Assembly (NCBI GenBank): GCA_016186485.1
Contig: JACPLN010000008.1
Coordinates: forward strand, 8,673 to 72,672
Source of the DNA: Candidatus Nealsonbacteria bacterium
Lineage (GTDB): Bacteria; Patescibacteriota; Minisyncoccia; Minisyncoccales; UBA6532
Reading direction: 5' to 3'
DNA length: 64,000 nucleotides
Shown here: positions 1-64,000 of the stretch, piece after piece
How positions within the stretch are numbered: position 1 is the first letter of the stretch
Layout: each line of letters starts with the position of its first letter
The notes under the pieces: model-generated
The model's input: the letters and a program-made list of their open reading frames with translations, nothing else
Told to the model about the DNA's origin: nothing
Databases searched by the model: none
Program-made: the position numbers and the translations under genes

Positions 1-905
1 CCTGCCTTTGCCAAAACCTGTCCCCTTTCCACATCTTCTTTCTTCAAACCTCTAAGCAATATTCCTACGTTATCTCCAGCTCTTCCTTCGTCCAAAATTT
101 TGTTGAACATCTCAATGCTGACAACGACTGTCTTGGCCGTCGGCTTAATGCCAACCAGCTCCACTTCTTCGTTTGACTTTACAATACCTCTTTCAATTCT
201 GCCGGTTGCAACGGTGCCTCGCCCTTCAATTGAAAAAACGTCTTCTATGGCCATCAAAAATGGCTTGGCAGTATCTCTAACCGGCTCTGGAATATATTCA
301 TCCAAAGCCTTTGCCAGTTCTAATATCGGCTTTACAGCTTCGTCGTCCGCTGTTTTAGCTTCAAGTGCTTTCAAAGCCGAACCCTTGATTATTGGAGTCT
401 GGTCTCCGGGATAATTGTATTTCTTTAGAAGCTCCCTAACTTCCGATTCAACCAATGCGATCATTTCCGGATCGTCAACCATATCAACCTTGTTCATAAA
501 TACAACTATTGACGGCAAGCCAACCTGCCTTGCAAGCAAAATATGCTCTCTCGTCTGAGGCATGGGGCCGTCCGGAGCAGAAACAACCAAAATAGCGCCG
601 TCCATCTGAGCGGCTCCGGTAATCATGTTTTTAATGTAGTCTGCGTGCCCCGGGCAATCAATATGAGCATAGTGCCTCTTTTCCGTTTCGTATTCCAAAT
701 GAGAAATGGAAATAGTAAGACCCCGGGCTTTTTCTTCCGGAGCGGCATCAATTTGGTCTACGTTTTTCTCCATCGCCTTAAAGCCCTTCAGCTTCAAAAC
801 ATGAAGAAGCGATGCCGTTAGGGTGGTTTTGCCATGGTCGACGTGTCCGATGGTGCCTACGTTAACGTGAGGCTTCAGTCTTTCGAATTTTGCTTTTTCA
901 GCCAT
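1..905 (-). CDS. tuf: Elongation factor Tu, N-terminal ~300 aa (gene runs off the window start)
   Basis: Own minus-strand translation from ATG at 903-905: [29 protein letters not shown]...[26 protein letters not shown]. It is missing from the ORF track only because no stop lies in the window. It sits last in the order rpsL-rpsG-fusA-tuf. Confidence 0.93.
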
Positions 906-976
906 AATTTTGTTTATTTTTATTTTTTTATTTATTTTATATACATTTATTATCTTATTACAACCTTTGGCGTTTG

Positions 977-1180
977 TCAAACTGGCAAGTCTTCAATTGT
1001 TAACTCTTCCAGTTTCTTGTTTGGGTTGTCCAGACCAAAACTTTCTTTGCTTTCTTTTTTGTTCAGCTTAACTTTGTACTCGTCAAAACCCGCCACTACC
1101 AAAGTAGGCTTGCCATTTTCAACAATAATAATTTTTCCGCCGTCTACCTCTATTATATCTTTTATTTCGTTTAAGTCCAT
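977..1180 (-). CDS. Small hypothetical protein with a weak Phd/YefM-antitoxin-like N-terminus
   Basis: 67-aa ORF filling the fusA-tuf spacer. [21 protein letters not shown] resembles the Phd/YefM core (recalled pattern, unverified). No toxin partner is adjacent. Confidence 0.4.
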
Positions 1181-1197
1181 AATTTAATTGAAGATTC

Positions 1198-3303
1198 TTA
1201 CTTTCTTTTTCCTTCAATTACCTCCTGAGCTATATTATGAGGCACCTCTTCATATTTGTCAAACTCCATTGTAAACGTTCCTCTGCCTTCTGTCATTGAC
1301 CTTAAAGCGGTTGCATAACCGAACATTTCAGACAAAGGAACCTTTGCCGAAATAACCTTGAGATTAATTCTGTCTGAAGTTTCTTCAATTCTCCCTCTTC
1401 TGGCATTTAAATCTCCGATTGCGTCTCCAAAGAAATCTGCGGGGACAATGGTTTCTACTTTCATTACGGGTTCCAACAAAACCGGTTTTGCCTTTTTTGC
1501 AGCCGCCTGAAAGGCCTGGGAACCCGCAATCTTAAAAGCTATTTCTGAAGAATCAACTTCGTGGTAAGAACCGTCATAAAGAATCACCTCTATATCAACC
1601 ATTGGATATCCGGCTACAACTCCTTTATCCTTTGCTTCTTTTACGCCTTTTTCAACCGCAGGAATAAATTCTTTCGGTATTACCCCTCCCTTAATTTCGT
1701 CAATAAATTCAAAACCTTTTCCTTTCTCTTTCGGCTTCACTCGAATCCAAACATGGCCATATTGCCCCCTGCCGCCAGACTGCTTTATGTATTTGCCTTC
1801 GGCTTCCGATTCGCCCAAAATAGTTTCCTTGTAGGCAACTTGAGGCCTTCCCACATTAGCTTCAACCTTGAATTCTCTCCTTAATCTGTCGGTAATAATT
1901 TCCAAATGCAATTCTCCCATTCCGGAAATGATTGTTTCAGCCGTTTCAAGGTCGCTTCTTATTCTAAACGTAGGGTCTTCCTCGGCTAGTTTTTTAAGGG
2001 CCATGCCCATCTTCTCCTGATCAGCCTTTGTCTTTGGCTCTATTCTAATAGAAATAACAGGTTCTGGAAAAATAATCTTTTCCAATAAAATAGGGTTGTT
2101 TTCGTCGCAAAGCGTATGGCCGGTAGAAGTATTCTTTAGGCCTACGGTTGCCGCGATGTCGCCGGAAAAAAGCTCGTCAACGTCTTCTCTGGAATTGGCG
2201 TGCATTCTTAAAAGCCTGCTGATTCTTTCTTTTTCTCCCGAAGTTGAATTTAAAAGATAGGAACCCTTTTTTAAGCTTCCGGAATAAACCCTGAAGAAAG
2301 TCAGGGTGCCAACGTAGGGATCTGAAGCAACCTTAAAAGCAAGGGCCGCGAAAGGCGCGTCGTCGCTTGCCTCCCTTGTTATTGTTTCCCCGGTTTTCGG
2401 ATCTATGCCCTGGATAGAAGGCAAATCAATCGGGCTTGGAAGATAATAAACTACCCCATCCAGCATTAGCTGTACCCCCTTGTTCTTCAGGGCGGAACCG
2501 GCAAAAACGGGAATTAGCCTGTAATTGATGGTTGCCTTCCTTAAAACCATCCTCAGTTCGTCAACGGTTGCTTCCTGTCCTGCAAGGTATTTTTCCATCA
2601 ATACTTCGTCTTCTGCAACGATTTTTTCAACCAAATTCTTGCGCCACTCCTTTGCCTTTTCTGCTAGATCCCGAGGTATCTCTGATTCTTTTATAACCTG
2701 GCCCAGATCTCCCTCAAAATTCAAAGCCTTCATTGTCAAAAGATCAATTACGCCTGAAAAATTGCTTTCGCTTCCAATTGGCAGCTGCAAAGCCAAGGCA
2801 TTCGGAGAAAGCTTTTTCAATATGGAATCAAGGCTTTTTTCAAAAGAAGCTCCGGTTCTGTCTAATTTGTTTATAAAACAGATCCTTGGAACTTTAAATT
2901 TGTCGGCTTGACGCCAAACAGTTTCTGATTGCGGCTCAACTCCGGCAACTCCGTCAAAAACAACCACTGCTCCGTCTAAAACTCTTAATGATCTTTGGAC
3001 TTCAGCGGTAAAATCAATATGGCCCGGGGTATCAATAATGTTTATCCTATACTCATTATCTTGTTTTTTTTCTTTGCCGAAAGGAGTCCAAAAACAGGTA
3101 GTGGCAGCGGCAGTAATTGTAATGCCTCTTTCTCTTTCCTGCTCCATCCAATCCATAATTGTAGTTCCCTCGTGGACCTCGCCTATTTTATGCGAAATTC
3201 CCGTGTAAAACAAAATTCGCTCGCTTACCGTTGTCTTGCCGGCGTCAATGTGAGCGATAATTCCAATGTCTCTGACTCTTTCTATCGGATACGATCTTGG
3301 CAT
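1198..3303 (-). CDS. fusA: Elongation factor G
   Basis: [17 protein letters not shown] and NKLDR GTPase motifs with full-length EF-G-like sequence. Start moved to the ATG at 3301-3303 ([12 protein letters not shown]...), 7 nt after the rpsG stop. Confidence 0.95.
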
Positions 3304-3310
3304 ATTTTTA

Positions 3311-3781
3311 TCACCAGGCGAAATGGGCAAAAGCCCTATTGGCTTCCGCCATTCTGTGGGTGTCTTCTTTTTTCTTTACTGCCGATCCCGTGTTATTAGC
3401 CGCGTCAATCAGCTCCTGGGCTAATTTTTCTCTCATCGGCTTGCCTTTCTTTGATTTGGCGGCATTAATTATCCAGCGCATCGCCAAACTGTTTTTTCTT
3501 TCCGGTATTACAGGGGTTGGAACCTGGTATGTCGCCCCCCCTATTCTCCTTGGCCTAACTTCCAGCAATGGAGAAGTATTTCTCATCGCAGCTTCAAAAA
3601 TTTCTACCGGCTCTTTTTTGGTTTTTTCTTTTACAATGTTAAAGGCTCCGTAGACAATTTTCCTGGCTATGTTTTTTTTGCCCCGCCTCATCAAGGAATT
3701 GATAAGTTTTGAAACTCCGGTATTTTTATAAATTGGATCGGGGGCTAATTCGCGTTTTTCTTTTTTCTTGCGCCTTGCCAT
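3311..3781 (-). CDS. rpsG: 30S ribosomal protein S7
   Basis: 156 aa, [20 protein letters not shown]...[10 protein letters not shown], typical S7 ends. Sits in str operon context. Confidence 0.95.
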
Positions 3782-3783
3782 AG

Positions 3784-4194
3784 TTACTTTGCCTTTTTAG
3801 CGCCGTACTTTGACCTTTCTTGTTTTCTTCCTTCAACTCCTGCCGTATCCAGCATGCCCCTAACAACATGGTATCTTACCCCGGGCAAATCCTTTACTCT
3901 TCCGCCCCTGACCAAAACTATTGAGTGCTCCTGCAGATTGTGGCCCTCTCCCGGTATGTAAGCCGTAATTTCCATGCCATTGGTCAATCTGACCCTGGCT
4001 ACCTTTCTCAAGGCGGAATTGGGCTTTTTGGGGGTGGTGGTAAAAACTTTTAAGCATACTCCTCTTTTGAAAGGAGAAAAATAATCTTTAGGCCTGTCTT
4101 TTTTCGTATTAAAACCAAAAGTCAGGGCCTTAGCCTTAGGCTTCTTTTTTCCGGTCTTTCTTCCTTTTTTGATTAATTGATGGATAGTTGGCAT
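3784..4194 (-). CDS. rpsL: 30S ribosomal protein S12
   Basis: [13 protein letters not shown]...[19 protein letters not shown]...GVRYHVVRG, a canonical S12 sequence. Confidence 0.96.
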
Positions 4195-4195
4195 A

Positions 4196-4339
4196 CCCCG
4201 TAGTAGAAATTCGACAACGAGTTATAATTTCGCAAAAATTCATTGTCGTTTTTTATCGTAAATTAGATATATTTAGATAATGCCCCGGAGTCTATTTCTA
4301 TCATAACTCGTCAAGAAATGTCGAATTTTCACTACGGGG
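4196..4339. mobile_element. Hairpin MITE-like element, copy 1 (144 bp)
   Basis: Left end CCCCGTAGTAGAAATTCGACA, right end TGTCGAATTTTCACTACGGGG (inverted). A second inner inverted pair is ACGAGTTAT/ATAACTCGT. Flanked by the direct repeat CATA (4192-4195 and 4340-4343). Confidence 0.6.
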
Positions 4340-4372
4340 CATAAAAAACGAAAGCGCAGAGCGCTCATCATT

Positions 4373-4401
4373 AATTTAACAAATCGTAAAACCGGTGTCA
4401 A
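4373..4401 (-). promoter_or_regulatory. Putative sigma70-type promoter of the str operon (TTGACA-17-TAAATT)
   Basis: Minus-strand reading gives TTGACA (4396-4401), a 17-nt spacer, then TAAATT (4373-4378). It lies between MITE copies 1 and 2. Confidence 0.45.
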
Positions 4402-4402
4402 A

Positions 4403-4464
4403 CCCCGATAGTAGATTTTGGACTTACTCCGTAAAATGAAATTTGTCCAAAATTCACTACGGGG
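4403..4464. mobile_element. Hairpin MITE-like element, copy 2 (62 bp)
   Basis: CCCCGATAGTAGATTTTGGAC...GTCCAAAATTCACTACGGGG. Flanked by the direct repeat TCAAA (4398-4402 and 4465-4469). Confidence 0.6.
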
Positions 4465-4492
4465 TCAAACAAAAAAGGCATACAAAGATGCC

Positions 4493-5317
4493 TTATAGTA
4501 TTATGAACGGGATGGCAATGAGCGACACTACCAAAAATATGGTTACTAAGCTTGCAACGCCGGTTATTATATCTTTGGTTCTATATACGTTTACTATGTC
4601 CGACTTACCGTTATGTATCACATGATCGAGAACAAGTACCAGAATTAAGGCAAATGTATTGAATATTCTTCCTCCGTCTAGAGAACCAATAGGCAAAGCG
4701 TTAAATATGGCTAAGCTAAGATTGACAAGAATAATCACGAAAAACAGAGAAAATACTGCTTCATTTGCTCCCAGGAACGCCCGGTTTAAAAGAAGGCCGG
4801 GTATTGCGAGCAGGGCAACAACAAAGTTACTTACAATGCCCGCTGACGACACTTTAATTTGATCCTTAAATCCTTTCTCAATGAGCGAAAGTTCATCAAT
4901 CTCGCAGAAAGCTCCGATTGGAAATCCTAAAAACAACATTAGTCCCATTGATCGTACTCCGACCCCAACTGACCTTGCCGCCACGCCATGCGACAACTCA
5001 TGAACAGCTATGGCTATTATTATGGCTATCCAGCCAGAAAAAATCGGTAGGAAAGGATTCAGCCCGGGAATCAGCAACGATGACTGGACTCCCGCCTTTT
5101 TGACTTGCTCTAAAAGAACTGAATCAGAGAAAAAGCCGAAGATCTGGTAAATAATCAAGTACAGCCCTCCTATCATCAAAAGAGGGACAACTAACACCCA
5201 AAGCCAGTTTAAGGACCTAATAACCTTTATCCTACTCAGCCTTTCTATGAATCCCAACCCCCTTTTGGTTCTAATAAAAATCAGGGGAATCCTTAACTCA
5301 ACAGTCTTTTCTGTCAA
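4493..5317 (-). CDS. Site-2 protease family (M50) membrane metalloprotease
   Basis: Multi-TM protein with an HELSH zinc motif (AIAVHELSHGVAARS) and a distal LDGG motif. Confidence 0.8.
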   Translation of the reverse strand: MTEKTVELRIPLIFIRTKRGLGFIERLSRIKVIRSLNWLWVLVVPLLMIGGLYLIIYQIFGFFSDSVLLEQVKKAGVQSSLLIPGLNPFLPIFSGWIAIIIAIAVHELSHGVAARSVGVGVRSMGLMLFLGFPIGAFCEIDELSLIEKGFKDQIKVSSAGIVSNFVVALLAIPGLLLNRAFLGANEAVFSLFFVIILVNLSLAIFNALPIGSLDGGRIFNTFALILVLVLDHVIHNGKSDIVNVYRTKDIITGVASLVTIFLVVSLIAIPFIIL

Positions 5318-5409
5318 TCGCCATTCACCTATTTTTTAAGAAGCTAAGATGTTTATAGCAGAAATTAAAAGAGGTGTCAATGCCTTATTTTTCTTTAGCA
5401 AGCTTAATA

Positions 5410-6048
5410 TCAAAAAATGGGCAGCTGTCCGGTTGTTAGGACGTAAAGAAACAAAGCGCCGAAAGAAACCAATTGGATTCCTCCCAAAAAAAAGATTAAA
5501 AAGATAAGAATGAAAAATCCGTACTGCGACATTATGACTTTCAATTTCCAAAACCTGTCCGGTAAAATAGAGAATAATAGATGGGAACCGTCTAGGGGCG
5601 GGATAGGAAGCAAATTAAACAAGGCTAAAAGAAAATTCATAATGACAATAATGCTGAAAAGGTAAAGCAAGGGAAGGGGCAAGGGAAGAAACCTTATCAA
5701 AAGCCCGAAGAAAACTGCCAGTAAGATATTGGAAAGAGGCCCCGCCAAAGCCACTTTTACGCTATCCCATCTTGGATTCTTAAAATTGTTTGGATTTATA
5801 GGAACCGGTTTTGCCCAGCCAAAAATTAAACCCTGCCCTGTTATGCTTGCAAAAAATACGAGCATAAGCGGAAAAATTACAGAACCAAAAAGATCTAAAT
5901 GGGCGATTGGATTTAAAGTAAGGCGGCCGGCGTATTTTGCGGTTTGGTCGCCCAGAGCCAAAGCAACCGTGCCGTGAGAAAGCTCGTGGATAATAACCGA
6001 AAACAGCAGAACTATTAAAGAAAATATGATAGTAATCTCTATTGGCAT
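5410..6048 (-). CDS. Site-2 protease family (M50) membrane metalloprotease, short form
   Basis: IIHELSHGTVALALGD...LNPIAHLD...PPLDGSHLL, an M50/SpoIVFB-like pattern. 212 aa, polytopic. Confidence 0.8.
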   Translation of the reverse strand: MPIEITIIFSLIVLLFSVIIHELSHGTVALALGDQTAKYAGRLTLNPIAHLDLFGSVIFPLMLVFFASITGQGLIFGWAKPVPINPNNFKNPRWDSVKVALAGPLSNILLAVFFGLLIRFLPLPLPLLYLFSIIVIMNFLLALFNLLPIPPLDGSHLLFSILPDRFWKLKVIMSQYGFFILIFLIFFLGGIQLVSFGALFLYVLTTGQLPIF

Positions 6049-6081
6049 AATAATTAATATATGCTAGCATTTATAATATAT

Positions 6082-6303
6082 ATGGCAAAAGAATGCGCAA
6101 TCTGCGCCAAAAAAGGAGTAAGGGTCTGGAGGCTGGTAAAACTTCGCGGCAAATACAACCCCACTGTCAAAAGATTAAAAAAACCCAATTTGCAATGGGT
6201 TCATTTAGCATCGGGCGTAAAGCCCCGTGGGGGCCACGCCCCTCTACGGGGAAAAAGAGTGAAAGCCTGCGCTAAATGCATCAAGGCAATGAGCAAGCTC
6301 TAA
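6082..6303 (+). CDS. rpmB: 50S ribosomal protein L28
   Basis: From the ATG at 6082: MAKECAICAKKGVRVWRLVKLRGKYNPTVKRLKKPNLQWV, which matches the L28 pattern (C..C.K....G...SH....T.R...PNLQ). Confidence 0.8.
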   Translation: MAKECAICAKKGVRVWRLVKLRGKYNPTVKRLKKPNLQWVHLASGVKPRGGHAPLRGKRVKACAKCIKAMSKL

Positions 6304-6309
6304 TAGAAA

Positions 6310-6381
6310 CGGGGTATAGTATAACGGTTATTATGCAGGGCTGGGGGTCCTGTGACCTCGGTTCAACTCCGAGTACCCCGA
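6310..6381 (+). tRNA. tRNA-Pro (anticodon GGG)
   Basis: Hand-folded cloverleaf. Acceptor CGGGGTA/TACCCCG, anticodon stem CAGGG/TCCTG with loop CTGGGGG, T arm CTCGG-TTCAACT-CCGAG. No encoded CCA. Confidence 0.8.
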
Positions 6382-6588
6382 CTGCTTTAAATTTGGCGGA
6401 AAATAAAAAGGCCCTACTTGCCCCCGCTAAGAAAATCTCTGTTAAAAATCTAGGTGGGCGCCCTCACCAAGCCGCCACGGCGGCTTGAAATTTTAGGCTC
6501 CCTTAAAATGGTTATCACAGAATCTAGTAAAGGGTCTTTGTAGGACCACTTTCATTATAGCAAAAACACGCGTCAAGGCAAATTATTT

Positions 6589-7188
6589 CTAAAACATTAT
6601 ATCCTCTTCGGCTCTTTTGTAATCGTTTATTTCTTCTGGAGCAAACCAAAAATTAATTTCGTGCTCTGCTTCCTCCGGGGTTTCTGAAGCATGGACTATA
6701 TTGTGTATTCCCCTCTTATCTCTGTTCGCGGCAGTGGCGTCGTCAACGGAAAAATCGCCGCGTATAGTTCCCATTTCGGCGTCAGCCGGCATGGTAGCCC
6801 CGGCAATCTTCCTGACCATATTAACGGCATGAATTCCTCTTACCACCATTTTTACCAAAGGGCCTGAAGTCATATAATCCATTAGCCATCCCCTGACTAT
6901 CTTGCCTATTTCAAACGGATCTTCGCTCCCAAACTCTTTTTTGGGATCTGCGCCGTAGGTTTGGTAATTCTTTATGGTTTTTTGCCCAATTCTGGTAATC
7001 CAGGCCTCGTCCTTTGGATAGTGCTCATCAATCTGATCTTTTTTGGGCTGGAACATTTCCAAGGCAATAACTTTTAACCCCCGTCTTTCAAAACGGGAAA
7101 TAATTTCTCCAATCAAACCGCGCTTGACGCCGTCCGGCTTTATGAGAACGACTGTTTTTTCTTCTTTTGGATGTTGTGTTACGGCCAT
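6589..7188 (-). CDS. ndk: Nucleoside diphosphate kinase (long form with an internal insertion)
   Basis: TVVLIKPDGVKRGLIGEIISRFERRGLKV...GTIRGDF...NIVHASETPEEAEHEINFWF. NDK motifs include the catalytic His (VHAS). Confidence 0.88.
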   Translation of the reverse strand: MAVTQHPKEEKTVVLIKPDGVKRGLIGEIISRFERRGLKVIALEMFQPKKDQIDEHYPKDEAWITRIGQKTIKNYQTYGADPKKEFGSEDPFEIGKIVRGWLMDYMTSGPLVKMVVRGIHAVNMVRKIAGATMPADAEMGTIRGDFSVDDATAANRDKRGIHNIVHASETPEEAEHEINFWFAPEEINDYKRAEEDIMF

Positions 7189-7218
7189 ATATTATATGTA
7201 TATCACCAGCGCAAGAAA

Positions 7219-7247
7219 TTGACAAATATAAGCATAAAGATTATATT
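7219..7247 (+). promoter_or_regulatory. Putative promoter TTGACA-17-TATATT
   Basis: TTGACA at 7219-7224 and TATATT at 7242-7247, 18 nt upstream of the 7265 ATG. Confidence 0.5.
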
Positions 7248-7264
7248 TTAGCCAGATCTTCAAA

Positions 7265-7687
7265 ATGAAAATATTCCTGATTTCTCCGGTTAGAGGAATT
7301 ACCGATGGAGAGCTTGGAAGAGTAAATCGTTACGAAAAGAAATTAAGACAACAGGGGCACAGCGTTCACCTGCCAATAAGAGACACAAACCAAGATGACC
7401 CCATTGGCCTTCGTATATGTCAAGACAACAGAAGGGCCATTAAAGAATCTGACGAAATCCACATTTGGTGGTCGGAAAAATCCCAGGGGTCTCTGTTTGA
7501 CTTTGGTATGGCTTTTATGGCCCAGCTTTTTCTTCCGAAGATAAGAATTGTTTTGGCGAACCCGAAAGACACAATGCCCACGCCAATCAAAAGCTTTAAC
7601 AACGTATTACTCACCTTGCATGGGATAGACCTCAAACCCTATTTATTAATGCTGGCGGTGAAAAAAGATGAAGGTAAAATCCGTTAA
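7265..7687 (+). CDS. Nucleoside 2-deoxyribosyltransferase-like protein
   Basis: MKIFLISPVRG... and SDEIHIWWSEKSQGSLFDFGMAFMAQ resemble the deoxyribosyltransferase-like fold pattern (recalled, unverified). Confidence 0.45.
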   Translation: MKIFLISPVRGITDGELGRVNRYEKKLRQQGHSVHLPIRDTNQDDPIGLRICQDNRRAIKESDEIHIWWSEKSQGSLFDFGMAFMAQLFLPKIRIVLANPKDTMPTPIKSFNNVLLTLHGIDLKPYLLMLAVKKDEGKIR

Positions 7688-8147
7688 GGATTCAATGATT
7701 GAAACCCAGTTTTATTCAGTGAAGCCTACCGACCTTAATGCTTTGGAAACAATATACGGCGGAAAAATAGTAGACCTTATTGACTCTCTTGCAGCGATTA
7801 TTGCCAGACGCCATTCTGGAAAAACATGCGTTACTGCCTCAATGGACAGCATTGACTTCGTTCGGCCGGCAAAATCAGGAGATCTCTTAGTGCTAAAAAC
7901 GGCTATCAATAAGGTTTGGGACACCTCTTGTGAAATAGGGGTAAAAATATTCGTAGAAAACCAGGAAACAAAAGCAAGAAAGCATCTCGCCTCGGCTTAT
8001 TTAACTTTTGTAGCCCTGGACGAAAATGGAAGACCGACCCCAATGCCAAAAATCATTCTTAAAACCAAAGAGGAAAAAAGAAGATTTAGGGAAGCCGAGG
8101 ATAGGAGGAAAATAAGGCTTGCAAGAAAAACAAAGATTCGAGAATAA
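7668..8147 (+). CDS. Acyl-CoA thioesterase (hotdog fold, YciA-like)
   Basis: YGGKIVDLIDSLAAIIARRHSGKTCVTASMDSIDFVRPAKSGDLLVL...AYLTFVALDENGRP. An alternative start at 7695 would avoid the overlap. Confidence 0.75.
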   Translation: MKVKSVKDSMIETQFYSVKPTDLNALETIYGGKIVDLIDSLAAIIARRHSGKTCVTASMDSIDFVRPAKSGDLLVLKTAINKVWDTSCEIGVKIFVENQETKARKHLASAYLTFVALDENGRPTPMPKIILKTKEEKRRFREAEDRRKIRLARKTKIRE

Positions 8148-8158
8148 CTCGAATCTTT

Positions 8159-9070
8159 TTATTCTATCTCGTGACTTGCGCCGTCGCTTATAATCTTAAT
8201 GTCGCCGTCTTGGTCTGTTCTTAAAATTTCAATTCCAGAAAGAGTTTCTAAAGTTTCCTGGTGGGGATGCCCGTATTTGTTGTCTTTGCCGACGGAAATG
8301 ACAGCGACTTCCGGGCTGACCGCCCCAATAAACTCCGGGGCCGTTGACGTCTTACTGCCGTGGTGCCCTACTTTCAAAACATCCGAATCGAGCTGTTGCC
8401 AAGTCTGACTTGGCTGTTGCTTGGCCCGGCCGAGCAATTGTCTTTCAATAGATTTGTAGGCGTCGCCGGTGAATAGAAAAGAGGTTTCTCCAAAAACAAG
8501 CTTGATAATTACTGAAGTGTTGTTGCTGTCTTTAAATTCTTGCCCCTCCAAGCTTTCAAAAGGATGCAGAACTTCACAATGGCAAACATCAATTTTTTGG
8601 CCTGCCTGAGCAATTATAATTTTGGCGTTTTCTTTGTTTAAAACTTTTACCCACTCCTTATATTCTTCGGTATCCCTGACAACTCCCGTCCACAAAACGT
8701 TTTTAACTTCATATCTTTTTAATACCTCAATAAGCCCGGCAACATGGTCATGTTCCGGGTGGCTCAAAATGACTAAGTCAATCGTTCTGTCCCAAAAAGG
8801 CATTTCTTTTCCGAGTTTCTCCAGAACAGCGGAGGTCGGACCTCCGTCAATTAAAGTTTGCCATCTTTCCGGAGTTTCAATGAAAATCGCATCCCCCTGG
8901 CCAACATCAAAGAAGGTGACTTCGAGAAGCTGGGGTTTTGCAAACTCAAAAGCCGCAACCCAGGCTAAAATATTAAGACAGAATAAAACAGCTAAAATTC
9001 CAAAGATAACAAAAACAGGATTTTTTTTCATTTTTACTAAACCTAGCTTAGCATAATCCAGCCCCCGCAA
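8159..9070 (-). CDS. ComEC/Rec2-related metallo-beta-lactamase domain protein, membrane-anchored
   Basis: FFDVGQGDAIFIE, LVILSHPEHDHVAGL and VLKVGHHGSKTS motifs. The likelier start is MKKNPVF at 9031. Confidence 0.75.
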   Translation of the reverse strand: MRGLDYAKLGLVKMKKNPVFVIFGILAVLFCLNILAWVAAFEFAKPQLLEVTFFDVGQGDAIFIETPERWQTLIDGGPTSAVLEKLGKEMPFWDRTIDLVILSHPEHDHVAGLIEVLKRYEVKNVLWTGVVRDTEEYKEWVKVLNKENAKIIIAQAGQKIDVCHCEVLHPFESLEGQEFKDSNNTSVIIKLVFGETSFLFTGDAYKSIERQLLGRAKQQPSQTWQQLDSDVLKVGHHGSKTSTAPEFIGAVSPEVAVISVGKDNKYGHPHQETLETLSGIEILRTDQDGDIKIISDGASHEIE

Positions 9071-9074
9071 AAAC

Positions 9075-9102
9075 TTGACAAATTATTGACTAAGAGTAAA
9101 AT
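9075..9102 (+). promoter_or_regulatory. Putative promoter TTGACA-16-TAAAAT
   Basis: TTGACA at 9075-9080 and TAAAAT at 9097-9102. Confidence 0.5.
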
Positions 9103-9129
9103 CTATCCTGTGGGGCAGGCGAAATAAAA

Positions 9130-9414
9130 GTGGAGATTAAGATAAGTAGAGGAATAGAAGGAAGCAGTGACTTTGTAGTAATAAGCACACTTCAACGTTT
9201 TCTTAAGAATGCAATCAAGAAAGCAGAAATGGAAAGAGAAATGGAAAGAGACGAAAGACAGGAGCAACTTAAGATACTAATCTTATGGGAAAAGTGTCTT
9301 AATAACATTTGTGAAGAAACTCATATAGCCGATCATGAACAAAGGTCAACTAAAAAAAGTTTTGAGTTCTTATTCGGAAAGACCTACAATATACAAAAAA
9401 TGATTCCTGCCTAA
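9130..9414 (+). CDS. Hypothetical K/E-rich protein (GTG start)
   Basis: ORF bracketed by the 9075 promoter and the 9431 terminator. No recognisable domain, and it could be a non-coding transcript. Confidence 0.35.
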   Translation: MEIKISRGIEGSSDFVVISTLQRFLKNAIKKAEMEREMERDERQEQLKILILWEKCLNNICEETHIADHEQRSTKKSFEFLFGKTYNIQKMIPA

Positions 9415-9430
9415 AGATAATTATTAATAG

Positions 9431-9461
9431 GAAGAACCATATGGTTCTTCCTCTTTTTTTT
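9431..9461 (+). terminator. Rho-independent terminator
   Basis: Perfect palindrome GAAGAACCATATGGTTCTTC followed by a CTCTTTTTTTT run. Confidence 0.7.
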
Positions 9462-9478
9462 CTCCGCCCCTCTACTAC

Positions 9479-9507
9479 TTGACAGTAATAGGATATTATG
9501 ATATAAA
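9479..9507 (+). promoter_or_regulatory. Putative promoter TTGACA-17-TATAAA
   Basis: TTGACA at 9479-9484 and TATAAA at 9502-9507. Confidence 0.5.
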
Positions 9508-9532
9508 CCAATGAGATGGTGTCTTGGAAAGA

Positions 9533-9766
9533 ATGAAGAAAAATCTTGAAATAATAGTGTGGTCAGTAATACTAGGCGTGGTATTTATAAACTCTCTCTT
9601 CGGAATAGAAATGTTTGGAGGAAAAGAAATTACCAGTAGACTTACAGGGTTAACATCTGCGCTATCGATCGGCCTAGCATTTTATTACACATCCAATCAA
9701 GAAAAATTTTTAGCGGGAGTGTTTGGGTCCATCGGAATACTCAATCTTCTCCAAGCTATCCAATAA
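9533..9766 (+). CDS. Small membrane protein (2-3 TM), hypothetical
   Basis: MKKNLEIIVWSVILGVVFINSLF... Hydrophobic. ATG at 9533 is in frame with the track ORF at 9524. Confidence 0.5.
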   Translation: MKKNLEIIVWSVILGVVFINSLFGIEMFGGKEITSRLTGLTSALSIGLAFYYTSNQEKFLAGVFGSIGILNLLQAIQ

Positions 9767-9939
9767 CATAGTTCTGTAAAATCTCAGCTAAGAACTTTCT
9801 TCTAAGACGGGCAGACCAAAATCTTGCCCGCTTTTTTGTTTCATACGAAGTCATTTCCGCTTGTCAGAATATGGAGAGGACAGTCCTCTCCATATCCTCT
9901 CCATCTTCTACAAAAATCTATAAAAATAAAGGTGCCTTT

Positions 9940-10482
9940 TTAGGCAGCCTTTTGTTCTTCCAGATAATCCTTTACTCCCCTTACAAAAATCGGGGCCAGC
10001 TTGTATTCTTCAAAGAACACGCTAATGGATGAAACTGCTTTTAGCGATTGATACTGCACGGCCCACAAAAATCTGTAAATAATAAGGGCGGCGACTATCT
10101 GCAGAATTCTCCCTTCTTTTTGAACCTTATTCTCAACGCCGGCTATATTTTTGGCTTCTAAAAGAATATCTTTGGCAATCTTATCGGCTTCTTCTTCTTT
10201 TTCCATTATATTCCTTTCAGGATCCTCAACTTCAAATACAACCCAAGCCGTAAGAAAAGCTAAACTAATCTCCCTGCTTGCTCTTGCCCATCTCTTTTTC
10301 AGCACCTCTCTTCTGAACTCCTTAAGATTTTCATCAAGCAAAGCTAAAACGCCTTGGGGCAACCTGGACTTAAGCTGTTCTGCGCCGTATCTGGCTAATT
10401 CGTAACCTTCAAGAAGTTCTTTAAGCAATAAATCGCCAAGCTTGCCCCTCAGAGCTATCCAAAGCAAATCTTCAATGTTCAA
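9940..10482 (-). CDS. Hypothetical all-helical protein (TTG start)
   Basis: 180-aa ORF divergent from the 10585 gene. No recognised motif. Confidence 0.45.
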   Translation of the reverse strand: MNIEDLLWIALRGKLGDLLLKELLEGYELARYGAEQLKSRLPQGVLALLDENLKEFRREVLKKRWARASREISLAFLTAWVVFEVEDPERNIMEKEEEADKIAKDILLEAKNIAGVENKVQKEGRILQIVAALIIYRFLWAVQYQSLKAVSSISVFFEEYKLAPIFVRGVKDYLEEQKAA

Positions 10483-10537
10483 TTCAAAGACCTGGTTAAG
10501 TATAACATATTTCTATTACTGTGTCTACTTTTATCTG

Positions 10538-10566
10538 TTGACAAATACGAATTTGTACTGTATAAT
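10538..10566 (+). promoter_or_regulatory. Perfect consensus promoter TTGACA-17-TATAAT
   Basis: TTGACA at 10538-10543, 17-nt spacer, TATAAT at 10561-10566. The ORF start follows 19 nt later. Confidence 0.65.
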
Positions 10567-10584
10567 AGGACTAGTGACATATAG

Positions 10585-11919
10585 TTGAACCTTCAAAACA
10601 ATGTAGTAATCGTCACCCATCAATGGGTTGACGGCGATGGACTAATAGCCATCGCGAAACTGAAGCGTTTCGGGGAAAACAAGATACCGGGTATATCTAG
10701 CGCAGACATTCACTTTCACGACGGAGACACCGATCGGCTGCTGGAAATCACAAAATACTATCCTACGATAGTCTTTGTGGATAAAACGCCAGACGGAGAA
10801 TTCGAAGCAGTAAAGAAAATGACTACGGTAAGGATTGAGGCCTTTGACCACCATCCTCACGATAAGTTTCCTGGCAAGACAGCAACAAGCATAGTTTCAG
10901 AGTATCTCGGACTAAAAGATAATTTAAGCCAGAAATTAGACCGCTGGGCAAGCCGGTTTGACTTCCAAACTGGCGGAGACCCAATGGATCTAAGGTTTCT
11001 GGTAAAGGAAATGCATCATGCGTACACCGAGAAAGAAGTGACTGACTGGTTCATGGAACTAATGGATGCCTGCCACGAAACCGAAGACACCAAAGCAGAT
11101 GCAAAGACCGGACGAGAATTCTTCACTAAGGCCCTGGAAGAGCATCTCAATAAAGACCAAGACATGCCAGCAAAAGACATCTTCCAAAAATGGCTAGAAA
11201 GATCTAGAGGAGGGAAACCAATTGAAGATGACATGCATATAATCAACGCCGCAGGAAAGGTACTTGAAGTATTCGGCGAAAACAAAACTAGCGTATGGCT
11301 GGCTAAAGTATTCAACGCTGTAAATGACGGCCAAAGAGTATTCCAGAAAGCAAAAGAGGACTTGAAAAAATCAGAAATATCGGTATTCGGAAACATAGTA
11401 CTCATCAGCGCTGTAACGGAAAACCCGAGATTCAACCGATTCGTTAGAAGCCAGCAAGGAAATAATATGCTGCCTCTGTCAGCGCAAGAAAAACTTGGCA
11501 AAGGACACAATCCTATTGTCTTGCAAATCTGGCCGGAAAGAAAAGGATTCCAGATTTTCGGCAACGGATTAAAACTAAGGGATGTAGTTGGGGCTCTCAG
11601 GGCAGAACTTCTGAAAATACGAGGCAAACAAATACCGACTCACTGGACAGTGCTTAAAGACGGAGGAACAATCAGTAACACCGATCCTCTATACTACCAA
11701 ACAGGGGACTTCGAAATGCTGATGTGGGGCTCGCTAACCAGAAGCAAGGTGGCGCCTGTTGATATGCCGGAAGAAACAATAAAGAAGGCGGTAACTGTGG
11801 CTCTCGATCAGACATACCTCCACAAAGACTGCAAAGATTGCACTAACAAGGGTTGCCCATTCTACGAATGGCAGCTATACCGCTGCACACAACGCCGAAG
11901 AAACCCAAACGCTACCTAA
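10585..11919 (+). CDS. Divergent DHH-family phosphoesterase-like protein with a C-terminal Cys cluster
   Basis: DHH motifs in order: THQWVDGDG (motif I), IVFVDKTPD (II), AFDHHPH (III), GKTATSIVSEYL. The C-terminus is CKDCTNKGCPFYEWQLYRC. TTG start. Confidence 0.55.
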   Translation: MNLQNNVVIVTHQWVDGDGLIAIAKLKRFGENKIPGISSADIHFHDGDTDRLLEITKYYPTIVFVDKTPDGEFEAVKKMTTVRIEAFDHHPHDKFPGKTATSIVSEYLGLKDNLSQKLDRWASRFDFQTGGDPMDLRFLVKEMHHAYTEKEVTDWFMELMDACHETEDTKADAKTGREFFTKALEEHLNKDQDMPAKDIFQKWLERSRGGKPIEDDMHIINAAGKVLEVFGENKTSVWLAKVFNAVNDGQRVFQKAKEDLKKSEISVFGNIVLISAVTENPRFNRFVRSQQGNNMLPLSAQEKLGKGHNPIVLQIWPERKGFQIFGNGLKLRDVVGALRAELLKIRGKQIPTHWTVLKDGGTISNTDPLYYQTGDFEMLMWGSLTRSKVAPVDMPEETIKKAVTVALDQTYLHKDCKDCTNKGCPFYEWQLYRCTQRRRNPNAT

Positions 11920-11947
11920 GGGGGACGAAAGTCCCTTTATTTTTTTA
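11918..11947 (+). terminator. Rho-independent terminator
   Basis: AAGGGGAC-GAAA-GTCCCTTT stem-loop followed by a T run. Confidence 0.65.
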
Positions 11948-11971
11948 TATTTTTCTACGCATTCCATAATA

Positions 11972-12000
11972 TTGACAAAATTTTCAAGATAGAGTATAAT
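11972..12000 (+). promoter_or_regulatory. Perfect consensus promoter TTGACA-17-TATAAT
   Basis: TTGACA at 11972-11977 and TATAAT at 11995-12000. The ATG at 12018 follows. Confidence 0.65.
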
Positions 12001-12017
12001 GTAGCCGTGATCCTTGA

Positions 12018-13259
12018 ATGACACAAAAGAAAAAAGGAGAAGTAAGGAAAACCTCAGGAATGGGAGGAGGAATAGACCTAACGAGACTCATTGAAAAGAC
12101 GGTAAAACCCGCCGAAAAACTGGAGTCAGCTGCCTCAGTCCAGACCACAGCACAACAAACAGCACAGAAACAACCCGAGCAAACGGCCATTGACGTAATG
12201 GAAACGATCGGAGTCACCAAAAAGCTGGTGACCTCACTTAAAGAGAAACGTTTCAACCCAGAGAAAGTCAAAGAGTACTACAGCCACCTGCAAGAGAAGA
12301 CAGAAGAAGACGCGGAAGCAATAGGTAAGCTCAACCAAGTGAAAGCGTTCCTTGAAAGAAGAAAGACGATGATGATCAGCGGCCCAGAGGACGAAAAGAG
12401 ATACTGGCTGCCTTCAATGGAAAAACAACACCTTGATGAGGTGATAAATCTGATCAACGAACTGAGAAAACTCAATACGATGGCTGCTAAGCTTGCGGAT
12501 GAGAAAGCCAAGTATATCAATGAGCAAAGAAGAGAAGTCTGGAGAATCCAGCACGAAGCTGAAGTAACAGCAATCAAACGCGGAAAGGAAGGAGAACAAA
12601 GGATTTCCCTGCACGAAGGATGTGAAGAGAAAGAAGGATTCATACCCCTAAAAGTCAGATACACAGACAGGGTAACGGGAAGAGACTTAGAAGCCTGGAT
12701 CAAAATCCAGGTTCTGGAGGGAAATGCCAGAATAGTTGAGGCGGAAAGAATAGCTCGCTGGATGGTCAATTACGGAACAGACAGAAACGGACAGCCAAAC
12801 TGGGTAAGACTAGACCCAGACACCAACTTCGGTTTCCGGGATGGAGAATCAGGATGGCCAAGAGCAATATCAGGCATATTGCCTCCTGCGCTTACCTCCC
12901 TCTACGAATGGGAGGAAACCAGGAAGATGGAGAAAGAGGAAGCGAAGAAGGTCTTACAAGAGGAAAAGGACAAAACAACTATAACGGTCTGCCAACTCCT
13001 GGAAGGAGAAAAAGGATACGTTGGCGGGCTCTCCAAAGGAGACTGGCAAAACATGAAATCCGGCAAAGTTGGATACTTGGCCGTCAGCGTAGAAGGAACC
13101 GGAGACCGCAAAGTGGTAGTGCGGTTTGTGCAAACACAACTTCACCAGCACTTTGTTCAAATGCTAGACAAAGAACAAAGCCTTGCCGACCTAGATCGCC
13201 AGCTGAAAGCCTTTCTCAACTGGCACGCAAACGGGGAGGAATCTAAAACTCCCGCATAA
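12018..13259 (+). CDS. Hypothetical protein, 413 aa (coiled-coil N-half, globular C-half)
   Basis: Long ORF with its own promoter and a downstream hairpin. No recognisable family. Visibly GC-richer than its neighbours. Confidence 0.55.
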   Translation: MTQKKKGEVRKTSGMGGGIDLTRLIEKTVKPAEKLESAASVQTTAQQTAQKQPEQTAIDVMETIGVTKKLVTSLKEKRFNPEKVKEYYSHLQEKTEEDAEAIGKLNQVKAFLERRKTMMISGPEDEKRYWLPSMEKQHLDEVINLINELRKLNTMAAKLADEKAKYINEQRREVWRIQHEAEVTAIKRGKEGEQRISLHEGCEEKEGFIPLKVRYTDRVTGRDLEAWIKIQVLEGNARIVEAERIARWMVNYGTDRNGQPNWVRLDPDTNFGFRDGESGWPRAISGILPPALTSLYEWEETRKMEKEEAKKVLQEEKDKTTITVCQLLEGEKGYVGGLSKGDWQNMKSGKVGYLAVSVEGTGDRKVVVRFVQTQLHQHFVQMLDKEQSLADLDRQLKAFLNWHANGEESKTPA

Positions 13260-13348
13260 TAAACCCAATAAGGGGTTTTCATAAGCCTCCTGAATCAAGT
13301 CTAACTTGGTGAAGGAGGATTTTTTATCGTTTGTTTTTGTAAAAGATT

Positions 13349-15235
13349 ATGTTAAAATTTAAAGTACGTAATAATATGAAACAAAAAAACCCAATCAAAA
13401 GCTTAGCAAACAATTTCCTGGCCATCATTTTAATCTTCCTGATGGTATCGGGCGTTTTTACTTTATTGTGGCAAGACTTTGAAAGGCCTACGGAAATCCC
13501 TTTAAGCCAGCTGGTGAAAGACATAAATAAAGAGGAGGTAAGTAAAATTACCGTTTCGGGAAACGACATTTTTATTGAATACCGGGACGGAAAAAAATCA
13601 CAATCCAAAAAGGAAGCCGAAGGATCTCTTTCTGAATCCCTGATTAACTACGGCGTAGATAAAAATAAGTTAAACTTATTGCAGGTTGAATCTAAGGAAC
13701 CCTCGGGAATTGCTGCCTGGATAGGCCCGATAATCATATTTATAGTCCCCCTGATATTATTTGGCGCATTTTTCTGGATGATATTCAGACAGGCAAAAAC
13801 AGGGGCAATGCAGGCTTTTGATTTTTCCAGAGCAAAAGCAAGGTTATTCGGCGCCGAAGGTCATCTTAAAGAAAGAATTACGTTCAAAGATGTTGCCGGG
13901 CTGCAGGAAGCCAAGGAAGAATTGAAAGAAATAGTTGACTTTTTGAAAAACCCAAAGAAGTTTCTGGCAATCGGAGCCAGAATTCCAAGAGGAGTGCTTT
14001 TGATGGGTCCTCCGGGAACTGGAAAAACCATGCTTGCAAGGGCGGTTGCCGGCGAAGCCAGGGTGCCGTTTTTGCATATTTCGGGTTCTGAATTCGTAGA
14101 AATGTTTGTTGGGGTCGGAGCTGCCAGAGTAAGAGACCTTTTCTCAACCGCAAAGAAGGCGGCCCCAGCCATTGTCTTTATTGACGAACTGGACGCGGTT
14201 GGAAGACATAGGGGAGCCGGGCTCGGAGGAGGACACGACGAAAGAGAACAAACCCTTAACCAAATTTTGGTGGAGATGGACGGTTTTGAAAGAGATACCA
14301 ATGTTATAGTCGTAGCGGCCACCAACCGCCCCGATATATTGGATCCCGCCCTACTGAGGCCGGGGAGATTTGACCGCAGGGTCGTTTTGGATTTGCCGGA
14401 TATTAAAGACAGGGAAGAGATTCTGAAAATTCACTGCAGGGAAAAACCTCTGTTTCAAGATGTTAAGCTAAGAGAGATAGCGGAAAGAACGCCTGGATTT
14501 TCAGGAGCGGACTTGGCTAACCTGGTAAACGAAGCAGCAATCTTAGCTGCAAGAAGAAATAAACAGCAGATTTACCAAGAAGAACTTTTAGAATCAATAG
14601 ACAAGGTTCTTTTGGGGCCGGAAAGAAAAAGCCACATCTTATCTCAGGACGAAAAGAAAATAGCCGCTTACCACGAAGCTGGCCACGCTTTAGTTGGCGT
14701 TTCCCTTCCTGGGGCAGAACCTGTAAGAAAAATATCTATTGTTTCTCGGGGCAGGGCCGCCGGATACACCCTGAAACTGCCGACGAAAGAAAAGCATTTA
14801 AAAAGCAAATCGGAATTCATGGCAGAAATAGCAACGGCCCTTGGGGGATATTGCGCAGAAAAAATAGTCTTTAAAGACATAACCACCGGCGCAGCCAACG
14901 ACCTGGAGAAAGCTTCTGACCTTGCCAGGCGCCTGGTAAAAGAATACGGGATGTCGGAAAAGTTAGGGCCGATTGCTTTTGGCGAAAAAGAAGAGCTGGT
15001 GTTTCTGGGAAGGGAAATCGGGGAACAAAGAAATTACTCTGAAAAAATAGCTGCCCAAATAGACAAAGAGGTCGCCAACATTATTAACAAAGCAATGAAG
15101 ACGGCAATTGGCGTTATCGGGAAAAAAAGGAGGATTTTAGACAGAATAGCAAAAACTTTGGCTGAAAAAGAAACAATTGAAAGAGAGGAATTTGAAAAAA
15201 TCATTAAATCCGGTGGGTCTAAAAAAAATGTATAA
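13349..15235 (+). CDS. ftsH: ATP-dependent zinc metalloprotease FtsH
   Basis: GPPGTGKT Walker A, DELDAVG, the SRH region, and the HEAGHA zinc motif. An alternative start lies at 13376 (MKQKNPIK). Confidence 0.95.
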
Positions 15236-15968
15236 GCTAATAATTTTTGATTTTGACGGCCCCATACTGGATTCTTTTAAAGTCGGGAGGGAGTCTATTT
15301 CGTTGGCAAGAAAAAGATTGATAGCCGAAGGGCTTATCGTTGCAGAAAAATTGCCGGAGCTTTCGGAAAAATCAATCATTGCCAACTGGGGCTACCCCGG
15401 CCCAATTGCCATCAAAAAATTATTTCCAGAACTTAACGAAAAGGAGGTTGCCGCTCTTGGCGTTGTCTGGGGCCAAACCCAGCAAGACAAAGAAATACCT
15501 TTTGTAGAAAAGACCGCGGAAACTTTAAAATACCTTAAAGACTCAGGTTACGCGATAGGGCTCCTAACGTCAAGAGTTTTTAATTTAGACTATCATCTTG
15601 AAAAGGGAAAACTATTTGAATATTTCAATTTTATCCAAAGCTGGCTGTACCCCGAAATCAAAAACCAAAAACCCATCCGCGAAAACCATTTTTTGGAAGT
15701 AGCATTCAAGCCAAATCCAGAAGTTTTTGAAAAAGTGCTTTTGTGGGTAAAGCAAAACAGCATAAAGAAAGAGGAGATATTAATGATTGACGACTCTTTA
15801 GTCGGCCTTAACGCCGCCAGAGGAGCTAACATTGAATTTTTAGGAGTTCTCACCGGACCCATGGCTTCAAAAGAAAAATGGCAAGAGTATGGAAACTTGG
15901 GGCCGGAATGTGTTATAAACTCTATAGCCGATCTGCCAAGCTGGCTTGAAAACCAAAAGCGCGTGTAG
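15228..15968 (+). CDS. HAD-superfamily hydrolase
   Basis: [16 protein letters not shown] (DxDG motif I), LLTSR, and [12 protein letters not shown]. The ATG overlaps the ftsH stop (ATGTATAA). Confidence 0.75.
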
Positions 15969-16032
15969 CTCAGTTGGTTAGAGCACCACTCTTATAAAGT
16001 GGGGGTCGATGGTCCGAGTCCATCCACGCGCA
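15959..16032 (+). tRNA. tRNA-Ile (anticodon UAU)
   Basis: Acceptor GCGCGTG/CACGCGC, D arm GCTC-AGTTGGTTA-GAGC, anticodon stem CCACT/AGTGG with loop CTTATAA, T arm GATGG-TCCGAGT-CCATC. The 5' end overlaps the HAD stop codon. Confidence 0.85.
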
Positions 16033-16051
16033 CAAAAACTAAATTGACCTA

Positions 16052-16080
16052 TTGACAAATTTTGGAAACCGATGTATAAA
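16052..16080 (+). promoter_or_regulatory. Putative promoter TTGACA-17-TATAAA
   Basis: TTGACA at 16052-16057 and TATAAA at 16075-16080. The track ORF start at 16052 is the -35 hexamer itself. Confidence 0.6.
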
Positions 16081-16135
16081 GCACCTGGGAGACGTGATAA
16101 GAACGAGCGATGGAGTGACGGTTACGACTGTTGTT

Positions 16136-16405
16136 ATGTCCGCGGTGACAATAACCATAATTTTAGCCTTTGGTACATTGCCTGGATTATTTGCCGATGA
16201 ACAAAAAGCAATAGATATATTAGAGAAACAGGGTTTCAGTAATATAAAGATAGTTAATAAAGACTGGGTATTTGTAGCACTTGTTGGATGCGGACAAGGA
16301 GATGCTGCCATGTTTACTGCTCAGGCAACGAACCCGATCGGGAAAAATGTAGAAATAAAAGTCTGTGTTGGTTGGCCATTTAAAGGCGCAACAATCAGAA
16401 ATTAG
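16136..16405 (+). CDS. Small membrane-anchored or secreted hypothetical protein
   Basis: The start must lie downstream of the promoter, at ATG 16136 (MSAVTITIILAFGTLPG...) or GTG 16094. Followed by a hairpin and T run at about 16423-16450. Confidence 0.45.
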   Translation: MSAVTITIILAFGTLPGLFADEQKAIDILEKQGFSNIKIVNKDWVFVALVGCGQGDAAMFTAQATNPIGKNVEIKVCVGWPFKGATIRN

Positions 16406-16489
16406 TTTCTGCGTAACAAAAAGAGGTCAGAAATGACCCCTCTTTATTTTTGATAAAATATGGTGTATATTTAGAATTAGTTGGAGAAA

Positions 16490-16515
16490 GGGCGCGTAGC
16501 TCAATTGGTTAAAGC
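16490..16515 (+). pseudogene. Orphan tRNA 5' fragment (acceptor 5' strand plus D arm only)
   Basis: GGGCGCG-TA-GCTC-AATTGGTTA-AAGC is tRNA-like through about position 26, then diverges. No anticodon arm, T arm or CGCGCCC 3' strand lies downstream. Confidence 0.5.
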
Positions 16516-16546
16516 CAAGGTATACATCTAATTGTGAATAAGTTGT

Positions 16547-16575
16547 TTGAAAATTAGTACCTCTGAGCGTATAAT
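16547..16575 (+). promoter_or_regulatory. Putative promoter TTGAAA-17-TATAAT
   Basis: TTGAAA at 16547-16552 and TATAAT at 16570-16575, 7 nt before the 16582 ATG. Confidence 0.55.
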
Positions 16576-16581
16576 GTATAA

Positions 16582-17277
16582 ATGAGATCAAAGTGGTACG
16601 AATTAAGGGGTACTGCGATCGGGCTGCGCAAAAGGGGGCTTTCAATGAACACAATTGAAAAGCGGTATGGAATAGCTCGCTCCACCCTCAGTGGTTGGTT
16701 TAGAAACGTAAAACTTACGCCAGCACAAAAGAAAAAATTATCACAGAACTCAAACGCTGCGTTAATTTCGGCACGTAAAAGGGCGGTTTTGTGGCATAAC
16801 GCACAAAAACAACGAAGGCTCAGAGAGGCAAAACTGCAAGCACTCCATACATTAAGAAAAATCAATCCTAAAAACAGGCATATTCTTGAACTCACGTTGG
16901 CTATCCTCTATCTTGGTGAAGGAAATAAAGCAAGTGTCGAAACAAGTATTGGTAACTCCGATCCACTAATATTAAAGTTTTTCTTATCTTGTTTGAGAAA
17001 AATATATAATTTTAATGTCGATAAGATAAGGTGCGAATTACATTTGAGAGCTGATCAAGATCCTGAAAGAATAAAACGTTTCTGGGCTAAGAAACTTAAG
17101 CTATCGTTAAGTAATTTTAAACAAGTCACTATTGATAAAAGAACGCTCGGATCAAAAACTTTCGCCTATTATAAAGGGGTCTGCGTACTCAGGTGCGCTA
17201 ATGTAGCAATCCAAAGAAAGTTATTATATCTTGCACGTTATTTTTGTGAACAAATAATAAAATCGTCGGGCTCATAG
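16582..17277 (+). CDS. LAGLIDADG-type homing endonuclease-like protein with an N-terminal HTH
   Basis: A single motif, LTLAILYLGEGNK, matches the GLYLGDG variant of LAGLIDADG. The N-terminal GLSMNTIEKRYGIARSTLSGW looks like an HTH. The stop codon TAG lies inside tRNA-Val. Confidence 0.55.
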   Translation: MRSKWYELRGTAIGLRKRGLSMNTIEKRYGIARSTLSGWFRNVKLTPAQKKKLSQNSNAALISARKRAVLWHNAQKQRRLREAKLQALHTLRKINPKNRHILELTLAILYLGEGNKASVETSIGNSDPLILKFFLSCLRKIYNFNVDKIRCELHLRADQDPERIKRFWAKKLKLSLSNFKQVTIDKRTLGSKTFAYYKGVCVLRCANVAIQRKLLYLARYFCEQIIKSSGS

Positions 17278-17342
17278 TTTAATGGTAAAGCGCGTCGTTG
17301 ACATCGACGAGAGCGCAGGTTCGATTCCTGCTGAGCCCACCA
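17268..17342 (+). tRNA. tRNA-Val (anticodon GAC), CCA encoded
   Basis: Acceptor GGGCTCA/TGAGCCC, anticodon stem CGTCG/CGACG with loop TTGACAT, T arm GCAGG-TTCGATT-CCTGC, then ACCA. Confidence 0.9.
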
Positions 17343-17363
17343 TCGCTAAGTTAAAAAAACAAA

Positions 17364-17990
17364 ATGCAAAATGCAAAGATTCTTTATGAAGACGAAAATA
17401 TAATAACGTATGATAAACCGGCTGGACTAAATTCAGATGATATTCCCCGTAGAATCCATAGGTTAGATAAGGATACCTCAGGTATATTCCTGGTAGCCAA
17501 AAACGATAGAACTCTAGAGTTTTTGCAAAAGCAGTTTCAAGGAAGAACGGTTGAAAAAAAGTATATTGCTTTGGTTGTCGGAAATGTTAAAAATGATAAG
17601 GGAATAATAGAAACTTTGCTTGGCAGATCTCCTAAAGACAGAAGAAAACAAAAAGTTTATTTCCAGGGCGAGCCCTTGTCTGAAGGAAAAAGGGAAGCAA
17701 AAACACTGTATAAAGTGTTGCAAAAATTCCAAAATTATGATTTACTTGAAATTGAGCCCAAGACCGGGCGAAAACACCAAATAAGAGCCCATCTTGCCTA
17801 TCTTGGCCACCCAATAGCCGGAGACAAACTTTATGGATTTAAAAATCAACCTTTTCCGCCGGGACTCTGCCGGCAATTTCTTCACGCAAGTTTTTTAAGA
17901 ATAAAATTGCCTTCCGGCGAAATAAAAGAATTTAATTCAAATTTACCAGAAGATTTAAAACTATGTCTAAAAACTTTGAAGCGTTTATAG
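17364..17990 (+). CDS. RluA-family pseudouridine synthase (no S4 domain)
   Basis: [16 protein letters not shown] catalytic motif, [26 protein letters not shown]. Confidence 0.85.
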
Positions 17991-18352
17991 GTTCACAACT
18001 GAAAGTAGATTTACCCGATATTCGTCCGGGTGATACTGTTCGAGTTTACCAAAAAATACCCGCCTCCGCCAAGTCTGATCTGGCTAAGACGAGCAAGAAA
18101 GAAGGCGTCAAAGAAAAGTCCCAGGTCTTTGAGGGCTTTGTTTTGGCGAGAAAACACGGGAAAGAAGCAGGAGCCACTATTACGGTAAGAAAAGTTATCG
18201 GCGGCGTGGGGGTAGAAAAAGTTTTTCCCCTGCACTCAAGAAATATTGAAAAAATAGAGGTTGTAAAAAAGGAAAAAGTCAGAAGGGCAAAATTGTATTA
18301 CTTAAGAGAGGCTAAGGGCGAAAGAGCAAAATTGAAGAGAAGGGAAGAATAG
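17963..18352 (+). CDS. rplS: 50S ribosomal protein L19
   Basis: [14 protein letters not shown]...[42 protein letters not shown]. Confidence 0.9.
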
Positions 18353-18355
18353 TCT

Positions 18356-18440
18356 GCGGACGTGGCGGAATTGGTATACGCGTATGCTTGAGGTGCATAT
18401 GCCGTAAGGCTTGGAGGTTCGAGTCCTCTCGTCCGCACCA
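18356..18440 (+). tRNA. tRNA-Leu (anticodon GAG), CCA encoded
   Basis: Acceptor GCGGACG/CGTCCGC, anticodon stem TATGC/GCATA with loop TTGAGGT, long variable arm, T loop TTCGAGT. Confidence 0.9.
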
Positions 18441-18473
18441 AAACTACGAACTCTGCTCAATGCGTATGAGAAG

Positions 18474-18545
18474 GGGCACTTAGCTCAGCGGCAGAGCGAC
18501 CGCCTTACACGCGGTAGGTCGGAGGTTCAAATCCTCCAGTGCCCA
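18474..18545 (+). tRNA. tRNA-Val (anticodon UAC)
   Basis: Acceptor GGGCACT/AGTGCCC, anticodon stem ACCGC/GCGGT with loop CTTACAC, T arm GGAGG-TTCAAAT-CCTCC. Confidence 0.9.
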
Positions 18546-18651
18546 CTAAAATCTGACTTTTCATAAAGCTCTTACAGGCTTTTTTTCTTTCAATAAAACA
18601 AAACACCCCGATTTTAATCGGGGCGTCCTATGTAAACTAAGGTTAACGCGA

Positions 18652-20976
18652 TTATTTCACGATAATCTTTCCTTTCATGTTTGGATGGAAACCGCAAAAA
18701 TATTCATAGCTGCCCGTGGTTTTTGGAACAATCAATTCTGCGGTATCGTTTTCTTTGAGATCTCTCAAAGAAAGCTGTCCTCTAACGTTATGAAGGACGC
18801 TGTCATTGTTTTTAAAAATAACCTTGCCGCCCGCAGCTACCTCTACTACTGAGGGAGAAAAAGAAAAACCCTTAATTGAAACATTTACCGTAAAAGGAAT
18901 TTGCTCTATTTTAAGGCCGATGTCTTCAGAACCTTTTTCCGGAACAAACTGGCTTTTTTCAACAGCAGGCTGTTCTTTAGTTTCTGTTTCCGATCTTGGA
19001 ATTTCAATAGGTTTTGCTTCAACTGGTTTTAACTCAGCCGGTTTTACCTCTATTGATTTTTGCTCTGCTGGTTTCACGGCAGGCATGGGCACAGTTCTTA
19101 CTTCGGTTATACTAAGCGCCCGAAGAAGAATTTCCTTGGCGCCCCTTAATAGATTCAAAGCGGAAGTAGATTCTCCGAATGATTTGCCAAAATTGCCCTG
19201 CTCAAAAGCATCTTTTGCTCTTTGAATATGTTTGGCTGCTTCTTCAATCTTTTCATTGAATAACCTTTTGTATTTTAAGACCACCGCTTCGTCTGAAATC
19301 TTCTGGAATGTACCATCGGCTTCCTCTTTCAGGCTTTGAATATTTGTTTCTACGTTATCAATCCTTGCTTTTGCCTCTTCTTCTTTAATGTTCTTTTTAA
19401 GAACATTTTCGCTTCTAACCTCAACTTTTTCAATCAAATTGGGACGGAACTGTTCCACCGTAGAACGGTTACCGGGTTCCAGTCTGATTTTTTCTTCAAA
19501 AACTTTAAGCTTGCCGGGATCCTCAATGAATTCAATTTTTTGCTCAATGCGTTTTACCTGGTTAAACATCAGTTCTTGGGAAATCGGGGCTCCCAGCTTT
19601 TGCTGCATGCCTTTTATTACTCCGATATTGTCCGGGTTGTCGTCAACCAAGGCGCGAACCTTTTCTGCTCTTTCCCCCGAACTCCTGCTTCCCTGTATTT
19701 GTTCCTTAATACGATTGATTGACCCTTCTTTAAGGTCTTCTGCAATGTTTTGCTTATCTTCAGGGAGAGCTTCTTTTATATCTTCAAATACTTCCACCTG
19801 CTTCACATCTGCAAACCTTTCATTAGACTCCCTAACAAACTCTTTTACTTTATCTTGGGTATCAAGAAAGTCTATCTTGGTCCTGAACTTTCCGATTGCC
19901 TCCTGTTTTACTTCAAGAACCTTAGAAGACAAGGCGGGATCAAAATTGTCTTCAATGTCTTTTAACGCCCGCAAGCCTTCTACCGTTCCGTCGTTGATTG
20001 GGGAAAGAAACTCTTTTACAAGTTCAGGATTTTCATTTCTTGCTTCATTAAGCCTTTGCTCAAAACCATTAAGAAATTTTTCTTTGGCCTCATTAACATT
20101 TTTTTGAGCCTCTTCAGAAACAGGAACAAATTTCATGTGGTCAAATACTTTTACATACCGCACTTCGTCTCCGCCGATTCTTTGTACATAGTCGCCTAAA
20201 AGTTCTCTCTGCCCCTTTGGAAGCTGCTCAAATTTTTCTTTAAAGCGCTTTAAAGAATTTTCCTGCGCTTGGCGAATAGCATCTTTGGCTTGCTCTGGCA
20301 CCTTTTCTTCAACTGCCTTAAGCACCTCTAAATTTCTAAGGGGTTTGAAAGAGCTTCCTTCGTCGGACAATGCCGTCGCAACAACTTCTTTTATCTTTTC
20401 CTGGTCTTTAACGTTTTCTATAACGCCTCCGAGATGTTCAATGGTTTTTCCCCTTGTCTCTTTAATTCCGGCGATAACTCCCAAGGGAGCTTCTTTCTCA
20501 AAGTTTCCCAAAAGCACTTGATGCTTTAATTGGTCGCCCAAAGACTTCTCTGAAAACTTCTCAACAAATTCGGGGTTTTTATCTTTAAGGTTTTCGGCTA
20601 TTTTATTTGCTCCCTCAACGTCCTTTTCGTAATTCTTTAGGTGCTTTTCCAAGACCTTAAAATTCCCTTTCTCCGCCAGTTTTTGGGCTTCAATAATTTT
20701 TTCATTGGCAAACTGCAATTTTAACTCCGCTTTCCTTTCCTGATTAAACGTAAGGGCCGACCTCACTCCCCGAAAAGTGTTTTTAAAGAAATAAAACGGG
20801 CTATCCGGCAAAATGCCCGAATCCCCGACGCCCAAATCTCCTGCTAAAACCGCCTCGTCCTGAGCAACAAGTGCATTAACGTTTGAGGCCGGCAAAACTT
20901 CCTCTTGGGCGTTTGCAAGAAAGGCCAGGCCGGCAAATAAAAATATAATAAACGATATAGTAATTATTTTGTTCAT
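18652..20976 (-). CDS. Secreted long helical protein (DUF5667-like N-region) fused to a C-terminal type-1 copper cupredoxin domain
   Basis: Signal peptide MNKIITISFIIFLFAGLAFLANA. The LPDSPFYFFK motif is recalled as DUF5667-type (unverified). The C-terminus reads VIFKNNDSVLHNV...YEYFCGFHPNMKGKIIV (H...C..H..M ligand pattern). Start trimmed to 20976 because the upstream 24 codons read through MITE copy 3. Confidence 0.75.
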   Translation of the reverse strand: MNKIITISFIIFLFAGLAFLANAQEEVLPASNVNALVAQDEAVLAGDLGVGDSGILPDSPFYFFKNTFRGVRSALTFNQERKAELKLQFANEKIIEAQKLAEKGNFKVLEKHLKNYEKDVEGANKIAENLKDKNPEFVEKFSEKSLGDQLKHQVLLGNFEKEAPLGVIAGIKETRGKTIEHLGGVIENVKDQEKIKEVVATALSDEGSSFKPLRNLEVLKAVEEKVPEQAKDAIRQAQENSLKRFKEKFEQLPKGQRELLGDYVQRIGGDEVRYVKVFDHMKFVPVSEEAQKNVNEAKEKFLNGFEQRLNEARNENPELVKEFLSPINDGTVEGLRALKDIEDNFDPALSSKVLEVKQEAIGKFRTKIDFLDTQDKVKEFVRESNERFADVKQVEVFEDIKEALPEDKQNIAEDLKEGSINRIKEQIQGSRSSGERAEKVRALVDDNPDNIGVIKGMQQKLGAPISQELMFNQVKRIEQKIEFIEDPGKLKVFEEKIRLEPGNRSTVEQFRPNLIEKVEVRSENVLKKNIKEEEAKARIDNVETNIQSLKEEADGTFQKISDEAVVLKYKRLFNEKIEEAAKHIQRAKDAFEQGNFGKSFGESTSALNLLRGAKEILLRALSITEVRTVPMPAVKPAEQKSIEVKPAELKPVEAKPIEIPRSETETKEQPAVEKSQFVPEKGSEDIGLKIEQIPFTVNVSIKGFSFSPSVVEVAAGGKVIFKNNDSVLHNVRGQLSLRDLKENDTAELIVPKTTGSYEYFCGFHPNMKGKIIVK

Positions 20977-21026
20977 ATAGCATATTATAAAGTATTTAAA
21001 AATTGTTGCCAGATTTGTTTTCCACA

Positions 21027-21086
21027 CCCCGTAGTAGAAATTAGACAATCTGCGATTATGAAATAAGTCTAATTTCTACTACGGGG
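21027..21086. mobile_element. Hairpin MITE-like element, copy 3 (60 bp)
   Basis: CCCCGTAGTAGAAATTAGAC...GTCTAATTTCTACTACGGGG. Flanked by the direct repeat CACA (21023-21026 and 21087-21090). Confidence 0.6.
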
Positions 21087-21138
21087 CACAGCTTCTTGAA
21101 TAACGAAAATTAAGATGCTAATATCAAAAGTAGATTTA

Positions 21139-21210
21139 GCCGAGGTAGCTCATTGGTAGAGCTCTTGTCTGAAGAACAAGGAGTAGGGAGTTCGATTCTC
21201 CCCCTCGGCA
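21139..21210 (+). tRNA. tRNA-Phe (anticodon GAA)
   Basis: Acceptor GCCGAGG/CCTCGGC, anticodon stem CTTGT/ACAAG with loop CTGAAGA, T arm GGGAG-TTCGATT-CTCCC. Confidence 0.9.
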
Positions 21211-21255
21211 CCGTGGGCCTTCGCCTCGCCGAAGCGGGGCTACGGCTACGCGAAA

Positions 21256-21329
21256 GCGGGTGTAGCACAATGGTAGTGCATCTGGTTGCCAATCAGAGTA
21301 CGTGGGTTCGATTCCCATCACCCGCTCCA
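21256..21329 (+). tRNA. tRNA-Gly (anticodon GCC), CCA encoded
   Basis: Acceptor GCGGGTG/CACCCGC, anticodon stem TCTGG/TCAGA with loop TTGCCAA, T loop TTCGATT, then TCCA. Confidence 0.9.
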
Positions 21330-21389
21330 TAATCAAAAAAGAGGAGTCCGTTTCCTATGACACCTCTTTATCTTTATAAATTGTATTTA

Positions 21390-21824
21390 TTATAGCCTAT
21401 TAAGAGCTTTCTGGTGTAAGCTTATCAAGGCTTTTCCTAAATAGACAAGACTTACGACAAGACTTACGACAAGACCTACGACAAGACCTGAGACAAGACC
21501 TGAGCCAAGACCTACGACAAGACCTACGACAAGACCTGAGACAAGAACTACGCCAATATCATATCTATTGTATCCCAGATTTTCTATAGCAGGGGACAAC
21601 CAAAGAAAGACAGCCAATATCAAATTAAGATAAAGTGGAAAAAGAAAGACATCAAACCAACGGTTAATAGTCAGGGAAAACGAACCGATAACAAACTTAT
21701 AAGTTGGTGGCGCGTTAGTCAACCAGCTAATCAATCCCCAAGCAACAGCATAGGTTATGGCACCCCAGAAAGCAGCGATAGCCATTAAAGCCAATTTTCT
21801 CTTTTGGGACATTTGCTTATTCAA
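21390..21824 (-). CDS. Polytopic membrane protein with a C-terminal (G/S)LVV tandem-repeat tract
   Basis: Hydrophobic 144-aa ORF ending in GLVVGLVVGLGSGLVSGLVVGLVVSLVVSL, which is encoded by the 12-bp repeat. Confidence 0.6.
   Translation of the reverse strand: MNKQMSQKRKLALMAIAAFWGAITYAVAWGLISWLTNAPPTYKFVIGSFSLTINRWFDVFLFPLYLNLILAVFLWLSPAIENLGYNRYDIGVVLVSGLVVGLVVGLGSGLVSGLVVGLVVSLVVSLVYLGKALISLHQKALNRL
21444..21551. repeat. Nine tandem 12-bp units (GACAAGACYTAC/GA)
   Basis: Counted directly: GACAAGACTTAC x2, GACAAGACCTAC, GACAAGACCTGA x2, GCCAAGACCTAC, GACAAGACCTAC, GACAAGACCTGA, GACAAGAACTAC. In frame within the 21390-21824 CDS. Confidence 0.85.
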
Positions 21825-21904
21825 TTTTCAACCCTAACATTACTAGTAAAGAGTATATCATATCCCTTTTATGATGTCAAGAAGAATCTCTCTTGGCTAA
21901 AACA

Positions 21905-21935
21905 AAAAGCCCGTAACCGCTGGACAATTTCCATT
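21905..21935. repeat. Copy of the CGCTGGAC intergenic motif (family shared with 48.3-51.1 kb)
   Basis: AAAGCCCGTAACCGCTGGACAATTTCC. Compare GCCCGTAAGG...CGCTGGACGG at 48343-48378. Confidence 0.4.
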
Positions 21936-22153
21936 TAAGAAATAGTGAGTGGTGGGGTAAATCTATTTATTTGATTTTCGTCACCTCCGATGTTAAATCG
22001 GGAATAAAGGACAATTCAGTCGTATCTCTCCAATAGGTTCTAACGTCCTCCACTATCCCGCTCCACAATTTGACTTTCCTAACCCACTCATAAAACCTGT
22101 GGCCTCTTGACAAAATGAAAGAACTTTAATAGGATAGTGAATAGTGATATGTA

Positions 22154-22528
22154 ATGGGTGAAATAGTGTACGTCTTTACTCTGCACGACGATGAACATGA
22201 TTTCCGTATTAGAGGTGCGGTTTTAGCCCGTTCGCCTAGAGAAGCAGTATCTTTTTTGGGTGGCGAATTCATCGAAGTTGAAGGATGGCCCATGGGTAGC
22301 TCAACAAACGTAGACGAATTGAGTCTTTTCGGCAAAGTTAGATTTGCCCCAGAGCTTTTCCGCGAGTACAGCGACAAAGAGCTTGCCCAGATGCCGCTAG
22401 ATTACAATCCAGGACGATATTACAAAAGGGGCCTTGGGCTCCTCCTTTGGGAGAAACGTGGAGAAAAAGGAAAAGAATTAGTATTGCGTAGAAATTTTGT
22501 ATCTCTTCCAGAGTACTTAGTTCATTAA
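22154..22528 (+). CDS. Hypothetical protein, 124 aa, GC-richer than its surroundings
   Basis: ORF preceded by TTGACA (22107-22112)-17-TAGGAT and followed by the hairpin AGTGGCACTGTTGCCACT plus a T run. No recognisable domain. Confidence 0.5.
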   Translation: MGEIVYVFTLHDDEHDFRIRGAVLARSPREAVSFLGGEFIEVEGWPMGSSTNVDELSLFGKVRFAPELFREYSDKELAQMPLDYNPGRYYKRGLGLLLWEKRGEKGKELVLRRNFVSLPEYLVH

Positions 22529-22710
22529 GCGTTTTGAGTGGCACTGTTGCCACTTTTTATTTCCCCCAATCTTGACTTAAAGATAAGTAGCGGGATAGAT
22601 AACCCTTGCTTTTCCTTTTGAGTTCATTTGATTTTCAGCCCCCTCCTTCCTCCGGCGATAAACTAAGAATGAAAAAGCGTTCGGAAGCCAGACTTCCTTC
22701 GGTTATGGAC

Positions 22711-22738
22711 TTGACTTTTTCCTCTGGACGAGTATAAT
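22711..22738 (+). promoter_or_regulatory. Putative promoter TTGACT-16-TATAAT
   Basis: TTGACT at 22711-22716 and TATAAT at 22733-22738. Confidence 0.55.
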
Positions 22739-22768
22739 AGAGGATATCCCCTTAAGGGGATTTTTATT

Positions 22769-23242
22769 ATGAAAAACCAAAACAAAATAAAAAACGTGGT
22801 TTTTGCTGCCCTATTTTTGGCTGGTTTTTTGGCGTTTGACGCCAATCCCGCCCCCAGTTCAGCCCTGGAAGCGCCAGAAGAAAATTCTCTGCTGATCGCT
22901 CAAAACAACTCTATTTTGCCGGTTTCAAATCCCCCGTTGGCAAGGGTAGTAAAAAGAGTGCCGGTTGTTATTACGGCCTATTCTTCTTCCCCCATGGAAA
23001 CAGACGAAGACCCTTTTACTACGGCCGCTGGAACAAGAGTAAGAGACGGTGTAGTGGCCAACAATCTCCTTTACTTTGGAACTAGAATCAGGTTTCCCGA
23101 GCTTTACGGAGATAAAATATTTGTTGTAGAAGACAGAATGGCGAGCTATAAAGGCTACTACCATTTTGACATCTGGTTTGAAAACAGGCAGGAAGCCCTG
23201 AACTTCGGAACAAAAAACACCTACATTGAAATCCTCAACTAA
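22769..23242 (+). CDS. Secreted 3D (MltA/RlpA-like) domain protein
   Basis: Signal peptide, then VVITAYSSSPMETDEDPFTTAAGTRVRDGVVA...IFVVEDRMASYKGYYHFDIWF, a 3D-domain pattern. Confidence 0.7.
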   Translation: MKNQNKIKNVVFAALFLAGFLAFDANPAPSSALEAPEENSLLIAQNNSILPVSNPPLARVVKRVPVVITAYSSSPMETDEDPFTTAAGTRVRDGVVANNLLYFGTRIRFPELYGDKIFVVEDRMASYKGYYHFDIWFENRQEALNFGTKNTYIEILN

Positions 23243-23337
23243 CACGCTGACTAAGTTTGGCTTGGTTGACTAAATCCTATCGGCTGTTAAGATTAAATCG
23301 GACTTAATAAATCCGATTTTTTCTTAGTGCGGCTACA

Positions 23338-23763
23338 ATGAAAATATCTGCCCAATCTTACTACGGTTTAAAAGCAGTAACTTTTCTTGCTAAAGAAAGC
23401 AGGGTTTTCTCGGTAAAAGAAATTGCGGACGGGGAGCGTATTCCTTACGATTACTTGGAAAAGATAATGCAAAAATTAACTAGAGCGGGACTGGTAACTT
23501 CAAAAAGGGGAAGCGCGGGAGGTTATTCCTTAAAGCGTCCAAGCAGCAAAATTACTGCCAAAGATATTTTAACGGCCCTAGACGAAGCAATTCTTCCGAT
23601 TCTTTGCGTCATGTCAAATAAAAGCCGGAGCTACTGCATTATGGAAAAAACCTGCCTTAGCAAAAACGTCTGGCAGAGAATGCAGAAAGCCATAAATTAC
23701 AGTTTAAATTCTATAACCCTGGCTGATTTAGTTTATGTTAATCCTAAAAAATCTAAGCGCTAA
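23338..23763 (+). CDS. Rrf2-family transcriptional regulator (IscR/SufR-like)
   Basis: MKISAQSYYGLKAVTFLA...IPYDYLEKIMQKLTRAGLVTSKRGSAGGYSL. A three-Cys region follows (PILCVMSNKSRSYCIMEKTC). Confidence 0.85.
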   Translation: MKISAQSYYGLKAVTFLAKESRVFSVKEIADGERIPYDYLEKIMQKLTRAGLVTSKRGSAGGYSLKRPSSKITAKDILTALDEAILPILCVMSNKSRSYCIMEKTCLSKNVWQRMQKAINYSLNSITLADLVYVNPKKSKR

Positions 23764-24448
23764 AATTAATAACAAGGATATTTTAAGAGATATAAGTTTT
23801 ACTTTTGAGGAAGGAAAGGTCTATGCCCTAATGGGCCCTAACGGATCGGGCAAATCAACTTTAGCCTTCAGCGTCATGGGGCACCCCAGCTATTCTTTTC
23901 CTGAAAAATCCAAAATAATCTTTGACGGGAAAAACATTACCCGCCTGAAACCAGAAAGAAGAGCCAAACTTGGCATATTTTTGTCTTTCCAGTCTCCCCT
24001 AGCCCTTTCTGGCGTTAACGTCTTCCAACTCTTAAGATACGCCTCGCAAAAGAAAATTGATCCTTTGTCTTTAAAAGAAAAATTGGAAGATTATTCAAGG
24101 AAACTAAAAGTTGCAAAAGAGCTTTTAGAAAGGCCCCTTAACGAAGGTTTTTCGGGCGGAGAAAGAAAAAAGATGGAAATCTTACAGGCCGCCATTTTAA
24201 ATCCAAGGCTTGCCTTTTTTGATGAAATTGACACCGGCGTGGACGTTGACGCCTTAAAAACAATAGCCCTCTTCCTAAATGACCTAAAAAAAGGAGGGAA
24301 AACATTTGTTTTGATAACCCACTACAACAGAATTTTAAAGCACATAAAACCGGATGCCGTATTGGTAATGAAAGAGGGCCGATTAGTAAGGGTCGGGGAC
24401 GGAAAACTAGTGGATAAGATTGAAAAAGAAGGCTATGAAAAAATTTGA
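23735..24448 (+). CDS. sufC: Fe-S cluster assembly ATPase SufC
   Basis: GPNGSGKST Walker A, the FSGGERKK signature, and FFDEIDTGVD. Confidence 0.9.
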   Translation: MLILKNLSAKINNKDILRDISFTFEEGKVYALMGPNGSGKSTLAFSVMGHPSYSFPEKSKIIFDGKNITRLKPERRAKLGIFLSFQSPLALSGVNVFQLLRYASQKKIDPLSLKEKLEDYSRKLKVAKELLERPLNEGFSGGERKKMEILQAAILNPRLAFFDEIDTGVDVDALKTIALFLNDLKKGGKTFVLITHYNRILKHIKPDAVLVMKEGRLVRVGDGKLVDKIEKEGYEKI

Positions 24449-25823
24449 TTTCAAATATAAATACGGATTCTCAATGCCGGAAAGGGCGGTTTTTAAGACG
24501 AAACCCGGGCTTTCGGCAAAAACCGTTGAGGAAATATCAAATATAAAAGAGGAGCCCGCCTGGATGCGCGACTTCAGGCTAAAATCCTACCAAACATTTG
24601 TCCAAAAGCAGCTTCCAAGCTGGGGAGGCGACCTGTCCAAGATTAATTTTGACAATATCGTGTATTTTATTAGAGCGATAAAAGACAGGGCAAAATCTTG
24701 GGAAAATCTGCCTAAAGAAATAAGAGAAACATATGAAAAAATAGGGATTCCGGAAGCTGAAAAGAAGTTTTTAGCCGGAGTAAGCTCGCAATACGACTCT
24801 GAAGTTGTCTATGAAAGCGTCCGCCAAGAACTCCAAAAGCAAGGGGTAATATTCTGCGATACAGACAGCGCGGTTAAAAAGTACCCCGCTATTGTCAAAA
24901 AGTATTTTGGAAAGCTGATTCCTCCCAACGACAACAAATTCGCTGCCTTAAACTCGGCTGTTTGGTCTGGCGGAAGTTTCGTTTATGTGCCAAAAGGAGT
25001 GAAAGTTTCCTTGCCTTTGCAAGCCTATTTCAGAATTAACGCCAAAAATTTCGGCCAGTTCGAAAGAACTCTAATAATCGCCGAGGAAGGAAGTTCTGTT
25101 CACTATGTAGAAGGTTGTACGGCGCCAATTTACTCTACCGATTCCCTTCATGCTGCAGTTGTAGAAATATTTGTCAAAAAAGGAGCCAGGGTTAGATACA
25201 CCACGGTTCAAAACTGGAGCAAAAATGTCTATAATTTAGTTACCAAAAGAGCGAAAGCGGAAGAAAATGCAATTATGGAATGGATAGATTGTAATTTGGG
25301 AAGCCAACTTACAATGAAATATCCGTCGGTATATCTTTCTGGCAAAGGGGCAAGAGGCGAGGTTTTGTCTATTGCTTTGGCCGGCAAAGAGCAGCATCAG
25401 GATGCCGGAGCAAAAATGATTCATCTGGCTCCCGATACTTCTTCAAGAATTATTTCAAAATCAATTTCCAAAGACGGAGGAAGAACTTCTTATAGGGGCC
25501 TGGTTTACGTTGCGCCCGGCGCCAAAAACTCTTCTGTCTATGTTTCCTGCGACGCCCTGATAATGGATGAAAAATCAAGGTCCGACACTTATCCATATAT
25601 GAAAGTGATCCAAAAAGATACCCGGGTTCAGCACGAAGCAACGGTTGAAAAATTAGGCGAAGAGAAGCTTTTCTATTTAACCTCAAGGGGCATTAAAAAA
25701 GAGGAGGCGGAAGGCATTTTAGTAAACGGCTTTATTGAACCTGTAGCAAAAGAAATTCCCTTTGAATATTCAATAGAGCTCAACAGGTTAATTAATTTAG
25801 AAATGTCGGGATCGGTCGGATAA
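24420..25823 (+). CDS. sufB: Fe-S cluster assembly scaffold SufB
   Basis: 467 aa with a typical SufB C-terminal half (VHYVEGCTAP...HLAPDTSSRIISKSISKDGGRTSYRG...EATVEKLGEEKLFYLTSRGI). An alternative start lies at 24435. Confidence 0.9.
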   Translation: MKKKAMKKFDFKYKYGFSMPERAVFKTKPGLSAKTVEEISNIKEEPAWMRDFRLKSYQTFVQKQLPSWGGDLSKINFDNIVYFIRAIKDRAKSWENLPKEIRETYEKIGIPEAEKKFLAGVSSQYDSEVVYESVRQELQKQGVIFCDTDSAVKKYPAIVKKYFGKLIPPNDNKFAALNSAVWSGGSFVYVPKGVKVSLPLQAYFRINAKNFGQFERTLIIAEEGSSVHYVEGCTAPIYSTDSLHAAVVEIFVKKGARVRYTTVQNWSKNVYNLVTKRAKAEENAIMEWIDCNLGSQLTMKYPSVYLSGKGARGEVLSIALAGKEQHQDAGAKMIHLAPDTSSRIISKSISKDGGRTSYRGLVYVAPGAKNSSVYVSCDALIMDEKSRSDTYPYMKVIQKDTRVQHEATVEKLGEEKLFYLTSRGIKKEEAEGILVNGFIEPVAKEIPFEYSIELNRLINLEMSGSVG

Positions 25824-25825
25824 AT

Positions 25826-26392
25826 ATGGCTATTCTTAACTTCACAAAAGATAAAAAGCGCCTTGTTTTCCTTTTCAATCATTCGGGAAAAATAGACATA
25901 AAAGCGGCAAAACCCGGTCATAGCGTTTATATCTGCGGTCTGTTTTTGGGCAAAAACAAAGATGTTTTTGAGATTAAAACACTTCAGCACCATAAAGCTC
26001 CCGACACATTCTCCAATCTATTGATAAAAGGGGTATTCTTTGATAAATCAAGGTTTCATCATCAAGGTTTAATAAGGATTGAAAAAAGCGCCCAACGGTC
26101 TCATGCCTACCAAAAAAGCCAAAGCTTGGTGATGTCGGGGGAAACCTTTGTTGAATCTGAACCGTTTCTTGAGATATTGGCTGACGACGTTATGTGCAAG
26201 CACGGCTCAACAACGGGAAAATTGGAAGACGACCAAATTTATTATCTTAAAACAAGGGGGCTTAGCGAAAAGAAGGCGAAACATGCTCTTATAGATGGCT
26301 TTATTAACGACTTATTCTTAGAAATTGAAAAACTGGGATTTAAAAACGAGGTTAAAAACTATAAAAAACAATGTTCAGCGTTAATAAAATAA
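25826..26392 (+). CDS. sufD: Short SufD-like (SufBD family) protein
   Basis: 188 aa. LADDVMCKHGSTTGKLEDDQIYYLKTRGLSEKKAKHALIDGF matches the SufBD C-terminal core. Truncated relative to the canonical ~430 aa. Confidence 0.7.
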   Translation: MAILNFTKDKKRLVFLFNHSGKIDIKAAKPGHSVYICGLFLGKNKDVFEIKTLQHHKAPDTFSNLLIKGVFFDKSRFHHQGLIRIEKSAQRSHAYQKSQSLVMSGETFVESEPFLEILADDVMCKHGSTTGKLEDDQIYYLKTRGLSEKKAKHALIDGFINDLFLEIEKLGFKNEVKNYKKQCSALIK

Positions 26393-27597
26393 AAAAGGAT
26401 TTTCCGGTTTTTAAAAACCACCCCAAACTGGTTTACCTTGATTCTGCGGCTACTTCTTTAAAGCCAAGGGGTGTAATTGTGAAATTAGTGGAATATTACG
26501 AGAAATACCCGGCTAACGTTTTCAGGGGAATCTACAAAATTTCAGAAAAGGCGACCGAAGAGCTTGAAGAAACAAGAAAAATCGTTGCTGATTTTATAGG
26601 AGCTAAAACGCCGAAAGAAGTAATTTTTACCCGCAACACCACCGAATCAATCAACCTGGTCAGTTACGCATTGGGAGAAAAAATATTAAGAAAGGGCGAT
26701 GAAGTCGCTCTTTCAATAGCGGAACACCACTCTAACTTTGTGCCCTGGCAGCAGCTAGCTAAGAAAAACGGAGCTGTTTTTAAAATAATAGATGTAAACG
26801 AAGACGGAAAACTGATTATCAAAAAAGGTTTCTTTTCAAGAAAAACAAAAATTCTGGCCCTAACTTATGTTTCAAATGTTTTGGGAACGATAAATCCAAT
26901 AAAGGAAATAATAAAGCTGGCGAAATCAGAAAACCCTGGGATAATAACCGTTATTGACGCCGCCCAAGCCATCCCCCATCTTAAAATAGACGTTAAAAAA
27001 CTGGGAGCCGACTTCCTGGCTTTTTCTTCCCATAAAATGCTGGGCCCGACAGGCCTGGGAATTTTGTGGGGAAAAGAAAAAATCTTGCAGGAGATGAAAC
27101 CATTCAATTTCGGCGGAGAAATGGTAGAAGAGGTTTCAATCAAAAAAACTACGTTTAAAGAGCCCCCTCTCAAGTTTGAAGCCGGCACGCCGGATATTGC
27201 GGGAATAATCGCTTTGAAAGAAGCAATAAGATACCTTTCAAAAATTGGTTTCAAGAATATAAGAAGACACGAAATTGAAATTACAAGATACGCCATGGAA
27301 CGGATGCTCAAAGAATTCGGAGAAAGAATAAAGATCTTCGGGCCAAAAGACCCGCGAGATCGGGGCGGAATAATATCTTTTGCGCTTTCGGGCCTGCATC
27401 CTCATGACGTTGCCCAAATTTTAGACGAAAAAAACATATGCGTCAGAGCGGGGCACCACTGCGCCATTCCCCTTCATAAAAGATTAGGGGTTCCTGCCAC
27501 AACCAGGGCCAGCTTTTACATTTACAACGACAAGAAAGATATAGATAAATTAATTTTAGGGCTGAAGAAAGCATGGATTCTATTTACAAAGAAATAA
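26371..27597 (+). CDS. sufS: Cysteine desulfurase SufS
   Basis: YLDSAATS, the PLP-Lys region FSSHKMLGPTG, and the active-site RAGHHCA. Confidence 0.9.
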   Translation: MFSVNKIKKDFPVFKNHPKLVYLDSAATSLKPRGVIVKLVEYYEKYPANVFRGIYKISEKATEELEETRKIVADFIGAKTPKEVIFTRNTTESINLVSYALGEKILRKGDEVALSIAEHHSNFVPWQQLAKKNGAVFKIIDVNEDGKLIIKKGFFSRKTKILALTYVSNVLGTINPIKEIIKLAKSENPGIITVIDAAQAIPHLKIDVKKLGADFLAFSSHKMLGPTGLGILWGKEKILQEMKPFNFGGEMVEEVSIKKTTFKEPPLKFEAGTPDIAGIIALKEAIRYLSKIGFKNIRRHEIEITRYAMERMLKEFGERIKIFGPKDPRDRGGIISFALSGLHPHDVAQILDEKNICVRAGHHCAIPLHKRLGVPATTRASFYIYNDKKDIDKLILGLKKAWILFTKK

Positions 27598-27941
27598 TTC
27601 TTGAATACTATAAAAACCCGAAGAATTATGGCAGAATAAAAAAACCGACCAGTAGCGCCTTTCTCGCAAACCCCCTTTGCGGAGACAAAATAAGAATTGA
27701 TGTTATTTTGAAAAAAGGAAAGGTAAGAGAAATTAAGTTTTCCGGGGATGGCTGCGCGATTTCTCAGGCTTCGGCTTCCTTGCTCACGGAATACAGCAAG
27801 CAAAAAAAAGCGACTATTCTTAAGAAAATCGGCCCCAAAAAGGTTTTGCAAATGCTTGGGATAAAAATCGGCCCCGCAAGGCTAAAATGCGCTCTTTTAC
27901 CCTTGGAGGTTTTTAAAAAAGCAATTAGCAAAACCCCGTAG
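27573..27941 (+). CDS. sufU: SufU/IscU-like Fe-S scaffold or sulfur acceptor
   Basis: NPLCGDKIRIDV...FSGDGCAISQASASLL...RLKCALLP, a three-Cys SufU pattern. The last two codons and stop lie inside MITE copy 4. Confidence 0.85.
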   Translation: MDSIYKEIILEYYKNPKNYGRIKKPTSSAFLANPLCGDKIRIDVILKKGKVREIKFSGDGCAISQASASLLTEYSKQKKATILKKIGPKKVLQMLGIKIGPARLKCALLPLEVFKKAISKTP

Positions 27942-28011
27942 TGAATTTTTGACTTATTTCACAATATTAGTTTTTCTTTTAAGAAAAACTTGTCGAAAAT
28001 CTACTACGGGG
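27934..28011. mobile_element. Hairpin MITE-like element, copy 4 (78 bp)
   Basis: CCCCGTAGTGAATTTTTGAC...GTCGAAAATCTACTACGGGG. Flanked by AAA(A) on the left and AAA(G) on the right. Confidence 0.55.
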
Positions 28012-28044
28012 AAAGGTCGTAAAAAAATAAATAAATTTTTATTC

Positions 28045-28509
28045 ATGATTAAAACCTTAAAAGCTAAAGCCCATTGCGATATTCCCTGCTCAATTTATGA
28101 GCCGACTCCGGCTAAAATCGCCGCCAAAACCGTTCAAAGAATGGTAGAGCAATTAGAAGAGTTCTCGGCTCCAAAAGACATGTCTGACAAAAAGGCTGTT
28201 CTTCACTACTTCAACTATGTTTCAAGAAGAGTAGCAGCAAAAGAAGAACACTCCCAGATATGCAAAAAAGAGCTTTCAATTCTCTGGACCGATTTCTTCA
28301 AGCAAGAACACCTTGATAAGTTTCCGAATTTGCACGACGTTTTTTGGAAAGCCTTAAAGCTTTGCTCAAAGAACAAGCAAGAGGTTAGTCTGGAATCAGC
28401 CAAAGAACTGGTTAGGGCCGTTGACGAAATAGCTAAAATTTTCTACGAAACAAAGGGCGACAAAGACCGCTATGGAGCTTATCAAGAAATCACCGATAAA
28501 CTATATTAA
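28045..28509 (+). CDS. sodN: Nickel superoxide dismutase precursor
   Basis: MIKTLKAKA | HCDIPCSIYEP is the Ni-hook (HCxxPCxxY) after a short pro-peptide. LWTDFFK and IAKIFYETK match Streptomyces NiSOD. Start trimmed from 27949 because that extension reads through MITE copy 4. Confidence 0.85.
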   Translation: MIKTLKAKAHCDIPCSIYEPTPAKIAAKTVQRMVEQLEEFSAPKDMSDKKAVLHYFNYVSRRVAAKEEHSQICKKELSILWTDFFKQEHLDKFPNLHDVFWKALKLCSKNKQEVSLESAKELVRAVDEIAKIFYETKGDKDRYGAYQEITDKLY

Positions 28510-28774
28510 GCACTCCCTTTTCAGGGTAAAGATTGAGGGGGAAAGCTGCTGGCCAAAACTTATTCCCGGCAAAACTTACCTTGGAACTTGTATTTTTAAA
28601 CCTAGGGTTGGCGATTTTGTGGTTTTTAAAAACGCGGGGCAGGGGCTTTTGGTAAAAGAGGTTAAAGCTATAAATTACCAAGGTTATATTGTCGGAGGAA
28701 CGCTGTCTTTTGCAAAAAATATGAGAATCAATAAAAACTCTATTCTTGGCAAAATATGCCTGTGTCTGAATTGA
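28472..28774 (+). CDS. sodX: SodX-like S26-family peptidase (NiSOD maturation protease)
   Basis: VKIEGESCWPKLIPGK corresponds to GxSMxP, and GDFVVF...LLVKEVKA to the K general-base region. Lies directly after sodN. The exact start is uncertain. Confidence 0.6.
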   Translation: MELIKKSPINYIKHSLFRVKIEGESCWPKLIPGKTYLGTCIFKPRVGDFVVFKNAGQGLLVKEVKAINYQGYIVGGTLSFAKNMRINKNSILGKICLCLN

Positions 28775-29061
28775 CGAATAAAATAATGGAGGGGCTTGAA
28801 AAAGTAATGGACCCGGAGCTTAATATCTCAATAGTGGATTTGGGACTGATTTTAGCGGTGCATGAAAACAAAGGGAACGTTCATATAAAAATGACCCTCA
28901 CAACAATGGGTTGTCCCTTATTTTCTACAATTGAAGAAGAAATCAAAAAGAAGCTGTCTCAAATCCCCGGCATAAAAAATATCATTGTAGAATTAACTTT
29001 TGACCCGCCTTGGACGAAAGACCGCCTCTCTTCCAACGCTAAGGCCCTACTCGGACTTTAA
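28756..29061 (+). CDS. sufT: DUF59/SufT-type Fe-S assembly protein
   Basis: VMDPELNISIVDLGLI...VHIKMTLTTMGCPLFSTIEEEI..., an MIP18/SufT pattern. Confidence 0.75.
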   Translation: MPVSELTNKIMEGLEKVMDPELNISIVDLGLILAVHENKGNVHIKMTLTTMGCPLFSTIEEEIKKKLSQIPGIKNIIVELTFDPPWTKDRLSSNAKALLGL

Positions 29062-29087
29062 TAAAAATCCGCCTTAAAAGGCGGTCC

Positions 29088-30248
29088 TTAATCGTACCCG
29101 GGGCATTGATCCGAAGCAATACTAATATTGCTGTATCTTTTATCGTCGGTAACCTCTTTTACAACTTGTAAAAACGGCGGCAGTCTAAGTTCTTGCTGTT
29201 CTTTAGTAAGCTCGACTTCAAGCCTTACCAGATTCATCGGGGAAGAAATTACGTCTAGCTGGAAATACTGATCTTCCCATGAAAAATTATATCGTTTTTT
29301 AACAATCGGCTGTTTTTCGGGATCCTTTTCCGAAAGCAGTATCAAGAACTCTCTAGCGCTGATTATTCTTTCAACTTCCTGCCTGACCCCCGGTTTAATA
29401 TCCTGCTTTTCTGTATAGGTATAGACCGTTCCCCCGCCGTCAATTTGCTGGCGTTTCCTTATTCTTCTTATGATATTGCTCTCTTTTGGCAAAAGATAGA
29501 CCTGGTTGATATCTGAGGCAACAAAAGGAACCGTTATGTCTTTAACGAGGGTTGCTTTTGATAAAAGGAAGCTTCTTTCAATTTCCAATGGAACCGGAAT
29601 TCCCAGGGTCTTGCAAACTGCCTGCAAAAGCAGATCCATTTTTTCCTTAAAGGTTATTCTCCTTTTTCTTTTTCCCGCCAGCTTGGTATTGCTAATAATG
29701 GTGAGATGTTCGTGCCCAAGCCAGGCATTTAATGTTCTTGCGTCAGTTAAACGAGCTTCTGCCGGCGTTTCATAACGAACCGGGTTATTGTAACCATAAG
29801 AACTCTCTGCTCCTTCTGCAGCAGTCACCAGATGAAACACTGCGTCGTTGCGCTTATCCCTCAGGCTTGTTTCGTCAAAACCCATATCTTCTATCATTGC
29901 GTCAAAAACAAACGGATCCATAAAAGACTTAATGTCCATTGCTCCTCTGTCCGCAATCAATACCTTGTTTTGCCCCGGCTGAATTCTGGCAAATTTCTTC
30001 ATTTGGTCTTCAAGCATTAACTGGGTTAAAAGCATTTGTCTTTGGAACTCAAAATATAGCTTTGGATCTCCGGCGATTTTCTTTATGTTAATCCCGCATG
30101 AAAAAACCATTGTTGCGACTTCCGGGACCAAAAACGGAGTAATTCCGTAATCCTGGAGCTTTTGCATCAGCATTGACAATCCGGTGGTTTTACCAGAGCA
30201 AGGCCCGCCGGTTAAAACTATCTTCCTAATTCTCTTTTTTTCTTTCAA
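29088..30248 (-). CDS. P-loop ATPase (AAA_28/NadR-like) fused to a C-terminal CYTH-like domain
   Basis: The N-terminus has IVLTGGPCSGKTT. The C-terminus has a CYTH-type beta-barrel pattern beginning LEIERSFLL and ending LVRLEVEL. The ExExK lysine is replaced by Ser. Confidence 0.6.
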   Translation of the reverse strand: MKEKKRIRKIVLTGGPCSGKTTGLSMLMQKLQDYGITPFLVPEVATMVFSCGINIKKIAGDPKLYFEFQRQMLLTQLMLEDQMKKFARIQPGQNKVLIADRGAMDIKSFMDPFVFDAMIEDMGFDETSLRDKRNDAVFHLVTAAEGAESSYGYNNPVRYETPAEARLTDARTLNAWLGHEHLTIISNTKLAGKRKRRITFKEKMDLLLQAVCKTLGIPVPLEIERSFLLSKATLVKDITVPFVASDINQVYLLPKESNIIRRIRKRQQIDGGGTVYTYTEKQDIKPGVRQEVERIISAREFLILLSEKDPEKQPIVKKRYNFSWEDQYFQLDVISSPMNLVRLEVELTKEQQELRLPPFLQVVKEVTDDKRYSNISIASDQCPGYD

Positions 30249-30331
30249 AGTGCTTGACCTAGATTAGGTATAGTGAAAAATTTACTTTCAGTCAAATAAA
30301 AAAACCGCCCGGCTGGCGGCTGACTTTAACC

Positions 30332-30829
30332 TTATTCTAAAAACCGAAGTTTCCCGACCAGTTTTGTATTAGACCACCGTTGGCCAAAACCTAACCAGCG
30401 CCCGGAGCCAACGAGAATCAAAGCCAAGATAACAAAAATATAGATTATGTGTTCGTCCAAAAACGGGTTGTGTTCCGGTGGCATGAATCCTGCGGTATAA
30501 AAGAAAGTCAGCATTAAAATAGCCACCGACCCTCCTAGCCTCAACAAGACGCCAAAAATAAGAGTAATTCCGGCAAATAAAAGGCCTAACATAAAAAGCC
30601 AATCAACCAGAGGGTTCCCGGCTAAGCTTTGATAAAATGGGGCGAAAATACCTTTAGTTGCAAACTTCAAAAAACCAAAGGTTGGAGAACTTCCCGCAAT
30701 CCAGGATTTTTCCGGAAGAGTGCTGAATCCCAGCCCGAACAGTTTGTCAATAAAAGCCCAGAAAAAAATCCAGCCCATAGCCAATCTTAAAAGCCCGAAA
30801 GCGTATTTTGCCTTGTTTTCTCTTTCCAT
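30332..30829 (-). CDS. DoxX-family membrane protein
   Basis: From the ATG at 30829: MERENKAKYAFGLLRLAMGWIFFWAFIDKLFG..., 4 TM. The longer track ORF overlaps the SDR gene. Confidence 0.7.
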   Translation of the reverse strand: MERENKAKYAFGLLRLAMGWIFFWAFIDKLFGLGFSTLPEKSWIAGSSPTFGFLKFATKGIFAPFYQSLAGNPLVDWLFMLGLLFAGITLIFGVLLRLGGSVAILMLTFFYTAGFMPPEHNPFLDEHIIYIFVILALILVGSGRWLGFGQRWSNTKLVGKLRFLE

Positions 30830-30833
30830 TTTT

Positions 30834-31589
30834 TTATTTAGCCAGCCACCCTCCGTCAATGTAGAAAGTGGCGCCGGTAATATAGCTGGCTTCTTTTGAA
30901 GCCAAAAAAACGACCAGGGCCGAAACCTCTTCTGGTTTTCCAATACGCTGCAATGGAACCCTCAAACGAATCTCTTCTTTCAACTCTTCGCTGACCGGCC
31001 CTATCATCGGCGTTTCAATCGCGCCAGGAGATACTGCGTTAACCGTAATCCCCAAAGGCGCTAATTCTACGGCAAGAGTTTCTGTCATGCCGATAATTCC
31101 TCCTTTTGAGGCAGAATAATGGGCCGCTCCCTCAAAACCGATGCCTGTTCCCCCCGAAGCGATTGAAGAAATATTTATAATCCTTCCCCATTTGTTTTTT
31201 GCCATTTCTTTGGCTGCAATTTGGGCGCAAAGAAACTCTCCCCTTAGATTGATATTGATCGTTCTGTCCCATTCTTCCTCAGTTATGTCTAAAGCAGATT
31301 TTGGAGAAAAAATACCGGCGTTATTTACCAAAATATCAAGGCTGCTAAAGCGCTTTATTGTCTCTTTAATTACATTTTCTATTTCGGATTTTTGGGAAAC
31401 ATCCATTTTAAAAGAAACCGCTTCACCCCCTTTCTTTTTAATCTCGTCTGCAACTTGCCGGCACTCTTTTTCGTTAATATCGGTTACGGCTACTTTTGCG
31501 CCGCTTTGGGCAAGCAAAATAGAATGGGATTTTCCCATACCCCGTCCTGCCCCGGTTACTAAAGCAACCTTGCCCTTAAGGTCAAACAT
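30834..31589 (-). CDS. SDR-family oxidoreductase (FabG-like)
   Basis: TGAGRGMG cofactor motif, NNAG, and the YSASK catalytic motif. Confidence 0.9.
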   Translation of the reverse strand: MFDLKGKVALVTGAGRGMGKSHSILLAQSGAKVAVTDINEKECRQVADEIKKKGGEAVSFKMDVSQKSEIENVIKETIKRFSSLDILVNNAGIFSPKSALDITEEEWDRTININLRGEFLCAQIAAKEMAKNKWGRIINISSIASGGTGIGFEGAAHYSASKGGIIGMTETLAVELAPLGITVNAVSPGAIETPMIGPVSEELKEEIRLRVPLQRIGKPEEVSALVVFLASKEASYITGATFYIDGGWLAK

Positions 31590-31595
31590 AATTTA

Positions 31596-33704
31596 TTATA
31601 ACTTATTTTTCCGCAAAATCATTGCGTTTATTGCCACAATTACCGTTGAGGCAGACATAAAGATTGCTGCTACCGCCGGCTCCAAAAGTATTCCTTTTGA
31701 AGCTAAAATTCCTGCCGCCAAAGGCAAAGCAATAACATTGTAACCGGTAGCCCAAAAAATATTCTGCATCATTTTACCGTAGGTAAGCCTTGAAAGACGA
31801 ATTATTTTTGGAATGTCTCTGGGGTCGTTCCTAACCAAGATGATTCCGGCTGATTCAATGGCAACATTGGTCCCGGCTCCAATGGCAATGCCAAGATCGG
31901 CCTGGGTTAAAGCCGGAGCATCGTTGACTCCATCTCCCACCATAGCTACCCTCACCCCTCTGCGCTGCAGAAATTTTACTTTGCCTGCTTTTTCTGCCGG
32001 CTCAACCCTTGCAAAGTACTCGTCAATGCCAAGTTCCTGGGCCGCAAAAGCGGCAACATCTTCCGAGTCTCCGGTTACCATGGCAACCTTTACTCCCTGT
32101 TTTTTCAGCGCTTTCACCGCTTCCTTTGATTCCTCCCTGATAAGGTCGGCTAAAGCAATGGCTCCGGCAAGTTTTCCTTCAGAAATTACATATATAACCG
32201 TCTTTCCCTGCAAGGAAAGAGAATTTACTTCATCAACAAATTCCTTTTCTGGTTTAATGTCCATTTCTTTCAAAATAGCTTCGCTTCCTACTATAACCTC
32301 CTTTCCTTCTATTTTCCCCCTCGCCCCTTTTCCCGGGATTCTCTGAAAATCCATCACCTCAGAAAGCGTAATGCCTTTTTTACCAGCCTCTTTTACCATT
32401 GCTTTGGCAATGGCATGTTCTGAATTGCGATTCACGGACGAGCCGAGAAAAATGACCTCTTTGTCTTCAAGACCAAAAGCGGGAATAACTTTATCAATGC
32501 CGAATTCACCCTTTGTAAGAGTGCCTGTTTTGTCAAACAAAACAATGTCAATGTTTCTTGCCGCTTCCAGGGCCAGACGCTGTTTAACAATGAAGCCGTG
32601 GCGGGCAGCCATATTCGTGGAAATGGAAGCAACAAGAGGAACAGCCAGCCCCAAGGCATGGGGGCAGGCAATCACCAGTATTGCCACCAAACGGGCCACG
32701 GCAAAAGTTATTGCGGCCCCAACAAAAATCCAAGCGGAAAAAGTCAAAATTCCTGCACCAATAGCAACCAAAGTCAGCAAAAAGGCCGCTTTGTCAGAAA
32801 GCATCTGGAGGCGGGATTTTGAAACCTGGGCCTGGGCTACCAGCCTTGCAACCCCGGCTAAAAAAGTATCTTCGCCTATTTTCGCGACCTCAACTTTTAG
32901 GCTGCCGTCACCGTTTATTGTGCCGGCAATTACTTCCTGGCCCGGCCTTTTTAAGACAAGCCTTGATTCTCCGGTAACGATTGCTTCGTTTACTTCCGAC
33001 TGTCCGTCAACAACCTTAGCGTCGGCCGGGATTTTAGCCCCCGGTTTTACCAAAACAATATCCCCAACCGATAATTTATTAATAGGAATAACCGCGATAT
33101 CGTTTCCTCGGATTACTTCGGCGTTTTCAGGCAAAAGCTTAGCCAGCTCTTTTAATGCTCCCCTTGCTCCCTGGACCGCCTTCATTTCCAGCCAATGCCC
33201 CAAAAGCATTATTGTAATCAAGGTGGCTAATTCCCAGAAAAGAGGTTTTAGCCCTGCGAAGGCAGCATAGACGCTCCAGAAATAAGCTGCGCTGATTGCC
33301 AAGGCAATTAAAGTCATCATCCCGGGCAATTTTGCCTTTAATTCTATAAAAGCTCCTTTTATAAATTCCCATCCTCCGTAAAAGAAAACTACGGAGCCGA
33401 ATATCAACATTAAGTAATCGGAACCGGGAAATAACGGGGCTTTCCATTTTAAAATGATTTCAGGTAATTCTGAATAAAGAATAATTGGAAAAGTCAGCAA
33501 AAGACTTACCCAAAACTTTCTCAAAAACATTTCGGTGCTGTGCCCGACGTGTTTATCATTATCATGGTTTTGAAATTTGGGTTTTGAGATTTGAGATTTT
33601 ATGAGGTTCATTCCGCACTCAGGACAAATTCCCGGCTCGTCTTGCCGTACTTCAGGATGCATTGGGCAGGTATAAAATGTTTGGTTGACGCGATTATGAT
33701 CCAT
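31596..33704 (-). CDS. copB: Copper-translocating P1B-type ATPase, CPH (CopB-like) subtype
   Basis: N-terminal CPMHPE...CPECGM metal-binding motif, TGES, the CPH TM motif (VIACPHALGLA), DKTGTLT, and GDGVNDAPAL. Confidence 0.9.
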   Translation of the reverse strand: MDHNRVNQTFYTCPMHPEVRQDEPGICPECGMNLIKSQISKPKFQNHDNDKHVGHSTEMFLRKFWVSLLLTFPIILYSELPEIILKWKAPLFPGSDYLMLIFGSVVFFYGGWEFIKGAFIELKAKLPGMMTLIALAISAAYFWSVYAAFAGLKPLFWELATLITIMLLGHWLEMKAVQGARGALKELAKLLPENAEVIRGNDIAVIPINKLSVGDIVLVKPGAKIPADAKVVDGQSEVNEAIVTGESRLVLKRPGQEVIAGTINGDGSLKVEVAKIGEDTFLAGVARLVAQAQVSKSRLQMLSDKAAFLLTLVAIGAGILTFSAWIFVGAAITFAVARLVAILVIACPHALGLAVPLVASISTNMAARHGFIVKQRLALEAARNIDIVLFDKTGTLTKGEFGIDKVIPAFGLEDKEVIFLGSSVNRNSEHAIAKAMVKEAGKKGITLSEVMDFQRIPGKGARGKIEGKEVIVGSEAILKEMDIKPEKEFVDEVNSLSLQGKTVIYVISEGKLAGAIALADLIREESKEAVKALKKQGVKVAMVTGDSEDVAAFAAQELGIDEYFARVEPAEKAGKVKFLQRRGVRVAMVGDGVNDAPALTQADLGIAIGAGTNVAIESAGIILVRNDPRDIPKIIRLSRLTYGKMMQNIFWATGYNVIALPLAAGILASKGILLEPAVAAIFMSASTVIVAINAMILRKNKL

Positions 33705-33709
33705 TGGTC

Positions 33710-33994
33710 TTATGGTCGTGAAAGTAATTTATTGTACAGCCAGGCGAATAAATAAGCGGTAAGGTATGTGTATAATAATATCGGCAACAATCCCAAAATG
33801 AATGTGACAAAAGTCACTTCAACTCCGCCAGCGAACTTTTCTACATTGACGATATGAAGCATCCATCCTAAAAACTTTAGGGCTGCATCTGGTGCGATTG
33901 CAGTAAACGCTGCGCAGACCGCATAAACAATACCCATAGTTACCGTGGCCGCAAGTGAAAGTTTGTTTGCATTTAATTCCATATTTTTATACAA
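33710..33994 (-). CDS. Small 2-3 TM membrane protein adjacent to copB
   Basis: 94-aa hydrophobic ORF 6 nt downstream of copB. Confidence 0.5.
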   Translation of the reverse strand: MYKNMELNANKLSLAATVTMGIVYAVCAAFTAIAPDAALKFLGWMLHIVNVEKFAGGVEVTFVTFILGLLPILLYTYLTAYLFAWLYNKLLSRP

Positions 33995-34016
33995 TTTTAT
34001 TTTTTATCGACCTTTG

Positions 34017-34883
34017 CTATGCTCCGCATCCGCTGTTTGATTTGCGCTCTAACGGAGTTATTTGGTTTAATATTTGGCGATAGCCCCAGGCGCTTGAAAA
34101 ATTATATCCCAATATCTCTTTCGGATTCGCTTTCTCAAAGGAAATACTTTTTGTTTCAAGATATTGTGCAATGGCAAGATATGTGTCCGGGAACCAATAT
34201 GAATTCACCCGGAGGGCGACGCGATACATTTCCTCCTCCGAAACACCCTGCGAGGCCATCAATTCAAGAAGACCAAGCATAGCCATACCGTGATTGCAGT
34301 CGGGAAAATAAGTCGGGTTATTGCAGCAGGGGCGATAGATATTCTTTGAAACCCGCTCAACCAGCGCCTGCTGTTCTTTAGTCAAAACGATGAAGGAATG
34401 AGAAGAATAATGGTCCATGGCATCGCCCTTTGCCAAAGTCCATCCGCCGGTTGAGGCGAAATTTCCCGGACCGCCGTACCCTGCGTCCATCATCGGCCCT
34501 TTCTCTAAAATATCATTTTTATTACCTAATCCCAAGGCCCATAATATGTTCAAAATTATCCCGGAGTTTTCAGGGGTAATTTCAAGGTTATCCTTACTGC
34601 CTTGAGAAAGCAAACCCTGGTAGGCAGGCCCGAGTTTCTCCGGGTCAATTACTCCTGCGTCAGCCATTTTCACCCCAATATCCCCCAAAGAAACCGGCAA
34701 AACCACTCCGTCCTCCGGCAAAACAAAATTTTCTAGATTTAAAGAATTGTCTTTAGCGCCAAAAATCCAGCTAAAAACAAGAAAAGTAAAAAATCCAAAT
34801 ATAGCCGCCCATTGCCAATAATTAACTTTTAATTTTTCCCGCCTGCCGGCCAGGCAAAGTTTCTTAATTTTATTCAGCAACAT
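34017..34883 (-). CDS. Membrane-anchored extracytoplasmic protein with a CCNNPTYFPDCNHG motif
   Basis: N-terminal TM, then a conserved-looking Cys/His cluster. Sits in a metal/thiol cluster context. Confidence 0.5.
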   Translation of the reverse strand: MLLNKIKKLCLAGRREKLKVNYWQWAAIFGFFTFLVFSWIFGAKDNSLNLENFVLPEDGVVLPVSLGDIGVKMADAGVIDPEKLGPAYQGLLSQGSKDNLEITPENSGIILNILWALGLGNKNDILEKGPMMDAGYGGPGNFASTGGWTLAKGDAMDHYSSHSFIVLTKEQQALVERVSKNIYRPCCNNPTYFPDCNHGMAMLGLLELMASQGVSEEEMYRVALRVNSYWFPDTYLAIAQYLETKSISFEKANPKEILGYNFSSAWGYRQILNQITPLERKSNSGCGA

Positions 34884-35251
34884 TTTTTAAGTTTTTCTTT
34901 TAATTCTTCCACTGTTTTGAGGTTAGAACCGGATTTTTGCCGGAAAAACAAAACATATCCTAAGACCAAAAGCACTATAATTGATCCAGCAACAGTCACT
35001 AAACTAATGTTTTTAAGCCCAATGTACGCTAAAGACATGCCAAAAACAATTACTGCCGACTTCCACAACAAAGATCTGCCCGCTCTCATGGCAACGCCGG
35101 CAACCGTGCCTCCCATTAATAATGCGGCTGCCGTCTGCCAGTTTTCGTAATCCAAGAAGCCGCTGTAGATACCTGCCAGAATCAAAACCCAGGACAGAGA
35201 AACCCCGGCGCAAACCGGACAAACTTTAACGGATAAAATCTTATTAATCAT
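34874..35251 (-). CDS. Membrane protein with an N-terminal CPVC and a C-terminal CC
   Basis: From the ATG at 35251 (MINKILSVKVCPVCAG...), overlapping the ccdA stop (ATGA). Confidence 0.5.
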   Translation of the reverse strand: MINKILSVKVCPVCAGVSLSWVLILAGIYSGFLDYENWQTAAALLMGGTVAGVAMRAGRSLLWKSAVIVFGMSLAYIGLKNISLVTVAGSIIVLLVLGYVLFFRQKSGSNLKTVEELKEKLKKCC

Positions 35252-36030
35252 AAAAGGAAAATTATAACGCCAAGCATGACCATTGCTATTCCGGCACCCA
35301 GCCTCATGGTTTTTCTTTCGCTTTGCTGCCAAGAGCTAACCCTCTCCAGCAATAATTTATCGCTGGCCATAAAAAGCATAAGGACTAAGGGCAGGATAAA
35401 AATAAGGTTGTACAGCAACAGATATCCTACTCCCTTAAAATAAGTAGCCTGGTCGTGCAGAAGCCCCAAGACCATGAGATAGGGCCCTCCGGTGCAGGGG
35501 AATTCGCATAACCCAACCAGCGCTCCCAAGAAAAATGCAGTGGGCACCGATCCTTTTTCCATAAGTTCTGCGATTTTGTGGTGGACAAAACGAGGAATGC
35601 GCAATTTAACCGGAAAAGCAGGGAAAAATTCATTGATTATGTTGATAGACCCCAAAACGATAAGTAAAACTGCTCCGGCTTTCGCCATGAAATGGGGCGT
35701 ATTAAATATATGAAGCGTCTGAAGAATTCCCAGGCCAATCAGTATATAGACAAGGAAGATGCCTGCAATGTAGGAAATGCCTATTTTCAGGATGCTAGAC
35801 CTAAGCTTCCCTATGCTGAAGAGAAAAGCAATGGTAAGCAAAAGAACGGAGAAGGCGCAGGGATTAATACTGTCAATGAGGGCTGCGACGCTCACGAGCG
35901 GCAAGAGCCATTTGCCGCCGTTGCTAAGGTTCCAAATAAGTAATGTTCCGGCAGCGCTTTGCCTTAAAAATATGACCAAGGCAAAGATAAGAAGGGTAAG
36001 GGCTATAAGAATAACAATCTTTTTATTCAT
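35248..36030 (-). CDS. ccdA: CcdA/DsbD-type thiol-disulfide transmembrane electron transporter
   Basis: INPCAFSVLLL and GLCEFPCTGGPYL motifs. 6 TM. Confidence 0.8.
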   Translation of the reverse strand: MNKKIVILIALTLLIFALVIFLRQSAAGTLLIWNLSNGGKWLLPLVSVAALIDSINPCAFSVLLLTIAFLFSIGKLRSSILKIGISYIAGIFLVYILIGLGILQTLHIFNTPHFMAKAGAVLLIVLGSINIINEFFPAFPVKLRIPRFVHHKIAELMEKGSVPTAFFLGALVGLCEFPCTGGPYLMVLGLLHDQATYFKGVGYLLLYNLIFILPLVLMLFMASDKLLLERVSSWQQSERKTMRLGAGIAMVMLGVIIFLL

Positions 36031-36035
36031 AGTCG

Positions 36036-36539
36036 TTATGGGGTAACTGTTGCAAAAAATGTCAGTTCCAGCGGACTCCCTCCGCTATTCTCAAGATAAA
36101 CCGCTCTTTCAATGCGCCCTATACCGGAAGGCCCGTGAGCCGCAGGATCAAAAACCGCCTCAACAATCGCCTCTTCATTTTGAGAAATTGTTGCACTTAT
36201 CTTGGGAATGAATCCGTGGCCCGGCATGCCGTAGGGGCCAAAGGACCTGCCGGCGCTGATTAGCTTTGCGGTGGTGCACATGCAAGAGGTATAGATTTTT
36301 TCAATTTTCAAAGGCCCCACTCCATCATTCTTTATTTTGAACTGATGGCTGACTTTGCCTTTACTCATTGATATCTCCCCGAAATTAAATACTGGCTCTT
36401 CTGCTGCGATTTCTCCTGCAGCCGCCTGGTTAATATCCGCAGTCCCCGTATTTGGGTTAGACGGTTTTGCAACCCATATAACGCCTGCGAAAAATAGAAC
36501 GATGACTATAACGCCGATGATTGTTTTTAAGTTATTCAT
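36036..36539 (-). CDS. DUF1573-like secreted protein
   Basis: PVFNFGEISMSKGKVSHQFKIKNDGVGPLKIEKIYTSCMCTTA. Start taken at MNNLKTII (36539). Confidence 0.65.
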   Translation of the reverse strand: MNNLKTIIGVIVIVLFFAGVIWVAKPSNPNTGTADINQAAAGEIAAEEPVFNFGEISMSKGKVSHQFKIKNDGVGPLKIEKIYTSCMCTTAKLISAGRSFGPYGMPGHGFIPKISATISQNEEAIVEAVFDPAAHGPSGIGRIERAVYLENSGGSPLELTFFATVTP

Positions 36540-36603
36540 GGTTAAATTTATTTTAATAAAACAAAAATCCTCTCCTGCCCAACAACAGGAATAGGTCTGC
36601 TTC

Positions 36604-36999
36604 TTATAAAGAAGACGGGCTTTTTTCGCGAAGCGCAAGCCATCTGGAAAACCAGATTTCTTGCAGATAAGACGATTCTTTTTTTGTTTTCAGCTGGTAT
36701 TGAAAAACGGACGGGAAATATCGCAAAAATCCGCCAGTTAGCGCTAAAACCAATAAAAGAAGCGTCATCATGCCTAAAGAGCCGCCGAAAACAGCCAAAG
36801 AGAAACTTTCAAAGGCGCCGAAATGAAAACTGATAAACGAGAAAACATCGCTATTTTCCTGGCAATCTTGGCCCAAGGTCCTAGCCGCAATACAGCCGCT
36901 ATGGCTATGGCCCAATTCTTGATTCATCGCAAAAACGCCAAAAACAGCAATTGAGACAAAAGCCATAACCAACAAAATTGATAATAAGGGCGACTTCAT
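36604..36999 (-). CDS. Membrane protein with an HSHSGC motif
   Basis: 131-aa ORF with 2-3 TM, heading the metal/thiol cluster. Confidence 0.45.
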   Translation of the reverse strand: MKSPLLSILLVMAFVSIAVFGVFAMNQELGHSHSGCIAARTLGQDCQENSDVFSFISFHFGAFESFSLAVFGGSLGMMTLLLLVLALTGGFLRYFPSVFQYQLKTKKESSYLQEIWFSRWLALREKSPSSL

Positions 37000-37020
37000 G
37001 TTTTTAGTCTAGCAAAAAAC

Positions 37021-37707
37021 CTATTTCAATTCAACAAAATCGCTGCTCCAAGAACAATATTGGCAAAAAGGACTGCTTTTTGGAATTGGGCCCAAAAGCG
37101 TTTTTATGCCGTCTTGAAACAATTTTAAGGCCATCTCGTGGCTGGTTTCCATCTTTTTTACACCAACCTGAAAATTGATTATTCCCTTATCTGCTACGTT
37201 ATCGGGTTTATAATAAACCAGGTAAGCAATGCCTTTTGTCTTGTATCCCCCCTGCTCTAAGAGAAAGTTGTAAATATTAAGCTGGTGCTGATAATACTTC
37301 TTGGCGTTTTCTTCAAAAGCCGCGGATCCCGTCGTTTTAAAGTCAACCGGTATATAGTATTCGCCGTCAAAAAGGCAATCATCCAAAGCCCCAACCAAAA
37401 CAAAATCGCTCTGTTCCTTGTCTTGGTATGCCAAAACCGGCCTCATGGCGTCGCGCCATCGATCTATCAATCCCTGGTCTGGCATCAGCTTGCCCTCAAC
37501 CTGCCCCACCAATTCCGGGGGCAGCTCACCCTTGGCTCTGAACTTATCAAAATAAGGCTTTAAAATCCTGTCAAAGTTGTTCTGCAAAGCAAAACTCTGC
37601 TCGGGCTTCTTTACTCCCTTTGCCTTATAGGCCCAAAAACATTTTGGGCATTCCAAAAATAAGTTTAAGCTTGATGCCGATAATCTAATTTGTTGGCTGT
37701 TTCTCAT
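37021..37707 (-). CDS. PD-(D/E)XK nuclease family protein (Cas4/RecB-like, Cys-cluster type)
   Basis: N-terminal LFLECPKCFW and C-terminal CQYCSW cysteines, with a central D...D/ExK-like GALDDC...VDFKT. Confidence 0.7.
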   Translation of the reverse strand: MRNSQQIRLSASSLNLFLECPKCFWAYKAKGVKKPEQSFALQNNFDRILKPYFDKFRAKGELPPELVGQVEGKLMPDQGLIDRWRDAMRPVLAYQDKEQSDFVLVGALDDCLFDGEYYIPVDFKTTGSAAFEENAKKYYQHQLNIYNFLLEQGGYKTKGIAYLVYYKPDNVADKGIINFQVGVKKMETSHEMALKLFQDGIKTLLGPIPKSSPFCQYCSWSSDFVELK

Positions 37708-37789
37708 AATAATTTATTGTAACAAAAAAGAGAAAATTCAAATACTCCTGCTTTACATTTTCTATTTAGCGAGTATAATATTAAATCAG

Positions 37790-38059
37790 GTGAAGAAATT
37801 GGGAATAATCTCCAGGATCTTTCTTTTAATAGGGATAAGCCTTGTTTTAGTGGCGCTGATCTCTACCGGATTCTTATTTGCGGCTGTTGGAATTTCGTCA
37901 CTAATAGGATTAAAAAGCGCGTTTGGAATCATAGAGATGGAAGGAATAACAATATCTTGGGCCATAACTTTTGCCTTAATGGGCGTAGCAATACTCGCCC
38001 TGATAGCGCTCACGATTGTTCTAAGCCTAGCTAGTAAAATCAAAAGGCAGCGAGCTTAA
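37790..38059 (+). CDS. Small 3-TM membrane protein (GTG start)
   Basis: Preceded by TTTACA (37752)-16-TATAAT (37774). Hydrophobic, 89 aa. Confidence 0.45.
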   Translation: MKKLGIISRIFLLIGISLVLVALISTGFLFAAVGISSLIGLKSAFGIIEMEGITISWAITFALMGVAILALIALTIVLSLASKIKRQRA

Positions 38060-38109
38060 ATAATAAAACGCCGGACATCTAAGGATGCGGCGTTTTTTAA
38101 ATAGCCGAT

Positions 38110-38571
38110 TTAAAAAATTATCTTTATTATCGCTTTTTTAATGCTTTCCGTTCCGTCAAAATCGCATCCGGGCCTGTGTATTTCGCCTGGCATCATTACC
38201 ATGAATTCTCCTGCCTCCAGCGGGAAAAATTCCTCGTTTTCCACAAAATCGTAAAGAATGTAATCGTCTTCTTCGTTATAATCGGTTTTAGCTTTGTTGC
38301 CCGGATTTTCTTTTGCGATTCCTATTTTTTCTTTGCCTGAAATTATGTAGTGGATATCGGCTTTTTTCTTATGCAATTCAGCCGCTTTATCCTTTGGCTT
38401 TTGCGTTTGATATTCCAAACAAAAAATAAACGATTCGCCTTCAACAATCGGTTTTCGTTCTTTTCCCAAACTGGAAAAATCAGCGCTTTTTAAAAATTTC
38501 AGCGCCTTTTTTGTTTTTTCCTGCAAATCAGAACTTTCAATATCAAAATCTTCCAATTTTCCCTTTATCAT
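38110..38571 (-). CDS. YhcH/YjgK/YiaL (DUF386) family protein
   Basis: HKKKADIHYIISGKEKIG...GEFMVMMPGEIHRP cupin-like pattern. Start moved to 38571 because the upstream part overlaps the small ORF. Confidence 0.6.
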   Translation of the reverse strand: MIKGKLEDFDIESSDLQEKTKKALKFLKSADFSSLGKERKPIVEGESFIFCLEYQTQKPKDKAAELHKKKADIHYIISGKEKIGIAKENPGNKAKTDYNEEDDYILYDFVENEEFFPLEAGEFMVMMPGEIHRPGCDFDGTESIKKAIIKIIF

Positions 38572-38588
38572 GACTTTCCCCTTCCGTC

Positions 38589-38723
38589 TTATTTCTTGGA
38601 AATTTTCTGCCAGAGCCAAATGCCGAGAAGTGCGAGGTCTATTGCCACCAAAATCCAGATGACATCGCCTCCAAACCCCACAGCTCCACCCATCATGCTC
38701 CAGTTATTAAAATATCCCATCAT
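38589..38723 (-). CDS. 44-aa Gly/Met-rich single-TM peptide
   Basis: Own translation: MMGYFNNWSMMGGAVGFGGDVIWILVAIDLALLGIWLWQKISKK. A paralog-like ORF lies at 48136-48315. Confidence 0.4.
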   Translation of the reverse strand: MMGYFNNWSMMGGAVGFGGDVIWILVAIDLALLGIWLWQKISKK

Positions 38724-38796
38724 ATATCAATTATAGCATTGTTTTGGCTTTTTCCTCATAGGGTCAATAAAAAATGCCCCGTAAAGGGCTTTTGAT

Positions 38797-39771
38797 TTAG
38801 TTTGTAAAACTTTTTGGCGCCAGGCAATTGCGCCAACTCTTGTCTTCGCGGATGCGGATAAACCATTTATTCCTAAGTTTCCCGCTGGAGAATCTTATTT
38901 CAAATCCAACCTGCAAAACCGCAGGCCCTGTCCCCCCTTCCAGAATCTCTTTTATTTTTCGGCGCGTTTCGCCTGAAAAACTGCCTAGCCTTCCGCAATC
39001 AAACTCTTTTTTGGTTACAGGATCTATCTGAAGCAAAACAACTTCTTTAAGCTTGGCCGGATCTTTATCTTGCGGAATCCATTCCCTGACAATAAAATCA
39101 TCTTCAAATACCGGTTTCCATTTATAGCATCCTTCCGGACGTTTCGGAGATTTGCCGTCCAAACGGATTGATGCGGTAAAATCTTTGTCGTAGAGAACCA
39201 ATCCTTCCCAGCCGCTGTTTCTAACCATGTTTTTGGCTTCGTTAAAGGCCGCGTCAACAACCGTCAGAGGCATGACGTATCCGGGTTTGCCTTTAGCAAG
39301 AACTCTTTGTATATTTTCTAAACGTGAAGAGTAGGGCTGGCTAAGAGAGCATCGTCCTTCCCAAAAAGCTATATCAAAAACCATGAATTTGACTAAGCCA
39401 TTTTGCCGCTGCATCTCAAGCGATTTTTGGGGTTTGGAGTTAAAAACAGATCCGACTCCCAAAAAGTTATCGTTGCCGTCTAAATCTACGATGCCCTCGC
39501 CTATCAGCATGCTGTTTTCCGGTATTTCCAGATTATCTAATTCCTTTTTAATGTGAGGCAAGCGCTCGGTTACCTCTCTTGTGCTGTCGGTATATACCTT
39601 CCACCCTTTACCAGATTTCACGGCAATCAATTTCCAGCCATCCCGTTTGCGGGTAATAATAAGTTTTCTTTTTTTCTCAAGCTCAAAGATTGTTGACTCA
39701 TCGTACGCTTCCCTCTGAAGCGGTTTATAAAAAACAAAGCCTTCGGGTAAAGGATCTAGCGAAAACTCCAA
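38797..39771 (-). CDS. ATP-dependent DNA ligase (compact form, TTG start)
   Basis: Motif I KRDGWK, motif III MVFDIAFWEG, motif IV WEGLVLYD, motif V CYKWKP. Confidence 0.72.
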   Translation of the reverse strand: MEFSLDPLPEGFVFYKPLQREAYDESTIFELEKKRKLIITRKRDGWKLIAVKSGKGWKVYTDSTREVTERLPHIKKELDNLEIPENSMLIGEGIVDLDGNDNFLGVGSVFNSKPQKSLEMQRQNGLVKFMVFDIAFWEGRCSLSQPYSSRLENIQRVLAKGKPGYVMPLTVVDAAFNEAKNMVRNSGWEGLVLYDKDFTASIRLDGKSPKRPEGCYKWKPVFEDDFIVREWIPQDKDPAKLKEVVLLQIDPVTKKEFDCGRLGSFSGETRRKIKEILEGGTGPAVLQVGFEIRFSSGKLRNKWFIRIREDKSWRNCLAPKSFTN

Positions 39772-39869
39772 CCAACATCATCACTATTTCAATTTTAAGG
39801 TGCGGATACCCTAATTTATAACAGAACGGCCGGCTGCCGTCAATCCGTTCTATGCAATAACGAATAATT

Positions 39870-40037
39870 TCATAATTTTTTGTTTTCCTCGGCGTGAGCC
39901 GTGATTTCTATATTACAGCTCTTATGTTCTAGGCACCATGCCTCGCATTTCTCGGCCCACTCTTTATCTTCATAGCGAAAACCGCACTCCTCGCACTGGT
40001 ACAGCTCCTTGTTTTCTTTTTGCGCTATTTTGACCAT
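39870..40037 (-). CDS. Small zinc-ribbon protein
   Basis: MVKIAQKENKELYQCEECGFRYEDKEWAEKCEAWCLEH, carrying CxxC plus C/H ligands. Confidence 0.5.
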   Translation of the reverse strand: MVKIAQKENKELYQCEECGFRYEDKEWAEKCEAWCLEHKSCNIEITAHAEENKKL

Positions 40038-40041
40038 TCGG

Positions 40042-41217
40042 TTATTTAACCTGGAAAATAAAGCCAAATGCGCTTAGTAAGCTGGCTTGAACAAGTTGAA
40101 TAAAATTCTTTATAGTTTCTATGATTTTTTGTTGGATTTCCATAACCCTAGCCTGAATTCCCTCAAGAGTTGTTTTTGTGGTCGCTTCCGGCGTCTCGGC
40201 GGTCACTATAATTTCTGCCCTCGCCTCAGCTATCTTAGATTCCCTTTCTGCAATAACCTTGGGATGGTATGTACCGGAAGATAGGTAATTGCAGGCATCA
40301 TCCGCCTCTTTTGAAACCGCAACAATGCTATTGTATTGAACATCGTAACCTGAGGCAATATTGGTGCCGGAATCAGAACGATCACAATAAAAGGTGTAAT
40401 TAATGGTGCCGGCAGCTGTTCCCGAAACATCAGCCGTAAGGTCAACACCATTTAATGGGGCTGGACCCGAAGAAGCGCTGGCGGTCAAAGTCACAAAAAG
40501 AGTCGGGCTAGGGGCAATGCTAAAGGAAATAGTAAAGTCATCGGTATTGACATTACCACTGTTATCAGAACATCTGACATAATAAGTGTATGGATTGTCA
40601 CCGCTTAAACCCGTAATCAAGACGGAATGCGATATCCCGCCAGTGATTGAAAATGTGCTCGGCATCAAACCGTAAACTACGCTAGTAGTAGAATAACGAC
40701 AAGTAGCTGGCTCATTGGTGACTAAGCTAAGATTAGCTTGGGTTGTCCCGACGGCTAAACTTCCTGATGGCTGCCCATTGGAGATAACGGGAGGCGTAAC
40801 ATCAGGGGGTGTGCTAAAAGAGATTAAAAAATCATCGGGATTAGCATTGCCTCTTGCGTCGCTGCATTTGACATAATAATTATACGTAGCGTCACTGCTT
40901 AAACCTGTCACTAGTACAGAATGGAAAAATGTACCAATGGCTGTGAAATTAGTATTTATGAAATCGCTGGACATCGAATCATAAAGAACCTGCCTATCGT
41001 TTGAATACCTGCAATTAGCTAGTTCATCGGTTTCCACAGATACTGTTGTTTGGACGGTGCCGGCTGCTAAGATCCCTTTGGGCTGACCGCTTATTATTCT
41101 GGGTGGCGCATGGTCATCGGTAGTAGTGGCTGCATTAGAAACGGAAGGGAATATAAAAATCCCTAAAAGCAGGAAAAGGATAAAGGGAATTGCGGATAGA
41201 ATTTTTTTGTTAGACAT
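40042..41217 (-). CDS. Secreted protein with two tandem Ig/FN3-like repeats
   Basis: Signal peptide. Repeats PPRIISGQPKG...CRYS...YYVKCSD..GN and PPVISNGQPSG...CRYS...YYVRCSD..GN. Confidence 0.6.
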   Translation of the reverse strand: MSNKKILSAIPFILFLLLGIFIFPSVSNAATTTDDHAPPRIISGQPKGILAAGTVQTTVSVETDELANCRYSNDRQVLYDSMSSDFINTNFTAIGTFFHSVLVTGLSSDATYNYYVKCSDARGNANPDDFLISFSTPPDVTPPVISNGQPSGSLAVGTTQANLSLVTNEPATCRYSTTSVVYGLMPSTFSITGGISHSVLITGLSGDNPYTYYVRCSDNSGNVNTDDFTISFSIAPSPTLFVTLTASASSGPAPLNGVDLTADVSGTAAGTINYTFYCDRSDSGTNIASGYDVQYNSIVAVSKEADDACNYLSSGTYHPKVIAERESKIAEARAEIIVTAETPEATTKTTLEGIQARVMEIQQKIIETIKNFIQLVQASLLSAFGFIFQVK

Positions 41218-41361
41218 TATTAAAATTTAATAAGGTAAAAATTCGGTAGTAAACCCTCTTTTTTATTATAAAAGAAAGCGGGATAAAAGGGAAGAAGGAT
41301 TCTGCCGCTATAAATAAAAACTGCCTTCTTGGCGAGGGTTCTGCCTCGCCATGCATCTCCT

Positions 41362-43281
41362 CTATTGTTTGTATTTCTCCAGGTGAAGTTGGAAAAGACG
41401 TATTGAATTTATAATCGGTATGAAATCCGTAATGAAATTATAGGCTGAAGCTGTCGTCGGTAAAAAAACGGCTGGCACCAAGCCGCTGAATACCAAAGAA
41501 AGGCCGATAACGTTAGTAATCGCCCAGATGACAAAATCTTGCCTGGTGACGTGTCTGGTATATTTCGCAAGACGCATGGTTTCTAAAATTTGTTCCAGGT
41601 TATCCTGCATCAAAACTATATCTCCGGATTCAACGGTAACATCGGCCCCGATACCGCCCATGGCAATGCCGATATCCGCGGCGCTTAAAAGTGCCGCGTC
41701 GTTTACGCCGTCTCCGATAGCTATAACTTTGTGTTCCGTCCCGAGGTATTTTTTAAGGTAATTTAATTTATCTTCCGGCAAAAGATTGGCATGGTATTCC
41801 GTAACGGCGAGTTCTTCCGCGACCCGCTCAGCGACCTTCTCATTGTCTCCTGTCAGCATCACGAATTTCTCTATGCCCGACTTTTTTAGGCCTTCGATGA
41901 CTTGTCTGGCATTCTGTCTCACCTCATCGGCAAGAGTGAAAAATCCCGCAAGCTTTCCGTCATATCCTATGAGAGTTGTATTAAAACCTTCATCTTTTTC
42001 ACGCTCTACGTCGGCTATTTGATGTTCGGTAATTTTAATGCCAAGTTCCTTCATAAAAGCCAATTTGCCGCTGGCAATCATTTTACCGTTGAGAATGGCA
42101 GTAACGCCCCGACCGCTTTTTTCTTCTAATTTCTCCGGCTGTTTCAAGGAAATACCGCGTTCCTCGGCATACCGCAGAATTGCTTTCGCGGACGGATGGT
42201 TTGAAAGAGACGAAACTGTGGCGGCCAGCTTCAAAATATCTTTGCTCTCCCATTCATTAAAGGCAAAAAGGTTTTTAACCCTCAGTTCTCCGACAGTTAA
42301 AGTACCGGTTTTATCGGCAACGATCACCTTAGCTTCGTTCAATCCTTCAAGAAAATCGCCGCCTTTAATAATCACGCCGTGCCTGGCCGCATGTCCTAGG
42401 GAAGCTATAAAAGCCAGGGGAATCGCCACGGCAATATCGTCGGCGCAAACTACGAGCACGACTGCCAAAACTAAAGCAAAATTATGGGTAGCGAAATATA
42501 AGGCAATTGAACCCAAGAGCATCAGCGCTACATACCAGCTAGCAAAACGATCTGCCATTGTGGTGATTGCAGGCTTGTGGGCCGCCGCTTTTTCAACCAG
42601 TTCAATCATTTTTTCAAGCGTAGTTTCCTTTCCTATTTTTTCGGCTTTGATTATCAAATTTCCAGACACCACAACCGTGGAACTGAAAACCCGACTGCCG
42701 GCTTTTTTGTTCACAGGCAGAGACTCGCCGGTAAGAGAAGATTGATCAACTTCTGCCTCGCTTTGGATGACAATGCCGTCGACAGGAATGCGTTCGCCAA
42801 GCTCCACCATTATCTCATCGCCTCTTTTTATGTTTTTTACTTTTATCGCAATTATTTTATCACCGGCCCTTATTCGCGCTATTTCCGGTTTTAGCTTAAG
42901 CAGGCTTTGGATAGCTCGGCGGGAACGATTTTCGGTGTAGCGATCAAGGATTCTGGCTGAAGTCAGCATCAAATTGATAAAAGTGGCGGAAGCCCATTCG
43001 TGGGCTAAAAGCGAAAAAATCAAAGCAATGCTGGCAAGCAAATCAATTGTGATTTTTTTATTTTTTAAAGATTCAAAAGTATTTTTTAAAACCGGCAAAG
43101 CGGCAAAAGCTGCCAGAACTGCCAGAATAAAACCATCTATTTGATGATAAATAAAGTTAAAATAAGCGTTCAAATAGTGAACTGCCAAAAAAAGCGTTAG
43201 TAGCGCTAAAAGTGCGCCGTCAATAGTCAGAAGTTGGTATTTTCCTAGAAATTCTTTAAATTGCTGAAAAATCTTTATCAT
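41362..43281 (-). CDS. P-type cation ATPase, heavy-metal-like, lacking the N-terminal metal-binding domain and with an atypical TM motif
   Basis: TGES, DKTGTLT and GDGVNDAALL are present. VLVVCADDIAVAIPLAF stands where P1B pumps carry CPC, CPH or SPC. Confidence 0.8.
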   Translation of the reverse strand: MIKIFQQFKEFLGKYQLLTIDGALLALLTLFLAVHYLNAYFNFIYHQIDGFILAVLAAFAALPVLKNTFESLKNKKITIDLLASIALIFSLLAHEWASATFINLMLTSARILDRYTENRSRRAIQSLLKLKPEIARIRAGDKIIAIKVKNIKRGDEIMVELGERIPVDGIVIQSEAEVDQSSLTGESLPVNKKAGSRVFSSTVVVSGNLIIKAEKIGKETTLEKMIELVEKAAAHKPAITTMADRFASWYVALMLLGSIALYFATHNFALVLAVVLVVCADDIAVAIPLAFIASLGHAARHGVIIKGGDFLEGLNEAKVIVADKTGTLTVGELRVKNLFAFNEWESKDILKLAATVSSLSNHPSAKAILRYAEERGISLKQPEKLEEKSGRGVTAILNGKMIASGKLAFMKELGIKITEHQIADVEREKDEGFNTTLIGYDGKLAGFFTLADEVRQNARQVIEGLKKSGIEKFVMLTGDNEKVAERVAEELAVTEYHANLLPEDKLNYLKKYLGTEHKVIAIGDGVNDAALLSAADIGIAMGGIGADVTVESGDIVLMQDNLEQILETMRLAKYTRHVTRQDFVIWAITNVIGLSLVFSGLVPAVFLPTTASAYNFITDFIPIINSIRLFQLHLEKYKQ

Positions 43282-43636
43282 GAGATTATTTTACCACTTG
43301 CGATATTCAAATAAAAATACTCTGTTTTGAACCCGCGAAAGGGATGACAAGTTCTCCAAAAATTGCTATAAAAAAAGAGCTAAGATAACTGACGATCCCA
43401 AAAAAGAGATTGAGGAACGAACTAGACTGCTTCAATTGCTTGTTGAGAAGAAAATAACGGCCTATTCCGAATTTTCCAATATCATCCGAGAATTCCATCT
43501 GGACAGGCAATCTCTATTTACTAGGCTAAACTTGTTACAATCATAAAGGACTCAAAGAGTCCTTTCTTTTATTGTAGGATCTAGCGAGAGTTTTATCTAA
43601 TTATTATTTAACGTTTTTGTAGATCTTAATCGGAAT

Positions 43637-46273
43637 TTATTTATCCGGGAAACACTGCTTGCAGAGGTCGTAACTTTGAGAACCCGGCCCGCCAAGAAAA
43701 CTGCAGCTTGGAACTAAGGCAAACTGAGGACAAAACTGGGTGTAATCAAATTGTTCTTGGCCGCCAGAAAGGCTTGAACATTTACCTGCGCTTCCTGCTT
43801 CAAAGAGAGATCGCGCTTCCGATTCGCTTAAAGCCCTATTATACACGGAAACCTCATCAATTAAACCGTGGAAAAACTCGGAGCGCTGGTCATTCCATGC
43901 CCCGATTGTAAAGGACGATCCACTGGTTGATTGAGAATTTGCCGCTTGCCGAAGAATTGTGCCCTGTGACTGGCCGTCTACATATAATTGTATCCTGCCC
44001 AGGCTGTCTTTCGTAGCCACGGCATGATGCCACTCTCTAGCGCTAATGGGCGTAGTAATAATGCTTTGGCCATCCGATTGGGTGGTTGCCCCGACAGAAA
44101 ACTCTAATTGTTGGCCTATCCTCAACCAATATCCGGATCCGGCGTCGGGTCCATAATTTGATTTTCTAATAATGTTATTTACAACTTGTCCTGCTCCTTC
44201 GCCAGTCCAATTAAACCAGGCCTCCAATGAAAACGGGCCGGTTCCAAAGTTTAAATTCGCAGGGTTCCCCATGTTTATGTATCCGCTAGATCCATCAAAC
44301 TTAAATGCGTTTCCGACTTCCCCGGAAGCGATATTAACTCCACCAATAATTGTTCCATTATTCTCACCGAAATAATCCTCTGCCGTATCCCCCCGCCACC
44401 AGCTAATTAAACCCGAAAGAACTGGAACGCAACTCTGTGCCACCGGCGAACCACCACCGCCACCACCGCCTCCGCCGCATTCCTCAGGATGCTCTGTACA
44501 GTAAGTTACGCATTCTTCTTCTGATGTACAGCCGCCGGGACCGCCAGGAAATCCACCTCCGCCAGCTGGCGGACCGCCGCCGGGAGGTCCTCCGAATCCC
44601 TGGCAATCTTCAGGATGCCCTGTGCAATATTGTATGCATTCATCCGTGCTTTTACAGCCGCCGGGTCCGCCATTGAATCCTCCTCCCCCGAAATTACCGC
44701 CGCCGCCAAATGACTGCTCTAATTGCTGAAAACAACTTTCCAAACTTTCAAAATCCAAATCCTCGCCAAGTTCACCGCTCTGCAGTTTTTGCAGCCCCTC
44801 CTCCCCAACCGCATCTTTTATACACTGAGCGGCTTCCGGCGGAATATTTTGAAGCTGCTGACTAACTCCTTTAGTCATTTGAGCGAAACAAGACTTCATT
44901 TTACCCTCCAGCGTCCTGTCAAACATAGGTTTGCCCTCAAGCATATTATTGAAATTGCTTTCTCCAACGGCATCTTTGATACACTGGACCGCTTCCGGAG
45001 GCATTTTATCAAGCTCCTCTTTAAAACGCTCCATCCCCTTTTTCATCCTAGATAAATCCTCGTCTGAAATAAGGCCGTTTTCTTTTGCAAAATTGAAACA
45101 CTCTTCCTGGTTTTCAGAACAATATGCGTCGCACTGGTTTTTGCTTCGGCATCCGCCAGGGCCTTTGCCGCCGGTTTTTTTAATCATCTCTCTTTCCTCT
45201 TTAGAGAGCAGGCCGGCTTTGTCGGCAAAAGCAATGCATTCGTCCATATTTTCTTCCTCAAAACAGTATTTCTCACACTGTTCTTTAGAGGTGCAGCCGC
45301 CGGGAGTCTCGCCTCGGCGCATAAACTCCATCATCTTTCTGGCCTGGGCTATTTCTTCCTTTGGCAAAAACCCCGATTCCTCTGCAAAATCAAGGCATTC
45401 TTCCATGTGGCTGGCGTCATTGCAGTAAACCTCGCAGCCATTCCTGTCTTTGCATCCTCCGGGGAACTGCTTTCCCGCCCTAACCAACTCTTGAAACTTT
45501 CGAGCCTCGGCAAGTTCGTCGGGCGAGTAATATCCGGATTCTTCGGCAAAAGCAATGCATTCGTCAAGACGATCAACATTATTGCAATAACTCTCGCAAG
45601 ACGCCCCGGAGCTGCATCCGCCAGGACCCTTATTGACGTTTAAAAAACGATCAGCCGCCTCTTTTTGTTCCTGCTCTGAAATTAAGTTATATTTTTTTGC
45701 GAACGCAAAACACTCTTTGGCATGGATAGAAGCATCGCAATAGGTGCGGCATTCCTGTTCACCCGTGCAGCCCCCGAGTTCCTTAACCGGATATTGAACA
45801 TCGGAAAGGGTCAATTCTGTTGGCTTTTTTTCAACCTTTTCCTTGCCCGCCGTAGCCTTGGCAGAGGCGGGTTCTTTTACAACCGGGGCAGGCGCCTCCT
45901 CTTTTTTTTCAATTTTACTTTCGGATACGCCGTTAACCGGCGCGGGGATTTCCAACTTAGTGGTGTTATTTGCGCAATCAATAATGTAAGCCTGTATTGA
46001 CGGCAAAAAATCCTCCGGCAAAAGAGTTAAATTATTGTCATAAGAGGTTGGACAGCCGGCCAATAATCCCCCGTATGGCAGTTTGCCGGACGGCGTTATT
46101 GAAAACTCTAAAATTCCATCGGGATCAGTGATGGTAAAAACAAATAATTGGAATTCTGTTTCGCTTAAGTTTATTGATGAATCGGAGGCTGCGGCCTGAA
46201 CCTGAAAAATTAAAAAAACTGAAGATAAAGCAGTTATTGCAATAAAAATTGGTAGCAGTAAAATTTTTTTCAT
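43637..46273 (-). CDS. Large secreted protein with 7 Cys-rich GGCxxxxxCxxYC...EC repeats, a Gly-rich linker, and a C-terminal LamG/ConA-like lectin domain
   Basis: Signal peptide. The repeats span aa 167-600. The C-terminus has FDGSSGYINMG...WHHAVATKD...LYVDGQS...FHGLIDEVSVYNRALS (Laminin_G_3 pattern). Confidence 0.75.
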   Translation of the reverse strand: MKKILLLPIFIAITALSSVFLIFQVQAAASDSSINLSETEFQLFVFTITDPDGILEFSITPSGKLPYGGLLAGCPTSYDNNLTLLPEDFLPSIQAYIIDCANNTTKLEIPAPVNGVSESKIEKKEEAPAPVVKEPASAKATAGKEKVEKKPTELTLSDVQYPVKELGGCTGEQECRTYCDASIHAKECFAFAKKYNLISEQEQKEAADRFLNVNKGPGGCSSGASCESYCNNVDRLDECIAFAEESGYYSPDELAEARKFQELVRAGKQFPGGCKDRNGCEVYCNDASHMEECLDFAEESGFLPKEEIAQARKMMEFMRRGETPGGCTSKEQCEKYCFEEENMDECIAFADKAGLLSKEEREMIKKTGGKGPGGCRSKNQCDAYCSENQEECFNFAKENGLISDEDLSRMKKGMERFKEELDKMPPEAVQCIKDAVGESNFNNMLEGKPMFDRTLEGKMKSCFAQMTKGVSQQLQNIPPEAAQCIKDAVGEEGLQKLQSGELGEDLDFESLESCFQQLEQSFGGGGNFGGGGFNGGPGGCKSTDECIQYCTGHPEDCQGFGGPPGGGPPAGGGGFPGGPGGCTSEEECVTYCTEHPEECGGGGGGGGGSPVAQSCVPVLSGLISWWRGDTAEDYFGENNGTIIGGVNIASGEVGNAFKFDGSSGYINMGNPANLNFGTGPFSLEAWFNWTGEGAGQVVNNIIRKSNYGPDAGSGYWLRIGQQLEFSVGATTQSDGQSIITTPISAREWHHAVATKDSLGRIQLYVDGQSQGTILRQAANSQSTSGSSFTIGAWNDQRSEFFHGLIDEVSVYNRALSESEARSLFEAGSAGKCSSLSGGQEQFDYTQFCPQFALVPSCSFLGGPGSQSYDLCKQCFPDK

Positions 46274-46278
46274 AACTA

Positions 46279-46512
46279 TTATCTAAGCGGGTTTTTATAC
46301 TTAAACGGGTTGGCTAGGTCAAGAGGATTGACTTCGGGCACATTCTCGCCGGGATTTGTAGAAATTTCCGGCACACTTTTGGTTGCCTCTTTTGCCGCTC
46401 CTATGGTTCCTTTCAGCTCCGGTTTTGGTTTAAAGAAATAAAAATAACCGACGACCACCGCGGCAACAATTATTACTGCTGTTATTAACAAAACAATTTT
46501 TTTATTAAACAT
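46279..46512 (-). CDS. Small membrane-anchored protein
   Basis: 77 aa with one N-terminal TM. Confidence 0.45.
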   Translation of the reverse strand: MFNKKIVLLITAVIIVAAVVVGYFYFFKPKPELKGTIGAAKEATKSVPEISTNPGENVPEVNPLDLANPFKYKNPLR

Positions 46513-46593
46513 ATTTGCTTACTATATTTTACCACTTAATCAAAGCAAAAGAAAAAGCGGCTTTTCCACAAGCCGCCTTTTCTTCTCTATTCT

Positions 46594-46932
46594 CTAAAAA
46601 CCGGATAAATCGCTTTGTATATCCTGAAGTTCTGCATCAAGACCGGAAAGATCGGTGCCCAGCATATCGGCTTCAATAGCGCTAAGGTCGTCAGAACTGC
46701 GAACGCTTTGAAGATTCTTGGCTTCTTGGTCTACTCCTGATGGAAGCTTAATTCCCTCCCCCGCAAGAACTTGCTGTTCTTCCGAAGTCAAAGAAACCGA
46801 AGACAAATCTTGCTCTACAGAAAGCGACTCTTTTTTCTCAAAGGAAATCGGTTTGTACCCTTTTGTCACAAAGAACGCGAGTCCGGCAACAACAACGATG
46901 GCAATAAGAATGATGATAATTTTTTTGTCCAT
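46594..46932 (-). CDS. Small membrane-anchored acidic protein
   Basis: 112 aa with one N-terminal TM and a D/E/S-rich tail. Confidence 0.45.
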   Translation of the reverse strand: MDKKIIIILIAIVVVAGLAFFVTKGYKPISFEKKESLSVEQDLSSVSLTSEEQQVLAGEGIKLPSGVDQEAKNLQSVRSSDDLSAIEADMLGTDLSGLDAELQDIQSDLSGF

Positions 46933-46936
46933 AAAG

Positions 46937-47632
46937 TTATTGGGACAAAGCTTTAATGGCCAAAACTATCTCTTTTAATTTAGCGTGGAGATTCTCTGTT
47001 TCGGTTTTCAGCTCTTGGGCGATTTGGCGCGCCTCCTCCCCGATTCCTTGAGGATTCTCGCCTTCAAGAAGCGACTCGTATTTTGCCTTAAGCTCTTCCA
47101 GTTTGGCCCGGTTTTGGACGCTCATGTTCTTTGCTTCTTCAATGAGCGGCGTTACGGAAGAAACGTCAATGCCCTTCTCCTGGAGTTTTTGCGTTCTTGA
47201 TTCCAATCGGCCCAGAATATGGTCAAAACGGGCTGCCGCCGATCTGAAACGGTTCAACATTCTTAAACCCTTTCCGTGAGCTGCCGCAATGCGGGCTCTT
47301 TCTTTTACGTCCTTAATCTTTTCTCTAAAACCGGTCCTCAACTCCTGCGCTTTTTCTTTAACATTTTGGCGAAGCTCTTCGGCTCCTTTGCGCAAATCTT
47401 CTCTTTTATTCTGTAATTCCTTTTGTATATTCTGTTTTTGTTCTGGAGTTGCGCTCTTGCTCTTTATATTCTGCAAAAGCGATTGGGATTCTTGTTTCAG
47501 CGTTTCCCTTTGGGTCTGCAGTTGGGTTTTTAAATTCTGTCTCAGGATTTTAACATTCGTTTCTTGCGCCAAAACGACAGAAAAAGACATTAAGAATCCC
47601 AGCGTAATTGCTGCAAAAATTTTTCTCTGCAT
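46937..47632 (-). CDS. Secreted coiled-coil protein
   Basis: Signal peptide MQRKIFAAITLGFLMSFSVVLAQ, then Q/K/E-rich heptad-like sequence. Confidence 0.55.
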   Translation of the reverse strand: MQRKIFAAITLGFLMSFSVVLAQETNVKILRQNLKTQLQTQRETLKQESQSLLQNIKSKSATPEQKQNIQKELQNKREDLRKGAEELRQNVKEKAQELRTGFREKIKDVKERARIAAAHGKGLRMLNRFRSAAARFDHILGRLESRTQKLQEKGIDVSSVTPLIEEAKNMSVQNRAKLEELKAKYESLLEGENPQGIGEEARQIAQELKTETENLHAKLKEIVLAIKALSQ

Positions 47633-47704
47633 AAATCCTCTCGGGTTAATTACTAATTATTTTTGGATATCGACCTTTCCCTTATTTTATTTTATCAAAA
47701 TAAT

Positions 47705-48160
47705 TTAGGGCTGGAAAAGCTCTTCCGGCAAAAACCTGACTTGTTGGACTTCCGGAAATTGCTTTGCCGTGGCCTCTATTTGAAACCAAAGAATGCCAAC
47801 CCTGCAGGCTCCCCCAACGGTTTTATTCTTAGGGTCTTCAAATTCCAGAGTTAAGAAGCCGTCTTTTAACGAGGCGCCTTTTAGGGAGACCCCCTCTAAA
47901 TCGGCGAGTCCGCTCGAAAGCAAAAGTTTAACGGTGTCTTGAATCGGAGTTTGGGTGGTTGGAATTTTCCTCTCCACCGGCACCAGACCCTTACGGCTGC
48001 AAAGGATATTTCCATTTTCGTCTTTGTCCAACTCCTGGCTATAGTAGTATAGTTTTATTTCCCGCGAGGGCCGGCTAGCGGATTGAAAAACAAAATAGCC
48101 GGCCACGACCGCGGCCGTCATTACAATCGCAGTGATTACTTTTTTGTAATTTGTTTCCAC
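47705..48160 (-). CDS. GerMN-domain-like membrane-anchored protein (GTG start)
   Basis: LYYYSQELDKDENGNILCSRKGLVPVERKIP...TPIQDTVKLLL...LTLEF...QVRFLPEELFQP. Start set at GTG 48160. The upstream track extension overlaps the small ORF in another frame. Confidence 0.55.
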   Translation of the reverse strand: METNYKKVITAIVMTAAVVAGYFVFQSASRPSREIKLYYYSQELDKDENGNILCSRKGLVPVERKIPTTQTPIQDTVKLLLSSGLADLEGVSLKGASLKDGFLTLEFEDPKNKTVGGACRVGILWFQIEATAKQFPEVQQVRFLPEELFQP

Positions 48161-48315
48161 AGCCAGATTGCAACTAAAATTCCTACAATCAGCCAGACAA
48201 CATAAATGGATGTAATCAACCAAGAAGCAAATCCTCCCTGCCCCATTCCCATCATATTGCTTCCCCACATCTGCATCATCTGCCGCATCGTATCTGTTGA
48301 AAATACATTTTCCAT
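48136..48315 (-). CDS. 59-aa Gly/Met-rich single-TM peptide
   Basis: Own translation: MENVFSTDTMRQMMQMWGSNMMGMGQGGFASWLITSIYVVWLIVGILVAIWLWKQITKK. Confidence 0.4.
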   Translation of the reverse strand: MENVFSTDTMRQMMQMWGSNMMGMGQGGFASWLITSIYVVWLIVGILVAIWLWKQITKK

Positions 48316-48328
48316 ATATTATATGCTA

Positions 48329-48427
48329 CCAAAAAATCGCCCGGCCCGTAAGGCATAGGGCGATTTTTCGCTGGACGGAAACCTATTTGGTGAAATAAAA
48401 AGAGGAGAAACCTCAGGGTACTCCTCT
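48329..48427. repeat. Conserved 3'-flank module, copy A (hairpin 1, CGCTGGAC motif, A-run, hairpin 2)
   Basis: AAAAAATCGCCC..GGGCGATTTTT, then CGCTGGAC (48369-48376), then GGTGAAATAAAAAG, then the hairpin AGAGGAG..CTCCTCT. Confidence 0.5.
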
Positions 48428-48443
48428 ATTAACTTTTATAGCT

Positions 48444-48992
48444 CTAATGCCAAGGACTCTCCCAGTCGTAAGCCTCCTTAAGGCGCCCTAAACATCTCAG
48501 CTGAAGATATTTATAGGTCTTTTCGCCGCAAATCTCTCTTACAACAGAAAGAAAGACTAAACGCTTATCTTTACTGATCCTGCTCCCCTTTTCCGTGACA
48601 AGCTTGTCAAGTATACCCTGAAGAATTTCTACCGTTGGACGCCGGCTGACCAGAAAAAATCTCAATACTTGTGCTTGGTCTTGGATATTCATGTAGCCTT
48701 CGCTATCCCATATAGCAACGATGTCGGCCGAATTGAGCTCGCGAGATGTTAGTGTCGATATGGCTAATTTATAAAGCCTGCCGTTAATACCACCTCGTTG
48801 AAGGAAAATAAGCAAATCGTGTATTGCGAAGCGATGCGGTTGATCTTCAAGGAGATTCGCCAGTAATAGATTAAGTTCTCTGCATTGTCGTGGCGTCACG
48901 CCATCTATCGCATACTGGTATTGCCTAGTGTTCCACTTCTTTATTAGTTGTTTAAGTTCTATATCTGCAATATCCTTGGACTGTGTATTCAT
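48444..48992 (-). CDS. Hypothetical protein (182 aa from ATG 48992)
   Basis: ORF with an AAAGGTG ribosome-binding-like site 9 nt upstream. No recognised domain. Confidence 0.5.
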   Translation of the reverse strand: MNTQSKDIADIELKQLIKKWNTRQYQYAIDGVTPRQCRELNLLLANLLEDQPHRFAIHDLLIFLQRGGINGRLYKLAISTLTSRELNSADIVAIWDSEGYMNIQDQAQVLRFFLVSRRPTVEILQGILDKLVTEKGSRISKDKRLVFLSVVREICGEKTYKYLQLRCLGRLKEAYDWESPWH

Positions 48993-49096
48993 TTCTATTC
49001 GCACCTTTCAAATGAAACTACCATAGTCTATAAAAACTGTAAACCCCCAGGTTGTGGCCCCGCCTACGAGACCCTGCCTACCGGTAGGCAGGGATA

Positions 49097-50071
49097 TTAT
49101 AATCTGATTTCTTTCTCCAGCCAATCAATGTGTTGAGTTTTGCGTTTCCAGAAAATATCTTCCCAGATGTAGTGAGAAGCTAATTTCTCCCAATCCGCAT
49201 ATCGTTTTTTGAGGAAAAAAAGAATTTTGTTGACCGAAACGAGTTTCTTCTTAAATAACAGTCTTGAAAATATCTTTTGCTCCCATGGCGGAATTGTTTC
49301 TAAGGTACCGCAATGGTAGAAGTCATCGAAAAGAAGATATTCTACGGACGCCTTGCCAATTCCATAAAGTTTTAGGGCTTCTTTTTTCGCTTCATCTCTG
49401 GGCAATTTTCTTAACCGATATTCGTCTATTTCGCCGCTCGCGAACTGTTCCGAAATTCGCTTAAGAAACTTTGCGCGATAACCCAGTTTAAGCTTTCTCA
49501 AAACATCTTCGCTTACCCTCGCTATCGCTCGCGGTTTCCAAAATGCGGAAAGTATTTTGCCATCAAATTTCACCCTTTTGCCAAATCGCTTAAAAAGATT
49601 TTCTAACATCTGATGCGTTCGCCTTACCGTCGCATTTTGCAAAACTATGTAAATAATAAGCGTCTCGTAAAGAGAGTTAGCAGCTACTGGCTTCATACCC
49701 TTCCATTTTTTGATGAAAGGCGCCAGAACCCTGTCCTTTTTAAAGCGATTAATAAAATCGGCTATATCGTTCTCTGTATTAAAACGATATTTTATCTCTG
49801 GAATAAGCTTCTTAATAAATTCTTTATTGAGAGCCCTTTCTGAAAACACGCTTATTCTGATTTTAGGCCTATTGATAGTTCCGTCGTTTTCTAACTTAAA
49901 TCCCAATACTTTGCCGCCCCAAATCACTGTGATCCAATACTTTCCCTTCATCCATTCGTTGTCTGAAGATGGAAAATGAGACGGTTTGTGTATGGTTGCG
50001 TCAAAATTATATGGTGGTTTGGGCTGTAGGCTAAATGATGTTTTCGAATTTAGATTTAAAACTTTAGTCAT
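49097..50071 (-). CDS. HhH-GPD superfamily DNA glycosylase (AlkA/Ogg-like)
   Basis: LYETLIIYIVLQNATVRRTHQMLENLFKRFG and LKLYGIGKASVEYLLF (HhH). Start at MTKVLNLN (50071). The upstream track extension covers module copy B. Confidence 0.68.
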   Translation of the reverse strand: MTKVLNLNSKTSFSLQPKPPYNFDATIHKPSHFPSSDNEWMKGKYWITVIWGGKVLGFKLENDGTINRPKIRISVFSERALNKEFIKKLIPEIKYRFNTENDIADFINRFKKDRVLAPFIKKWKGMKPVAANSLYETLIIYIVLQNATVRRTHQMLENLFKRFGKRVKFDGKILSAFWKPRAIARVSEDVLRKLKLGYRAKFLKRISEQFASGEIDEYRLRKLPRDEAKKEALKLYGIGKASVEYLLFDDFYHCGTLETIPPWEQKIFSRLLFKKKLVSVNKILFFLKKRYADWEKLASHYIWEDIFWKRKTQHIDWLEKEIRL

Positions 50072-50114
50072 ATTTAATTCAGCATCCAACTTATCCGCAT
50101 TTAATAATCTTATC

Positions 50115-50213
50115 AAAAAACATCGCCCGCGGCGATGCTTATCCAATTTTGCTCCGGGCGCTGGACTATTTTTGGAAATAAAAAAAGCGGGTTGAAGTTA
50201 TCGCACCGCATTT
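50115..50213. repeat. Conserved 3'-flank module, copy B
   Basis: AAAAAACATCGCCCGCGGCGATG, then GCTCCGGGCGCTGGACTATTTTTGGAAATAAAAAAAG, then a hairpin, then a T run. Confidence 0.5.
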
Positions 50214-50238
50214 ATTTTTTGTTGAAACTAGCGCATCT

Positions 50239-50508
50239 TCACTCGGGCTTGCCTTCGGGCATGAATTTCTCGGGACCTCCGGGGGGCAAATCTACCGGTT
50301 CAGTGTACTTGACAGCCCCGCGTTGTACAACTTTGAGATCCGGCGCATCGAAAGTTTTAGACTCTGGCAGTTTACCGTCTTTTTCAACCATTGGTTGAAC
50401 ACTTATCCGGTCACAACCATTTAGATATCGATGAAGTGCCACCGCGATGCCTTTAAATCCTGAAACCCGGTCCTTCACCAGATCACCAAGTTTCGCTTTG
50501 TGATTCAT
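50239..50508 (-). CDS. Hypothetical 89-aa protein, GC-richer
   Basis: Own TTGACA-17-TAACTT promoter (50536-50564, minus strand) and a strong AAAGGAGGTG site. No recognised domain. Confidence 0.55.
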   Translation of the reverse strand: MNHKAKLGDLVKDRVSGFKGIAVALHRYLNGCDRISVQPMVEKDGKLPESKTFDAPDLKVVQRGAVKYTEPVDLPPGGPEKFMPEGKPE

Positions 50509-50630
50509 TCTTTCATTTCACCTCCTTTCCTAAATAAGTTATCACACGTATAAAAAATTGTCAATCCCCATGGTTACATTCTACTCCGAAATGCAACACG
50601 AAACAGGAATTGTTTAATTAACCATTTCTT

Positions 50631-50700
50631 TACTGACTCCGGACGTTGGACTATTTTCGGGAAACAAAAAGAGGAAGAACCTTATGGTTTCTTACCTTCT
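50631..50700. repeat. Conserved 3'-flank module, copy C
   Basis: TTACTGACTCCGGACGTTGGACTATTTTCGGGAAACAAAAAG, then the hairpin GAGGAAGAACC..GGTTTCTTACCTTC. Confidence 0.5.
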
Positions 50701-50716
50701 TATTTTAAGAGACGGT

Positions 50717-51058
50717 TTACCTTGCAGAAAGGCTAGCGGGAATCCAGATCTCCCTTCTGTTAGAACTACAAGCATCCAATACTAATAGTTTCCCTCTTAT
50801 CTTTTTAGCATAATCTTGTAAGGCCGCAGTCGGCGTTCTGCCTTCACCATAAGTGCTAATCAATAATCCATCATCCTCATCTTTTTTGGTCTCAGAATTC
50901 TTAAACTCACAGGTGAATCTATGATCCTGACTTGGAATATTTGGAAAACGCGTGATAACTAAGTCTCTTCCTATAATGTCAGCAAGCTCGCATATATTCA
51001 TCTTATTCGTCTCCCCGTCTCTAATAATGATGTTAGCATTTACATGTTTTTCTGTCAA
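50717..51058 (-). CDS. Hypothetical protein (start uncertain: TTG 51058 or the internal ATG at MNICELAD)
   Basis: 113-aa ORF. The internal ATG has GGGGAG 8 nt upstream. Confidence 0.45.
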   Translation of the reverse strand: MTEKHVNANIIIRDGETNKMNICELADIIGRDLVITRFPNIPSQDHRFTCEFKNSETKKDEDDGLLISTYGEGRTPTAALQDYAKKIRGKLLVLDACSSNRREIWIPASLSAR

Positions 51059-51366
51059 CTCCTACAGAACTCCATAACATGTTGGAAAACAAAACCGCCT
51101 TCTCCTTCGGTTTTATTCAGGACAGGTTGGCGATTTTTCACGGCTTGCGCTGAGTTTGTCGAAGTGCTCCCCAGTTCAACAATTAACCGACTTGTGGTGA
51201 GCCGAATCGAACCAAAGCTTATTTCTATTCTGGAGAACAGGGAGTATATGACGATGTTGAAGGAGAAACTGGCGGAAATTAAGCGGTTTTGCAGGATGCC
51301 AGCCTTAACTTCAGCAAATTAAAAAATGGCTGCCTAGGATATTCCTGACAGCCACTTATAAACATT

Positions 51367-51915
51367 TTATTTTATAGAGAGAACTGGCGTTGTGTACCAT
51401 CCAGGATGAGAGCCATCAAGACATTTAATTTCTATGCCATCGCTAACGCTCAAGTAAATTATAATACAACGAGTAAAATCAAGGGGGTTGCCATCTCGAG
51501 AAACAGTCCTTTCCCCCTTTTGGTTAGCTTCGCCAAACCGATATACCGAATTACGAGTGGTAACGATAATAGCCTTTGTGGGAATTTCTGCCATTTTTTG
51601 AATAAGGGGGTTGGGGATATTGAGAGCAAGATAAATATTAGCGAGCGATCTTCTGTTTTGCGTACCCGCATGCCCTGGCGCGTCAGCACTACCCTTAATA
51701 TCTGGATGTTGATATTGCCAATTACTTTCCCATTCCTTTTCACATTCAATCAAAACTTCGTCAACAGATTTATTGTTTTCATTTGCAAATAGAAAGATAC
51801 TTGCAATCACAATTTGACCGTCTTTAGAAAATCCTCTGTTTAAGAAGTCTTCAATTCGCCTAATCTCACCACTTGTAAAATGAGCTTCCAATTTGACTTT
51901 TATTTCGCTATCCAT
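51367..51915 (-). CDS. Hypothetical protein (~182 aa)
   Basis: AAAGGAGGG precedes two in-frame ATGs. The second (51915) has ideal spacing. No recognised domain. Confidence 0.5.
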   Translation of the reverse strand: MDSEIKVKLEAHFTSGEIRRIEDFLNRGFSKDGQIVIASIFLFANENNKSVDEVLIECEKEWESNWQYQHPDIKGSADAPGHAGTQNRRSLANIYLALNIPNPLIQKMAEIPTKAIIVTTRNSVYRFGEANQKGERTVSRDGNPLDFTRCIIIYLSVSDGIEIKCLDGSHPGWYTTPVLSIK

Positions 51916-51989
51916 TACCATCCCTCCTTTTTAAATTACTATAGCTATACTACAAAATTACAAAGCAAAAAGCAATACTATTCAAAAAA

Positions 51990-52008
51990 GTTCGAGTCCT
52001 GCCCCGGG
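51990..52008 (+). repeat. Inverted, diverged copy of the tRNA-Asn 3' end
   Basis: GTTCGAGTCCTGCCCCGGG on the plus strand against GTTCGAATCCTGCCCGCGG in tRNA-Asn on the minus strand, about 60 bp away. Confidence 0.5.
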
Positions 52009-52068
52009 TAAGTCAAAATTCCGCCAAAATAGCGGAATTTTTAAGCTAAAGTTAGACTAAAATGGTTG

Positions 52069-52140
52069 CTCCGCGGGCAGGATTCGAACCTGCAACCTAG
52101 TGCTTAACAGGCACCCGCGCTACCATTGCGCCACCGCGGA
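52069..52140 (-). tRNA. tRNA-Asn (anticodon GUU)
   Basis: Acceptor TCCGCGG/CCGCGGA, D arm GCGC-AATGGTA-GCGC, anticodon stem GGTGC/GCACT with loop CTGTTAA, T arm GCAGG-TTCGAAT-CCTGC. Confidence 0.9.
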
Positions 52141-52144
52141 ATAA

Positions 52145-52390
52145 CTAATTTTTGCCTAAAATTCTTTTAATAAATCTTCTTCCCGCCGCAGATTTAAAAT
52201 ATTTTTCTCTTTTTCTTGCCTCAAGAATATTCAGGAATTCTTCTTTATATATTAACATCCATGGTTTGTATTTTTTAGAAAATTCTGTCTTTCCCGATTT
52301 GTGCTCTTTCATTCTTCTTGCTATATCAGTAGTACTCCCTACGTAAGTTTTTGGATATTCTATACTTTTTAGAATATAAACATAATTCAT
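52145..52390 (-). CDS. Small GIY-YIG nuclease family protein (81 aa)
   Basis: MNYVYILKS...KTYVGSTTDIARRMKEHKSG...YKEEF...EARKREKYFK carries the GIY/YIG, R and E motifs. The start is trimmed to 52390 because the upstream 20 codons translate the tRNA fragment and hairpin. The stop lies 4 nt from the tRNA-Asn 5' end. Confidence 0.75.
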   Translation of the reverse strand: MNYVYILKSIEYPKTYVGSTTDIARRMKEHKSGKTEFSKKYKPWMLIYKEEFLNILEARKREKYFKSAAGRRFIKRILGKN

Positions 52391-52396
52391 AAAAGA

Positions 52397-52464
52397 CCCC
52401 GCGCTACCCGCCTCGACTCGCTGAAGCGAGCCTTCGGCGAGGCGGGCCATTGCGCCACCGCGGA
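52397..52464 (-). pseudogene. Duplicated tRNA-Asn 5' fragment (nt 1-27) interrupted in the D loop by a 40-nt GC-rich palindrome
   Basis: 52447-52466 is identical to 52123-52142 (CCATTGCGCCACCGCGGAAT). 52398-52408 is identical to 52114-52124 (CCCGCGCTACC). The insert at 52407-52446 is CCCGCCTCG...CGAGGCGGG. Confidence 0.75.
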
Positions 52465-52497
52465 ATGTATCTTATTTTACAAATTTTTAATGAAAAA

Positions 52498-53685
52498 TCA
52501 ATACCCCTTGAGCTTCTTTAGGCCGCGGTGATCCCTGATTCTGTCTAGGGCCTTGGCTTCAATTTGGCGGATTCTTTCTCTGGTCACCCCGAAAACTTGG
52601 CCCACCTCTTCCAGGGTATGGGTAATTCCGTCTTCTAGGCCAAAACGCATTGAAAGAATCTTCTGCTCTTTTGGAGTTAAGTCAAAGAGAATTTCCTTTA
52701 GTCTCCCCCTCAAAAGAGATCTTGCCGCATCAAGAGATGGAGCGGTAATTTTTTCATCCGCTATAAACTCGGCTAAAACGCTGTCTTCTTTATCCTCGCC
52801 AACCGGGGTTTCCAAAGAAACGGTTTCCTGGGAAATCTGCATAATGTGCCTAACCTTTTCTACGTCAAGCTCCATTTCTGACGCTATTTCTTCCGGAAGG
52901 GGTTCCCTGCCTAAATCCTGCAGAAGTCTTCTCCGAACCTGAGTGTATTTTGAAATTGTTTCTACCATGTGCACGGGAATCCTAATCGTTCTTGCCTGAT
53001 CTGCCAGGGCTCTGGTTATAGCTTGCCTTATCCACCAAGTGGCATAAGTAGAAAACTTATATCCCCTCCTCCAATCAAACTTTTCCACCGCCCTGAATAA
53101 TCCCAGGTTTCCTTCCTGTATTAAATCCAACAAGGTCAAATTGGGAGACCTGCCGACGTATTTCTTAGCGATAGAAACAACAAGCCTTAGGTTTGCCTGA
53201 GCAAGCTTCTTTTTCGCTTCTTCGTCGCCTTTCTCTATTTTTTTTGCAAGCTCTTTTTCTTGATCTGCGGTCAAAAATGCGGTTTTGCCGATTTCTTTCA
53301 AATACATCTGAACTGGATCCGGATGCGCTTCTGCCGGGACTTCCAAATAACGCGATGTTTCTCCAGGCTTTTTTTCAGGAGTCCCCAGAAGCTCTACCGA
53401 TTCTTTTACTTCTATCCCCCGCTTTTCCAATTCCTGATAAAGCGAGTCAAGCCCCCTGACATCGTTTTCAATATTTGGGAAAAAATAAAGAATTTCTGAA
53501 TAGGTGACAAACCCGCGAGATTCCCCTTTTTTAATCAAAGACTCTATATCGTCCAAAGAGAAAACTGGGCCCTTGCCTCGCCTGGGCCTTATCTTCTTTG
53601 CTCTTTTGGAAAACCTCCTTTTTCTAATGGGATTTGTCTTCCCTTTTTTTCTAATTTTTAGCTTCTTTTTCTTCTTTTTTGGCAT
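52498..53685 (-). CDS. rpoD: RNA polymerase primary sigma factor
   Basis: Region 2 ([13 protein letters not shown]), region 3, and region 4 ([24 protein letters not shown]). K/R-rich N-terminal tail. Confidence 0.95.
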
Positions 53686-53706
53686 AATTAATTACTGTTT
53701 AGGAAG

Positions 53707-55461
53707 TCAAACTTCCCTTAATTGCAAAGAGATTTTTTGAAACTGCTCAATAAGATTGCTGACTTTGTCTTTGTCTTTTTCTTCTTCGGCTTTTTTAATA
53801 GCCTTGGCAACGTCGTCCATGGCGCTCTTTATCCCCAAAGACCTTATTTCTTTCAGAGAAGTTTGAATTTCCTCTGCGGGATCCGCATCGCTCAATTCTT
53901 CGGTTTCCGCTTTAAAGCACAAAAGACTTAGGGAGTCCTGCAAATGAGGAGGCAGGCCCGCCAGCTCCGCCTCGGGGCCATGACGCAGATGATCCAAAAT
54001 TTCCCTGGTTTTGGGGGAAAGGAAACTCAAATGTTCTTCTTGAATAAGGGAAGAACTTTCCGGAAACCTTATTATCAAAGAAATCAGGCTTTCTTCCAGC
54101 AATTCCTTTCTGGTTTTTTGGGCAATGTTTTGGGTGCCGATTTTCTCTTCAAATGCCTGGGAAAAATACTGGTTATTTTCGTCTTTTACTTTTTTAAGCT
54201 CTTCTTCTACGTCTTCGTCCCTGACTCCCAGTTTTCTAGCCAAGCTTTGAATCCAGGAAAATCTTTCAATTTGGTTGGGTATCCTTTTAATAATCGGCAG
54301 AAGGATTTGAGCAATATTCTTTTTTTCTTCAGGGACCTTGGGATTAAAGCGGGAAAAAGTGTTTTCAAAATAGAATTCCAGGATGGAACAAGAAGAGTCA
54401 ACCAAGACGCCCCATTTTTGAGGGTCTGCGGAAACAACGTCTGCCGGGTCTTTAGCTTGAGGCATGGTTATAACCCTGATATTAAAACCCGCCGCTTGGG
54501 CCAAATCTATTCCTCTTTTAGTTGCGGTGTTGCCCGCAACATCCATATCAAAAGCGGTAAAAAGATTATTCGTGTACCTGCTTAATATTTTCAACTGATT
54601 GCCTGTGAGAGCGGTTCCGGAAGTCGCCACCACGTTTGAAGAACCGGCCTGGGAAACCATTATTGCGTCAACATAACCCTCAACCAAAATTACAAAGTCC
54701 TTTTTCCTAATATCAACCTTTGCCTTGTCTAACCCGTAAAGAATCCTGCCTTTATCGTATAAAATAGCGGCCGGAGTATTGACGTACTTGGCTATTTCCT
54801 TGTTTGCCCTCTCTCCGAAAACCCTGCCGCCGAATCCAACCACCTGAGAATTTAGGTCAAAAACCGGGAACATAATCCTTGCCCTGAATCTGTCATAATG
54901 CTTTCCGGATTCATTCTTTATGGCTAGCCCGGCCTTTTCCACCTCCTCCCCCTTATAACCCTGGCCGGCCAAAAAATCGGACAAAGAACTCCATTCTTCC
55001 GGGGAATAACCCAATCTCCACTTCTTCAAACTATCTTCAGAAATCTTCCTTGATAAAAGATACTCTTTTGCTTCCTGGCCCTTGCTTCCAAAATTAAGCT
55101 GTTTTTCAAAAAACCTGCAAGCCAGCTCATTTATTTCATAAAGCCTTTGGCGCTCCGTTTTCAGTTTCGGGTCTTCCCTTTTAAGCTCTATCCCGGCTTT
55201 TTTAGCAAGCATGGAAAGCGCGTCTCCAAACTCAACTCCTTCAATCTGCATCACAAATTTAAAGATATCTCCCCCTGTTTGGCATCCAAAACAATGCCAA
55301 ATCTGCCGGCTTGGCGAAACAAAAAAAGAAGGCTTTTTTTCTGAATGGAAAGGGCAAACTGCCCTGAAATTTATCCCGGCCTTCTGAAGCTTTATATAGG
55401 CGCCCACTAGATCCACTATATCAAGCCGATTTTTAATTTCTTCTATTGGTGAGGCAAGCAT
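53707..55461 (-). CDS. dnaG: DNA primase
   Basis: Zinc ribbon CPFHSEKKPSFFVSPSRQIWHCFGC and Toprim EGYVDAI...DMDVAG. Start at MLASPIEEIKNRLDIVD (55461). Confidence 0.9.
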   Translation of the reverse strand: MLASPIEEIKNRLDIVDLVGAYIKLQKAGINFRAVCPFHSEKKPSFFVSPSRQIWHCFGCQTGGDIFKFVMQIEGVEFGDALSMLAKKAGIELKREDPKLKTERQRLYEINELACRFFEKQLNFGSKGQEAKEYLLSRKISEDSLKKWRLGYSPEEWSSLSDFLAGQGYKGEEVEKAGLAIKNESGKHYDRFRARIMFPVFDLNSQVVGFGGRVFGERANKEIAKYVNTPAAILYDKGRILYGLDKAKVDIRKKDFVILVEGYVDAIMVSQAGSSNVVATSGTALTGNQLKILSRYTNNLFTAFDMDVAGNTATKRGIDLAQAAGFNIRVITMPQAKDPADVVSADPQKWGVLVDSSCSILEFYFENTFSRFNPKVPEEKKNIAQILLPIIKRIPNQIERFSWIQSLARKLGVRDEDVEEELKKVKDENNQYFSQAFEEKIGTQNIAQKTRKELLEESLISLIIRFPESSSLIQEEHLSFLSPKTREILDHLRHGPEAELAGLPPHLQDSLSLLCFKAETEELSDADPAEEIQTSLKEIRSLGIKSAMDDVAKAIKKAEEEKDKDKVSNLIEQFQKISLQLREV

Positions 55462-55528
55462 TAATTTTGATATAGAAAATTCTAATTCAAATATAGCAAA
55501 TTTAAAAAGCGGGGACAACCCCGCAAAT

Positions 55529-56335
55529 CTATTTTATTAAACACTTTTTGCAGACTCCGCACCGCAAGTTTTCGGATTGGCCGAAGAAATCCGGCGGACA
55601 AACCATCTGCCTTTGTTCTTTTGTCAGCGTCTGCCACCAATGAACATCCGTAGGACGAAGCAAATTCCTGCCGCGCAATTCATGAGAAGGAAAAATTACC
55701 GACCCTACAGGCAAATCGGGCGGCACCTCGCCCTCTACTGTAAGATAGCATAGCCTGAATCCGTATTTTTCGTGCGTCCTTTTGGCCTCCTTCCAGTTAT
55801 CTTTATCTGCGGACAGATTAACAACTAAATTGCTGACTCCAAGCAAGGGTTCAATGAACGGAAAAGAGCGGGTGTAAATCCAAAAGAAAACTTCCGGCGA
55901 AAGCATGCAAACGTGCCTGATAAACAAAGCGTATTCCAGAGAAAATATATCCCCGGAAACGTGCCACCTGAAGCCATCTTTGCAGCGCTCTTTTGCCCAT
56001 TTGGCAAAAGCGATTGCGGCGTATCTTGCGTATGCCGGATTGCAAACAATCCTGCGGATGGAAACGCTGTTTTGGCGGTATTTCTCGTGAACGCCGCTTT
56101 CCGCCTTTTCAAGCTTGTGGACATAGCATACGCTCATGCAGGTTTCCGTGGCATAAGGACAGTCTTTTACCTGGACGATTGAAAAAGCGTTTGCCTTTGG
56201 GTTTGAAAACGGACGCCCTTTCAGAGTAATTTTGCCGTTGCCGTCAAACCAGAAAGTAAATTCAGCGCCATCTGGCATTACCAGATCCATTTTTGCTAAA
56301 GCAAATTTTGTAGACACTTTTCCACCCAATTTCAA
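55529..56335 (-). CDS. Hypothetical Cys-rich protein, possibly GP88-like phage-associated family
   Basis: CPYATETCMSVCY and FRWHVSGDIFS motifs (family assignment from memory, unverified), with a C-terminal CGVCKKC. GC-richer. An alternative ATG lies at 56290. Confidence 0.45.
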   Translation of the reverse strand: MKLGGKVSTKFALAKMDLVMPDGAEFTFWFDGNGKITLKGRPFSNPKANAFSIVQVKDCPYATETCMSVCYVHKLEKAESGVHEKYRQNSVSIRRIVCNPAYARYAAIAFAKWAKERCKDGFRWHVSGDIFSLEYALFIRHVCMLSPEVFFWIYTRSFPFIEPLLGVSNLVVNLSADKDNWKEAKRTHEKYGFRLCYLTVEGEVPPDLPVGSVIFPSHELRGRNLLRPTDVHWWQTLTKEQRQMVCPPDFFGQSENLRCGVCKKCLIK

Positions 56336-56382
56336 GGAGCCAAACCAAGAGTATCACGGATTTATATACCGGTCAACCATTT

Positions 56383-56742
56383 TTATAAAATAATTTCTTT
56401 TGCTCTTTCAAAGTTCTTTTCTTCAACTAAGAGATAATTTGTTTCGTAGGTTGAAATATTGAAAACGCTGATTCCGTTTTCCGCCAACGGTTTTGTCAGA
56501 GAAGCGATTATCCCCACGGAATAGATATCGGCGACGCTTTCCAGCTTAAAAGCCCTCCAGTCTTTTTCAAATAAAACGCCGCCCGGAATCTTTTCTTGAG
56601 GATAAACAATGGACAGCTCCTGGCTAGTCCGGGTAATCGAGAAAAAATCTCCCTCCAGAGCCCAATCTGGAATCGGGCTGTTTTTGTCAAAATGGCAAAT
56701 GCCCAATTTTTCCGGCAATATTGAAAGTTTAATTTTCTCCAT
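56383..56742 (-). CDS. ACT-domain-like small protein
   Basis: 119 aa. GIIASLTKPLAENGISVFNISTYETNYLLV is a typical ACT_7-like C-terminus. Confidence 0.55.
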   Translation of the reverse strand: MEKIKLSILPEKLGICHFDKNSPIPDWALEGDFFSITRTSQELSIVYPQEKIPGGVLFEKDWRAFKLESVADIYSVGIIASLTKPLAENGISVFNISTYETNYLLVEEKNFERAKEIIL

Positions 56743-56794
56743 ATTATTTAATGGTTATTAATAAATTATTAATATCCAACGACTTTATTATATT

Positions 56795-57098
56795 CTATTG
56801 ATGTGGATGGGCAAGTTTTTCTTTGACGGCAAATTCTTTCTGAAAATTCTTTGAAATATATTCGGGCACAATTCCCAAATCTAAATACTTTTTTTGAATA
56901 TCTGGCGGCAAATACTTAAAATCACGAATGCGTCCTCGGCAACTTTTACTACCGCATTGGCAATCCATTCCCCAATCATCCTCATCCATTGTCGTAGAAT
57001 AATCAAAAGTTATTTCACCCCTTATCGAAATTCTTAGCAGTAAAAATTCCTTTAGCATTTTGGGTATTTTTAACTACGAGAATTTTTTCGCTTTCCAT
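56795..57098 (-). pseudogene. Degenerate SET-domain gene (internal deletion plus frameshift)
   Basis: Frame A from ATG 57098 gives MESEKILVVKNTQNAKGIFTAKNFDKG*, a SET N-terminus. Frame B gives GEITFDYSTT...CQCGSKSCRGRI, the SET C-terminus plus post-SET. The central NHSCxPN region is absent. Confidence 0.55.
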
Positions 57099-57157
57099 GT
57101 ATAATTCGCTACAATTATAAAAAACGACTCAAATTAGTGAGTCGCTTTATTTTCTTC

Positions 57158-57838
57158 TTATTTCTTTTTCTTCTTTTTAAGAACTATCTTGCCGTCTAGT
57201 ATGTCTTTTTTTAAAGTCGCGTCTTCTCGTTTTAGCATAATTTCTTGATGACCGACATGCGTGCCATTTTCGTCAACGACTTCGACGAGACGGGTGTAGT
57301 ATGGCGCATCGTAGCAGTCTCCGCTCTTCAAAATCTGTTCTGTTTCGTAGGCGGTGTTAACTCTCCTCTTATATTCGTCTTTAATATCCTCAAATACTCC
57401 GCTTACTCCAAGACCCAGCCCTCGCACCTCCTGAGAAGCATACGTTAACGCCTCAACTGTGGCAGCGTAAAGCCAGTATCGAAATTCTTGGGTCCATTCA
57501 CCATTTTCCACCTTTACCTGCGGAACTCTCTGAATAAATCTGGTAAACGCGTAGTTGAACTCTCCGAGATACGCGCCCTGGTAGCCGTACTTCTCGCCCA
57601 CTTCGTAAATTGCCAAAGCAAGATTAGATTCAGAACTATCTTTAATTTCCTTGGACCCCGATAAACGATCTGCTAATGAATGCGCAACATCAAGAAAAAT
57701 AGATTTGTATACCTCAATCAAAGACAGGTTATCGCTTATCCCTCCCGCCGCTTCTTCTGCTAAAACCTCTACGGCTTTATCAAGAACTTCCCTATCCGTT
57801 GACTTCCCATCAGTCTTTTTACTAGGAACGTATGGCAT
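57158..57838 (-). CDS. Hypothetical protein, 226 aa, GC-richer, poly-K tail
   Basis: Long ORF followed by the terminator AGCGACTCAC..GAGTCGTTTTTT (minus-strand sense). No confident family. Confidence 0.55.
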   Translation of the reverse strand: MPYVPSKKTDGKSTDREVLDKAVEVLAEEAAGGISDNLSLIEVYKSIFLDVAHSLADRLSGSKEIKDSSESNLALAIYEVGEKYGYQGAYLGEFNYAFTRFIQRVPQVKVENGEWTQEFRYWLYAATVEALTYASQEVRGLGLGVSGVFEDIKDEYKRRVNTAYETEQILKSGDCYDAPYYTRLVEVVDENGTHVGHQEIMLKREDATLKKDILDGKIVLKKKKKK

Positions 57839-57925
57839 TTATTTTTTCCCCCTTATAAAGGTATTATTGCACTTTTTGGGTGATTTTGCCAAAGCGAGTT
57901 TGAGGCACATGGGTCAAAAAGATTA

Positions 57926-58261
57926 TTAAATTTTCGTGATCTTTTTAATAATTGAACCTTCAAATAGTCGGAAGCACAATCTTTTTTCTTTCTTATATAG
58001 CCAAGGGGCACCGATAAGTTGATGACATTTTTTACATATTAGCTTTGGAATTTTCTTGAGAGAGAATTTTTCAAGTTCGGTGAGGCTTTCTGGGGCGAAA
58101 ATCCTATCTAGGTACATTCGTTTGAGTGGACCCGGCCCATCTTTTTGGTATAAAGCAACGAAGTTGCCACAATTCTCGCAGTTTATTTTCAGTAAACGCG
58201 AGTAACCTCCTCGCGATTTCCTGTACTTATCTTGTTTGAGTTTCCTCACTTTTCGAACCAT
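57926..58261 (-). CDS. Basic zinc-ribbon protein
   Basis: CENCGN...CKKCH, two CxxC pairs. 111 aa. Confidence 0.5.
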   Translation of the reverse strand: MVRKVRKLKQDKYRKSRGGYSRLLKINCENCGNFVALYQKDGPGPLKRMYLDRIFAPESLTELEKFSLKKIPKLICKKCHQLIGAPWLYKKEKRLCFRLFEGSIIKKITKI

Positions 58262-58383
58262 GTAAATCGCTTGATAAAAATAATGTAAACGTAATACATT
58301 GTGATGGCGAAACGTAATAATTTCTTTCAGAAATTAAACGTTTCAGCAGCGTTTAAATTTTTCTTGAAAAATTTATTAAGCTG

Positions 58384-58465
58384 CGGAGGGTGTGGGAGTC
58401 GAACCCACAAGTCCTTGCGGACGCTGGTTCTCCAAACCAGTGCCATACCATTAGGCGAACCCTCC
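58384..58465 (-). tRNA. tRNA-Ser (anticodon GGA)
   Basis: Acceptor GGAGGGT/ACCCTCC, anticodon stem CTGGT/ACCAG with loop TTGGAGA, long variable arm, T arm GTGGG-TTCGACT-CCCAC. Confidence 0.9.
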
Positions 58466-58501
58466 ATTATGTCCCTTTGATTCTATCGGATAAGCTGCCT
58501 T

Positions 58502-58951
58502 TCACACTACACGCACTCTATTATGATGGCCAAATAATTTTTGATCAATATACCAAATTTCAACTGGCTTAACAAGATAAAAGATGTGGTCAGAAGCAAA
58601 TTCATCTACCCACTTAAAACGTTTTTTATAAAGCGCGTAAACTGAGGGGTAATATTTTTTTGAAACTTTTGACGCCTTACCGGTTATTTGAAGTCCCTTT
58701 ATGGTGCCGTCAGCGTTTTTCCAATCATGGTTAATAACTACGGAGACAAAAGGATTTCTTTTTAGATGCTGACAATGCTTCGTATCTGGACGCGAATAAA
58801 AAATAAGGTTGAATTCCTTGTCAAATGCGTAAAACACCGTAGCTGCCCAGGGTTTATTATTCGCTGCGGTTCCCAGGGCCATTAAGCGATTTTTACCTAA
58901 GTACCGAAGAACCATCTTCTTTATAGTTTCTTTTTTAGAAATCTTTTTCAT
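58502..58951 (-). CDS. Pyridoxamine 5'-phosphate oxidase-like FMN-binding split-barrel protein
   Basis: LMALGTAANNKPWAATVFYAFDKEFNLIFYSRPDTKHCQHLKRNPFVSVVI. Start at MKKISKK (58951). The longer track ORF overlaps tRNA-Glu. Confidence 0.68.
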   Translation of the reverse strand: MKKISKKETIKKMVLRYLGKNRLMALGTAANNKPWAATVFYAFDKEFNLIFYSRPDTKHCQHLKRNPFVSVVINHDWKNADGTIKGLQITGKASKVSKKYYPSVYALYKKRFKWVDEFASDHIFYLVKPVEIWYIDQKLFGHHNRVRVV

Positions 58952-58971
58952 TAGTAGTTTCTTTTTTGTCT

Positions 58972-59046
58972 TGGTGGCCCCAACGGGAGTCGAACCCGTG
59001 TTTTGGCCTTGAAGGGGCCGCGTCCTAACCATTAGACGATGGGGCC
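58972..59046 (-). tRNA. tRNA-Glu (anticodon UUC), CCA encoded
   Basis: GGCCCCATCGTCTAATGGTTAGGAC... aligns with E. coli tRNA-Glu. The anticodon loop reads CCTTCAA, which by my hand numbering puts C rather than U at position 33. Confidence 0.82.
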
Positions 59047-59111
59047 GTTTAAGTTAGTAAATGATAGCTATTTTGATTGAAAAAGGCAACTTTTTAAGCT
59101 AAATTATACTT

Positions 59112-60257
59112 ATGAAGATTTTAGCCGTTGAAACGTCTTGCGACGAAACAGGAATTGCTATTTTAGACAACCTCAACATCTTAAGCAATGTTGTGGCTTC
59201 GCAAGTTAAGATACATCGGAAATACGGAGGAGTCTATCCTGCCCTGGCAAAAAGGGAACACCAGCGCAATCTTGTTCCTGTTTTGGGGCAATCTTTATCA
59301 GAGGCAAGATTGCTAAAATTAAAACTCAAAACTAAAAACTCAAAAGTAAAAGTCAAAAGTCAAAAGTTAAAGAAAATCTTGGAAAGGGAACCGGAATTGT
59401 ATGTACGCTTGGAAAACTTTTTAACAAAATACGAGAAGCCGGATGTCGATGTTATTGCCGTAACGGTAGGGCCAGGTTTGGAACCGTGCCTATGGGTGGG
59501 AGTGAACTTTGCCAGGGCCTTAGCTTACTTTTGGGATTTAAAAATAATTCCGGTGGACCACATGGAGGGGCACATTTACGCCAATTTTGTTGGCTCAAAT
59601 CCGAAAAATGTTTTTCCGGCAATGTGTTTAACCGTTTCCGGGGGACATACCCAATTGGTATTTATGAAAGGGCACGGAAAATTCAAAATTATAGGAGAAA
59701 CCAGGGATGACGCTGCCGGAGAGTGTTTTGATAAAACAGCCAGGATTTTGGGACTGGAATACCCGGGAGGACCCGCCGTCGCCGCTGCTGCGGCTCTGGC
59801 GGGCAAGCCTGCCATTACTATTAAGCTGCCGAGGCCTATGATAAACAGCAAAGATTACGATTTCAGCTTCTCTGGGCTAAAAACTGCCGTTCTGTATGAT
59901 TTTCAAAAAAGGCCGGGGAATGTGAAAAAATCAAAAAAGTATATTAGGGCAATGGCAGCCGAAATCCAGCAAGCGGCGATTGATGTTTTAATTAAAAAGA
60001 CAATTAAAGCGGCCAAAAACTATAAGGCAAAATCCGTTCTTTTGGGCGGAGGAGTCGCCGCAAACAAAGAGCTTAGAATGCAGCTGGCCAGGAAAATTAA
60101 GAAAGAAATACCAAACGCTAAATACCACATACCGAATGCCTTGCTTTGCACCGACAACGGCGCAATGATTGGAGCGGCAGGGTATTTCAGATCGCTGCAA
60201 AGAAAATTTGCGCCCTGGAAAAAGATTGAAGCCAATGCCAACTTAAGGTTAGAATAA
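59112..60257 (+). CDS. tsaD: tRNA N6-adenosine threonylcarbamoyltransferase
   Basis: MKILAVETSCDETGIAI, VGPGLEPCLWVG, HMEGHI and CTDNGAMIG. Contains a ~35-aa K-rich insert. Confidence 0.9.
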   Translation: MKILAVETSCDETGIAILDNLNILSNVVASQVKIHRKYGGVYPALAKREHQRNLVPVLGQSLSEARLLKLKLKTKNSKVKVKSQKLKKILEREPELYVRLENFLTKYEKPDVDVIAVTVGPGLEPCLWVGVNFARALAYFWDLKIIPVDHMEGHIYANFVGSNPKNVFPAMCLTVSGGHTQLVFMKGHGKFKIIGETRDDAAGECFDKTARILGLEYPGGPAVAAAAALAGKPAITIKLPRPMINSKDYDFSFSGLKTAVLYDFQKRPGNVKKSKKYIRAMAAEIQQAAIDVLIKKTIKAAKNYKAKSVLLGGGVAANKELRMQLARKIKKEIPNAKYHIPNALLCTDNGAMIGAAGYFRSLQRKFAPWKKIEANANLRLE

Positions 60258-60263
60258 GATTGT

Positions 60264-62006
60264 ATGGAGCTTTCCAAGGCATATGAACCAAAACAGGTTG
60301 AAGATAAGATTTACGCTTTCTGGCGGAAGCTTGGTTTTTTTAATCCAGACCACGCAAAGCCTCGCTCTGATCTTGCACGTAGCAGGCAAACTTATAGTAT
60401 CGTTTTGCCGCCTCCTAACATTACCGGGTCTTTGCATATGGGGCATGCCCTTAATGCGACGATACAAGACATTTTAATAAGGCGGAAAAGAATGATGGGC
60501 TTTAAAACCCTCTGGCTGCCGGGCACAGACCACGCCGGCATTGCCACCCAAAACGTAGTTGAAAAGGAATTGAAAAAAGAGGGAATAACCCGTTTTGATT
60601 TGGGCAAGGAAAAATTCATTGAAAGAGTTTGGGTCTGGAGGGAAAAATACGGAAATATCATTTTAGACCAGTTGAAAAAAATGGGGGTGAGCTGCGACTG
60701 GTCAAGAATCAGATTTACCCTGGACAAAGATTACTCCAAAGCGGTAGATGCCGCTTTTTTGCATTACTATAAAAAAGGCTGGATTTACCAGGGAGAAAGA
60801 ACTGTCAACTGGTGTCCTAGGTGCCAGACCTCTCTTTCCGACCTTGAAGTTGAATACAAAGAAGAGCAAGGCTTCCTCTATTATATTAAATACGGCCCCA
60901 TGACCGTTGCTACCGTAAGGCCGGAAACTAAACTTGGCGATACCGCCGTTGCCGTGAACCCCAAAGACGAAAGATACAAAAAATACATTGGCAAAACCAT
61001 TAACATTAAAACAGTTCTGGGCCCGGCAAAAATGAAAGTTATCGGAGACGAATCGGTTGACATGAAATTCGGGACGGGGGCGGTGAAAGTGACTCCGGCT
61101 CACGACTTACACGACTTTGAGTTAGGAGAAAAGCACGGCCTTGAGAAAAAACAGGTCATAGGGCAAAACGGCAGAATGACAAAGTTAGCGGGGAAATACG
61201 AGGGAATAACGGTTAACGAGGCCAGAGAAAAAATAGTAGAGGATATGAAAAAAATAGGCATACTGGAAAAAATGGAGCCCTACCGCCACAATATTGCCCG
61301 CTGCTACCGGTGCAGCGCGGTATTGGAACCGATTCTCTCAAAACAATGGTTCCTGAAAATGCCAGAACTCGCAAAAATAGCTATTAAAGCGGTGAGAATC
61401 GGCAAGGTAAAATTTGTCCCGAAAAGATGGGAAAAAGTTTACTTTAACTGGCTAAATGATGTTAGGGACTGGTGCATTTCCCGCCAGCTCTGGTGGGGAC
61501 ACAAAATTCCTCTGGAAGGAGTTGACGACGTCTTAGACACCTGGTTTAGTTCGGCTTTGTGGCCGTTTGCCACTCTCGGATGGCCCAAGAGCACTAAAGA
61601 TCTAAAAGAATTTTATCCAACCAGCGTCCTTTCCACTGACCGAGGAATTGTAAACCTCTGGGTGGCAAGGATGATTTTCTCAGGATTGGAGTTTATGAAA
61701 AAAGAGCCATTTAAAACAGTATTTGTTCACCCAACCGTTCTTACCAAAGAAGGGCAAAGGATGTCAAAATCTTTAGGGACAGGGATTGACCCTTTGGGGC
61801 TTATTGAAAAATACGGCGCGGACGCAACGAGATTCGGCATTGCCTGGCAGTTAACGGGCCTGCAAGACATAAAATTCACAGAGGACAACATAGTGATGGG
61901 AAGGAAATTCTGTAACAAAGTGTGGAACGCAGCGAGATTTGTTCTTCAACAAATCTCCAACCCAAAAGTCAAAACTCAAAACTACAACCTAAAACTAAAA
62001 ACTTAG
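60264..62006 (+). CDS. valS: Valyl-tRNA synthetase, catalytic part (frame 1, ends in an A-rich tract)
   Basis: PPPNITGSLHMGHA (HIGH), the editing domain, and KMSKSLGT (KMSKS). The ORF stops after NPKVKTQNYNLKLKT. Confidence 0.9.
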   Translation: MELSKAYEPKQVEDKIYAFWRKLGFFNPDHAKPRSDLARSRQTYSIVLPPPNITGSLHMGHALNATIQDILIRRKRMMGFKTLWLPGTDHAGIATQNVVEKELKKEGITRFDLGKEKFIERVWVWREKYGNIILDQLKKMGVSCDWSRIRFTLDKDYSKAVDAAFLHYYKKGWIYQGERTVNWCPRCQTSLSDLEVEYKEEQGFLYYIKYGPMTVATVRPETKLGDTAVAVNPKDERYKKYIGKTINIKTVLGPAKMKVIGDESVDMKFGTGAVKVTPAHDLHDFELGEKHGLEKKQVIGQNGRMTKLAGKYEGITVNEAREKIVEDMKKIGILEKMEPYRHNIARCYRCSAVLEPILSKQWFLKMPELAKIAIKAVRIGKVKFVPKRWEKVYFNWLNDVRDWCISRQLWWGHKIPLEGVDDVLDTWFSSALWPFATLGWPKSTKDLKEFYPTSVLSTDRGIVNLWVARMIFSGLEFMKKEPFKTVFVHPTVLTKEGQRMSKSLGTGIDPLGLIEKYGADATRFGIAWQLTGLQDIKFTEDNIVMGRKFCNKVWNAARFVLQQISNPKVKTQNYNLKLKT

Positions 62007-62329
62007 CTGGCGCAGACAAAAAAATCCTGGCAGGGCTGAATAAGGCAATAAAGTCCGTAGGTAAAGACTTGGAGAATTTTCAATTCGGAAAAGCGGCGCA
62101 AACTCTGTATAATTTCTTTTGGCATGATTTTTGCGATAAATACCTCGAGCAAAGCAAATCCCAGATTACGAATCCCAGATCCCAAAAAGCGACCCAAAAA
62201 ACTTTATTGTACGTATTGCTAAAATCTTTAATGCTGCTTCATCCATTTATACCGTTTATCACAGAAGAAATTTATCAAACACTGCCGGTCAAAAACAAAA
62301 AGAAATCTATAATGATTGAAAAATTATGA
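61922..62329 (+). CDS. valS: Valyl-tRNA synthetase, anticodon-binding part (different frame; functional portion from about 62005)
   Basis: LAGADKKILAGLNKAIKSV...FQFGKAAQTLYNFFWHDFCDKYLEQSK is the class Ia anticodon-binding helix bundle. It overlaps the end of the previous ORF by 85 nt in another frame. Confidence 0.7.
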   Translation: MERSEICSSTNLQPKSQNSKLQPKTKNLAGADKKILAGLNKAIKSVGKDLENFQFGKAAQTLYNFFWHDFCDKYLEQSKSQITNPRSQKATQKTLLYVLLKSLMLLHPFIPFITEEIYQTLPVKNKKKSIMIEKL

Positions 62330-63045
62330 ATTATCTTTTATACGTTGCCCTGGGTTTTCTGCCCAGTTTAATTTGGTTAAGCATTTATTTAAGGAAAGAT
62401 TCGCACCCGGAATCCAACTTAATGATTCTGAAAATTTTTGCTTTTGGAATGCTGGTTACTGCCCCAGCCGTACTTTTAGAAATAGGTTTCTTTGAAGAGC
62501 TGAAAAAACTGTCTTTGCCGAGCTTGTTAACAATCTTTATGTATTCAATTTTTGGGGTAGCGCTTATTGAAGAAGGGTTAAAATACCTAATAGTTAAGGA
62601 AAGGGTTCTAAAAAACCCGGAGTTTGATGAACCCATTGACGCCATGCTTTATATGATTATTGTCGCTTTGGGTTTTGCTGCGGTTGAAAACGTACTGATT
62701 ATTTTCAATTTCGGGAAAAATTCCCTCTCTTCATTCATTTTCAGTATTGCCATTCTGCGCTTTGTGGGGGCCACCTTCCTGCACACCCTTTCTTCCGGAA
62801 CAATAGGATACTTTTTAGCCAGATCCCTGTTTTTACCCAAAAGAAAATTAACCTATATGGCTTCAGGATTCGCGATTGCCGTTATCTTGCACGGCCTTTA
62901 TAACTTTTCTATAATAACAGCAGACGGATACTCAAAGGCATTGATTCCGATGGCAATTTTAACAAGCTTGGCATTTTTTTTAACCTGGGGTTTCAATGAT
63001 CTTAAAAGGTTAAAAAGCGTCTGCCAGCCATTTATTAAAAAATAA
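62326..63045 (+). CDS. PrsW-family intramembrane protease
   Basis: Polytopic. EEGLKYL and FLHTLSSG motifs typical of PrsW (recalled). Confidence 0.7.
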   Translation: MNYLLYVALGFLPSLIWLSIYLRKDSHPESNLMILKIFAFGMLVTAPAVLLEIGFFEELKKLSLPSLLTIFMYSIFGVALIEEGLKYLIVKERVLKNPEFDEPIDAMLYMIIVALGFAAVENVLIIFNFGKNSLSSFIFSIAILRFVGATFLHTLSSGTIGYFLARSLFLPKRKLTYMASGFAIAVILHGLYNFSIITADGYSKALIPMAILTSLAFFLTWGFNDLKRLKSVCQPFIKK

Positions 63046-63046
63046 C

Positions 63047-63553
63047 ATGTCTTTTCTTGATAAACTAAAACAGAATATCGCTTTTCAGGAAACCAAAAAG
63101 GAAGGAGGAATAAAAAAGCCCAAAAACCAGCCGAAAGCTAAAACGGCAAAGCAGACAGAGAAAAATATGAAGATAAAAAAAGAAGTGGTCCAATCCTATC
63201 TTCGGGTTCAATCAGACGGGCAACTGGCAATAGATGTCTATGAAACGGAAAACGAATTTATCATCCGGTCTGCAATAGCGGGAATTAAAACCGATGATCT
63301 GGATATTTCTATTGAAAACGGAATTGTGGCAATAAGAGGAAACAGGGTTAGGCCTGATAGCGAAAACCCAGCAAAATATATATACCAAGAATGCTACTGG
63401 GGCCCTTTTTCAAGGCAAGTTATGCTGCCAGAAGAGGTTGATAACTTAAAAGCCGAAGCCTCTATGAAAAACGGCGTTTTTGTATTGAAGATTCCAAAAC
63501 TTAAAAAGAAAACCACAAAGAAAATTGTGATTAAAGAAGAAATCTCCGAATAG
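63047..63553 (+). CDS. Hsp20/alpha-crystallin small heat-shock protein
   Basis: AIDVYETENEFIIRSAIAGIKTDDLDISIENGIVAIRGNR...FSRQVMLPEEVD...ASMKNGVFVLKIPK. Confidence 0.85.
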   Translation: MSFLDKLKQNIAFQETKKEGGIKKPKNQPKAKTAKQTEKNMKIKKEVVQSYLRVQSDGQLAIDVYETENEFIIRSAIAGIKTDDLDISIENGIVAIRGNRVRPDSENPAKYIYQECYWGPFSRQVMLPEEVDNLKAEASMKNGVFVLKIPKLKKKTTKKIVIKEEISE

Positions 63554-63557
63554 CGAG

Positions 63558-63639
63558 TGCTCCCGGCAGGATTTGGACCTGCAACCCTTTCGGGACAGCG
63601 TCCTAAGCGCTGCGCGTATACCAGTTCCGCCACGGGAGC
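63558..63639 (-). tRNA. tRNA-Leu (anticodon UAG)
   Basis: Acceptor GCTCCCG/CGGGAGC, anticodon stem CAGCG/CGCTG with loop CTTAGGA, long variable arm, T loop TCCAAAT. Confidence 0.88.
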
Positions 63640-63734
63640 TGAATGCAACCCTATCTTAAATCTTTTTCTAAACAAAAGCAACCGAACGCTCAAACCATGG
63701 GCGCTCAGCTGCTATAACTGAAATAATCCCTTTT

Positions 63735-64000
63735 TTAAGCCCCCGGGGTTACAATTTTTTGCACTAAACTAATCAGACCCTTTGACAACAAAGCGACAAT
63801 CACTCCAATAAGAGCGTAAAGCACAAAATCCCTTGCTGATTTTACTTTTTCCGGGTCTCCTTGGGCAGTAACGAAATTGAAAGCGGCAAACAGTATGAAC
63901 AGCCCGGCTACTGATAAAAGCAATGTAAAGGCCCAGTTAGTAATGTTTGTTAATGAAGCAACAACGTCTATATCTGTAGGCCCTGATGCTGCCGCTGCGG
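63735..64000 (-). CDS. TrbC/VirB2-like (T4SS-pilin-like) small membrane protein, 5' end outside the window
   Basis: The frame stays open to the window end: ...AAAASGPTDIDVVASLTNITNWAFTLLLSVAGLFILFAAFNFVTAQGDPEKVKSARDFVLYALIGVIVAL. The two-TM pilin-like pattern is recalled and unverified. Confidence 0.5.
   Translation of the reverse strand, partial: AAAASGPTDIDVVASLTNITNWAFTLLLSVAGLFILFAAFNFVTAQGDPEKVKSARDFVLYALIGVIVALLSKGLISLVQKIVTPGA

Follow-up and report, generated by a model that had tools for sequence, protein, structure and literature searches.

How can a long hairpin come to lie flush against the start codon of rpsL, the gene for ribosomal protein S12, and how would the gene still be expressed? 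The question is raised by an ultra-small CPR bacterium, Ca. Nealsonbacteria, in whose contig JACPLN010000008.1 we analysed a 64-kb window, meaning by this the whole stretch of DNA under study. A first-pass annotation of the sequence had proposed that two copies of a small repeat remodelled the promoter and start codon of this gene, either as a control of translation or RNA stability or as insertions that were merely tolerated.

Two insertions at the rpsL promoter and start codon

The features of the locus are the following, in coordinates of the window:

3784-4194, minus strand: rpsL coding sequence (ribosomal protein S12; start ATG at 4192-4194; Pfam PF00164, E 2.9e-38)
4192-4195, minus strand: proximal TATG duplication of element E1, holding the rpsL start codon (direct reading; inverted-repeat pair I1 extends over TATG)
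4196-4339, minus strand: E1, long-type MITE of 144 nt (21-nt arms at 4319-4339 and 4196-4216; GTGAA end 5' in the mRNA sense)
4280-4291, minus strand: internal arm-like remnant ACTCCGGGGCAT in E1 (inverted-repeat pair I9; able to pair with the 5' arm)
4301-4342, minus strand: 13-codon uORF MPRSENSTFLDEL plus stop (ATG at 4340-4342, stop at 4301-4303), running through the 5' arm of E1
4340-4343, minus strand: distal TATG duplication of E1, with the duplicated ATG in the native upstream context (direct reading)
4352-4366, minus strand: ancestral leader hairpin GAGCGC-TCT-GCGCTT followed by a U-run (terminator-like call), directly after the predicted transcription start
4373-4401, minus strand: ancestral rpsL promoter TTGACA-17-TAAATT, TG-extended (-35 at 4396-4401, -10 at 4373-4378; promoter scan)
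4398-4402, minus strand: proximal TTTGA duplication of element E2, overlapping the first four bases of the -35 hexamer (direct reading)
4403-4464, minus strand: E2, short-type MITE of 62 nt (covariance-model match of 50.7 bits, E 8e-10)
4465-4469, minus strand: distal TTTGA duplication of E2 (direct reading)
4475-4494, minus strand: intrinsic-terminator-like hairpin closing the upstream M50 peptidase gene (terminator scan)

The product of rpsL is 100% identical to a Ca. Nealsonbacteria S12 and begins with MPTIHQL, as its homologues do. Three independently assembled runs, SRR12113420/22/24, carry the same sequence with both elements, and an assembly artefact was thereby excluded. E1 lies between two copies of TATG and ends 1 nt from the rpsL ATG, so that the start codon is indeed duplicated as first described, and the distal ATG opens the 13-codon reading frame into the element at the positions originally given. 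On the minus strand the arms of E1 read CCCCGTAGTGAAAATTCGACA and TGTCGAATTTCTACTACGGGG and are 88% complementary, and the internal remnant ACTCCGGGGCAT hints at a composite origin of the element. The closest relative of E1 (L172) shares 68% identity with it, arms included. E2 has a degenerate end on the promoter side, CCCCGATAG, in which 1 nt is inserted. That this second copy is an insertion with a 5-bp repeat (TCAAA on the other strand) overlapping the -35 hexamer was borne out by direct reading, but its boundary had to be corrected to 4403-4464.

Sequence and promoter scan agree that the promoter sits between the two copies, and it is the only promoter-like site directed toward rpsL that passes the scan. 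The lack of a visible Shine-Dalgarno (SD) sequence had also been remarked on, and correctly, but the insertion does not explain it: of the 63 window genes scanned just 2 have one, and rpsL relatives without the elements likewise have none. The missing SD is thus a genome-wide trait that was not caused by E1.

Relatives with empty sites

A comparison of the rpsL upstream region, which the first-pass annotation had suggested, showed empty sites in ten other rpsL lineages, where the spacer between the M50 and rpsL genes measures 27-128 nt and both E1 and E2 are absent. These lineages retain the TTGACA-17-TAAATT promoter, as recorded at L085, L086, L209, L219, L220, L223 and L226, and the leader hairpin is kept with compensatory changes in L086-88, L209 and L226. 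With both elements deleted in silico, the M50-rpsL spacer shrinks to 83 nt and the leader to about 25 nt, the compact architecture that had been predicted from the sequence and that matches the promoter and leader of the relatives.

Two further loci bear on the same point. At the start codon of the L28 gene we found an orthologous empty/filled pair, with TATG in L209 and TATG, element, TATG in L219. In L219, moreover, the rpsL -35 box independently carries a different element of the type CCCC...GGGG, with a TTGA duplication. Among GTDB representatives there was no close sister, the best S12 match being 75% identical, and no empty-site allele was found within the same population. These sequence comparisons support E1 and E2 as genuine insertions whose duplications regenerated the -35 box and the ATG; as the regenerated motif in each case lies beside the gene, the promoter TTGACA-17-TAAATT and the S12 reading frame stay intact.

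A dispersed family of small hairpin elements

The 21-mer terminus has four matches in the window and none in 100 shuffles, well above what chance would give, and the window holds four element copies in its 64 kb. The two copies beyond the rpsL pair are:

21027-21086, strand not assigned: E3, 60 nt, with a CACA duplication, between the start of a DUF5667/cupredoxin gene and a tRNA gene
27934-28011, plus strand: E4, 78 nt, with an AAA(A/G) duplication (covariance-model match of 86.5 bits), upstream of the Ni-SOD gene

The duplications in the window are accordingly TATG, TTTGA, CACA and AAA, and one arm of E4 provides the TAG stop (27939-27941) of a NifU-like gene.

A metagenome scan in which only the terminus was specified comprised at least 120 stretches and 117 unique elements. 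These share the termini CCCCGTAGT...ACTACGGGG, with near-invariant tips CCCCGTAGT(G/A)(A/G)A, 20-bp inverted arms, interior mini-hairpins and duplications of 4-5 bp; they measure 42-213 nt and have no transposase ORF. The TSD is of 4 bp in 81 of the 117 elements and of 3, 5 or 6 bp in another 18, and nested insertions also occur. The arms are 20-21 nt long, their first 12 nt being near-invariant across the 35 aligned copies, and all 35 share a fixed internal mismatch (G.U + A.C). Each arm has GTAG near its tip and is not itself palindromic. Compensatory changes were seen in the outer stem and in the small interior hairpin, and the loop of the first interior hairpin is, in one orientation, UUCG, UACG or CUUG. 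The interiors of the long elements are heterogeneous (42-68% identity to E1, shared arms included), and in one group, cluster 8, the interior is flipped relative to the ends.

Landing on -35 hexamers and start codons

Both kinds of site seen at rpsL were about ten times commoner than chance among the metagenome copies. Thirty-three of the 117 elements lie exactly on a TTGAC(A) -35 hexamer (28%, against 2.8% in the null), and for 20 the duplication contains the ATG of an ORF that is 50 codons or longer (17%, against 1.6%). The enrichment persisted when it was conditioned on the tetranucleotide (CTTG 14/18 vs 19%, TTGA 17/21 vs 48%, TATG 13/15 vs 33%), and a -10 at a spacing of 16-19 nt follows 31 of 34 element-hit -35 hexamers, compared with 13% of all such hexamers. 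The flanks come mostly from independent loci, forming 30 clusters from 34 in the -35 class and 19 from 20 in the ATG class. In the subfamily of cluster 17, eight of nine copies sit at (T/C)ATG. Orientation is biased as well, at 16 vs 3 in the ATG class and 11 to 0 in the TAAA class, and in the former this bias could stem from the insertion mechanism; the enrichment of sites may arise either through targeting by a transposase or through purifying selection, the genomes being very compact.

What is seen at rpsL is the way in which this widespread family usually lands and not a peculiar local remodelling. An arrangement of this kind at the start codon is compatible with high expression: the genes of the ATG class include those for L10 (twice), S20 (twice), L28, SecG, TsaD and an RpoD-like factor. 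Two loci with TATGCCAA flanks (L138 and L198) had been candidates for additional rpsL cases and were rejected, their genes being S20 and RpoD-like.

Predicted hairpin in the rpsL mRNA and its translation

No promoter within E1 passes the scan, so the rpsL mRNA is predicted to contain the hairpin. Transcription would start from the ancestral promoter, near 4366, and E1 would form in the message a hairpin of some -59 kcal/mol; the computed folding energy of the E1-bearing leader, a value that had been called for at the outset, is -58 to -59 kcal/mol in silico (-58.4 kcal/mol with z = -5.4). The rpsL ATG had been placed at the foot of a long hairpin, and the predicted fold agrees: the foot would pair the two UAUG copies and bury the S12 AUG, whose region has a P(unpaired) of at most 0.07 with E1, compared with a mean of 0.46 in the reconstructed ancestral leader.

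Translation could be rescued by one or both of two routes. Ribosomes may begin at the duplicated upstream AUG, in its native SD-less context, and melt the stem by translating the uORF; alternatively, RNase III may cut within the 20-bp stem, its known action on Correia elements, and leave a short unstructured leader. With a modelled ribosome on the distal AUG the mean P(unpaired) rose from 0.35 to 0.50, and with one on the uORF stop it stayed at 0.35; for the 3' cleavage products it was 0.52-0.77. In these models, occupancy of the distal AUG and RNase III cleavage would each restore the ancestral accessibility. Between the uORF stop and the S12 AUG lie 107 nt, too great a distance for simple termination-reinitiation, and by the same modelling help in opening the stem would come only from ribosomes in the initial part of the uORF. 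An in-frame N-terminal extension from the duplicated ATG was rejected, given that 17 of the 20 uORFs of the ATG class stop inside the element and the three remaining ones (L131, L138 and L169) stop shortly past it in a frame that differs from that of the gene. An RNase III signature was absent from the 64-kb window, a result that is uninformative for the genome as a whole.

The predicted arrangement resembles unmasking by a uORF or leader peptide (of the ermC or the translational-coupling type) and ribosome standby, in that a short uORF overlaps the helix strand that buries the AUG. It differs in that the uORF start would be an accidental transposon copy of the gene's own start codon, and in that neither a regulatory ligand nor a stalling signal can be seen.

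Classification and putative mobiliser

TIRs, TSDs, small size without a transposase ORF, dispersed copies and empty/filled sites, all of them hallmarks of bacterial MITEs, were found together in this family. Our verdict, from the sequences, is that the elements represent a new MITE family with unusual site selectivity, apparently undescribed. Searches of about 130 fetched loci and of viral contigs gave no autonomous parent with matching termini. In the fetched loci, F and R ends also occur at distances of 0.26-4 kb, and these pairings seem to be due to chance. A 1.1-kb candidate in L101 was rejected too: it has no transposase-sized ORF and adjoins an ORF with an LLGDGS motif, which we take to resemble a LAGLIDADG-type homing endonuclease. 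Of the viral-contig candidates, one was a duplicate locus and one a chance match. The candidate interval in L151 holds three ordinary-sized ORFs.

By analogy, the most plausible mobiliser would be a piggyBac/IS1380-like DDE transposase, because of the 4-bp duplications and the CCC-type ends. In piggyBac elements the TSDs are of 4 bp, with TAAA, TCAA and TATG among the variants, and the TIR ends are of the CCC type; IS1380 transposases serve as the prokaryotic outgroup of piggyBac (PMC10813416). A 4-bp TSD and CC(C) termini both occur in our family, so that it is like piggyBac/IS1380 in its duplication and in the CCC start of its TIRs; this is a resemblance only, and the canonical piggyBac target, TTAA, is unlike the duplications of the family.

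Correia elements (CREE) of Neisseria duplicate TA and create -35 and -10 boxes at their ends. They are likewise small non-autonomous hairpins, of about 100-150 bp, with TIRs, adjacent to genes and co-transcribed with them. RNase III cuts them at their TIRs, and they influence promoters and mRNA stability (PMC10969869; PMC2649163). The present family differs in its 4-5 bp duplications (CTTG, TTGA, TATG, TAAA), in its unrelated termini (CCCCGTAGT...), in supplying no promoter, in its CPR host and in landing at the -35 edge and the start codon; neither the TA duplication nor the TIR sequence of Correia elements was found in it. REP/REPIN sequences (RAYT) are similar as extragenic hairpin repeats with GTAG, an imperfect stem and many copies per genome, and differ from the family, which has clear TSDs and non-palindromic 20-nt arms. 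Rfam returned only tRNAs in the window at the gathering threshold and, at E <= 10, only generic long-hairpin miRNA models, at about 20 bits vs the 140 needed.

Weighing the explanations

We put the probability at roughly 0.6 that the best explanation as a whole is the one in which both insertions occurred, the ancestral promoter was retained, the hairpin is in the mRNA and translation is rescued, the elements being selfish. Most likely, E1 and E2 are selfish and tolerated and no dedicated regulator of rpsL; of the possibilities raised by the first-pass annotation, toleration owing to the preservation of the ATG and the -35 by the duplications fits best. The other one, control of translation or RNA stability by the stem, fared poorly, as no relative conserves the elements at rpsL and the end of copy 2 is degenerate. 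In its broader form this would make the elements exapted cis-regulatory modules, selected for control of str-operon translation, mRNA stability or promoter strength, with E2 as an UP-element-like or insulator module, for instance, and E1 as a translational gate. Their recurrence at essential, highly expressed genes, the 16-to-3 orientation of the ATG class, the 8/9 copies of cluster 17 at (T/C)ATG, the compensatory changes that preserve the outer stem and small interior hairpin, and the independent striking of the rpsL -35 box in two genomes would all suit such a role. However, none of the 10 other rpsL lineages carries E1 or E2 there, L219 alone having an element and one of a different kind; the E2 end is degenerate, the interiors of the long elements diverge widely from E1, and covariation of the arms is also expected from recognition by a shared transposase. 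We consider exaptation unlikely on this balance, although less so than the readings that follow.

If E1 had an outward promoter of its own, the rpsL mRNA would begin inside or after the element and the hairpin would never form. A weak candidate, ACGACA-17-TATAAC, does lie near the rpsL-side end of E1 (about 4226-4254, minus strand), and Correia elements and other MITEs are known to create promoters (PMC2649163); but the candidate, having no T at the last -10 position, fails the scan, which toward rpsL only the ancestral promoter passes, long elements share no consistent promoter position, and the start-codon subfamily of 70-73 nt has no space for one, all of which makes this quite improbable. 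That the elements are REP/REPINs moved by a RAYT (Y1 HUH), or IS200/IS605-type PATEs, rather than TIR/DDE MITEs might be read from the GTAG near each arm tip, from the long imperfect hairpins with their fixed mismatch and from the structurally conserved interior hairpins. REP sequences do carry a conserved GTAG head. Yet the arms are not palindromic REPs, and the duplications are clean and variable in sequence, of 4 bp in most elements and with more at 3-5 bp, a feature that REPINs and IS200/IS605 derivatives are not known to produce; the idea has very little to recommend it. We hold it to be just as far-fetched that the elements are a structured RNA gene or a self-processing, ribozyme-like three-way junction by which the mRNA sheds the element from its 5' end. 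Such an RNA would account for the three-helix architecture with compensatory changes, for the restricted first loop in one orientation and for toleration flush against the AUG of essential genes, but there is no match to an Rfam family even at E <= 10, the interior of cluster 8 can be flipped relative to its ends, about 28% of the copies lie upstream of promoters and would not be transcribed with the gene, and the duplications and nested insertions point to DNA transposition.

Implications for CPR genomes

CPR (Patescibacteria) genomes are tiny and gene-dense, and we found no description of MITEs or of leaderless translation in them in the searchable literature. Selfish insertions of the kind favoured here would mean that mobile DNA persists in these genomes by inserting precisely at the borders of promoter elements and start codons, sites at which the damage is made good by the 4-bp duplication. 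For annotation, the elements would account for unusually long 5' spacers, for spurious upstream ATGs and, as with E4, for altered stop codons. They also raise the question of how, without an SD, an AUG flush against a 20-bp stem is read in such heavily expressed genes as those for S12, L10 and S20.

A further-reaching proposal, which we regard as speculative and rather doubtful, is that this CPR MITE family is actively targeted to the upstream edge of the -35 and to the transcription start or start codon of leaderless-type genes, and that the hairpin, once transcribed, is as a rule rendered harmless, either because RNase III trims the message to a near-leaderless form or because ribosomes start at the duplicated AUG. 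If true, the family would have colonised essential, highly expressed control regions (those of S12, L10, S20, L28, SecG and a sigma factor) in spite of the scarcity of spare DNA, and it would parallel, in bacteria, the eukaryotic transposons that target promoters, and offer a natural test of initiation without an SD beside strong structure.

Insertions at the rpsL control region

On the minus strand, the rpsL control region consists of an M50-peptidase gene, a terminator hairpin, TTTGA, the hairpin element E2, a second TTTGA overlapping TTGACA, a 17-nt spacer and TAAATT, followed by a small GC hairpin with a U-run, TATG, the hairpin element E1 and TATG-CCA..., which is rpsL, with rpsG and fusA behind it. 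Two further copies, E3 and E4, lie elsewhere in the window.

Features of the rpsL control region and element copies in the window
4493-5317, minus: M50-peptidase gene upstream of rpsL
4494-4475, minus: terminator hairpin of this gene
4403-4464, minus: E2, 62 nt, one slightly degenerate end (CCCCGATAG), boundaries confirmed by covariance model
4352-4366, minus: GC hairpin with U-run after the predicted transcription start
4340-4342 to 4301-4303, minus: uORF MPRSENSTFLDEL-stop, from distal ATG to stop
4196-4339, minus: E1, 144 nt, 21-nt arms CCCCGTAGTGAAAATTCGACA / TGTCGAATTTCTACTACGGGG
4192-4194, minus: proximal ATG, S12 (rpsL) start
21027-21086: E3, CACA duplication
27934-28011: E4, AAA duplication

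The coordinates of the first-pass annotation hold except for the E2 boundary, and both the 13-codon uORF opened by the distal ATG and the S12 start at the proximal ATG can be read in the sequence. The element termini are highly non-random (4 matches in the window vs 0 in shuffles), and 3 independently assembled Logan contigs carry an identical S12 gene with an identical 236-nt upstream sequence. The E1/E2 arrangement is real and is an insertion.

By its S12 protein, the window belongs to a Ca. Nealsonbacteria (Patescibacteria/CPR) MAG. The next closest S12 proteins share about 88% identity with it, and no close relative by S12 was found among GTDB representatives. We compared the region with 10 other lineages that conserve the M50-rpsL-rpsG-fusA synteny (L084, L085, L086-88, L209-218, L220, L223, L226, L232). 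Their spacers measure 27-128 nt and hold neither E1 nor E2, and nearly all have the promoter of the window, TTGACA/TTGACT-17-TAAATT with TGT ahead of the -10. When E1 is removed with one TATG, and E2 with one TTTGA, the remaining spacer measures 83 nt and has exactly the relatives' architecture, and therefore the compact ancestral promoter and leader previously proposed by in silico deletion are correct.

The GC hairpin after the predicted transcription start recurs in several lineages (L086 ~540-560, L209 ~455-470, L226), is called terminator-like by the scan and shows compensatory changes: GAGCGC/GCGCTT in the window, GAGCAC/GTGCTT in L209, TGAGCGC/GCGCTCA in L086, with AAGCGC/GCGCTT as a further variant. 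A role as attenuator of the str operon or as stabiliser of the 5' end is possible. In L084, the real rpsL start (ATGCCCACTATTCAT) is preceded at about 75 nt by a diverged copy of the gene's 5' end (ATGTGTCCAACAATTCATCAATTA; ~1760-1845), which a TATAAT box follows; we read this as another, different rearrangement at the rpsL start. Upstream of rpsL, relatives have one gene of about 205 aa vs two adjacent Peptidase_M50 ORFs in the window (4493-5317 and 5410-6048); the first matches the profile best over positions 4-100, the second over 160-220. Either a duplication or a split gene may account for this.

An apparently undescribed element family

With the terminus pattern CCCCGTAGTRRAWWTTNGAC as its sole criterion, a metagenome scan yielded at least 120 matching stretches from assemblies of groundwater and sediment; 117 unique elements with flanks were extracted from these. 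Lengths are mostly 60-85 nt, with a second class at about 125-155 nt, and in several cases one element lies within another. One GTGAA and one GTAGA end occur in 104/117, and a 4-bp direct duplication in 81/117, mainly CTTG/CAAG (18), TTGA/TCAA (~20), TATG/CATA (~17) and TTTA/TAAA (~14). Alignment of 35 short copies, E4 included, showed an invariant outer 12 bp with a fixed G.U and A.C opposition. Compensatory changes affect the outer stem in its inner half, and also a small interior hairpin whose loop, in one orientation, is often UUCG, UACG or CUUG. Nested elements (L102 3199-3299, L119 1583-1687, L140 4128-4238, L155 20-121, L194 4591-4706, L205 4915-5049, L134 151-349), in two cases with a CGGG duplication inside the arm-proximal interior, are a pattern that indicates repeated, fairly recent transposition. 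Long elements hold an internal remnant resembling an element tip plus CAT(A) flank, and may derive from flanking DNA that became captured between two ends; GGGGCAT(A/T)A-like motifs lie at 4280-4291 within E1 and inside L118 and L198. The taxonomically anchored carriers are only Nealsonbacteria-type CPR genomes, most carrier contigs having no assignment.

With terminal inverted repeats, duplications that vary in sequence at a fixed length, no ORF, many and nested copies, and both empty and filled sites, the elements can be classified as MITEs. Correia elements duplicate TA and have other termini, and are excluded by the mainly 4-bp duplication and the different ends found here. REP/REPIN and IS200/605 derivatives, which are not known to make a target duplication, are likewise excluded. 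Rfam gave no family match, and no prior description was found in the literature. In their 4-bp duplication and CCC-type ends the elements are similar to piggyBac/IS1380 elements, and reported variants of the piggyBac target-site duplication include TAAA, TCAA and TATG (PMC10813416); since neither the fetched loci nor the viral contigs yielded a transposase with these ends, the resemblance is no more than a lead.

Landing at -35 boxes and start codons

A TTGAC(A) hexamer lies exactly at the junction in 33/117 elements, for example CTTG|element|CTTGACAA, against 2.8% of random non-coding positions on the same contigs. A -10-like box follows at 16-19 nt after 31/34 of these hexamers, vs 13% for all such hexamers, and therefore they are real promoters. 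Duplications with an ATG opening an ORF of at least 50 codons amount to 20/117, vs 1.6% at random. Enrichment persisted when conditioned on the tetranucleotide: 14/18 vs 19% for CTTG (p ~1e-7), 17/21 vs 48% for TTGA (p ~0.002) and 13/15 vs 33% for TATG (p ~3e-5). The flanks are mostly independent loci.

Genes at ATG-class elements are largely essential (L10 twice, S20 twice, L28, SecG, TsaD, ScpB, RecO, YifB, an RpoD-like factor and S12), and the distal ATG is usually preceded by a -10 box at leaderless distance. Orientation in this class is 16 to 3, and a 70-73-nt subfamily occupies (T/C)ATG in 8/9 copies, always in the same orientation. At orthologous L28 genes, L209 reads TAGAAT-N8-TATG (empty) and L219 TATG|73-nt element|TATG (filled), a pair that shows the insertion event directly. 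L219, another Nealsonbacteria-type contig, also carries, at 324-423, a different CCCC...GGGG-ended element of 100 nt (arms CCCCMCACCACTTTAT; as a pair, CCCCCCACCACTTTAT / ATAAAGTGGTGTGGGG), flanked by a TTGA duplication and placed precisely on the -35 box of rpsL. We read it as an independent insertion at the site occupied by E2, which suggests that CCCC...GGGG elements form a superfamily with a common target preference. The enrichment, the L28 pair and L219 together make the rpsL arrangement textbook behaviour of the family, rather than a one-off remodelling.

Other flanks were also recorded. The sequence TAAAGGTCG adjoins at least 9 elements, always in the same orientation and with TAAA or AAA duplications (window 28012-28019; L095, L121, L130, L163, L185, L193, L194, L196). 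In the window the motif is also present at 47678 and 34015 (minus strand), with no overall enrichment, and it recurs in 5' regions, preceding ATGs by 15-45 nt and following promoters (L103, L123, L191). An arm of E4 holds the TAG stop (27939-27941) of a NifU-like gene (27573-27941); given the 3-bp duplication, ...SKRS-TAA at ~28020-28022 would have closed the ancestral ORF, and the insertion would therefore have replaced the last codons and stop.

Predicted consequences for rpsL translation

The absence of a Shine-Dalgarno sequence at rpsL stands, but not as an effect of the element: a core within 20 nt of the ATG occurs in 2/63 window genes, vs 9% for random 17-mers, and relatives' rpsL leaders lack it too. 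Shine-Dalgarno motifs are all but missing from the genome. In many window genes a TATAAT-like box precedes the ATG by 5-9 nt (e.g. 6589-7188, 16582-17277, 30834-31589, 18652-20976), which suggests widespread leaderless or near-leaderless mRNAs in the host.

The ancestral promoter is the sole site facing rpsL that passes the promoter scan; a weak candidate inside E1 fails it. The predicted mRNA, starting at ~4366, has a computed folding energy of -58 to -59 kcal/mol (z = -5.4), with the two UAUG copies paired at the stem foot.

Predicted unpaired probability near the S12 AUG
Current leader, each base of the 12 nt preceding the AUG and of its A and U: at most 0.07
Current leader, average from -12 to +13: 0.35
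Ancestral leader as reconstructed, average: 0.46
Footprint of a ribosome imposed on the distal AUG, average: 0.50
Ribosome positioned on the stop of the uORF, average: 0.35
3' fragments after cleavage at any point of the 3' arm, average: 0.52-0.77

These modelled values make two rescue routes plausible: ribosomes starting at the duplicated AUG, which keeps its native initiation context, would unmask the S12 AUG, or RNase III would cut the 20-bp stem of E1, a cleavage with precedent in Correia elements (PMC10969869). The 64-kb window, to which the search was confined within the genome, held no rnc signature.

The original observation at rpsL is thus upheld by the sequence, the empty sites and the 3 Logan contigs, and its interpretation is supported in part; a special rpsL control device is not what is new here. 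The novelty lies in the MITE family, which is apparently undescribed and strongly selective for -35 edges and start codons, those of ribosomal protein genes among them; this selectivity may reflect either transposase targeting or survivorship in very compact genomes.

Follow-up and report, generated by a model that had tools for sequence, protein, structure and literature searches.

Mobile, gene-less hairpin elements at gene boundaries in Patescibacteria and their GIY-YIG-encoding relatives

Results

The window analysed here, a 64-kb stretch of DNA from a Candidatus Nealsonbacteria genome, carries four short hairpins: copy 1 at 4196-4339 (144 bp), copy 2 at 4403-4464 (62 bp), copy 3 at 21027-21086 (60 bp) and copy 4 at 27934-28011 (78 bp). 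They had been proposed by a sequence-only reading as a family of non-autonomous, MITE-like elements, and all four were re-found at these coordinates with the termini claimed for them, namely 20-nt arms of the form CCCCGTAGT-RR-A-WW-TT-N-GAC. An arm-core scan of the 64-kb window gave no fifth copy, and every exact CCCCGTAGT match in the window lies inside one of the four elements. When one mismatch or fewer was allowed, CCCCGTAGT was found 15 times, compared with 6.3 ± 2.3 times in shuffled sequence, and none of 100 shuffles reached 15. The inner motif GACTTATTTCAyAAT is, as described, shared by copy 4 and the reverse complement of copy 3. All four copies are situated at gene boundaries, which was also part of the original claim: the rpsL ATG, a -35 hexamer, the gap between an ORF and tRNA-Phe, and the stop codon of a NifU-like gene.

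Copy 1 belongs to the long class and adjoins the start codon of rpsL (ribosomal protein S12, PF00164; 3784-4194, minus strand) on its upstream side. It is bracketed by an exact CATA repeat (4192-4195 on the left, 4340-4343 on the right). On the minus strand the left repeat reads TATG and holds the rpsL ATG (4194-4192), and the right repeat contains a second ATG (4342-4340). This duplicated ATG opens a 13-codon leader ORF (MPRSENSTFLDEL followed by a stop; 4301-4342, minus strand), which traverses the 5′ half of the copy 1 stem. We infer that translation of the leader ORF may unmask the rpsL AUG. The 20-nt arms of copy 1 are prolonged by a further stem of about 12 bp, and its RNA fold has an energy of -48.5 kcal/mol (z -7.9). 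Since its left arm is of the AGA type and its right arm of the GAA type, copy 1 is heterotypic. Copy 2 has an extra A in one arm (CCCCGATAGT) and an exact TCAAA repeat (4398-4402 and 4465-4469). The left repeat, TTTGA on the minus strand, overlaps the -35 hexamer of a predicted sigma-70-like promoter, TTGACA-17-TAAATT (4373-4401, minus strand). This predicted promoter matches the consensus at 10 of 12 positions and has a TG preceding the -10 hexamer. It is presumably the promoter of the rpsL-rpsG-fusA operon, and its -35 hexamer begins 1 nt away from copy 2. Three public contigs terminate within copy 2. An exact-protein look-up of S12 and Ni-SOD returned the same strain only (SRR12113420/22/24), with identical elements.

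Copy 3 forms a perfect 20-bp stem and is one of the rare homotypic cases (AGA/AGA). It has an exact CACA repeat (21023-21026 and 21087-21090), and its neighbours are a divergent 798-aa ORF (ATG at 20976, minus strand) and tRNA-Phe (21139, plus strand). Copy 4 has the interior typical of the family, in which a short hairpin precedes one of 9 bp. The last 8 nt of a NifU/SufU-like ORF (27573-27941, plus strand), including its stop codon, lie inside copy 4, the left arm of which gives this ORF tandem stops, TAG TGA, after a C-terminus ending in AISKTP. The public gene call at this locus is likewise a 122-aa NifU_N ORF. Flanking direct repeats had been claimed for every copy. They are exact for copies 1-3, but copy 4 has only a 3-bp AAA (27931-27933 and 28012-28014), its longer flanks being AAAA and AAAG.

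Folding of the four window copies gave z-scores of -5.6 to -9.1 on both strands. The co-variation seen between arms in the window was also found among 100 elements from many genomes, in which positions 13, 14 and 17 are 95-99% Watson-Crick complementary, compared with 36-56% when arms were paired across different elements. The outer arm core is NNNN-GTAGT-RR-A, and the inner positions are variable yet co-vary. Stem positions 1-20 are 94-100% paired, except for position 4 (69%) and positions 10-11, where a G.T + A.C tandem mismatch is conserved and Watson-Crick pairs occur in only 1-2% of elements. From position 21 on there is no arm pairing. The extreme termini differ between elements (CCCC, CCCG, TCCC, CCCA, CCTA, CAAG) yet remain complementary. 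Taken together, these results show that the stem is conserved as a structure. Heterotypic arms were found in 79 of 91 MITEs and in nearly all of the GIY-YIG elements described below. Neither folding energy nor G.U pairs showed a strand bias, so selection at the RNA level on one strand is unsupported. Arm polarity did not track local GC skew (odds ratio 1.9, p = 0.16) and a mechanism tied to the replication fork is therefore unsupported as well. A signal with respect to gene-strand bias (p = 0.04) is probably driven by the start-codon subfamily.

Outside the window, an arm search of genomes gave at least 112 loci, nearly all of them in Patescibacteria MAGs, so the further copies expected of a mobile family do exist. 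The arm pattern was present at only 2 loci on viral contigs, and there is thus no sign of a phage origin. Hairpins in other genomes fall into size classes of 60-97 nt and 125-150 nt, and their density is about 1 per 15 kb (4 in the 64 kb of the window; 12 in 182 kb of unrelated loci). Arms that seem to stand alone can mostly be put down to variants, to truncation or, in non-CPR genomes, to chance matches. Among 124 elements in the matches listed, 95 are flanked by a direct repeat of at least 4 bp, compared with about 6.7 expected when flanks were shuffled between elements; 82 of these repeats are exactly 4 bp long, 11 are 5 bp and 2 are 6 bp. The CANA-like target preference originally suggested is replaced by Y-N-N-R, also given as Y-W-N-R (TTGA, CTTG, TATG, TTTA).

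Orthologous empty sites were also found, each with a single copy of the repeat. One pair consists of loci L109 and L082 (repeat TTGA), and another of the window at about 60.2 kb and locus L019 (repeat CTAA). Elements are inserted within other elements, and short ones are nested with duplications of their own. One element (locus L042) lies within an LSU (23S) rRNA match, where it takes the place of a short native hairpin present in L077. In 23S rRNA intervening sequences (IVS), an extended stem-loop stands in for the tip of a native helix and is cut out by RNase III; L042, unlike the four window copies, is a candidate for this class. The results show that the window hairpins are genuine, mobile members, without genes of their own, of a small transposon family spread across Patescibacteria (CPR bacteria). 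As in other MITEs, the window copies are small (60-144 bp) and non-coding apart from the 13-codon leader ORF, and the family has terminal inverted repeats, a target duplication of fixed length, and dispersed multiple copies with presence/absence differences. The terminal inverted repeats, duplications, dispersed copies and empty sites all support the non-autonomous, MITE-like reading.

An alternative is vertical inheritance: the hairpins would then be regulatory or structural features of the RNA or DNA, such as a terminator, attenuator, RNase III site or operator, and no insertion would have taken place. They are very stable, lie at gene boundaries with promoters and start codons adjoining, and have co-varying stems, all of which would suit such a role. 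However, the target-site duplications, orthologous empty sites and nested insertions argue against inheritance in place, as does the occurrence of the same element beside unrelated genes, within a 23S rRNA gene and around an ORF. The stems also lack a U-tract and match no Rfam family, and we regard this explanation as highly improbable. As to particular candidates, an intrinsic terminator was rejected, since a terminator scan called none of the four window copies and their stems are not followed by a U-tract. A known structured RNA family was rejected in the same manner: at gathering thresholds, Rfam found 11 tRNAs and nothing else in the whole window. For region 4150-4500, with the cut-off relaxed to E <= 10, all matches were weak (E >= 0.1), fell far short of gathering scores and were mostly to miRNA and snoRNA models.

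The duplications also bear on a second alternative, in which the hairpins are REP/REPIN-type elements moved by a RAYT (HUH tyrosine transposase). GTAG is invariant near the 5′ end, at arm positions 5-8, and REPINs, too, are hairpins of about this size in which imperfections are conserved. In contrast, a 4-bp duplication is the rule here, and movement of the REP/RAYT and IS200/IS605 type leaves no target-site duplication. No HUH/RAYT gene was found in the window or flanked by arms in the loci among the matches listed. We therefore attach very little weight to a RAYT-based origin.

The gene-boundary sites seen in the window recur elsewhere. Of 102 MITEs, 23 adjoin TTGAC (1.8 in shifted controls), 17 lie at a start codon (1.7 in shifted controls) and 17 supply a stop codon (2.8 in shifted controls). 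About half of the MITEs are accounted for by the upstream edge of a -35 hexamer, a start codon or the last codons of a gene.

The sequence-only reading had suggested a search for a longer copy carrying a transposase. A form with the same termini and an ORF does exist, but it encodes a GIY-YIG nuclease and no recognisable transposase. At L105:794-1109 the same arms enclose an 88-aa ORF, and in an exact-protein look-up the three other GIY-YIG contexts found all have arms. At least 65 of the best 80 metagenome loci of this GIY-YIG family have both arm cores at a fixed geometry, with a core-to-core distance of 295-314 nt at nearly all arm-bounded loci among these 80. The full element is about 310 bp long and consists of the 5′ arm, 5-6 nt, and the 88-aa GIY-YIG ORF, the end of which runs into the 3′ arm. 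Among 60 non-redundant complete elements, 36 have an exact 4-bp duplication (43 with 1 nt of slack at the boundary). A host ATG lies no more than 10 nt from the 3′ arm in 39 of the 60, with the GIY-YIG stop codon 14-23 nt from the host ATG or overlapping it as ATGA, and in 27 of the 60 a leader ORF ends 2-20 nt before the GIY-YIG ATG. The adjacent host genes are many and different. MITE-size hairpins and GIY-YIG elements co-occur on the same contigs. Comparison of the two forms indicates that the window hairpins are ORF-less relatives of this approximately 310-bp unit.

No full-length GIY-YIG element was found in the 64-kb window. The window does contain a GIY-YIG paralogue ORF (52145-52450, minus strand; PF01541) that shares about 47% identity with the arm-bounded family but has no CCCCGTAGT arms and lies in a tRNA-Asn-linked cassette. 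The earlier statement that the window holds no transposase stands, in that Pfam and NCBIfam scans found none among its approximately 60 ORFs (ten of which had no family match), but it has to be qualified by the presence of this related gene.

The partner ORF encodes a stand-alone GIY-YIG nuclease of 88 aa that is UPF0213/Slx1-like. All family matches carry a precomputed PF01541 assignment, and the hallmarks of the GIY-YIG superfamily were all found: its alpha/beta fold, the GIY and YIG motifs and the conserved Arg, Glu and Asn residues. Residues invariant in family alignments include, among many, Y5, Y16, G18, R26, E29, H30, N31 and E62; the catalytic residues of GIY-YIG enzymes are, in our reading, among them. 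The fold is predicted with a pLDDT of 92; among solved structures, UPF0213 BH0048 and the Slx1 nuclease domain come closest (TM 0.6-0.65), followed by the I-TevI catalytic domain, and Foldseek and HMM searches match 1zg2, Slx1 and I-TevI. The protein consists of the catalytic domain only, without a DNA-binding domain. Protein similarity is higher among elements of the same terminus type. A classic GIY-YIG homing endonuclease gene was rejected as an identity for the ORF, given the missing DNA-binding domain, the many host sites and the presence of arms and duplications.

These observations have to be weighed against the possibility that the hairpins are ordinary MITEs moved by a DDE transposase of the IS1380/piggyBac or IS5-like type encoded elsewhere, with the GIY-YIG gene as a selfish passenger of the homing endonuclease type which entered a single lineage of the element. 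A fixed 4-bp duplication at a near-palindromic Y-N-N-R target is a typical DDE product, the CCC...GGG termini resemble the IS1380/piggyBac type, and to our knowledge GIY-YIG enzymes do not carry out DNA transposition. Nevertheless, no ORF other than GIY-YIG was found between CCCNGTAGT arms, either in about 170 pairs from the at least 112 genome loci or in the best 80 metagenome loci. Long arm pairs (450-6000 bp) around a transposase were absent from the 8-kb loci among the matches listed, and no transposase family is represented among the window ORFs. Within the arm-bounded family (best 80 loci) the GIY-YIG ORF is almost never outside the arms and keeps its fixed geometry, which would be unexpected for an occasional passenger. 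The extreme termini, moreover, vary while staying complementary, and this fits recognition of a structure better than it fits the sequence-specific end of a transposase. We consider movement by a DDE transposase unlikely, though the most probable of the alternatives.

The hairpins could also be the remnants, left in situ, of GIY-YIG elements that lost their ORF, as happens in the life cycle of homing endonuclease genes, in which case the short forms would be immobile. The two forms do have common arms and overlapping site preferences, notably for start codons, and one GIY-YIG ORF (L192) shares an 18-19-nt palindrome with the MITE inner hairpin. In contrast, the two-hairpin interior recurs at many unrelated loci in many genomes, indicating that the short form was itself copied. 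Short elements are nested in short elements with duplications of their own, the -35 sites used by 23 of 102 hairpins were used once among GIY-YIG elements (best 80 loci), and hairpins outnumber ORF-bearing copies by about 170:1 in the genome loci among the matches listed. Such decay in place is, in our judgement, improbable. A derivation of MITE interiors by deletion within the GIY-YIG ORF was rejected, as the L192 palindrome is the single match and there is no blastx signal.

Discussion

Based upon these observations, we think it probable, with moderate confidence, that the hairpins are non-autonomous, ORF-less transposons that are mobilised in trans by the GIY-YIG nuclease, and that the copies which persist are those that do the least harm. 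A full-length copy at another place in the genome would supply the nuclease, for which the folded form of the arms, a hairpin or cruciform, and not their linear sequence would be the recognition signal. The enzyme would cut at the base of the stem and open the target with a 4-nt stagger, and repair would then be completed by host polymerase and ligase. That the 88-aa protein is itself the mobilising enzyme, recognising an arm hairpin marked by the G.T/A.C mismatch and cutting the stem base with a 4-nt stagger, is a more tentative proposal, to which we give slightly under an even chance. We know of no strand-transfer activity among GIY-YIG enzymes, which are hydrolytic nucleases, and known GIY-YIG cuts leave 1-2-nt 3′ overhangs as opposed to a 4-nt stagger.

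Sites of little harm may be of several kinds. An insertion just upstream of the -35 TTGACA, as for copy 2, could be tolerated because the duplication regenerates the hexamer. At a start codon, as in copy 1 and rpsL, the duplicated ATG would open a leader ORF through the 5′ arm, and this ORF would unmask, or couple to, translation of the host gene. Elements that lie in the final codons of a gene, such as copy 4, provide in-frame TAG-TAG or TAG-TGA stops from their arm. Helices of rRNA would be a further kind. The GIY-YIG element may likewise rely on host start codons, with translational coupling serving its own expression and sparing the host gene.

Patescibacteria have tiny, streamlined genomes from which few classical insertion sequences are known. 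At about one hairpin per 15 kb, these elements therefore form a substantial and undescribed part of the Patescibacteria mobilome. With sites on promoters, start and stop codons and rRNA helices, they alter annotation (the NifU-like C-terminus and the rpsL leader are examples), and they probably affect the expression of core genes. They are also likely to cause assembly breaks. If the nuclease is the transposase, it would represent a new mechanistic class beside the DDE, DEDD, HUH, serine and tyrosine enzymes, and a minimal structure-guided nuclease with possible use as a tool. If this is true, an element of about 310 bp with its own swarm of MITEs would fall far below the usual size of insertion sequences (roughly 0.7-2.5 kb).

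Full-text literature searches found no published description of the hairpin/GIY-YIG family, in keeping with the original statement that its termini were not recognised from any described family. The closest paper, as far as its passages on rRNA insertions go, describes GIY-YIG ORFs in non-intron insertions in CPR rRNA genes, along with numerous uncharacterised insertions that are shorter than 200 bp and contain no ORF (Tsurumaki et al. 2024, J Bacteriol, PMC11270868). The hairpin in the L042 23S rRNA is probably one of these, and our proposal would, if true, account for both kinds of insertion. The GIY-YIG passages of PMC11270868 contain nothing on arms, duplications, a distribution outside rRNA or a link between hairpins and GIY-YIG ORFs, and 'hairpin' and 'palindrom' are absent from the text of that paper covered by a term search.

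The hairpins resemble the IS1380/piggyBac and IS5 types in their 4-bp duplication, CC(C)...(G)GG termini and short, degenerate, palindromic target. IS1380/piggyBac elements have CC... termini and a 4-5-bp duplication, and IS5-like elements a 4-bp YTAR duplication. The hairpins differ from both in that no DDE transposase was found between arms or in the window, and in that their termini vary and are still complementary. A derivation from IS1380 or IS5 was rejected, as no arm-bounded DDE gene was found in the at least 112 genome loci, the best 80 metagenome loci or the approximately 60 window ORFs. Integron attC sites are imperfect hairpins of 57-141 nt that are recognised in folded, single-stranded form, with unpaired bases defining their function. 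The present elements are imperfect hairpins of a comparable kind with conserved unpaired bases, but they have target-site duplications and are without an integrase, a cassette array or R/L boxes.

Rickettsia palindromic elements (RPE) are inserted into coding regions without breaking the frame, so that the protein gains a peptide segment; we know of no enzyme for them. Like RPE, the hairpins are palindromic mini-elements tolerated in genes and structural RNAs (the NifU-like stop and the 23S rRNA helix). In contrast to RPE, they sit at the extreme ends of ORFs, which they terminate, and they share no sequence similarity with RPE. The Correia elements of Neisseria (CREE/nemis) are non-coding, occur in many copies of 60-150 bp and carry inverted repeats of about 20-26 bp from which a long hairpin forms. 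They make a short TA duplication, occupy gene-boundary and promoter sites, have stems of RNase III length and include a short form without a transposase. The hairpins agree with Correia elements in being short, non-coding and multi-copy, in having inverted repeats, a short duplication, gene-boundary and promoter sites and no transposase, and in possessing stems long enough to be RNase III substrates. They differ in their terminal sequence, in a 4-bp Y-N-N-R duplication in place of TA, in their Patescibacteria hosts, in a conserved tandem mismatch and co-varying positions, and in having an ORF-bearing relative that encodes a GIY-YIG nuclease and not a DDE enzyme. That relative shares its PF01541 fold and selfish behaviour with free-standing GIY-YIG genes (T4 Seg, I-TevI) and with UPF0213/YhbQ/Slx1. 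Unlike homing GIY-YIG genes, however, it encodes a protein of only 88 aa, is bounded by inverted repeats with 4-bp duplications, occupies many sites in place of a single cognate homing site and is accompanied by abundant ORF-less derivatives.

Results

Re-reading of the window sequence confirmed the positions of four hairpins that a sequence-only reading had called MITE-like (copies 1 to 4, at 4196-4339, 4403-4464, 21027-21086 and 27934-28011). As claimed, all four begin with CCCCG(A)TAGT and end with the reverse complement. Their arms are 20 nt long, and on either strand their folding is far more stable than that of shuffled sequence (z -5.6 to -9.1). With up to one mismatch, CCCCGTAGT occurs 15 times in the window versus 6.3 +/- 2.3 times in shuffles; a window scan for inverted pairs of the core GTAGTRRA found no fifth copy. 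Of the reported flanking repeats, CATA, TCAAA and CACA match exactly, whereas copy 4 has just AAA.

All data are metagenome assemblies, examined as loci or contigs. The same reading had proposed looking for copies elsewhere, and one scan of 185,579 species genomes found at least 112 loci beyond the window that match CCCCGTAGTRRAWWTTNGAC. Nearly all matches listed are MAGs labelled Patescibacteria/CPR (Nealsonbacteria, Wolfebacteria, Buchananbacteria, Moranbacteria, Wildermuthbacteria, Portnoybacteria, Liptonbacteria and Paceibacterota among them), and many carry the label 'Saccharibacteria'. Viral contigs gave only two matches to the arm pattern, and Rfam contains no family that fits. Among the matches listed we catalogued 128 paired elements, most of 60-97 nt with a second class of 125-150 nt. 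In 124 elements the flanks were long enough to judge, and in 95 of these a direct repeat of at least 4 bp abuts the termini (exactly 4 bp in 82, 5 bp in 11 and 6 bp in 2), compared with ~6.7 expected when left and right flanks are paired across different elements, which upholds the duplications in more copies. The suggested CANA-like preference is replaced by Y-W-N-R: once elements are oriented by the type of their arms, 71/74 have T or C at position 1 and 73/74 have A or G at position 4. The most frequent duplications are TTGA/TCAA, TATG/CATA, CTTG/CAAG and TTTA/TAAA.

Empty sites were reconstructed in sequence and then matched to real sequences elsewhere. A lone TTGA in locus L109 corresponds to TTG(G)-element-TTGA in L082, and a lone CTAA at the tsaD-leuS junction of the window (~60.2 kb) to CTAA-element-CTAA in L019. 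Several elements sit in the inner hairpin of other elements, and the reconstructed host element aligns with intact copies across the junction. The hairpins are real, and they are mobile. More copies, duplications and empty sites, on which the first reading had staked its interpretation, support insertion. The duplications and empty sites contradict two other explanations, conserved regulatory hairpins and REP/RAYT elements, and we regard each as very improbable.

Insertion sites fall into classes. Among 102 evaluable short elements, 23 abut a TTGAC motif, 17 abut the ATG of a long ORF and 17 provide a long ORF with its stop codon, versus 1.8, 1.7 and 2.8, respectively, in a control with positions shifted by 40-250 nt. 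The window copies exemplify each protein-gene class. Another element lies inside the 23S rRNA gene of locus L042 (2770-2844; Rfam LSU match 2151-3026), without clear duplication, and replaces a short native hairpin of the relative L077 (~3400-3440); its probable role is that of an expansion segment or intervening sequence.

On the minus strand, 1 nt separates the end of copy 2 from the -35 hexamer in a promoter-like TTGACA-17-TAAATT. This site follows closely on a terminator-like hairpin that belongs to the M50 peptidase gene before it, and the copy's duplication TTTGA regenerates the hexamer. For the same strain there are three independent public assemblies (L115, L116 and L117, position 1), and all end inside copy 2; such hairpin repeats therefore fragment short-read assemblies of these genomes. 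Copy 1 lies between the promoter-like site and rpsL (S12; then S7 and EF-G). Because its duplication is TATG, the rpsL ATG is the downstream copy, and the upstream ATG opens a 13-codon ORF (MPRSENSTFLDEL, then a stop) running through the 5' half of the stem. Between promoter-like site and duplicated ATG there is a terminator-like hairpin, GAGCGCTCTGCGCTT, followed by a T-run (4352-4366, minus strand). A Shine-Dalgarno sequence is absent upstream of both ATGs, and the rpsL AUG is 1 nt from the -48 kcal/mol stem of copy 1. Translating the leader ORF would open the 5' arm and leave the AUG free; alternatively, the stem may be cut by RNase III. Copy 3 lies between a divergent 798-aa ORF and tRNA-Phe, 14 nt from a weaker promoter-like site. 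Copy 4 supplies the TAG-TGA stops of a NifU/SufU-like ORF (ending AISKTP), with a Ni-superoxide dismutase gene 33 nt downstream.

Across the 100 elements analyzed, the stem shows structural conservation and a fixed mismatch. Positions 1-3, 5-9, 12, 15-16 and 18-20 are near-invariant and paired in 94-100%. Positions 13 and 14 (A/T) and 17 (any base) vary and are Watson-Crick paired in 95-99%, compared with just 36-56% when arms are taken from different elements, which bears out the arm co-variation noticed earlier. Pairing ends sharply at position 21. At positions 10-11, Watson-Crick pairs occur in only 1-2% of elements: GTAGTGAA in one arm faces GTAGTAGA in the other, giving a tandem G.T plus A.C mismatch. 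The arms are heterotypic in 79/91 short elements, and copy 3 is one of the rare homotypic cases. Subfamilies differ in their outermost four bases (CCCC, CCCG, TCCC, CCCT, CCCA, CCTA, CAAG), which are still complementary. Tandem pairs of 70-nt hairpins at L174:947-1098 and L178:1035-1185 have termini CAAG...CTTG and CAGA...TCTG, keep core and mismatch, and all have TCCA on their flanks; the extreme ends can therefore vary provided that they pair. One reading frame of both arm types holds tandem stops (TAG-TAG or TAG-TGA). The interiors are built of modules: as a rule, a 7-12-bp hairpin is next to a short one whose loop is UNCG- or GNRA-like, and the sequence of both changes from genome to genome with pairing kept. 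Interior orientation has no tie to arm polarity, and folding energy has no strand bias in short elements.

A longer copy with the same termini, carrying a transposase, had been envisaged. Such a copy was found at L105:794-1109, the one such pair in the genome loci, with duplication AGAA, but its 88-aa ORF has GIY-YIG motifs, and its role as a transposase is a tentative reading. A protein search with this ORF returned 961 clusters at E <= 1e-10; the matches listed have 72-90% identity, PF01541 in all, and few named sources (Paceibacterota, Nomurabacteria or Patescibacteria). An exact-protein look-up found the same arms in 3/3 further genomic contexts (L124-L127 and L118/L120, around 1440-1860). 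In two, the unit follows a serine hydroxymethyltransferase gene whose stop codon is the TAG of an arm, and the C-terminal ~12 codons recur as a diverged duplicate (…KMDKVLRGKK, then stop) just downstream of the element. In the third, the unit has RNase Y on one side and HU on the other, its duplication is TACG, and the arm's CCCGGTAG recreates the original C-terminal Ala-Arg-stop.

A metagenome scan with the family alignment found at least 588 relatives. Both arm cores (strict pattern) occur in 65 of the best 80 of these loci; by eye, most of the remainder carry variant arms or are truncated where the contig stops. The layout is fixed: a 5' arm, 5-6 nt and an ATG, with the ORF or its stop codon ending within or just before the 3' arm and 295-314 nt from core to core in nearly all units. 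Among 60 non-redundant complete units, 36 have an exact 4-bp duplication (43 with 1 nt of boundary slack), the duplications being TATG, TGGA, TGAA, ATGA and TACG. The ATG of a long host ORF lies within 10 nt of the 3' arm core in 39/60, and the GIY-YIG stop codon either overlaps the host ATG as ATGA or is 14-23 nt away from it. In 27/60, a short leader ORF begins at the duplicated upstream ATG and stops 2-20 nt before the GIY-YIG ATG; in 3/60 the leader is fused in frame.

Hairpins and GIY-YIG unit are linked by this shared architecture, an unexpected association. Short hairpins share contigs with units, often 13-28 nt apart. Protein identity is 70.1% where the terminus type is shared versus 67.4% otherwise (permutation p < 0.001), and codons 4-10 of one GIY-YIG ORF contain an 18-19-nt palindrome that is the inner hairpin of many short elements. 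No full-length unit lies within the 64-kb window, and we conclude that its hairpins are ORF-less members of the family. That full units instead decay in situ to an immobile short form is improbable: interiors are common to different loci, elements nest in elements, and one site class lies upstream of -35 boxes.

Family alignments contain many invariant residues, including Y5, Y16, G18, R26, E29, H30, N31 and E62, which we read as comprising the putative GIY-YIG catalytic ones. The AlphaFold model, a confident one (pLDDT 92), is a bare catalytic domain without a DNA-binding domain. Its nearest solved relatives are, in order, UPF0213 BH0048, the Slx1 nuclease domain (TM 0.6-0.65, 26-30% identity) and the I-TevI catalytic domain. 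Slx1 is a structure-specific endonuclease that acts on branched DNA.

Discussion

Based on these observations, we tentatively propose that the GIY-YIG nuclease is the transposase of the family, a reading we hold as quite possible. The main alternative is that GIY-YIG is a passenger and that a DDE transposase encoded elsewhere (IS1380/piggyBac-like or IS5-like) moves the elements. This fits the fixed 4-bp duplication; however, at the loci covered no such gene lies between the arms, which enclose the GIY-YIG ORF family near-obligately, and the termini are variable, so we consider it unlikely.

Beyond the anatomy, we infer each step for the nuclease. It would work in trans on arms seen as a hairpin or cruciform, and recognition of structure would explain why termini and inner positions co-vary rather than being fixed. 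It would cut the stem base, the target would be opened by a 4-nt stagger, and host repair would finish insertion. The full unit would use host start codons: the host ribosome-binding site would drive the leader ORF or fusion, coupling would give nuclease expression, and a second coupling step would restore host gene translation.

Several other window features deserve mention. Two minus-strand ORFs ~1 kb apart (37021-37707 and 38797-39771) encode a PD-(D/E)XK nuclease and an ATP-dependent DNA ligase; both may bear on end-joining repair in the organism, and nothing ties them to the elements. A second kind of small GIY-YIG cassette occupies 52068-52500 (minus strand). Its 101-aa ORF (52145-52450) is directly upstream of tRNA-Asn (52068-52140), and before the ORF comes an incomplete copy of the 5' end of the tRNA (ttccgcggtggcgcaatgg...tagcgcgggg), which a 40-nt GC-rich hairpin (CCCGCCTCG...CGAGGCGGG) interrupts. 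The same layout occurs by other tRNAs in two unrelated MAGs (L081:2260-2640, L012:6170-6560), and the cassette looks like a mobile, tRNA-gene-targeting one. At L013:3690-3960 (minus strand), a GIY-YIG paralogue lies between a different inverted repeat, CCCCGTTAGAAAC / GTTTCTAACGGG, which suggests that GIY-YIG with inverted repeats may be a wider architecture. An ORF with a phage-type GP88 domain (PF17338; 55529-56335, minus strand) lies directly downstream of the DnaG primase gene. At the thresholds applied, four sizeable ORFs, at 10585-11919 (444 aa), 12018-13259 (413 aa), 16582-17277 (231 aa) and 34017-34883 (288 aa), matched no Pfam or NCBIfam family.

If the nuclease is the transposase, the family would be a new class of transposable element. 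We found no published description of it in the openly searchable full-text literature (subscription-only sources excluded). The nearest paper, a survey of CPR rRNA-gene insertions (PMC11270868), reports in passages that GIY-YIG ORFs occur in non-intron insertions, that many insertions are short and ORF-less, and that GIY-YIG is apparently not spread by homing; these passages do not mention arms, duplications or a family. The short elements have every structural feature of MITEs. On defining tests, we reject identity as DDE-derived MITEs (no DDE gene lies between the arms at the loci covered), REPINs (duplications are present), homing endonuclease genes, terminators or members of an Rfam family. 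They share no sequence with Correia elements or Rickettsia palindromic elements, but resemble the former as promoter-proximal hairpins and the latter in being tolerated in genes and RNAs.

Follow-up and report, generated by a model that had tools for sequence, protein, structure and literature searches.

The stretch from 48316 to 52068 of the window studied here (the whole 64 kb of DNA analysed, from a Candidatus Nealsonbacteria MAG) is interpreted, with moderate confidence, as a small, decayed and recombinase-less mosaic of integrated-element remnants, in which repeated intergenic modules would represent old attachment junctions combined with terminators. Candidatus Nealsonbacteria belong to the CPR/Patescibacteria and are tiny bacteria of groundwater. 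The evidence supports the view that the locus was assembled by horizontal transfer at a tRNA-Asn gene serving as an integration hotspot. As proposed in a preliminary description of this DNA, the region directly adjoins a tRNA-Asn gene, whose 3' end faces the island. The features of the locus are as follows.

48318 to 48439, minus strand: module c1 (nhmmer; fold)
48444 to 48992, minus strand: P_A, 182 aa, with Shine-Dalgarno (SD) site AGGTG
49072 to 49093, unstranded: perfect palindrome CCCTGCCTACCGGTAGGCAGGG, 3 nt past the glycosylase stop codon (sequence)
49097 to 50071, minus strand: HhH-GPD (AlkA/Ogg-type) DNA glycosylase (PF00730, 4.8e-8; TIGR00588, 1e-16; PDB 4ejy, 3e-18)
50103 to 50236, minus strand: module c2 (nhmmer)
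50239 to 50508, minus strand: P_C, 89 aa, phage-family protein (phrog_16275, 2e-20)
50604 to 50715, minus strand: module c3, without hairpin 1 (nhmmer)
50717 to 51058, minus strand: P_D, 113 aa from TTG (ORF list)
51091 to 51114, minus strand: hairpin with T-run, an ordinary terminator-like site
51327 to 51354, unstranded: terminator-like hairpin after P_E, with A-run and T-run (hairpin scan, sequence)
51367 to 51915, minus strand: P_E, 182 aa, with promoter-like site and SD AAGGAGG
51990 to 52008, plus strand: partial inverted copy of tRNA-Asn covering T-loop, T-stem and acceptor 3' strand (inverted repeat, pattern search)
52019 to 52037, unstranded: hairpin TTCCGC..GCGGAA with A-run and T-run (hairpin/T-run scan, sequence)
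52068 to 52140, minus strand: tRNA-Asn (GTT), the hotspot anchor (ARAGORN; Rfam RF00005, 72.4 bits)

All three modules lie directly 3' of minus-strand genes and are mutual best non-self hits when single copies are used as nhmmer queries against the window (E 9e-4 to 0.027), with a modest similarity of 12-16 bits. The hairpins and T-runs described for them are present in hairpin scans and folds. A fourth copy proposed at 51066-51117 retrieves no other copy, is missed by their profile, and amounts to the hairpin and T-run at 51091-51114, while an 8-mer (CGCTGGAC) at 21918, thought to be a stray core, occurs four times in the window against about two expected and is ascribed to chance. Each full module reads as hairpin 2, a core and hairpin 1. 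In c1, hairpin 2 with its T-run (48401-48427) resembles that of c3 and is followed by a partial core (48369-48388) retaining TCCAGCG and lacking CCCGGAGC, and by hairpin 1 with its T-run (48336-48364), the stem of which is common to c2. The corresponding parts of c2 lie at 50186-50208, 50149-50166 and 50120-50137, followed at 50106-50114 by TGATAAGAT, an apparent extended -10 element upstream of the glycosylase gene. In c3, hairpin 2 with its T-run lies at about 50672-50700 and the core, which resembles the tRNA-Asn 3' end, at 50636-50650. That homologous flanks accompany non-homologous ORFs thus holds, and the copies are moreover mosaic: hairpin 2 is common to c1 and c3, the core to c2 and c3, and hairpin 1 to c1 and c2. 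Divergence between c2 and c3 is uneven, a core block in which they are about 90% identical lying between unrelated hairpins, and boundaries vary from copy to copy. A kept core, differing flanks and mosaic copies form the pattern expected of junctions between related elements.

The main competing explanation, unlikely on present evidence, is that the terminator-bearing 3' flank of one gene was duplicated locally two or three times by slippage or unequal recombination, its likeness to a tRNA being coincidental. The low similarity among copies is consistent with this, as is their confinement to 2.4 kb, neither profile nor single-copy nhmmer searches having found further copies within the window. 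Elsewhere in the fetched loci only short Logan contigs of the same locus and a weak match in L090 were recovered, the exact 21-mer of the core gave three chance-like hits in unrelated sequence (JGI metagenomes), and an 18-nt version had no matches in IMG/VR. The hairpin and T-run features are, in addition, generic in this genome: a c3-like hairpin 2 recurs at 9429-9460, and the T-run with its ATTTCC tail at 22538-22575. Part of the likeness among modules is therefore generic terminator style, a point that also weighs against the reading as attachment junctions. Local duplication does not readily account for the highly similar core of c2 and c3 between unrelated hairpins, nor for the specific resemblance of that core to the very 3' terminus of tRNA-Asn in direct orientation.

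This resemblance, missed in the preliminary description, suggests that the core began as a copy of the tRNA-Asn 3' end and has since worn down. The c2 core is identical to the terminus at 14/17 positions and is the sole match in the window with <=3 mismatches besides the tRNA itself (0.13 expected; local-alignment p=0.004), and the c3 core resembles the tRNA-Asn 3' ends of relatives (p=0.003). When 61 tRNA genes were scored, the top seven against c3 were all tRNA-Asn 3' ends; against c2 the single best was tRNA-Asn, with five tRNA-Asn and one tRNA-Leu tied one point lower. A worn copy of this kind, in direct orientation, speaks for attachment-site junctions more than for shuffling signals or RNA genes. 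Against this stand the shortness and degeneracy of the cores, the fact that several of the tests were devised after the data were seen, and the lack of a significant tRNA-Asn match for c1 by itself. A further tRNA-like fragment, GTTCGAGTCCTGCCCCGGG at 51990..52008, is 16/19 identical to tRNA-Asn (counted by hand) and inverted; an analogous inverted fragment lies 3' of the tRNA-Asn of another locus, L094. The hairpin at 52019..52037, immediately after the tRNA gene, is terminator-like in both strand directions.

The proposal that this site is an integration hotspot was borne out in relatives. The comparison took in four independent relatives (L089, L090/L091, L092 and L101) whose rpoD is 80-82% identical, and 4/4 carry different mobile or defence DNA just after rpoD/tRNA-Asn, as follows.

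L089: large serine recombinase, Bro-N and MmeI-type restriction-modification system
L090/L091: large serine recombinase, the gene overlapping the tRNA 3' end
L092: restriction-modification systems and GmrSD
L101: truncated serine recombinase overlapping the tRNA, IS200/605 transposase, RhuM and PIF1

The resemblance of c3 extends beyond the tRNA: about 11 nt past the core (50625-50635) are similar to the stretch with which the relatives' serine-recombinase genes end. Across the L090 tRNA/recombinase junction c3 matches at 21/26 positions (shuffle p=4e-4), a score reached by 1/1192 real chunks of the window, and c2 matches the L101 junction at 20/26 (p=0.004). When the 12 nt following GGAG were compared across junctions, c3 matched the recombinase-bearing junctions of L090, L101 and L089 at 10/12, 9/12 and 7/12 and the recombinase-free junctions (window tRNA, L092, L094) at 4-6/12, while c2 matched L101 and L089 at 7/12 each. 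An extension into recombinase-gene-like sequence at recombinase-bearing junctions only argues against local duplication. So does the presence of a similar repeated unit in a relative's island: in that of L090, a hairpin-1-like unit similar to c1 and c2 (p 3e-4 to 6e-3) occurs twice, once with a T-loop 9-mer in front of it. Other observations count against attachment junctions. Neither the island nor, in tblastn searches using the recombinases of the relatives as queries, the window yielded a recombinase gene, pseudogene or remnant, in agreement with the preliminary description. In the relatives, a span of 10 kb revealed no distal repeat of the tRNA end (<=5 mismatches), a weak site in L090 with the T-loop 9-mer being the only candidate, and the modules lack significant dyad symmetry. 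Serine recombinases do not need long direct repeats, a point that was likewise counted on this side.

Under the preferred reading of the modules as attachment junctions, elements like those of the relatives would have inserted into tRNA-Asn, each bearing a large serine recombinase gene that overlaps, at its 3' end, the 3' end of the tRNA. The incoming element would supply a replacement tRNA 3' end and displace the old one, with the sequence behind it, outwards, so that successive insertions would leave a row of junctions. Later deletion would have removed the recombinase genes and left in place cargo genes equipped with expression signals of their own. Each module would then combine an intrinsic-terminator-like hairpin 2 with T-run, ending the upstream cargo gene; a core of about 20 nt in the tRNA's own orientation, comprising the T-stem 3' strand, the acceptor 3' strand and the first bases beyond the tRNA; and, in c1 and c2, a hairpin 1 with T-run, perhaps once a terminator after the tRNA end, that would lead into a -10-like element of the next gene. 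Today the hairpins most likely do no more than terminate transcription and insulate neighbouring genes from one another, with the cores left as scars. We infer this order of events as well as the cores' present lack of function.

The genes themselves had been described as orphans, which is overstated. P_A matches only itself among 5.8 billion clusters and, by these searches, is the sole true ORFan of the island; P_D has no relatives in Pfam, PHROG, PADLOC or NCBIfam and no phage match. P_C, in contrast, belongs to a phage family, with matches in 32 phage records, all <60% identical (34-45% among the matches listed), and 52% identity to a protein on a 93-kb IMG/VR contig. P_E, with 162 relatives at E<=1e-3 (50%-cluster level) and identity up to 70%, is no orphan either and represents a conserved, uncharacterised two-domain family, found here only in CPR-type contexts, that has no match in Pfam, PHROG, PADLOC or NCBIfam. 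Structure prediction added a confident AlphaFold2 model for P_E (pLDDT 94.6), which has no PDB or BFVD match, and a single-sequence model for P_A (pLDDT 78, pTM 0.69), predicted to be an all-alpha solenoid, again with no significant PDB match. A P_E homologue also adjoins tRNA-Asn in L094/L095; its position in L094 could reflect long-standing synteny and not cargo status, in which case the sequence of events proposed above would become more complicated. P_D more likely starts at the ATG at 51004, giving 95 aa, because a promoter-like TTGACA-17-TAACAT occupies 51058-51030 (10/12 with TG in the promoter scan). A TTGACA hexamer (50564-50559) lies upstream of P_C, whose start codon is overlapped by an upstream ORF of three codons. 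The central glycosylase gene had been omitted from the list of island genes; it looks native, since it lacks an SD and has typical codon usage, and this too counts against an island made of integrated remnants.

Three island genes carry strong SDs unlike those of core genes, as had been noted: AAGGAGGT before 50508 (P_C), AAGGAGG before 51915 (P_E) and AGGTG before 48992 (P_A). The first two are the strongest at credible start codons in the window, that of P_C being the strongest, whereas 43/72 ORFs outside the island have no SD-like motif even with the best candidate start chosen. Strong SDs occur at about 3% of window ORFs, 5-6% in close relatives and 38-48% in Firmicutes control loci, and among Parcubacteria 16S rRNAs only 48% had a detectable anti-SD motif (PMC9297842). 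The island SDs are thus foreign-looking in a lineage that barely uses them. GC content, GC3 and codon bias do not set the island apart, its genes falling within 1-2 SD of the remaining window, which speaks against a foreign origin.

Two functional roles suggested for the modules fared poorly. A small or cis-acting RNA between or including the hairpins, on either strand and perhaps antisense to the 3' ends of cargo genes, is improbable. The conserved 21-nt block of c2 and c3 does sit between two terminator-like hairpins, and the plus-strand TCCGG-NNN-YTGGA of both could form a 5-bp hairpin with G-U pairs. However, a search against Rfam gave no match even at E<=5, predicted folds leave the core unpaired and show no stable or shared structure for it (c2 and c3 z-scores of -0.09 to -1.4, not significant), and no convincing promoter was seen by eye on either strand; three copies, one with a disrupted core, are too few for covariation. 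Slightly less probable still is an active integron-like cassette array, in which gene and module move together under a recombinase encoded elsewhere in the genome. The small, co-oriented genes, for most of which no function is known, would suit such an array, as would the related repeat (about 100 nt) behind three of them, the mosaic copies and the breaks in Logan short-read assemblies of the same population (51173-51195, ~50032-50052 and 49127). These breaks fall outside the modules, however, each module that is complete has two separate, ordinary terminator hairpins rather than one attC-type hairpin, and RYYYAAC/GTTRRRY boxes were not found by eye. Nor do the absence of significant dyad symmetry in the modules and of an integrase from the window, the promoter-like sites and SDs belonging to several of the genes, or the lack of a module at P_E and the glycosylase gene fit an array. 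Least probable is a MITE- or REP-like non-autonomous miniature element favouring gene 3' ends, which would explain several short copies with internal hairpins and A-run/T-run ends but not the absence of terminal inverted repeats beyond these runs, of visible target-site duplications and of dispersed copies in the 64 kb or public collections, nor the differing copy boundaries. Read as a row of worn attachment junctions beside tRNA-Asn, the locus would be a genomic island of a familiar kind, seldom described in this group.

The tRNA-Asn locus of this Candidatus Nealsonbacteria contig is laid out in the following minus-strand order.

Gene order at the tRNA-Asn locus
dnaG and rpoD (rpoD at 52498-53685), minus strand, first in the local order
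52145-52390, GIY-YIG ORF, between rpoD and tRNA-Asn
52068-52140, minus strand, tRNA-Asn, with its 3' end at 52068 and the island from 52067 downwards
51367-51915, minus strand, P_E
50717-51058, minus strand, P_D
50239-50508, minus strand, P_C
49097-50071, minus strand, HhH-GPD glycosylase
48444-48992, minus strand, P_A
a small membrane ORF and a Germane-domain protein, after P_A

The genes of P_A and rpoD are also found on short contigs in the Logan assemblies of SRR12113420, SRR12113422 and SRR12113424. The closest rpoD proteins in a search of 5.8 billion clusters are only 80-82% identical, and the comparison is therefore one between family relatives, not strains. Assembly breaks shared by two or three of the Logan samples fall inside the island at 51173-51195, about 50032-50052 and 49127; these could reflect strain or population variants or shared k-mers. 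A T-loop-like 10-mer (GGTTCGATTC, 51204-51213) lies beside the first of these breaks and was considered as an extra junction, but it was set aside as too weak, with about one chance match per pattern expected in the window.

Different mobile or defence DNA follows directly after rpoD and tRNA-Asn in four of four independent relatives (rpoD 80-82% identical).

Content after rpoD and tRNA-Asn in the relatives
L089: large serine recombinase, Bro-N, MmeI-type restriction-modification system, HTH_17 protein
L090/L091: large serine recombinase ORF overlapping the last 15 nt of tRNA-Asn
L092: restriction-modification systems, GmrSD, PD-(D/E)XK protein
L101: truncated serine recombinase overlapping the tRNA, IS200/605 transposase, RhuM, PIF1, PRiA4-type protein

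With four relatives compared and four different contents at the site, the view of this tRNA as an integration hotspot, put forward in the preliminary description, is supported. The loci L089, L090/L091 and L101 encode a protein with Resolvase, Recombinase and Zn_ribbon_recom domains at the 3' end of tRNA-Asn. Two GTDB contigs of more distant relatives (L005 and L013) end at or just past the tRNA. The island was described as free of recombinases, and Pfam searches and tblastn with the relatives' recombinases bear this out, neither detecting a recombinase or integrase in the window. Nor did tblastn find recombinase remnants in the island below E=1.

Three genes of the island are followed by a module comprising hairpin 2 with a T-run, a core of about 20 nt, and hairpin 1 with a T-run. 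Three minus-strand copies are recognized here, c1 (48318-48439), c2 (50103-50236) and c3 (50604-50715, without hairpin 1). A profile built from these three best copies recovers only the same three in the window; as this test is circular, every copy was also run singly as a query, and in each case the other two were the top non-self matches (E 9e-4 to 0.027 for the 64-kb window). Three of the four copies originally claimed are thus reciprocal best matches, and the fourth (51066-51117), which retrieves no copy and is retrieved by none, is another hairpin with a T-run. The 8-mer CGCTGGAC, proposed as a further module core at 21918, is present four times in the window, where chance predicts about two, and no meaning attaches to its occurrence at 21918.

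Similarity between the copies is real yet modest, and it is mosaic. Hairpin 2 is common to c1 and c3, the hairpin 1 stem ATCGCC(C)/GGGCGAT to c1 and c2, and a T-run, the motif TTyCCrAAAATAG and a 21-nt core (19 of 21 positions, counted by hand) to c2 and c3. Both hairpins have G+C-rich stems with A-runs in front and T-runs behind, and stand 3' of a gene; with their T-runs they look like ordinary intrinsic terminators. A hairpin much like hairpin 2 of c3 ends an unrelated gene at 9429-9460, and the T-run with an ATTTCC tail is found again at 22538-22575. In its terminator portions the module thus follows, in part, the general style of this genome; what sets it apart is the core. Searched as an exact 21-mer, the core gave three matches in JGI metagenomes, chance-like and all within unrelated sequence, and an 18-mer of it gave none in IMG/VR. 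Phage and plasmid collections searched by blastn with the entire island also returned no match. A coding reading of the core on the plus strand (SGRWTIFG) was rejected, as only eight residues are common and no ORF is shared; the four differences between c2 and c3 all fall on third codon positions of that reading (estimated p about 1/27).

The core resembles the 3' end of tRNA-Asn. In c2, TTGCTCCGGGCGCTGGA pairs with the tRNA terminus TTGCTCCGCGGGCAGGA at 14 of 17 positions in the same orientation, as reported by a repeat finder, and a search with the terminal 17-mer allowing up to three mismatches returned only the tRNA itself and c2 in the window (0.13 expected). Local alignment of the cores with all 11 tRNAs of the window and four tRNA-Asn genes of relatives gave p<=0.006 for tRNA-Asn only, always in forward orientation and always at the 3' terminus. 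Among 61 tRNA genes scored, a set in which tRNA-Asn is over-represented (16 of 61), the seven best against c3 are tRNA-Asn ends and the single best against c2 is tRNA-Asn; one point below the latter, five more tRNA-Asn genes tie with one tRNA-Leu. The core of c3 matches tRNA-Asn ends of relatives, the tRNA-Asn match of c1 alone is not significant, and the tRNA-end repeats of the island are degenerate (14/17 or worse), none being exact.

This likeness continues beyond the tRNA end. Between c3 (TCCAACGTCCGGAGTCAGTAAAGAAA) and the L090 junction (TCCTACCGCCGGAGCCAGTAAGGAAA), 21 of 26 positions are identical (shuffle p=4e-4), a score reached by 1 of 1192 real 100-nt chunks of the window; c2 and the L101 junction share 20 of 26 (p=0.004). 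When the 12 nt after GGAG were compared between c3 and six junctions, identity was 10/12, 9/12 and 7/12 with the recombinase-bearing junctions as against 4-6/12 with the three recombinase-free ones. In the relatives these 12 nt are the recombinase C-terminus, coded on the opposite strand. It is this run past the tRNA end and into sequence like the 3' end of the recombinase gene that makes c3 look like a relic fusion of the two, with the gene since deleted. The c2 copy resembles a tRNA 3' end that has been displaced, with hairpin 1 as the terminator behind it, followed by a -10-like element of the glycosylase, a layout similar to that of tRNA-Asn and its terminator in L094, a locus of a P_E homologue. 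An 18-mer of the junction gave six matches in IMG/VR, none near a tRNA or recombinase. The tRNA and junction matches are short and degenerate, and some of the tests were framed after the data had been seen.

Further partial copies of the tRNA lie nearby. An inverted copy of the T-loop, T-stem and acceptor strand lies at 51990-52008, about 50-60 nt downstream of the tRNA, and the same arrangement is found with L094's own tRNA at 7825-7848, where 17 nt are identical between T-arm and inverted copy (hand count). In both genomes the inverted T-arm copy lies just upstream of the P_E family gene. The GIY-YIG nuclease ORF at 52145-52390 (Pfam 1e-15; homing and group I intron endonucleases are matched weakly) is flanked on one side by the intact tRNA-Asn and on the other by a pseudo-copy of the first 27 nt of the tRNA. 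This pseudo-copy consists of an exact 20-mer (52447-52466) and TAGCGCGGG (52398-52406), which are separated in the D-loop by a 40-nt hairpin rich in GC (52407-52446). The stretch 52145-52466 has the appearance of a nuclease cassette that either entered the 5' part of the tRNA or was copied along with it.

The relatives show features of their own. The L090 island has a two-copy hairpin-1-like repeat (13896-13951 and 16522-16577) downstream of unrelated genes, each unit consisting of ATCGCC..GGYGG, then a T-run, TGnTAnnAT and lastly ATGAAAGGTCGG; in front of the second copy lies the T-loop 9-mer AGGTTCGAA. The units resemble c1 and c2 (p 3e-4 to 6e-3), and single-sequence nhmmer over 1.56 Mb of loci gave no cross-genome link between them and the window modules. 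The tRNA-Asn gene of L089, whose rpoD is 80% identical, holds in its anticodon loop a group I intron of about 200 nt (11283-11560; Rfam RF00028 at 40.8 bits and E 5e-9, short of the gathering score of 50), and ARAGORN misses the split tRNA. The 956-aa dnaG product of L101 (7134-10004) has weak Pfam Hint and Hint_2 matches, suggesting an intein insertion.

We lean towards an account of the island as a mosaic of integrated-element remnants at tRNA-Asn, in which the modules are old junctions with terminators and the recombinase genes have been lost. Elements would insert in tRNA-Asn, restore its 3' end by their own copy and displace the old end outwards. Repeated insertion would then produce the order tRNA, P_E and P_D unit, c3, P_C unit, c2, glycosylase and P_A, c1. 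The recombinase genes would be lost later, and surviving genes would keep their own expression signals, with the hairpins still acting as terminators. Several observations count against this account: tblastn detected no recombinase remnant, the matches are short and degenerate and part of the tests post hoc, c1 is not significant alone, and composition is host-like. Dyad symmetry of the serine-recombinase-site type is not significant in the modules. A distal tRNA-end repeat was seen within 10 kb in none of L089, L090, L092, L094 and L101, bar a weak site in L090. The adjacency of P_E and tRNA-Asn is repeated in L094 and may be old synteny.

A plain local duplication of a terminator region would account for copies confined to this locus, and profile and single-copy searches found none beyond the island in the 64 kb. 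We consider it rather unlikely, as the likeness to tRNA-Asn specifically and to the end of the recombinase gene is left unaccounted for. It is improbable that the modules are working secondary attachment sites at which one-gene units are stacked and reshuffled at tRNA-Asn by a large serine recombinase that a co-resident element or phage provides in trans; in such a cassette-capture system every unit would carry its own promoter, Shine-Dalgarno (SD) site and terminator, and the P_E family would be a recurrent passenger. If true, such a system would be a functional integron analogue based on a different enzyme and a tRNA-derived site. A small RNA, which Rfam, folding and promoters leave unsupported, is similarly improbable. 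Rfam matched the tRNA alone, both at the gathering threshold and at E<=5, and folding of both strands of each copy gave terminator hairpins only, with the core unstructured and z-scores not significant; three copies are too few for covariation within the module. An active integron-like array is also improbable. Inspection by eye revealed no attC boxes of the form R''(RYYYAAC)...R'(GTTRRRY), the predicted folds have a pair of distinct terminator hairpins where attC would form a single imperfect one, and several island genes have promoter-like sites and SDs upstream, at odds with promoterless cassettes. A MITE is very unlikely, there being no dispersed copies in the 64 kb, no clear ends, and no clear terminal repeats or target-site duplications at the modules. 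The preliminary description is thus confirmed in part: the island at a hotspot is supported, and the small-RNA and cassette readings find no support.

The genes of the island, introduced as orphans, differ in this respect. P_A is a true ORFan in cluster searches, and AlphaFold2, run on its sequence alone, predicts an all-alpha solenoid with fair confidence (pLDDT 78); the model has no significant match in PDB. No relative of P_D turned up in the libraries searched either; as its annotated start, a TTG, coincides with a strong promoter-like site, translation probably begins at the ATG at 51004. The orphan label fails for P_C, which belongs to a phage family: it matches phrog_16275 (2e-20), has homologues in 32 phage records, mostly of Gordonia and Rhodobacter phages, and is 52% identical to a homologue encoded on an IMG/VR contig of 93 kb. 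Its expression signals are a TTGACA hexamer, a strong SD and, behind the gene, a terminator hairpin. Its start codon is overlapped, as ATGA, by an upstream ORF of three codons (ATG AAA GAA TGA; 50508-50519, minus strand), and the spacing of the strong SD fits this ORF rather than P_C, which suggests translational coupling of the two. The label fails also for P_E, with 162 relatives at the 50%-cluster level, the closest up to 70% identical, and both of its domains found as separate proteins as well. Its AlphaFold2 model (about 180 aa, 33-sequence alignment, pLDDT 94.6) has five helices followed by a beta domain, and no match was found in PDB or BFVD structures, in Pfam or PDB by sequence, or among phage proteins. 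A promoter-like site, an SD and a terminator hairpin accompany P_E as well. A TTGACT -35 hexamer precedes the homologous genes of four other genomes, and an SD is found in five of five genomes, the window included, in lineages mostly lacking SDs. Every P_E-homologue context fetched resembles a CPR genome, and P_E thus leaves the orphan pile as a widespread, confidently folding family with, so far, only CPR-type contexts. The AlkA/Ogg-like glycosylase (49097-50071) has no SD and typical codon usage, and therefore looks native.

Use of SD sites sets some of these genes apart. With every ORF assigned its best candidate start codon, an SD-like motif is lacking in 43 of the 72 ORFs outside the island. 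Among credible start codons, those of P_C (AAGGAGGT) and P_E (AAGGAGG) have the strongest SDs, and the sole other 7-nt match stands at a GTG 59 codons inside an ORF. By a cruder count, strong SDs precede 3% of window ORFs and 5-6% of those in Nealsonbacteria-like relatives; control loci from Staphylococcus and Sporosarcina give 38-48%. Core genes in the window and in L089-L092 have upstream regions that are just A+T-rich, the lineage being nearly SD-free. The low count agrees with the detection of an anti-SD motif in only 48% of Parcubacteria 16S rRNAs (PMC9297842). The contrast with core genes noticed at the outset is therefore genuine, P_C and P_E being clearly unlike the host in SD usage. 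The island genes do not stand out from the host in GC content, GC3 or codon bias, and the suggested GC and codon check yielded no foreign signature. If this reading is right, a strong SD marks recently acquired genes in SD-poor lineages despite native-looking GC and codon usage.

Should the remnant account be correct, the locus would show in detail how mobile DNA accumulates and decays site-specifically at a tRNA in CPR bacteria, where integrated elements are seldom dissected. The site would also be tied to serine-recombinase elements of one family, with a recombinase gene that runs into tRNA-Asn.

Islands linked to tRNA genes can be bounded by direct repeats of the tRNA 3' end, as in the Yersinia high-pathogenicity island (asn tRNA, 17-bp repeat), and several islands may accumulate in tandem at a single tRNA. 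Like these, the present island abuts a tRNA 3' end, has sequences resembling partial direct copies of that end inside it and at its edge, varies in content among relatives, and holds cargo of unknown function with foreign-looking expression signals. Unlike the classic examples, it has no integrase, its repeats are degenerate, its units span only about 0.5-1.8 kb with one or two genes each, and its host is a CPR bacterium; the enzyme of the relatives is a large serine recombinase in place of a P4-type tyrosine integrase. Large serine recombinases serve prophages and integrative elements such as phiC31, Bxb1, A118 and those of SCCmec type, and they exchange strands at a 2-bp crossover and need no long repeat; a repeat here would therefore derive from the element's own tRNA-end copy. 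The resemblance to such elements lies in the recombinase at tRNA-Asn in relatives and in the right flank of c3, which resembles the 3' ends of those genes, although the window has no such gene and dyad symmetry in its modules is not significant. Integron arrays and CALINs share the small co-oriented ORFs, mostly of unknown function, with an inverted-repeat-bearing repeat of about 100 nt behind them and no integrase nearby. They differ in attC architecture and R''/R' boxes, which are lacking here, and in that several island genes have their own promoter-like sites, SDs and terminators, some have no module, and the anchor is a tRNA, not attI. Phage morons are units of promoter, ORF and terminator within prophages; P_C, of a phage family, with its TTGACA, SD and terminator, and P_E, with its promoter-like site, SD and terminator, are similar, but no prophage surrounds them and P_E has no phage homologue. 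Hairpins 1 and 2, with their A-runs and T-runs, resemble intrinsic or bidirectional terminators, and differ from plain ones in standing in tandem around a conserved non-hairpin core, which makes the module more than a terminator. Current understanding is not overturned by the locus, which is probably a tRNA-linked mosaic island with junction scars, of a known kind, in an under-studied phylum.
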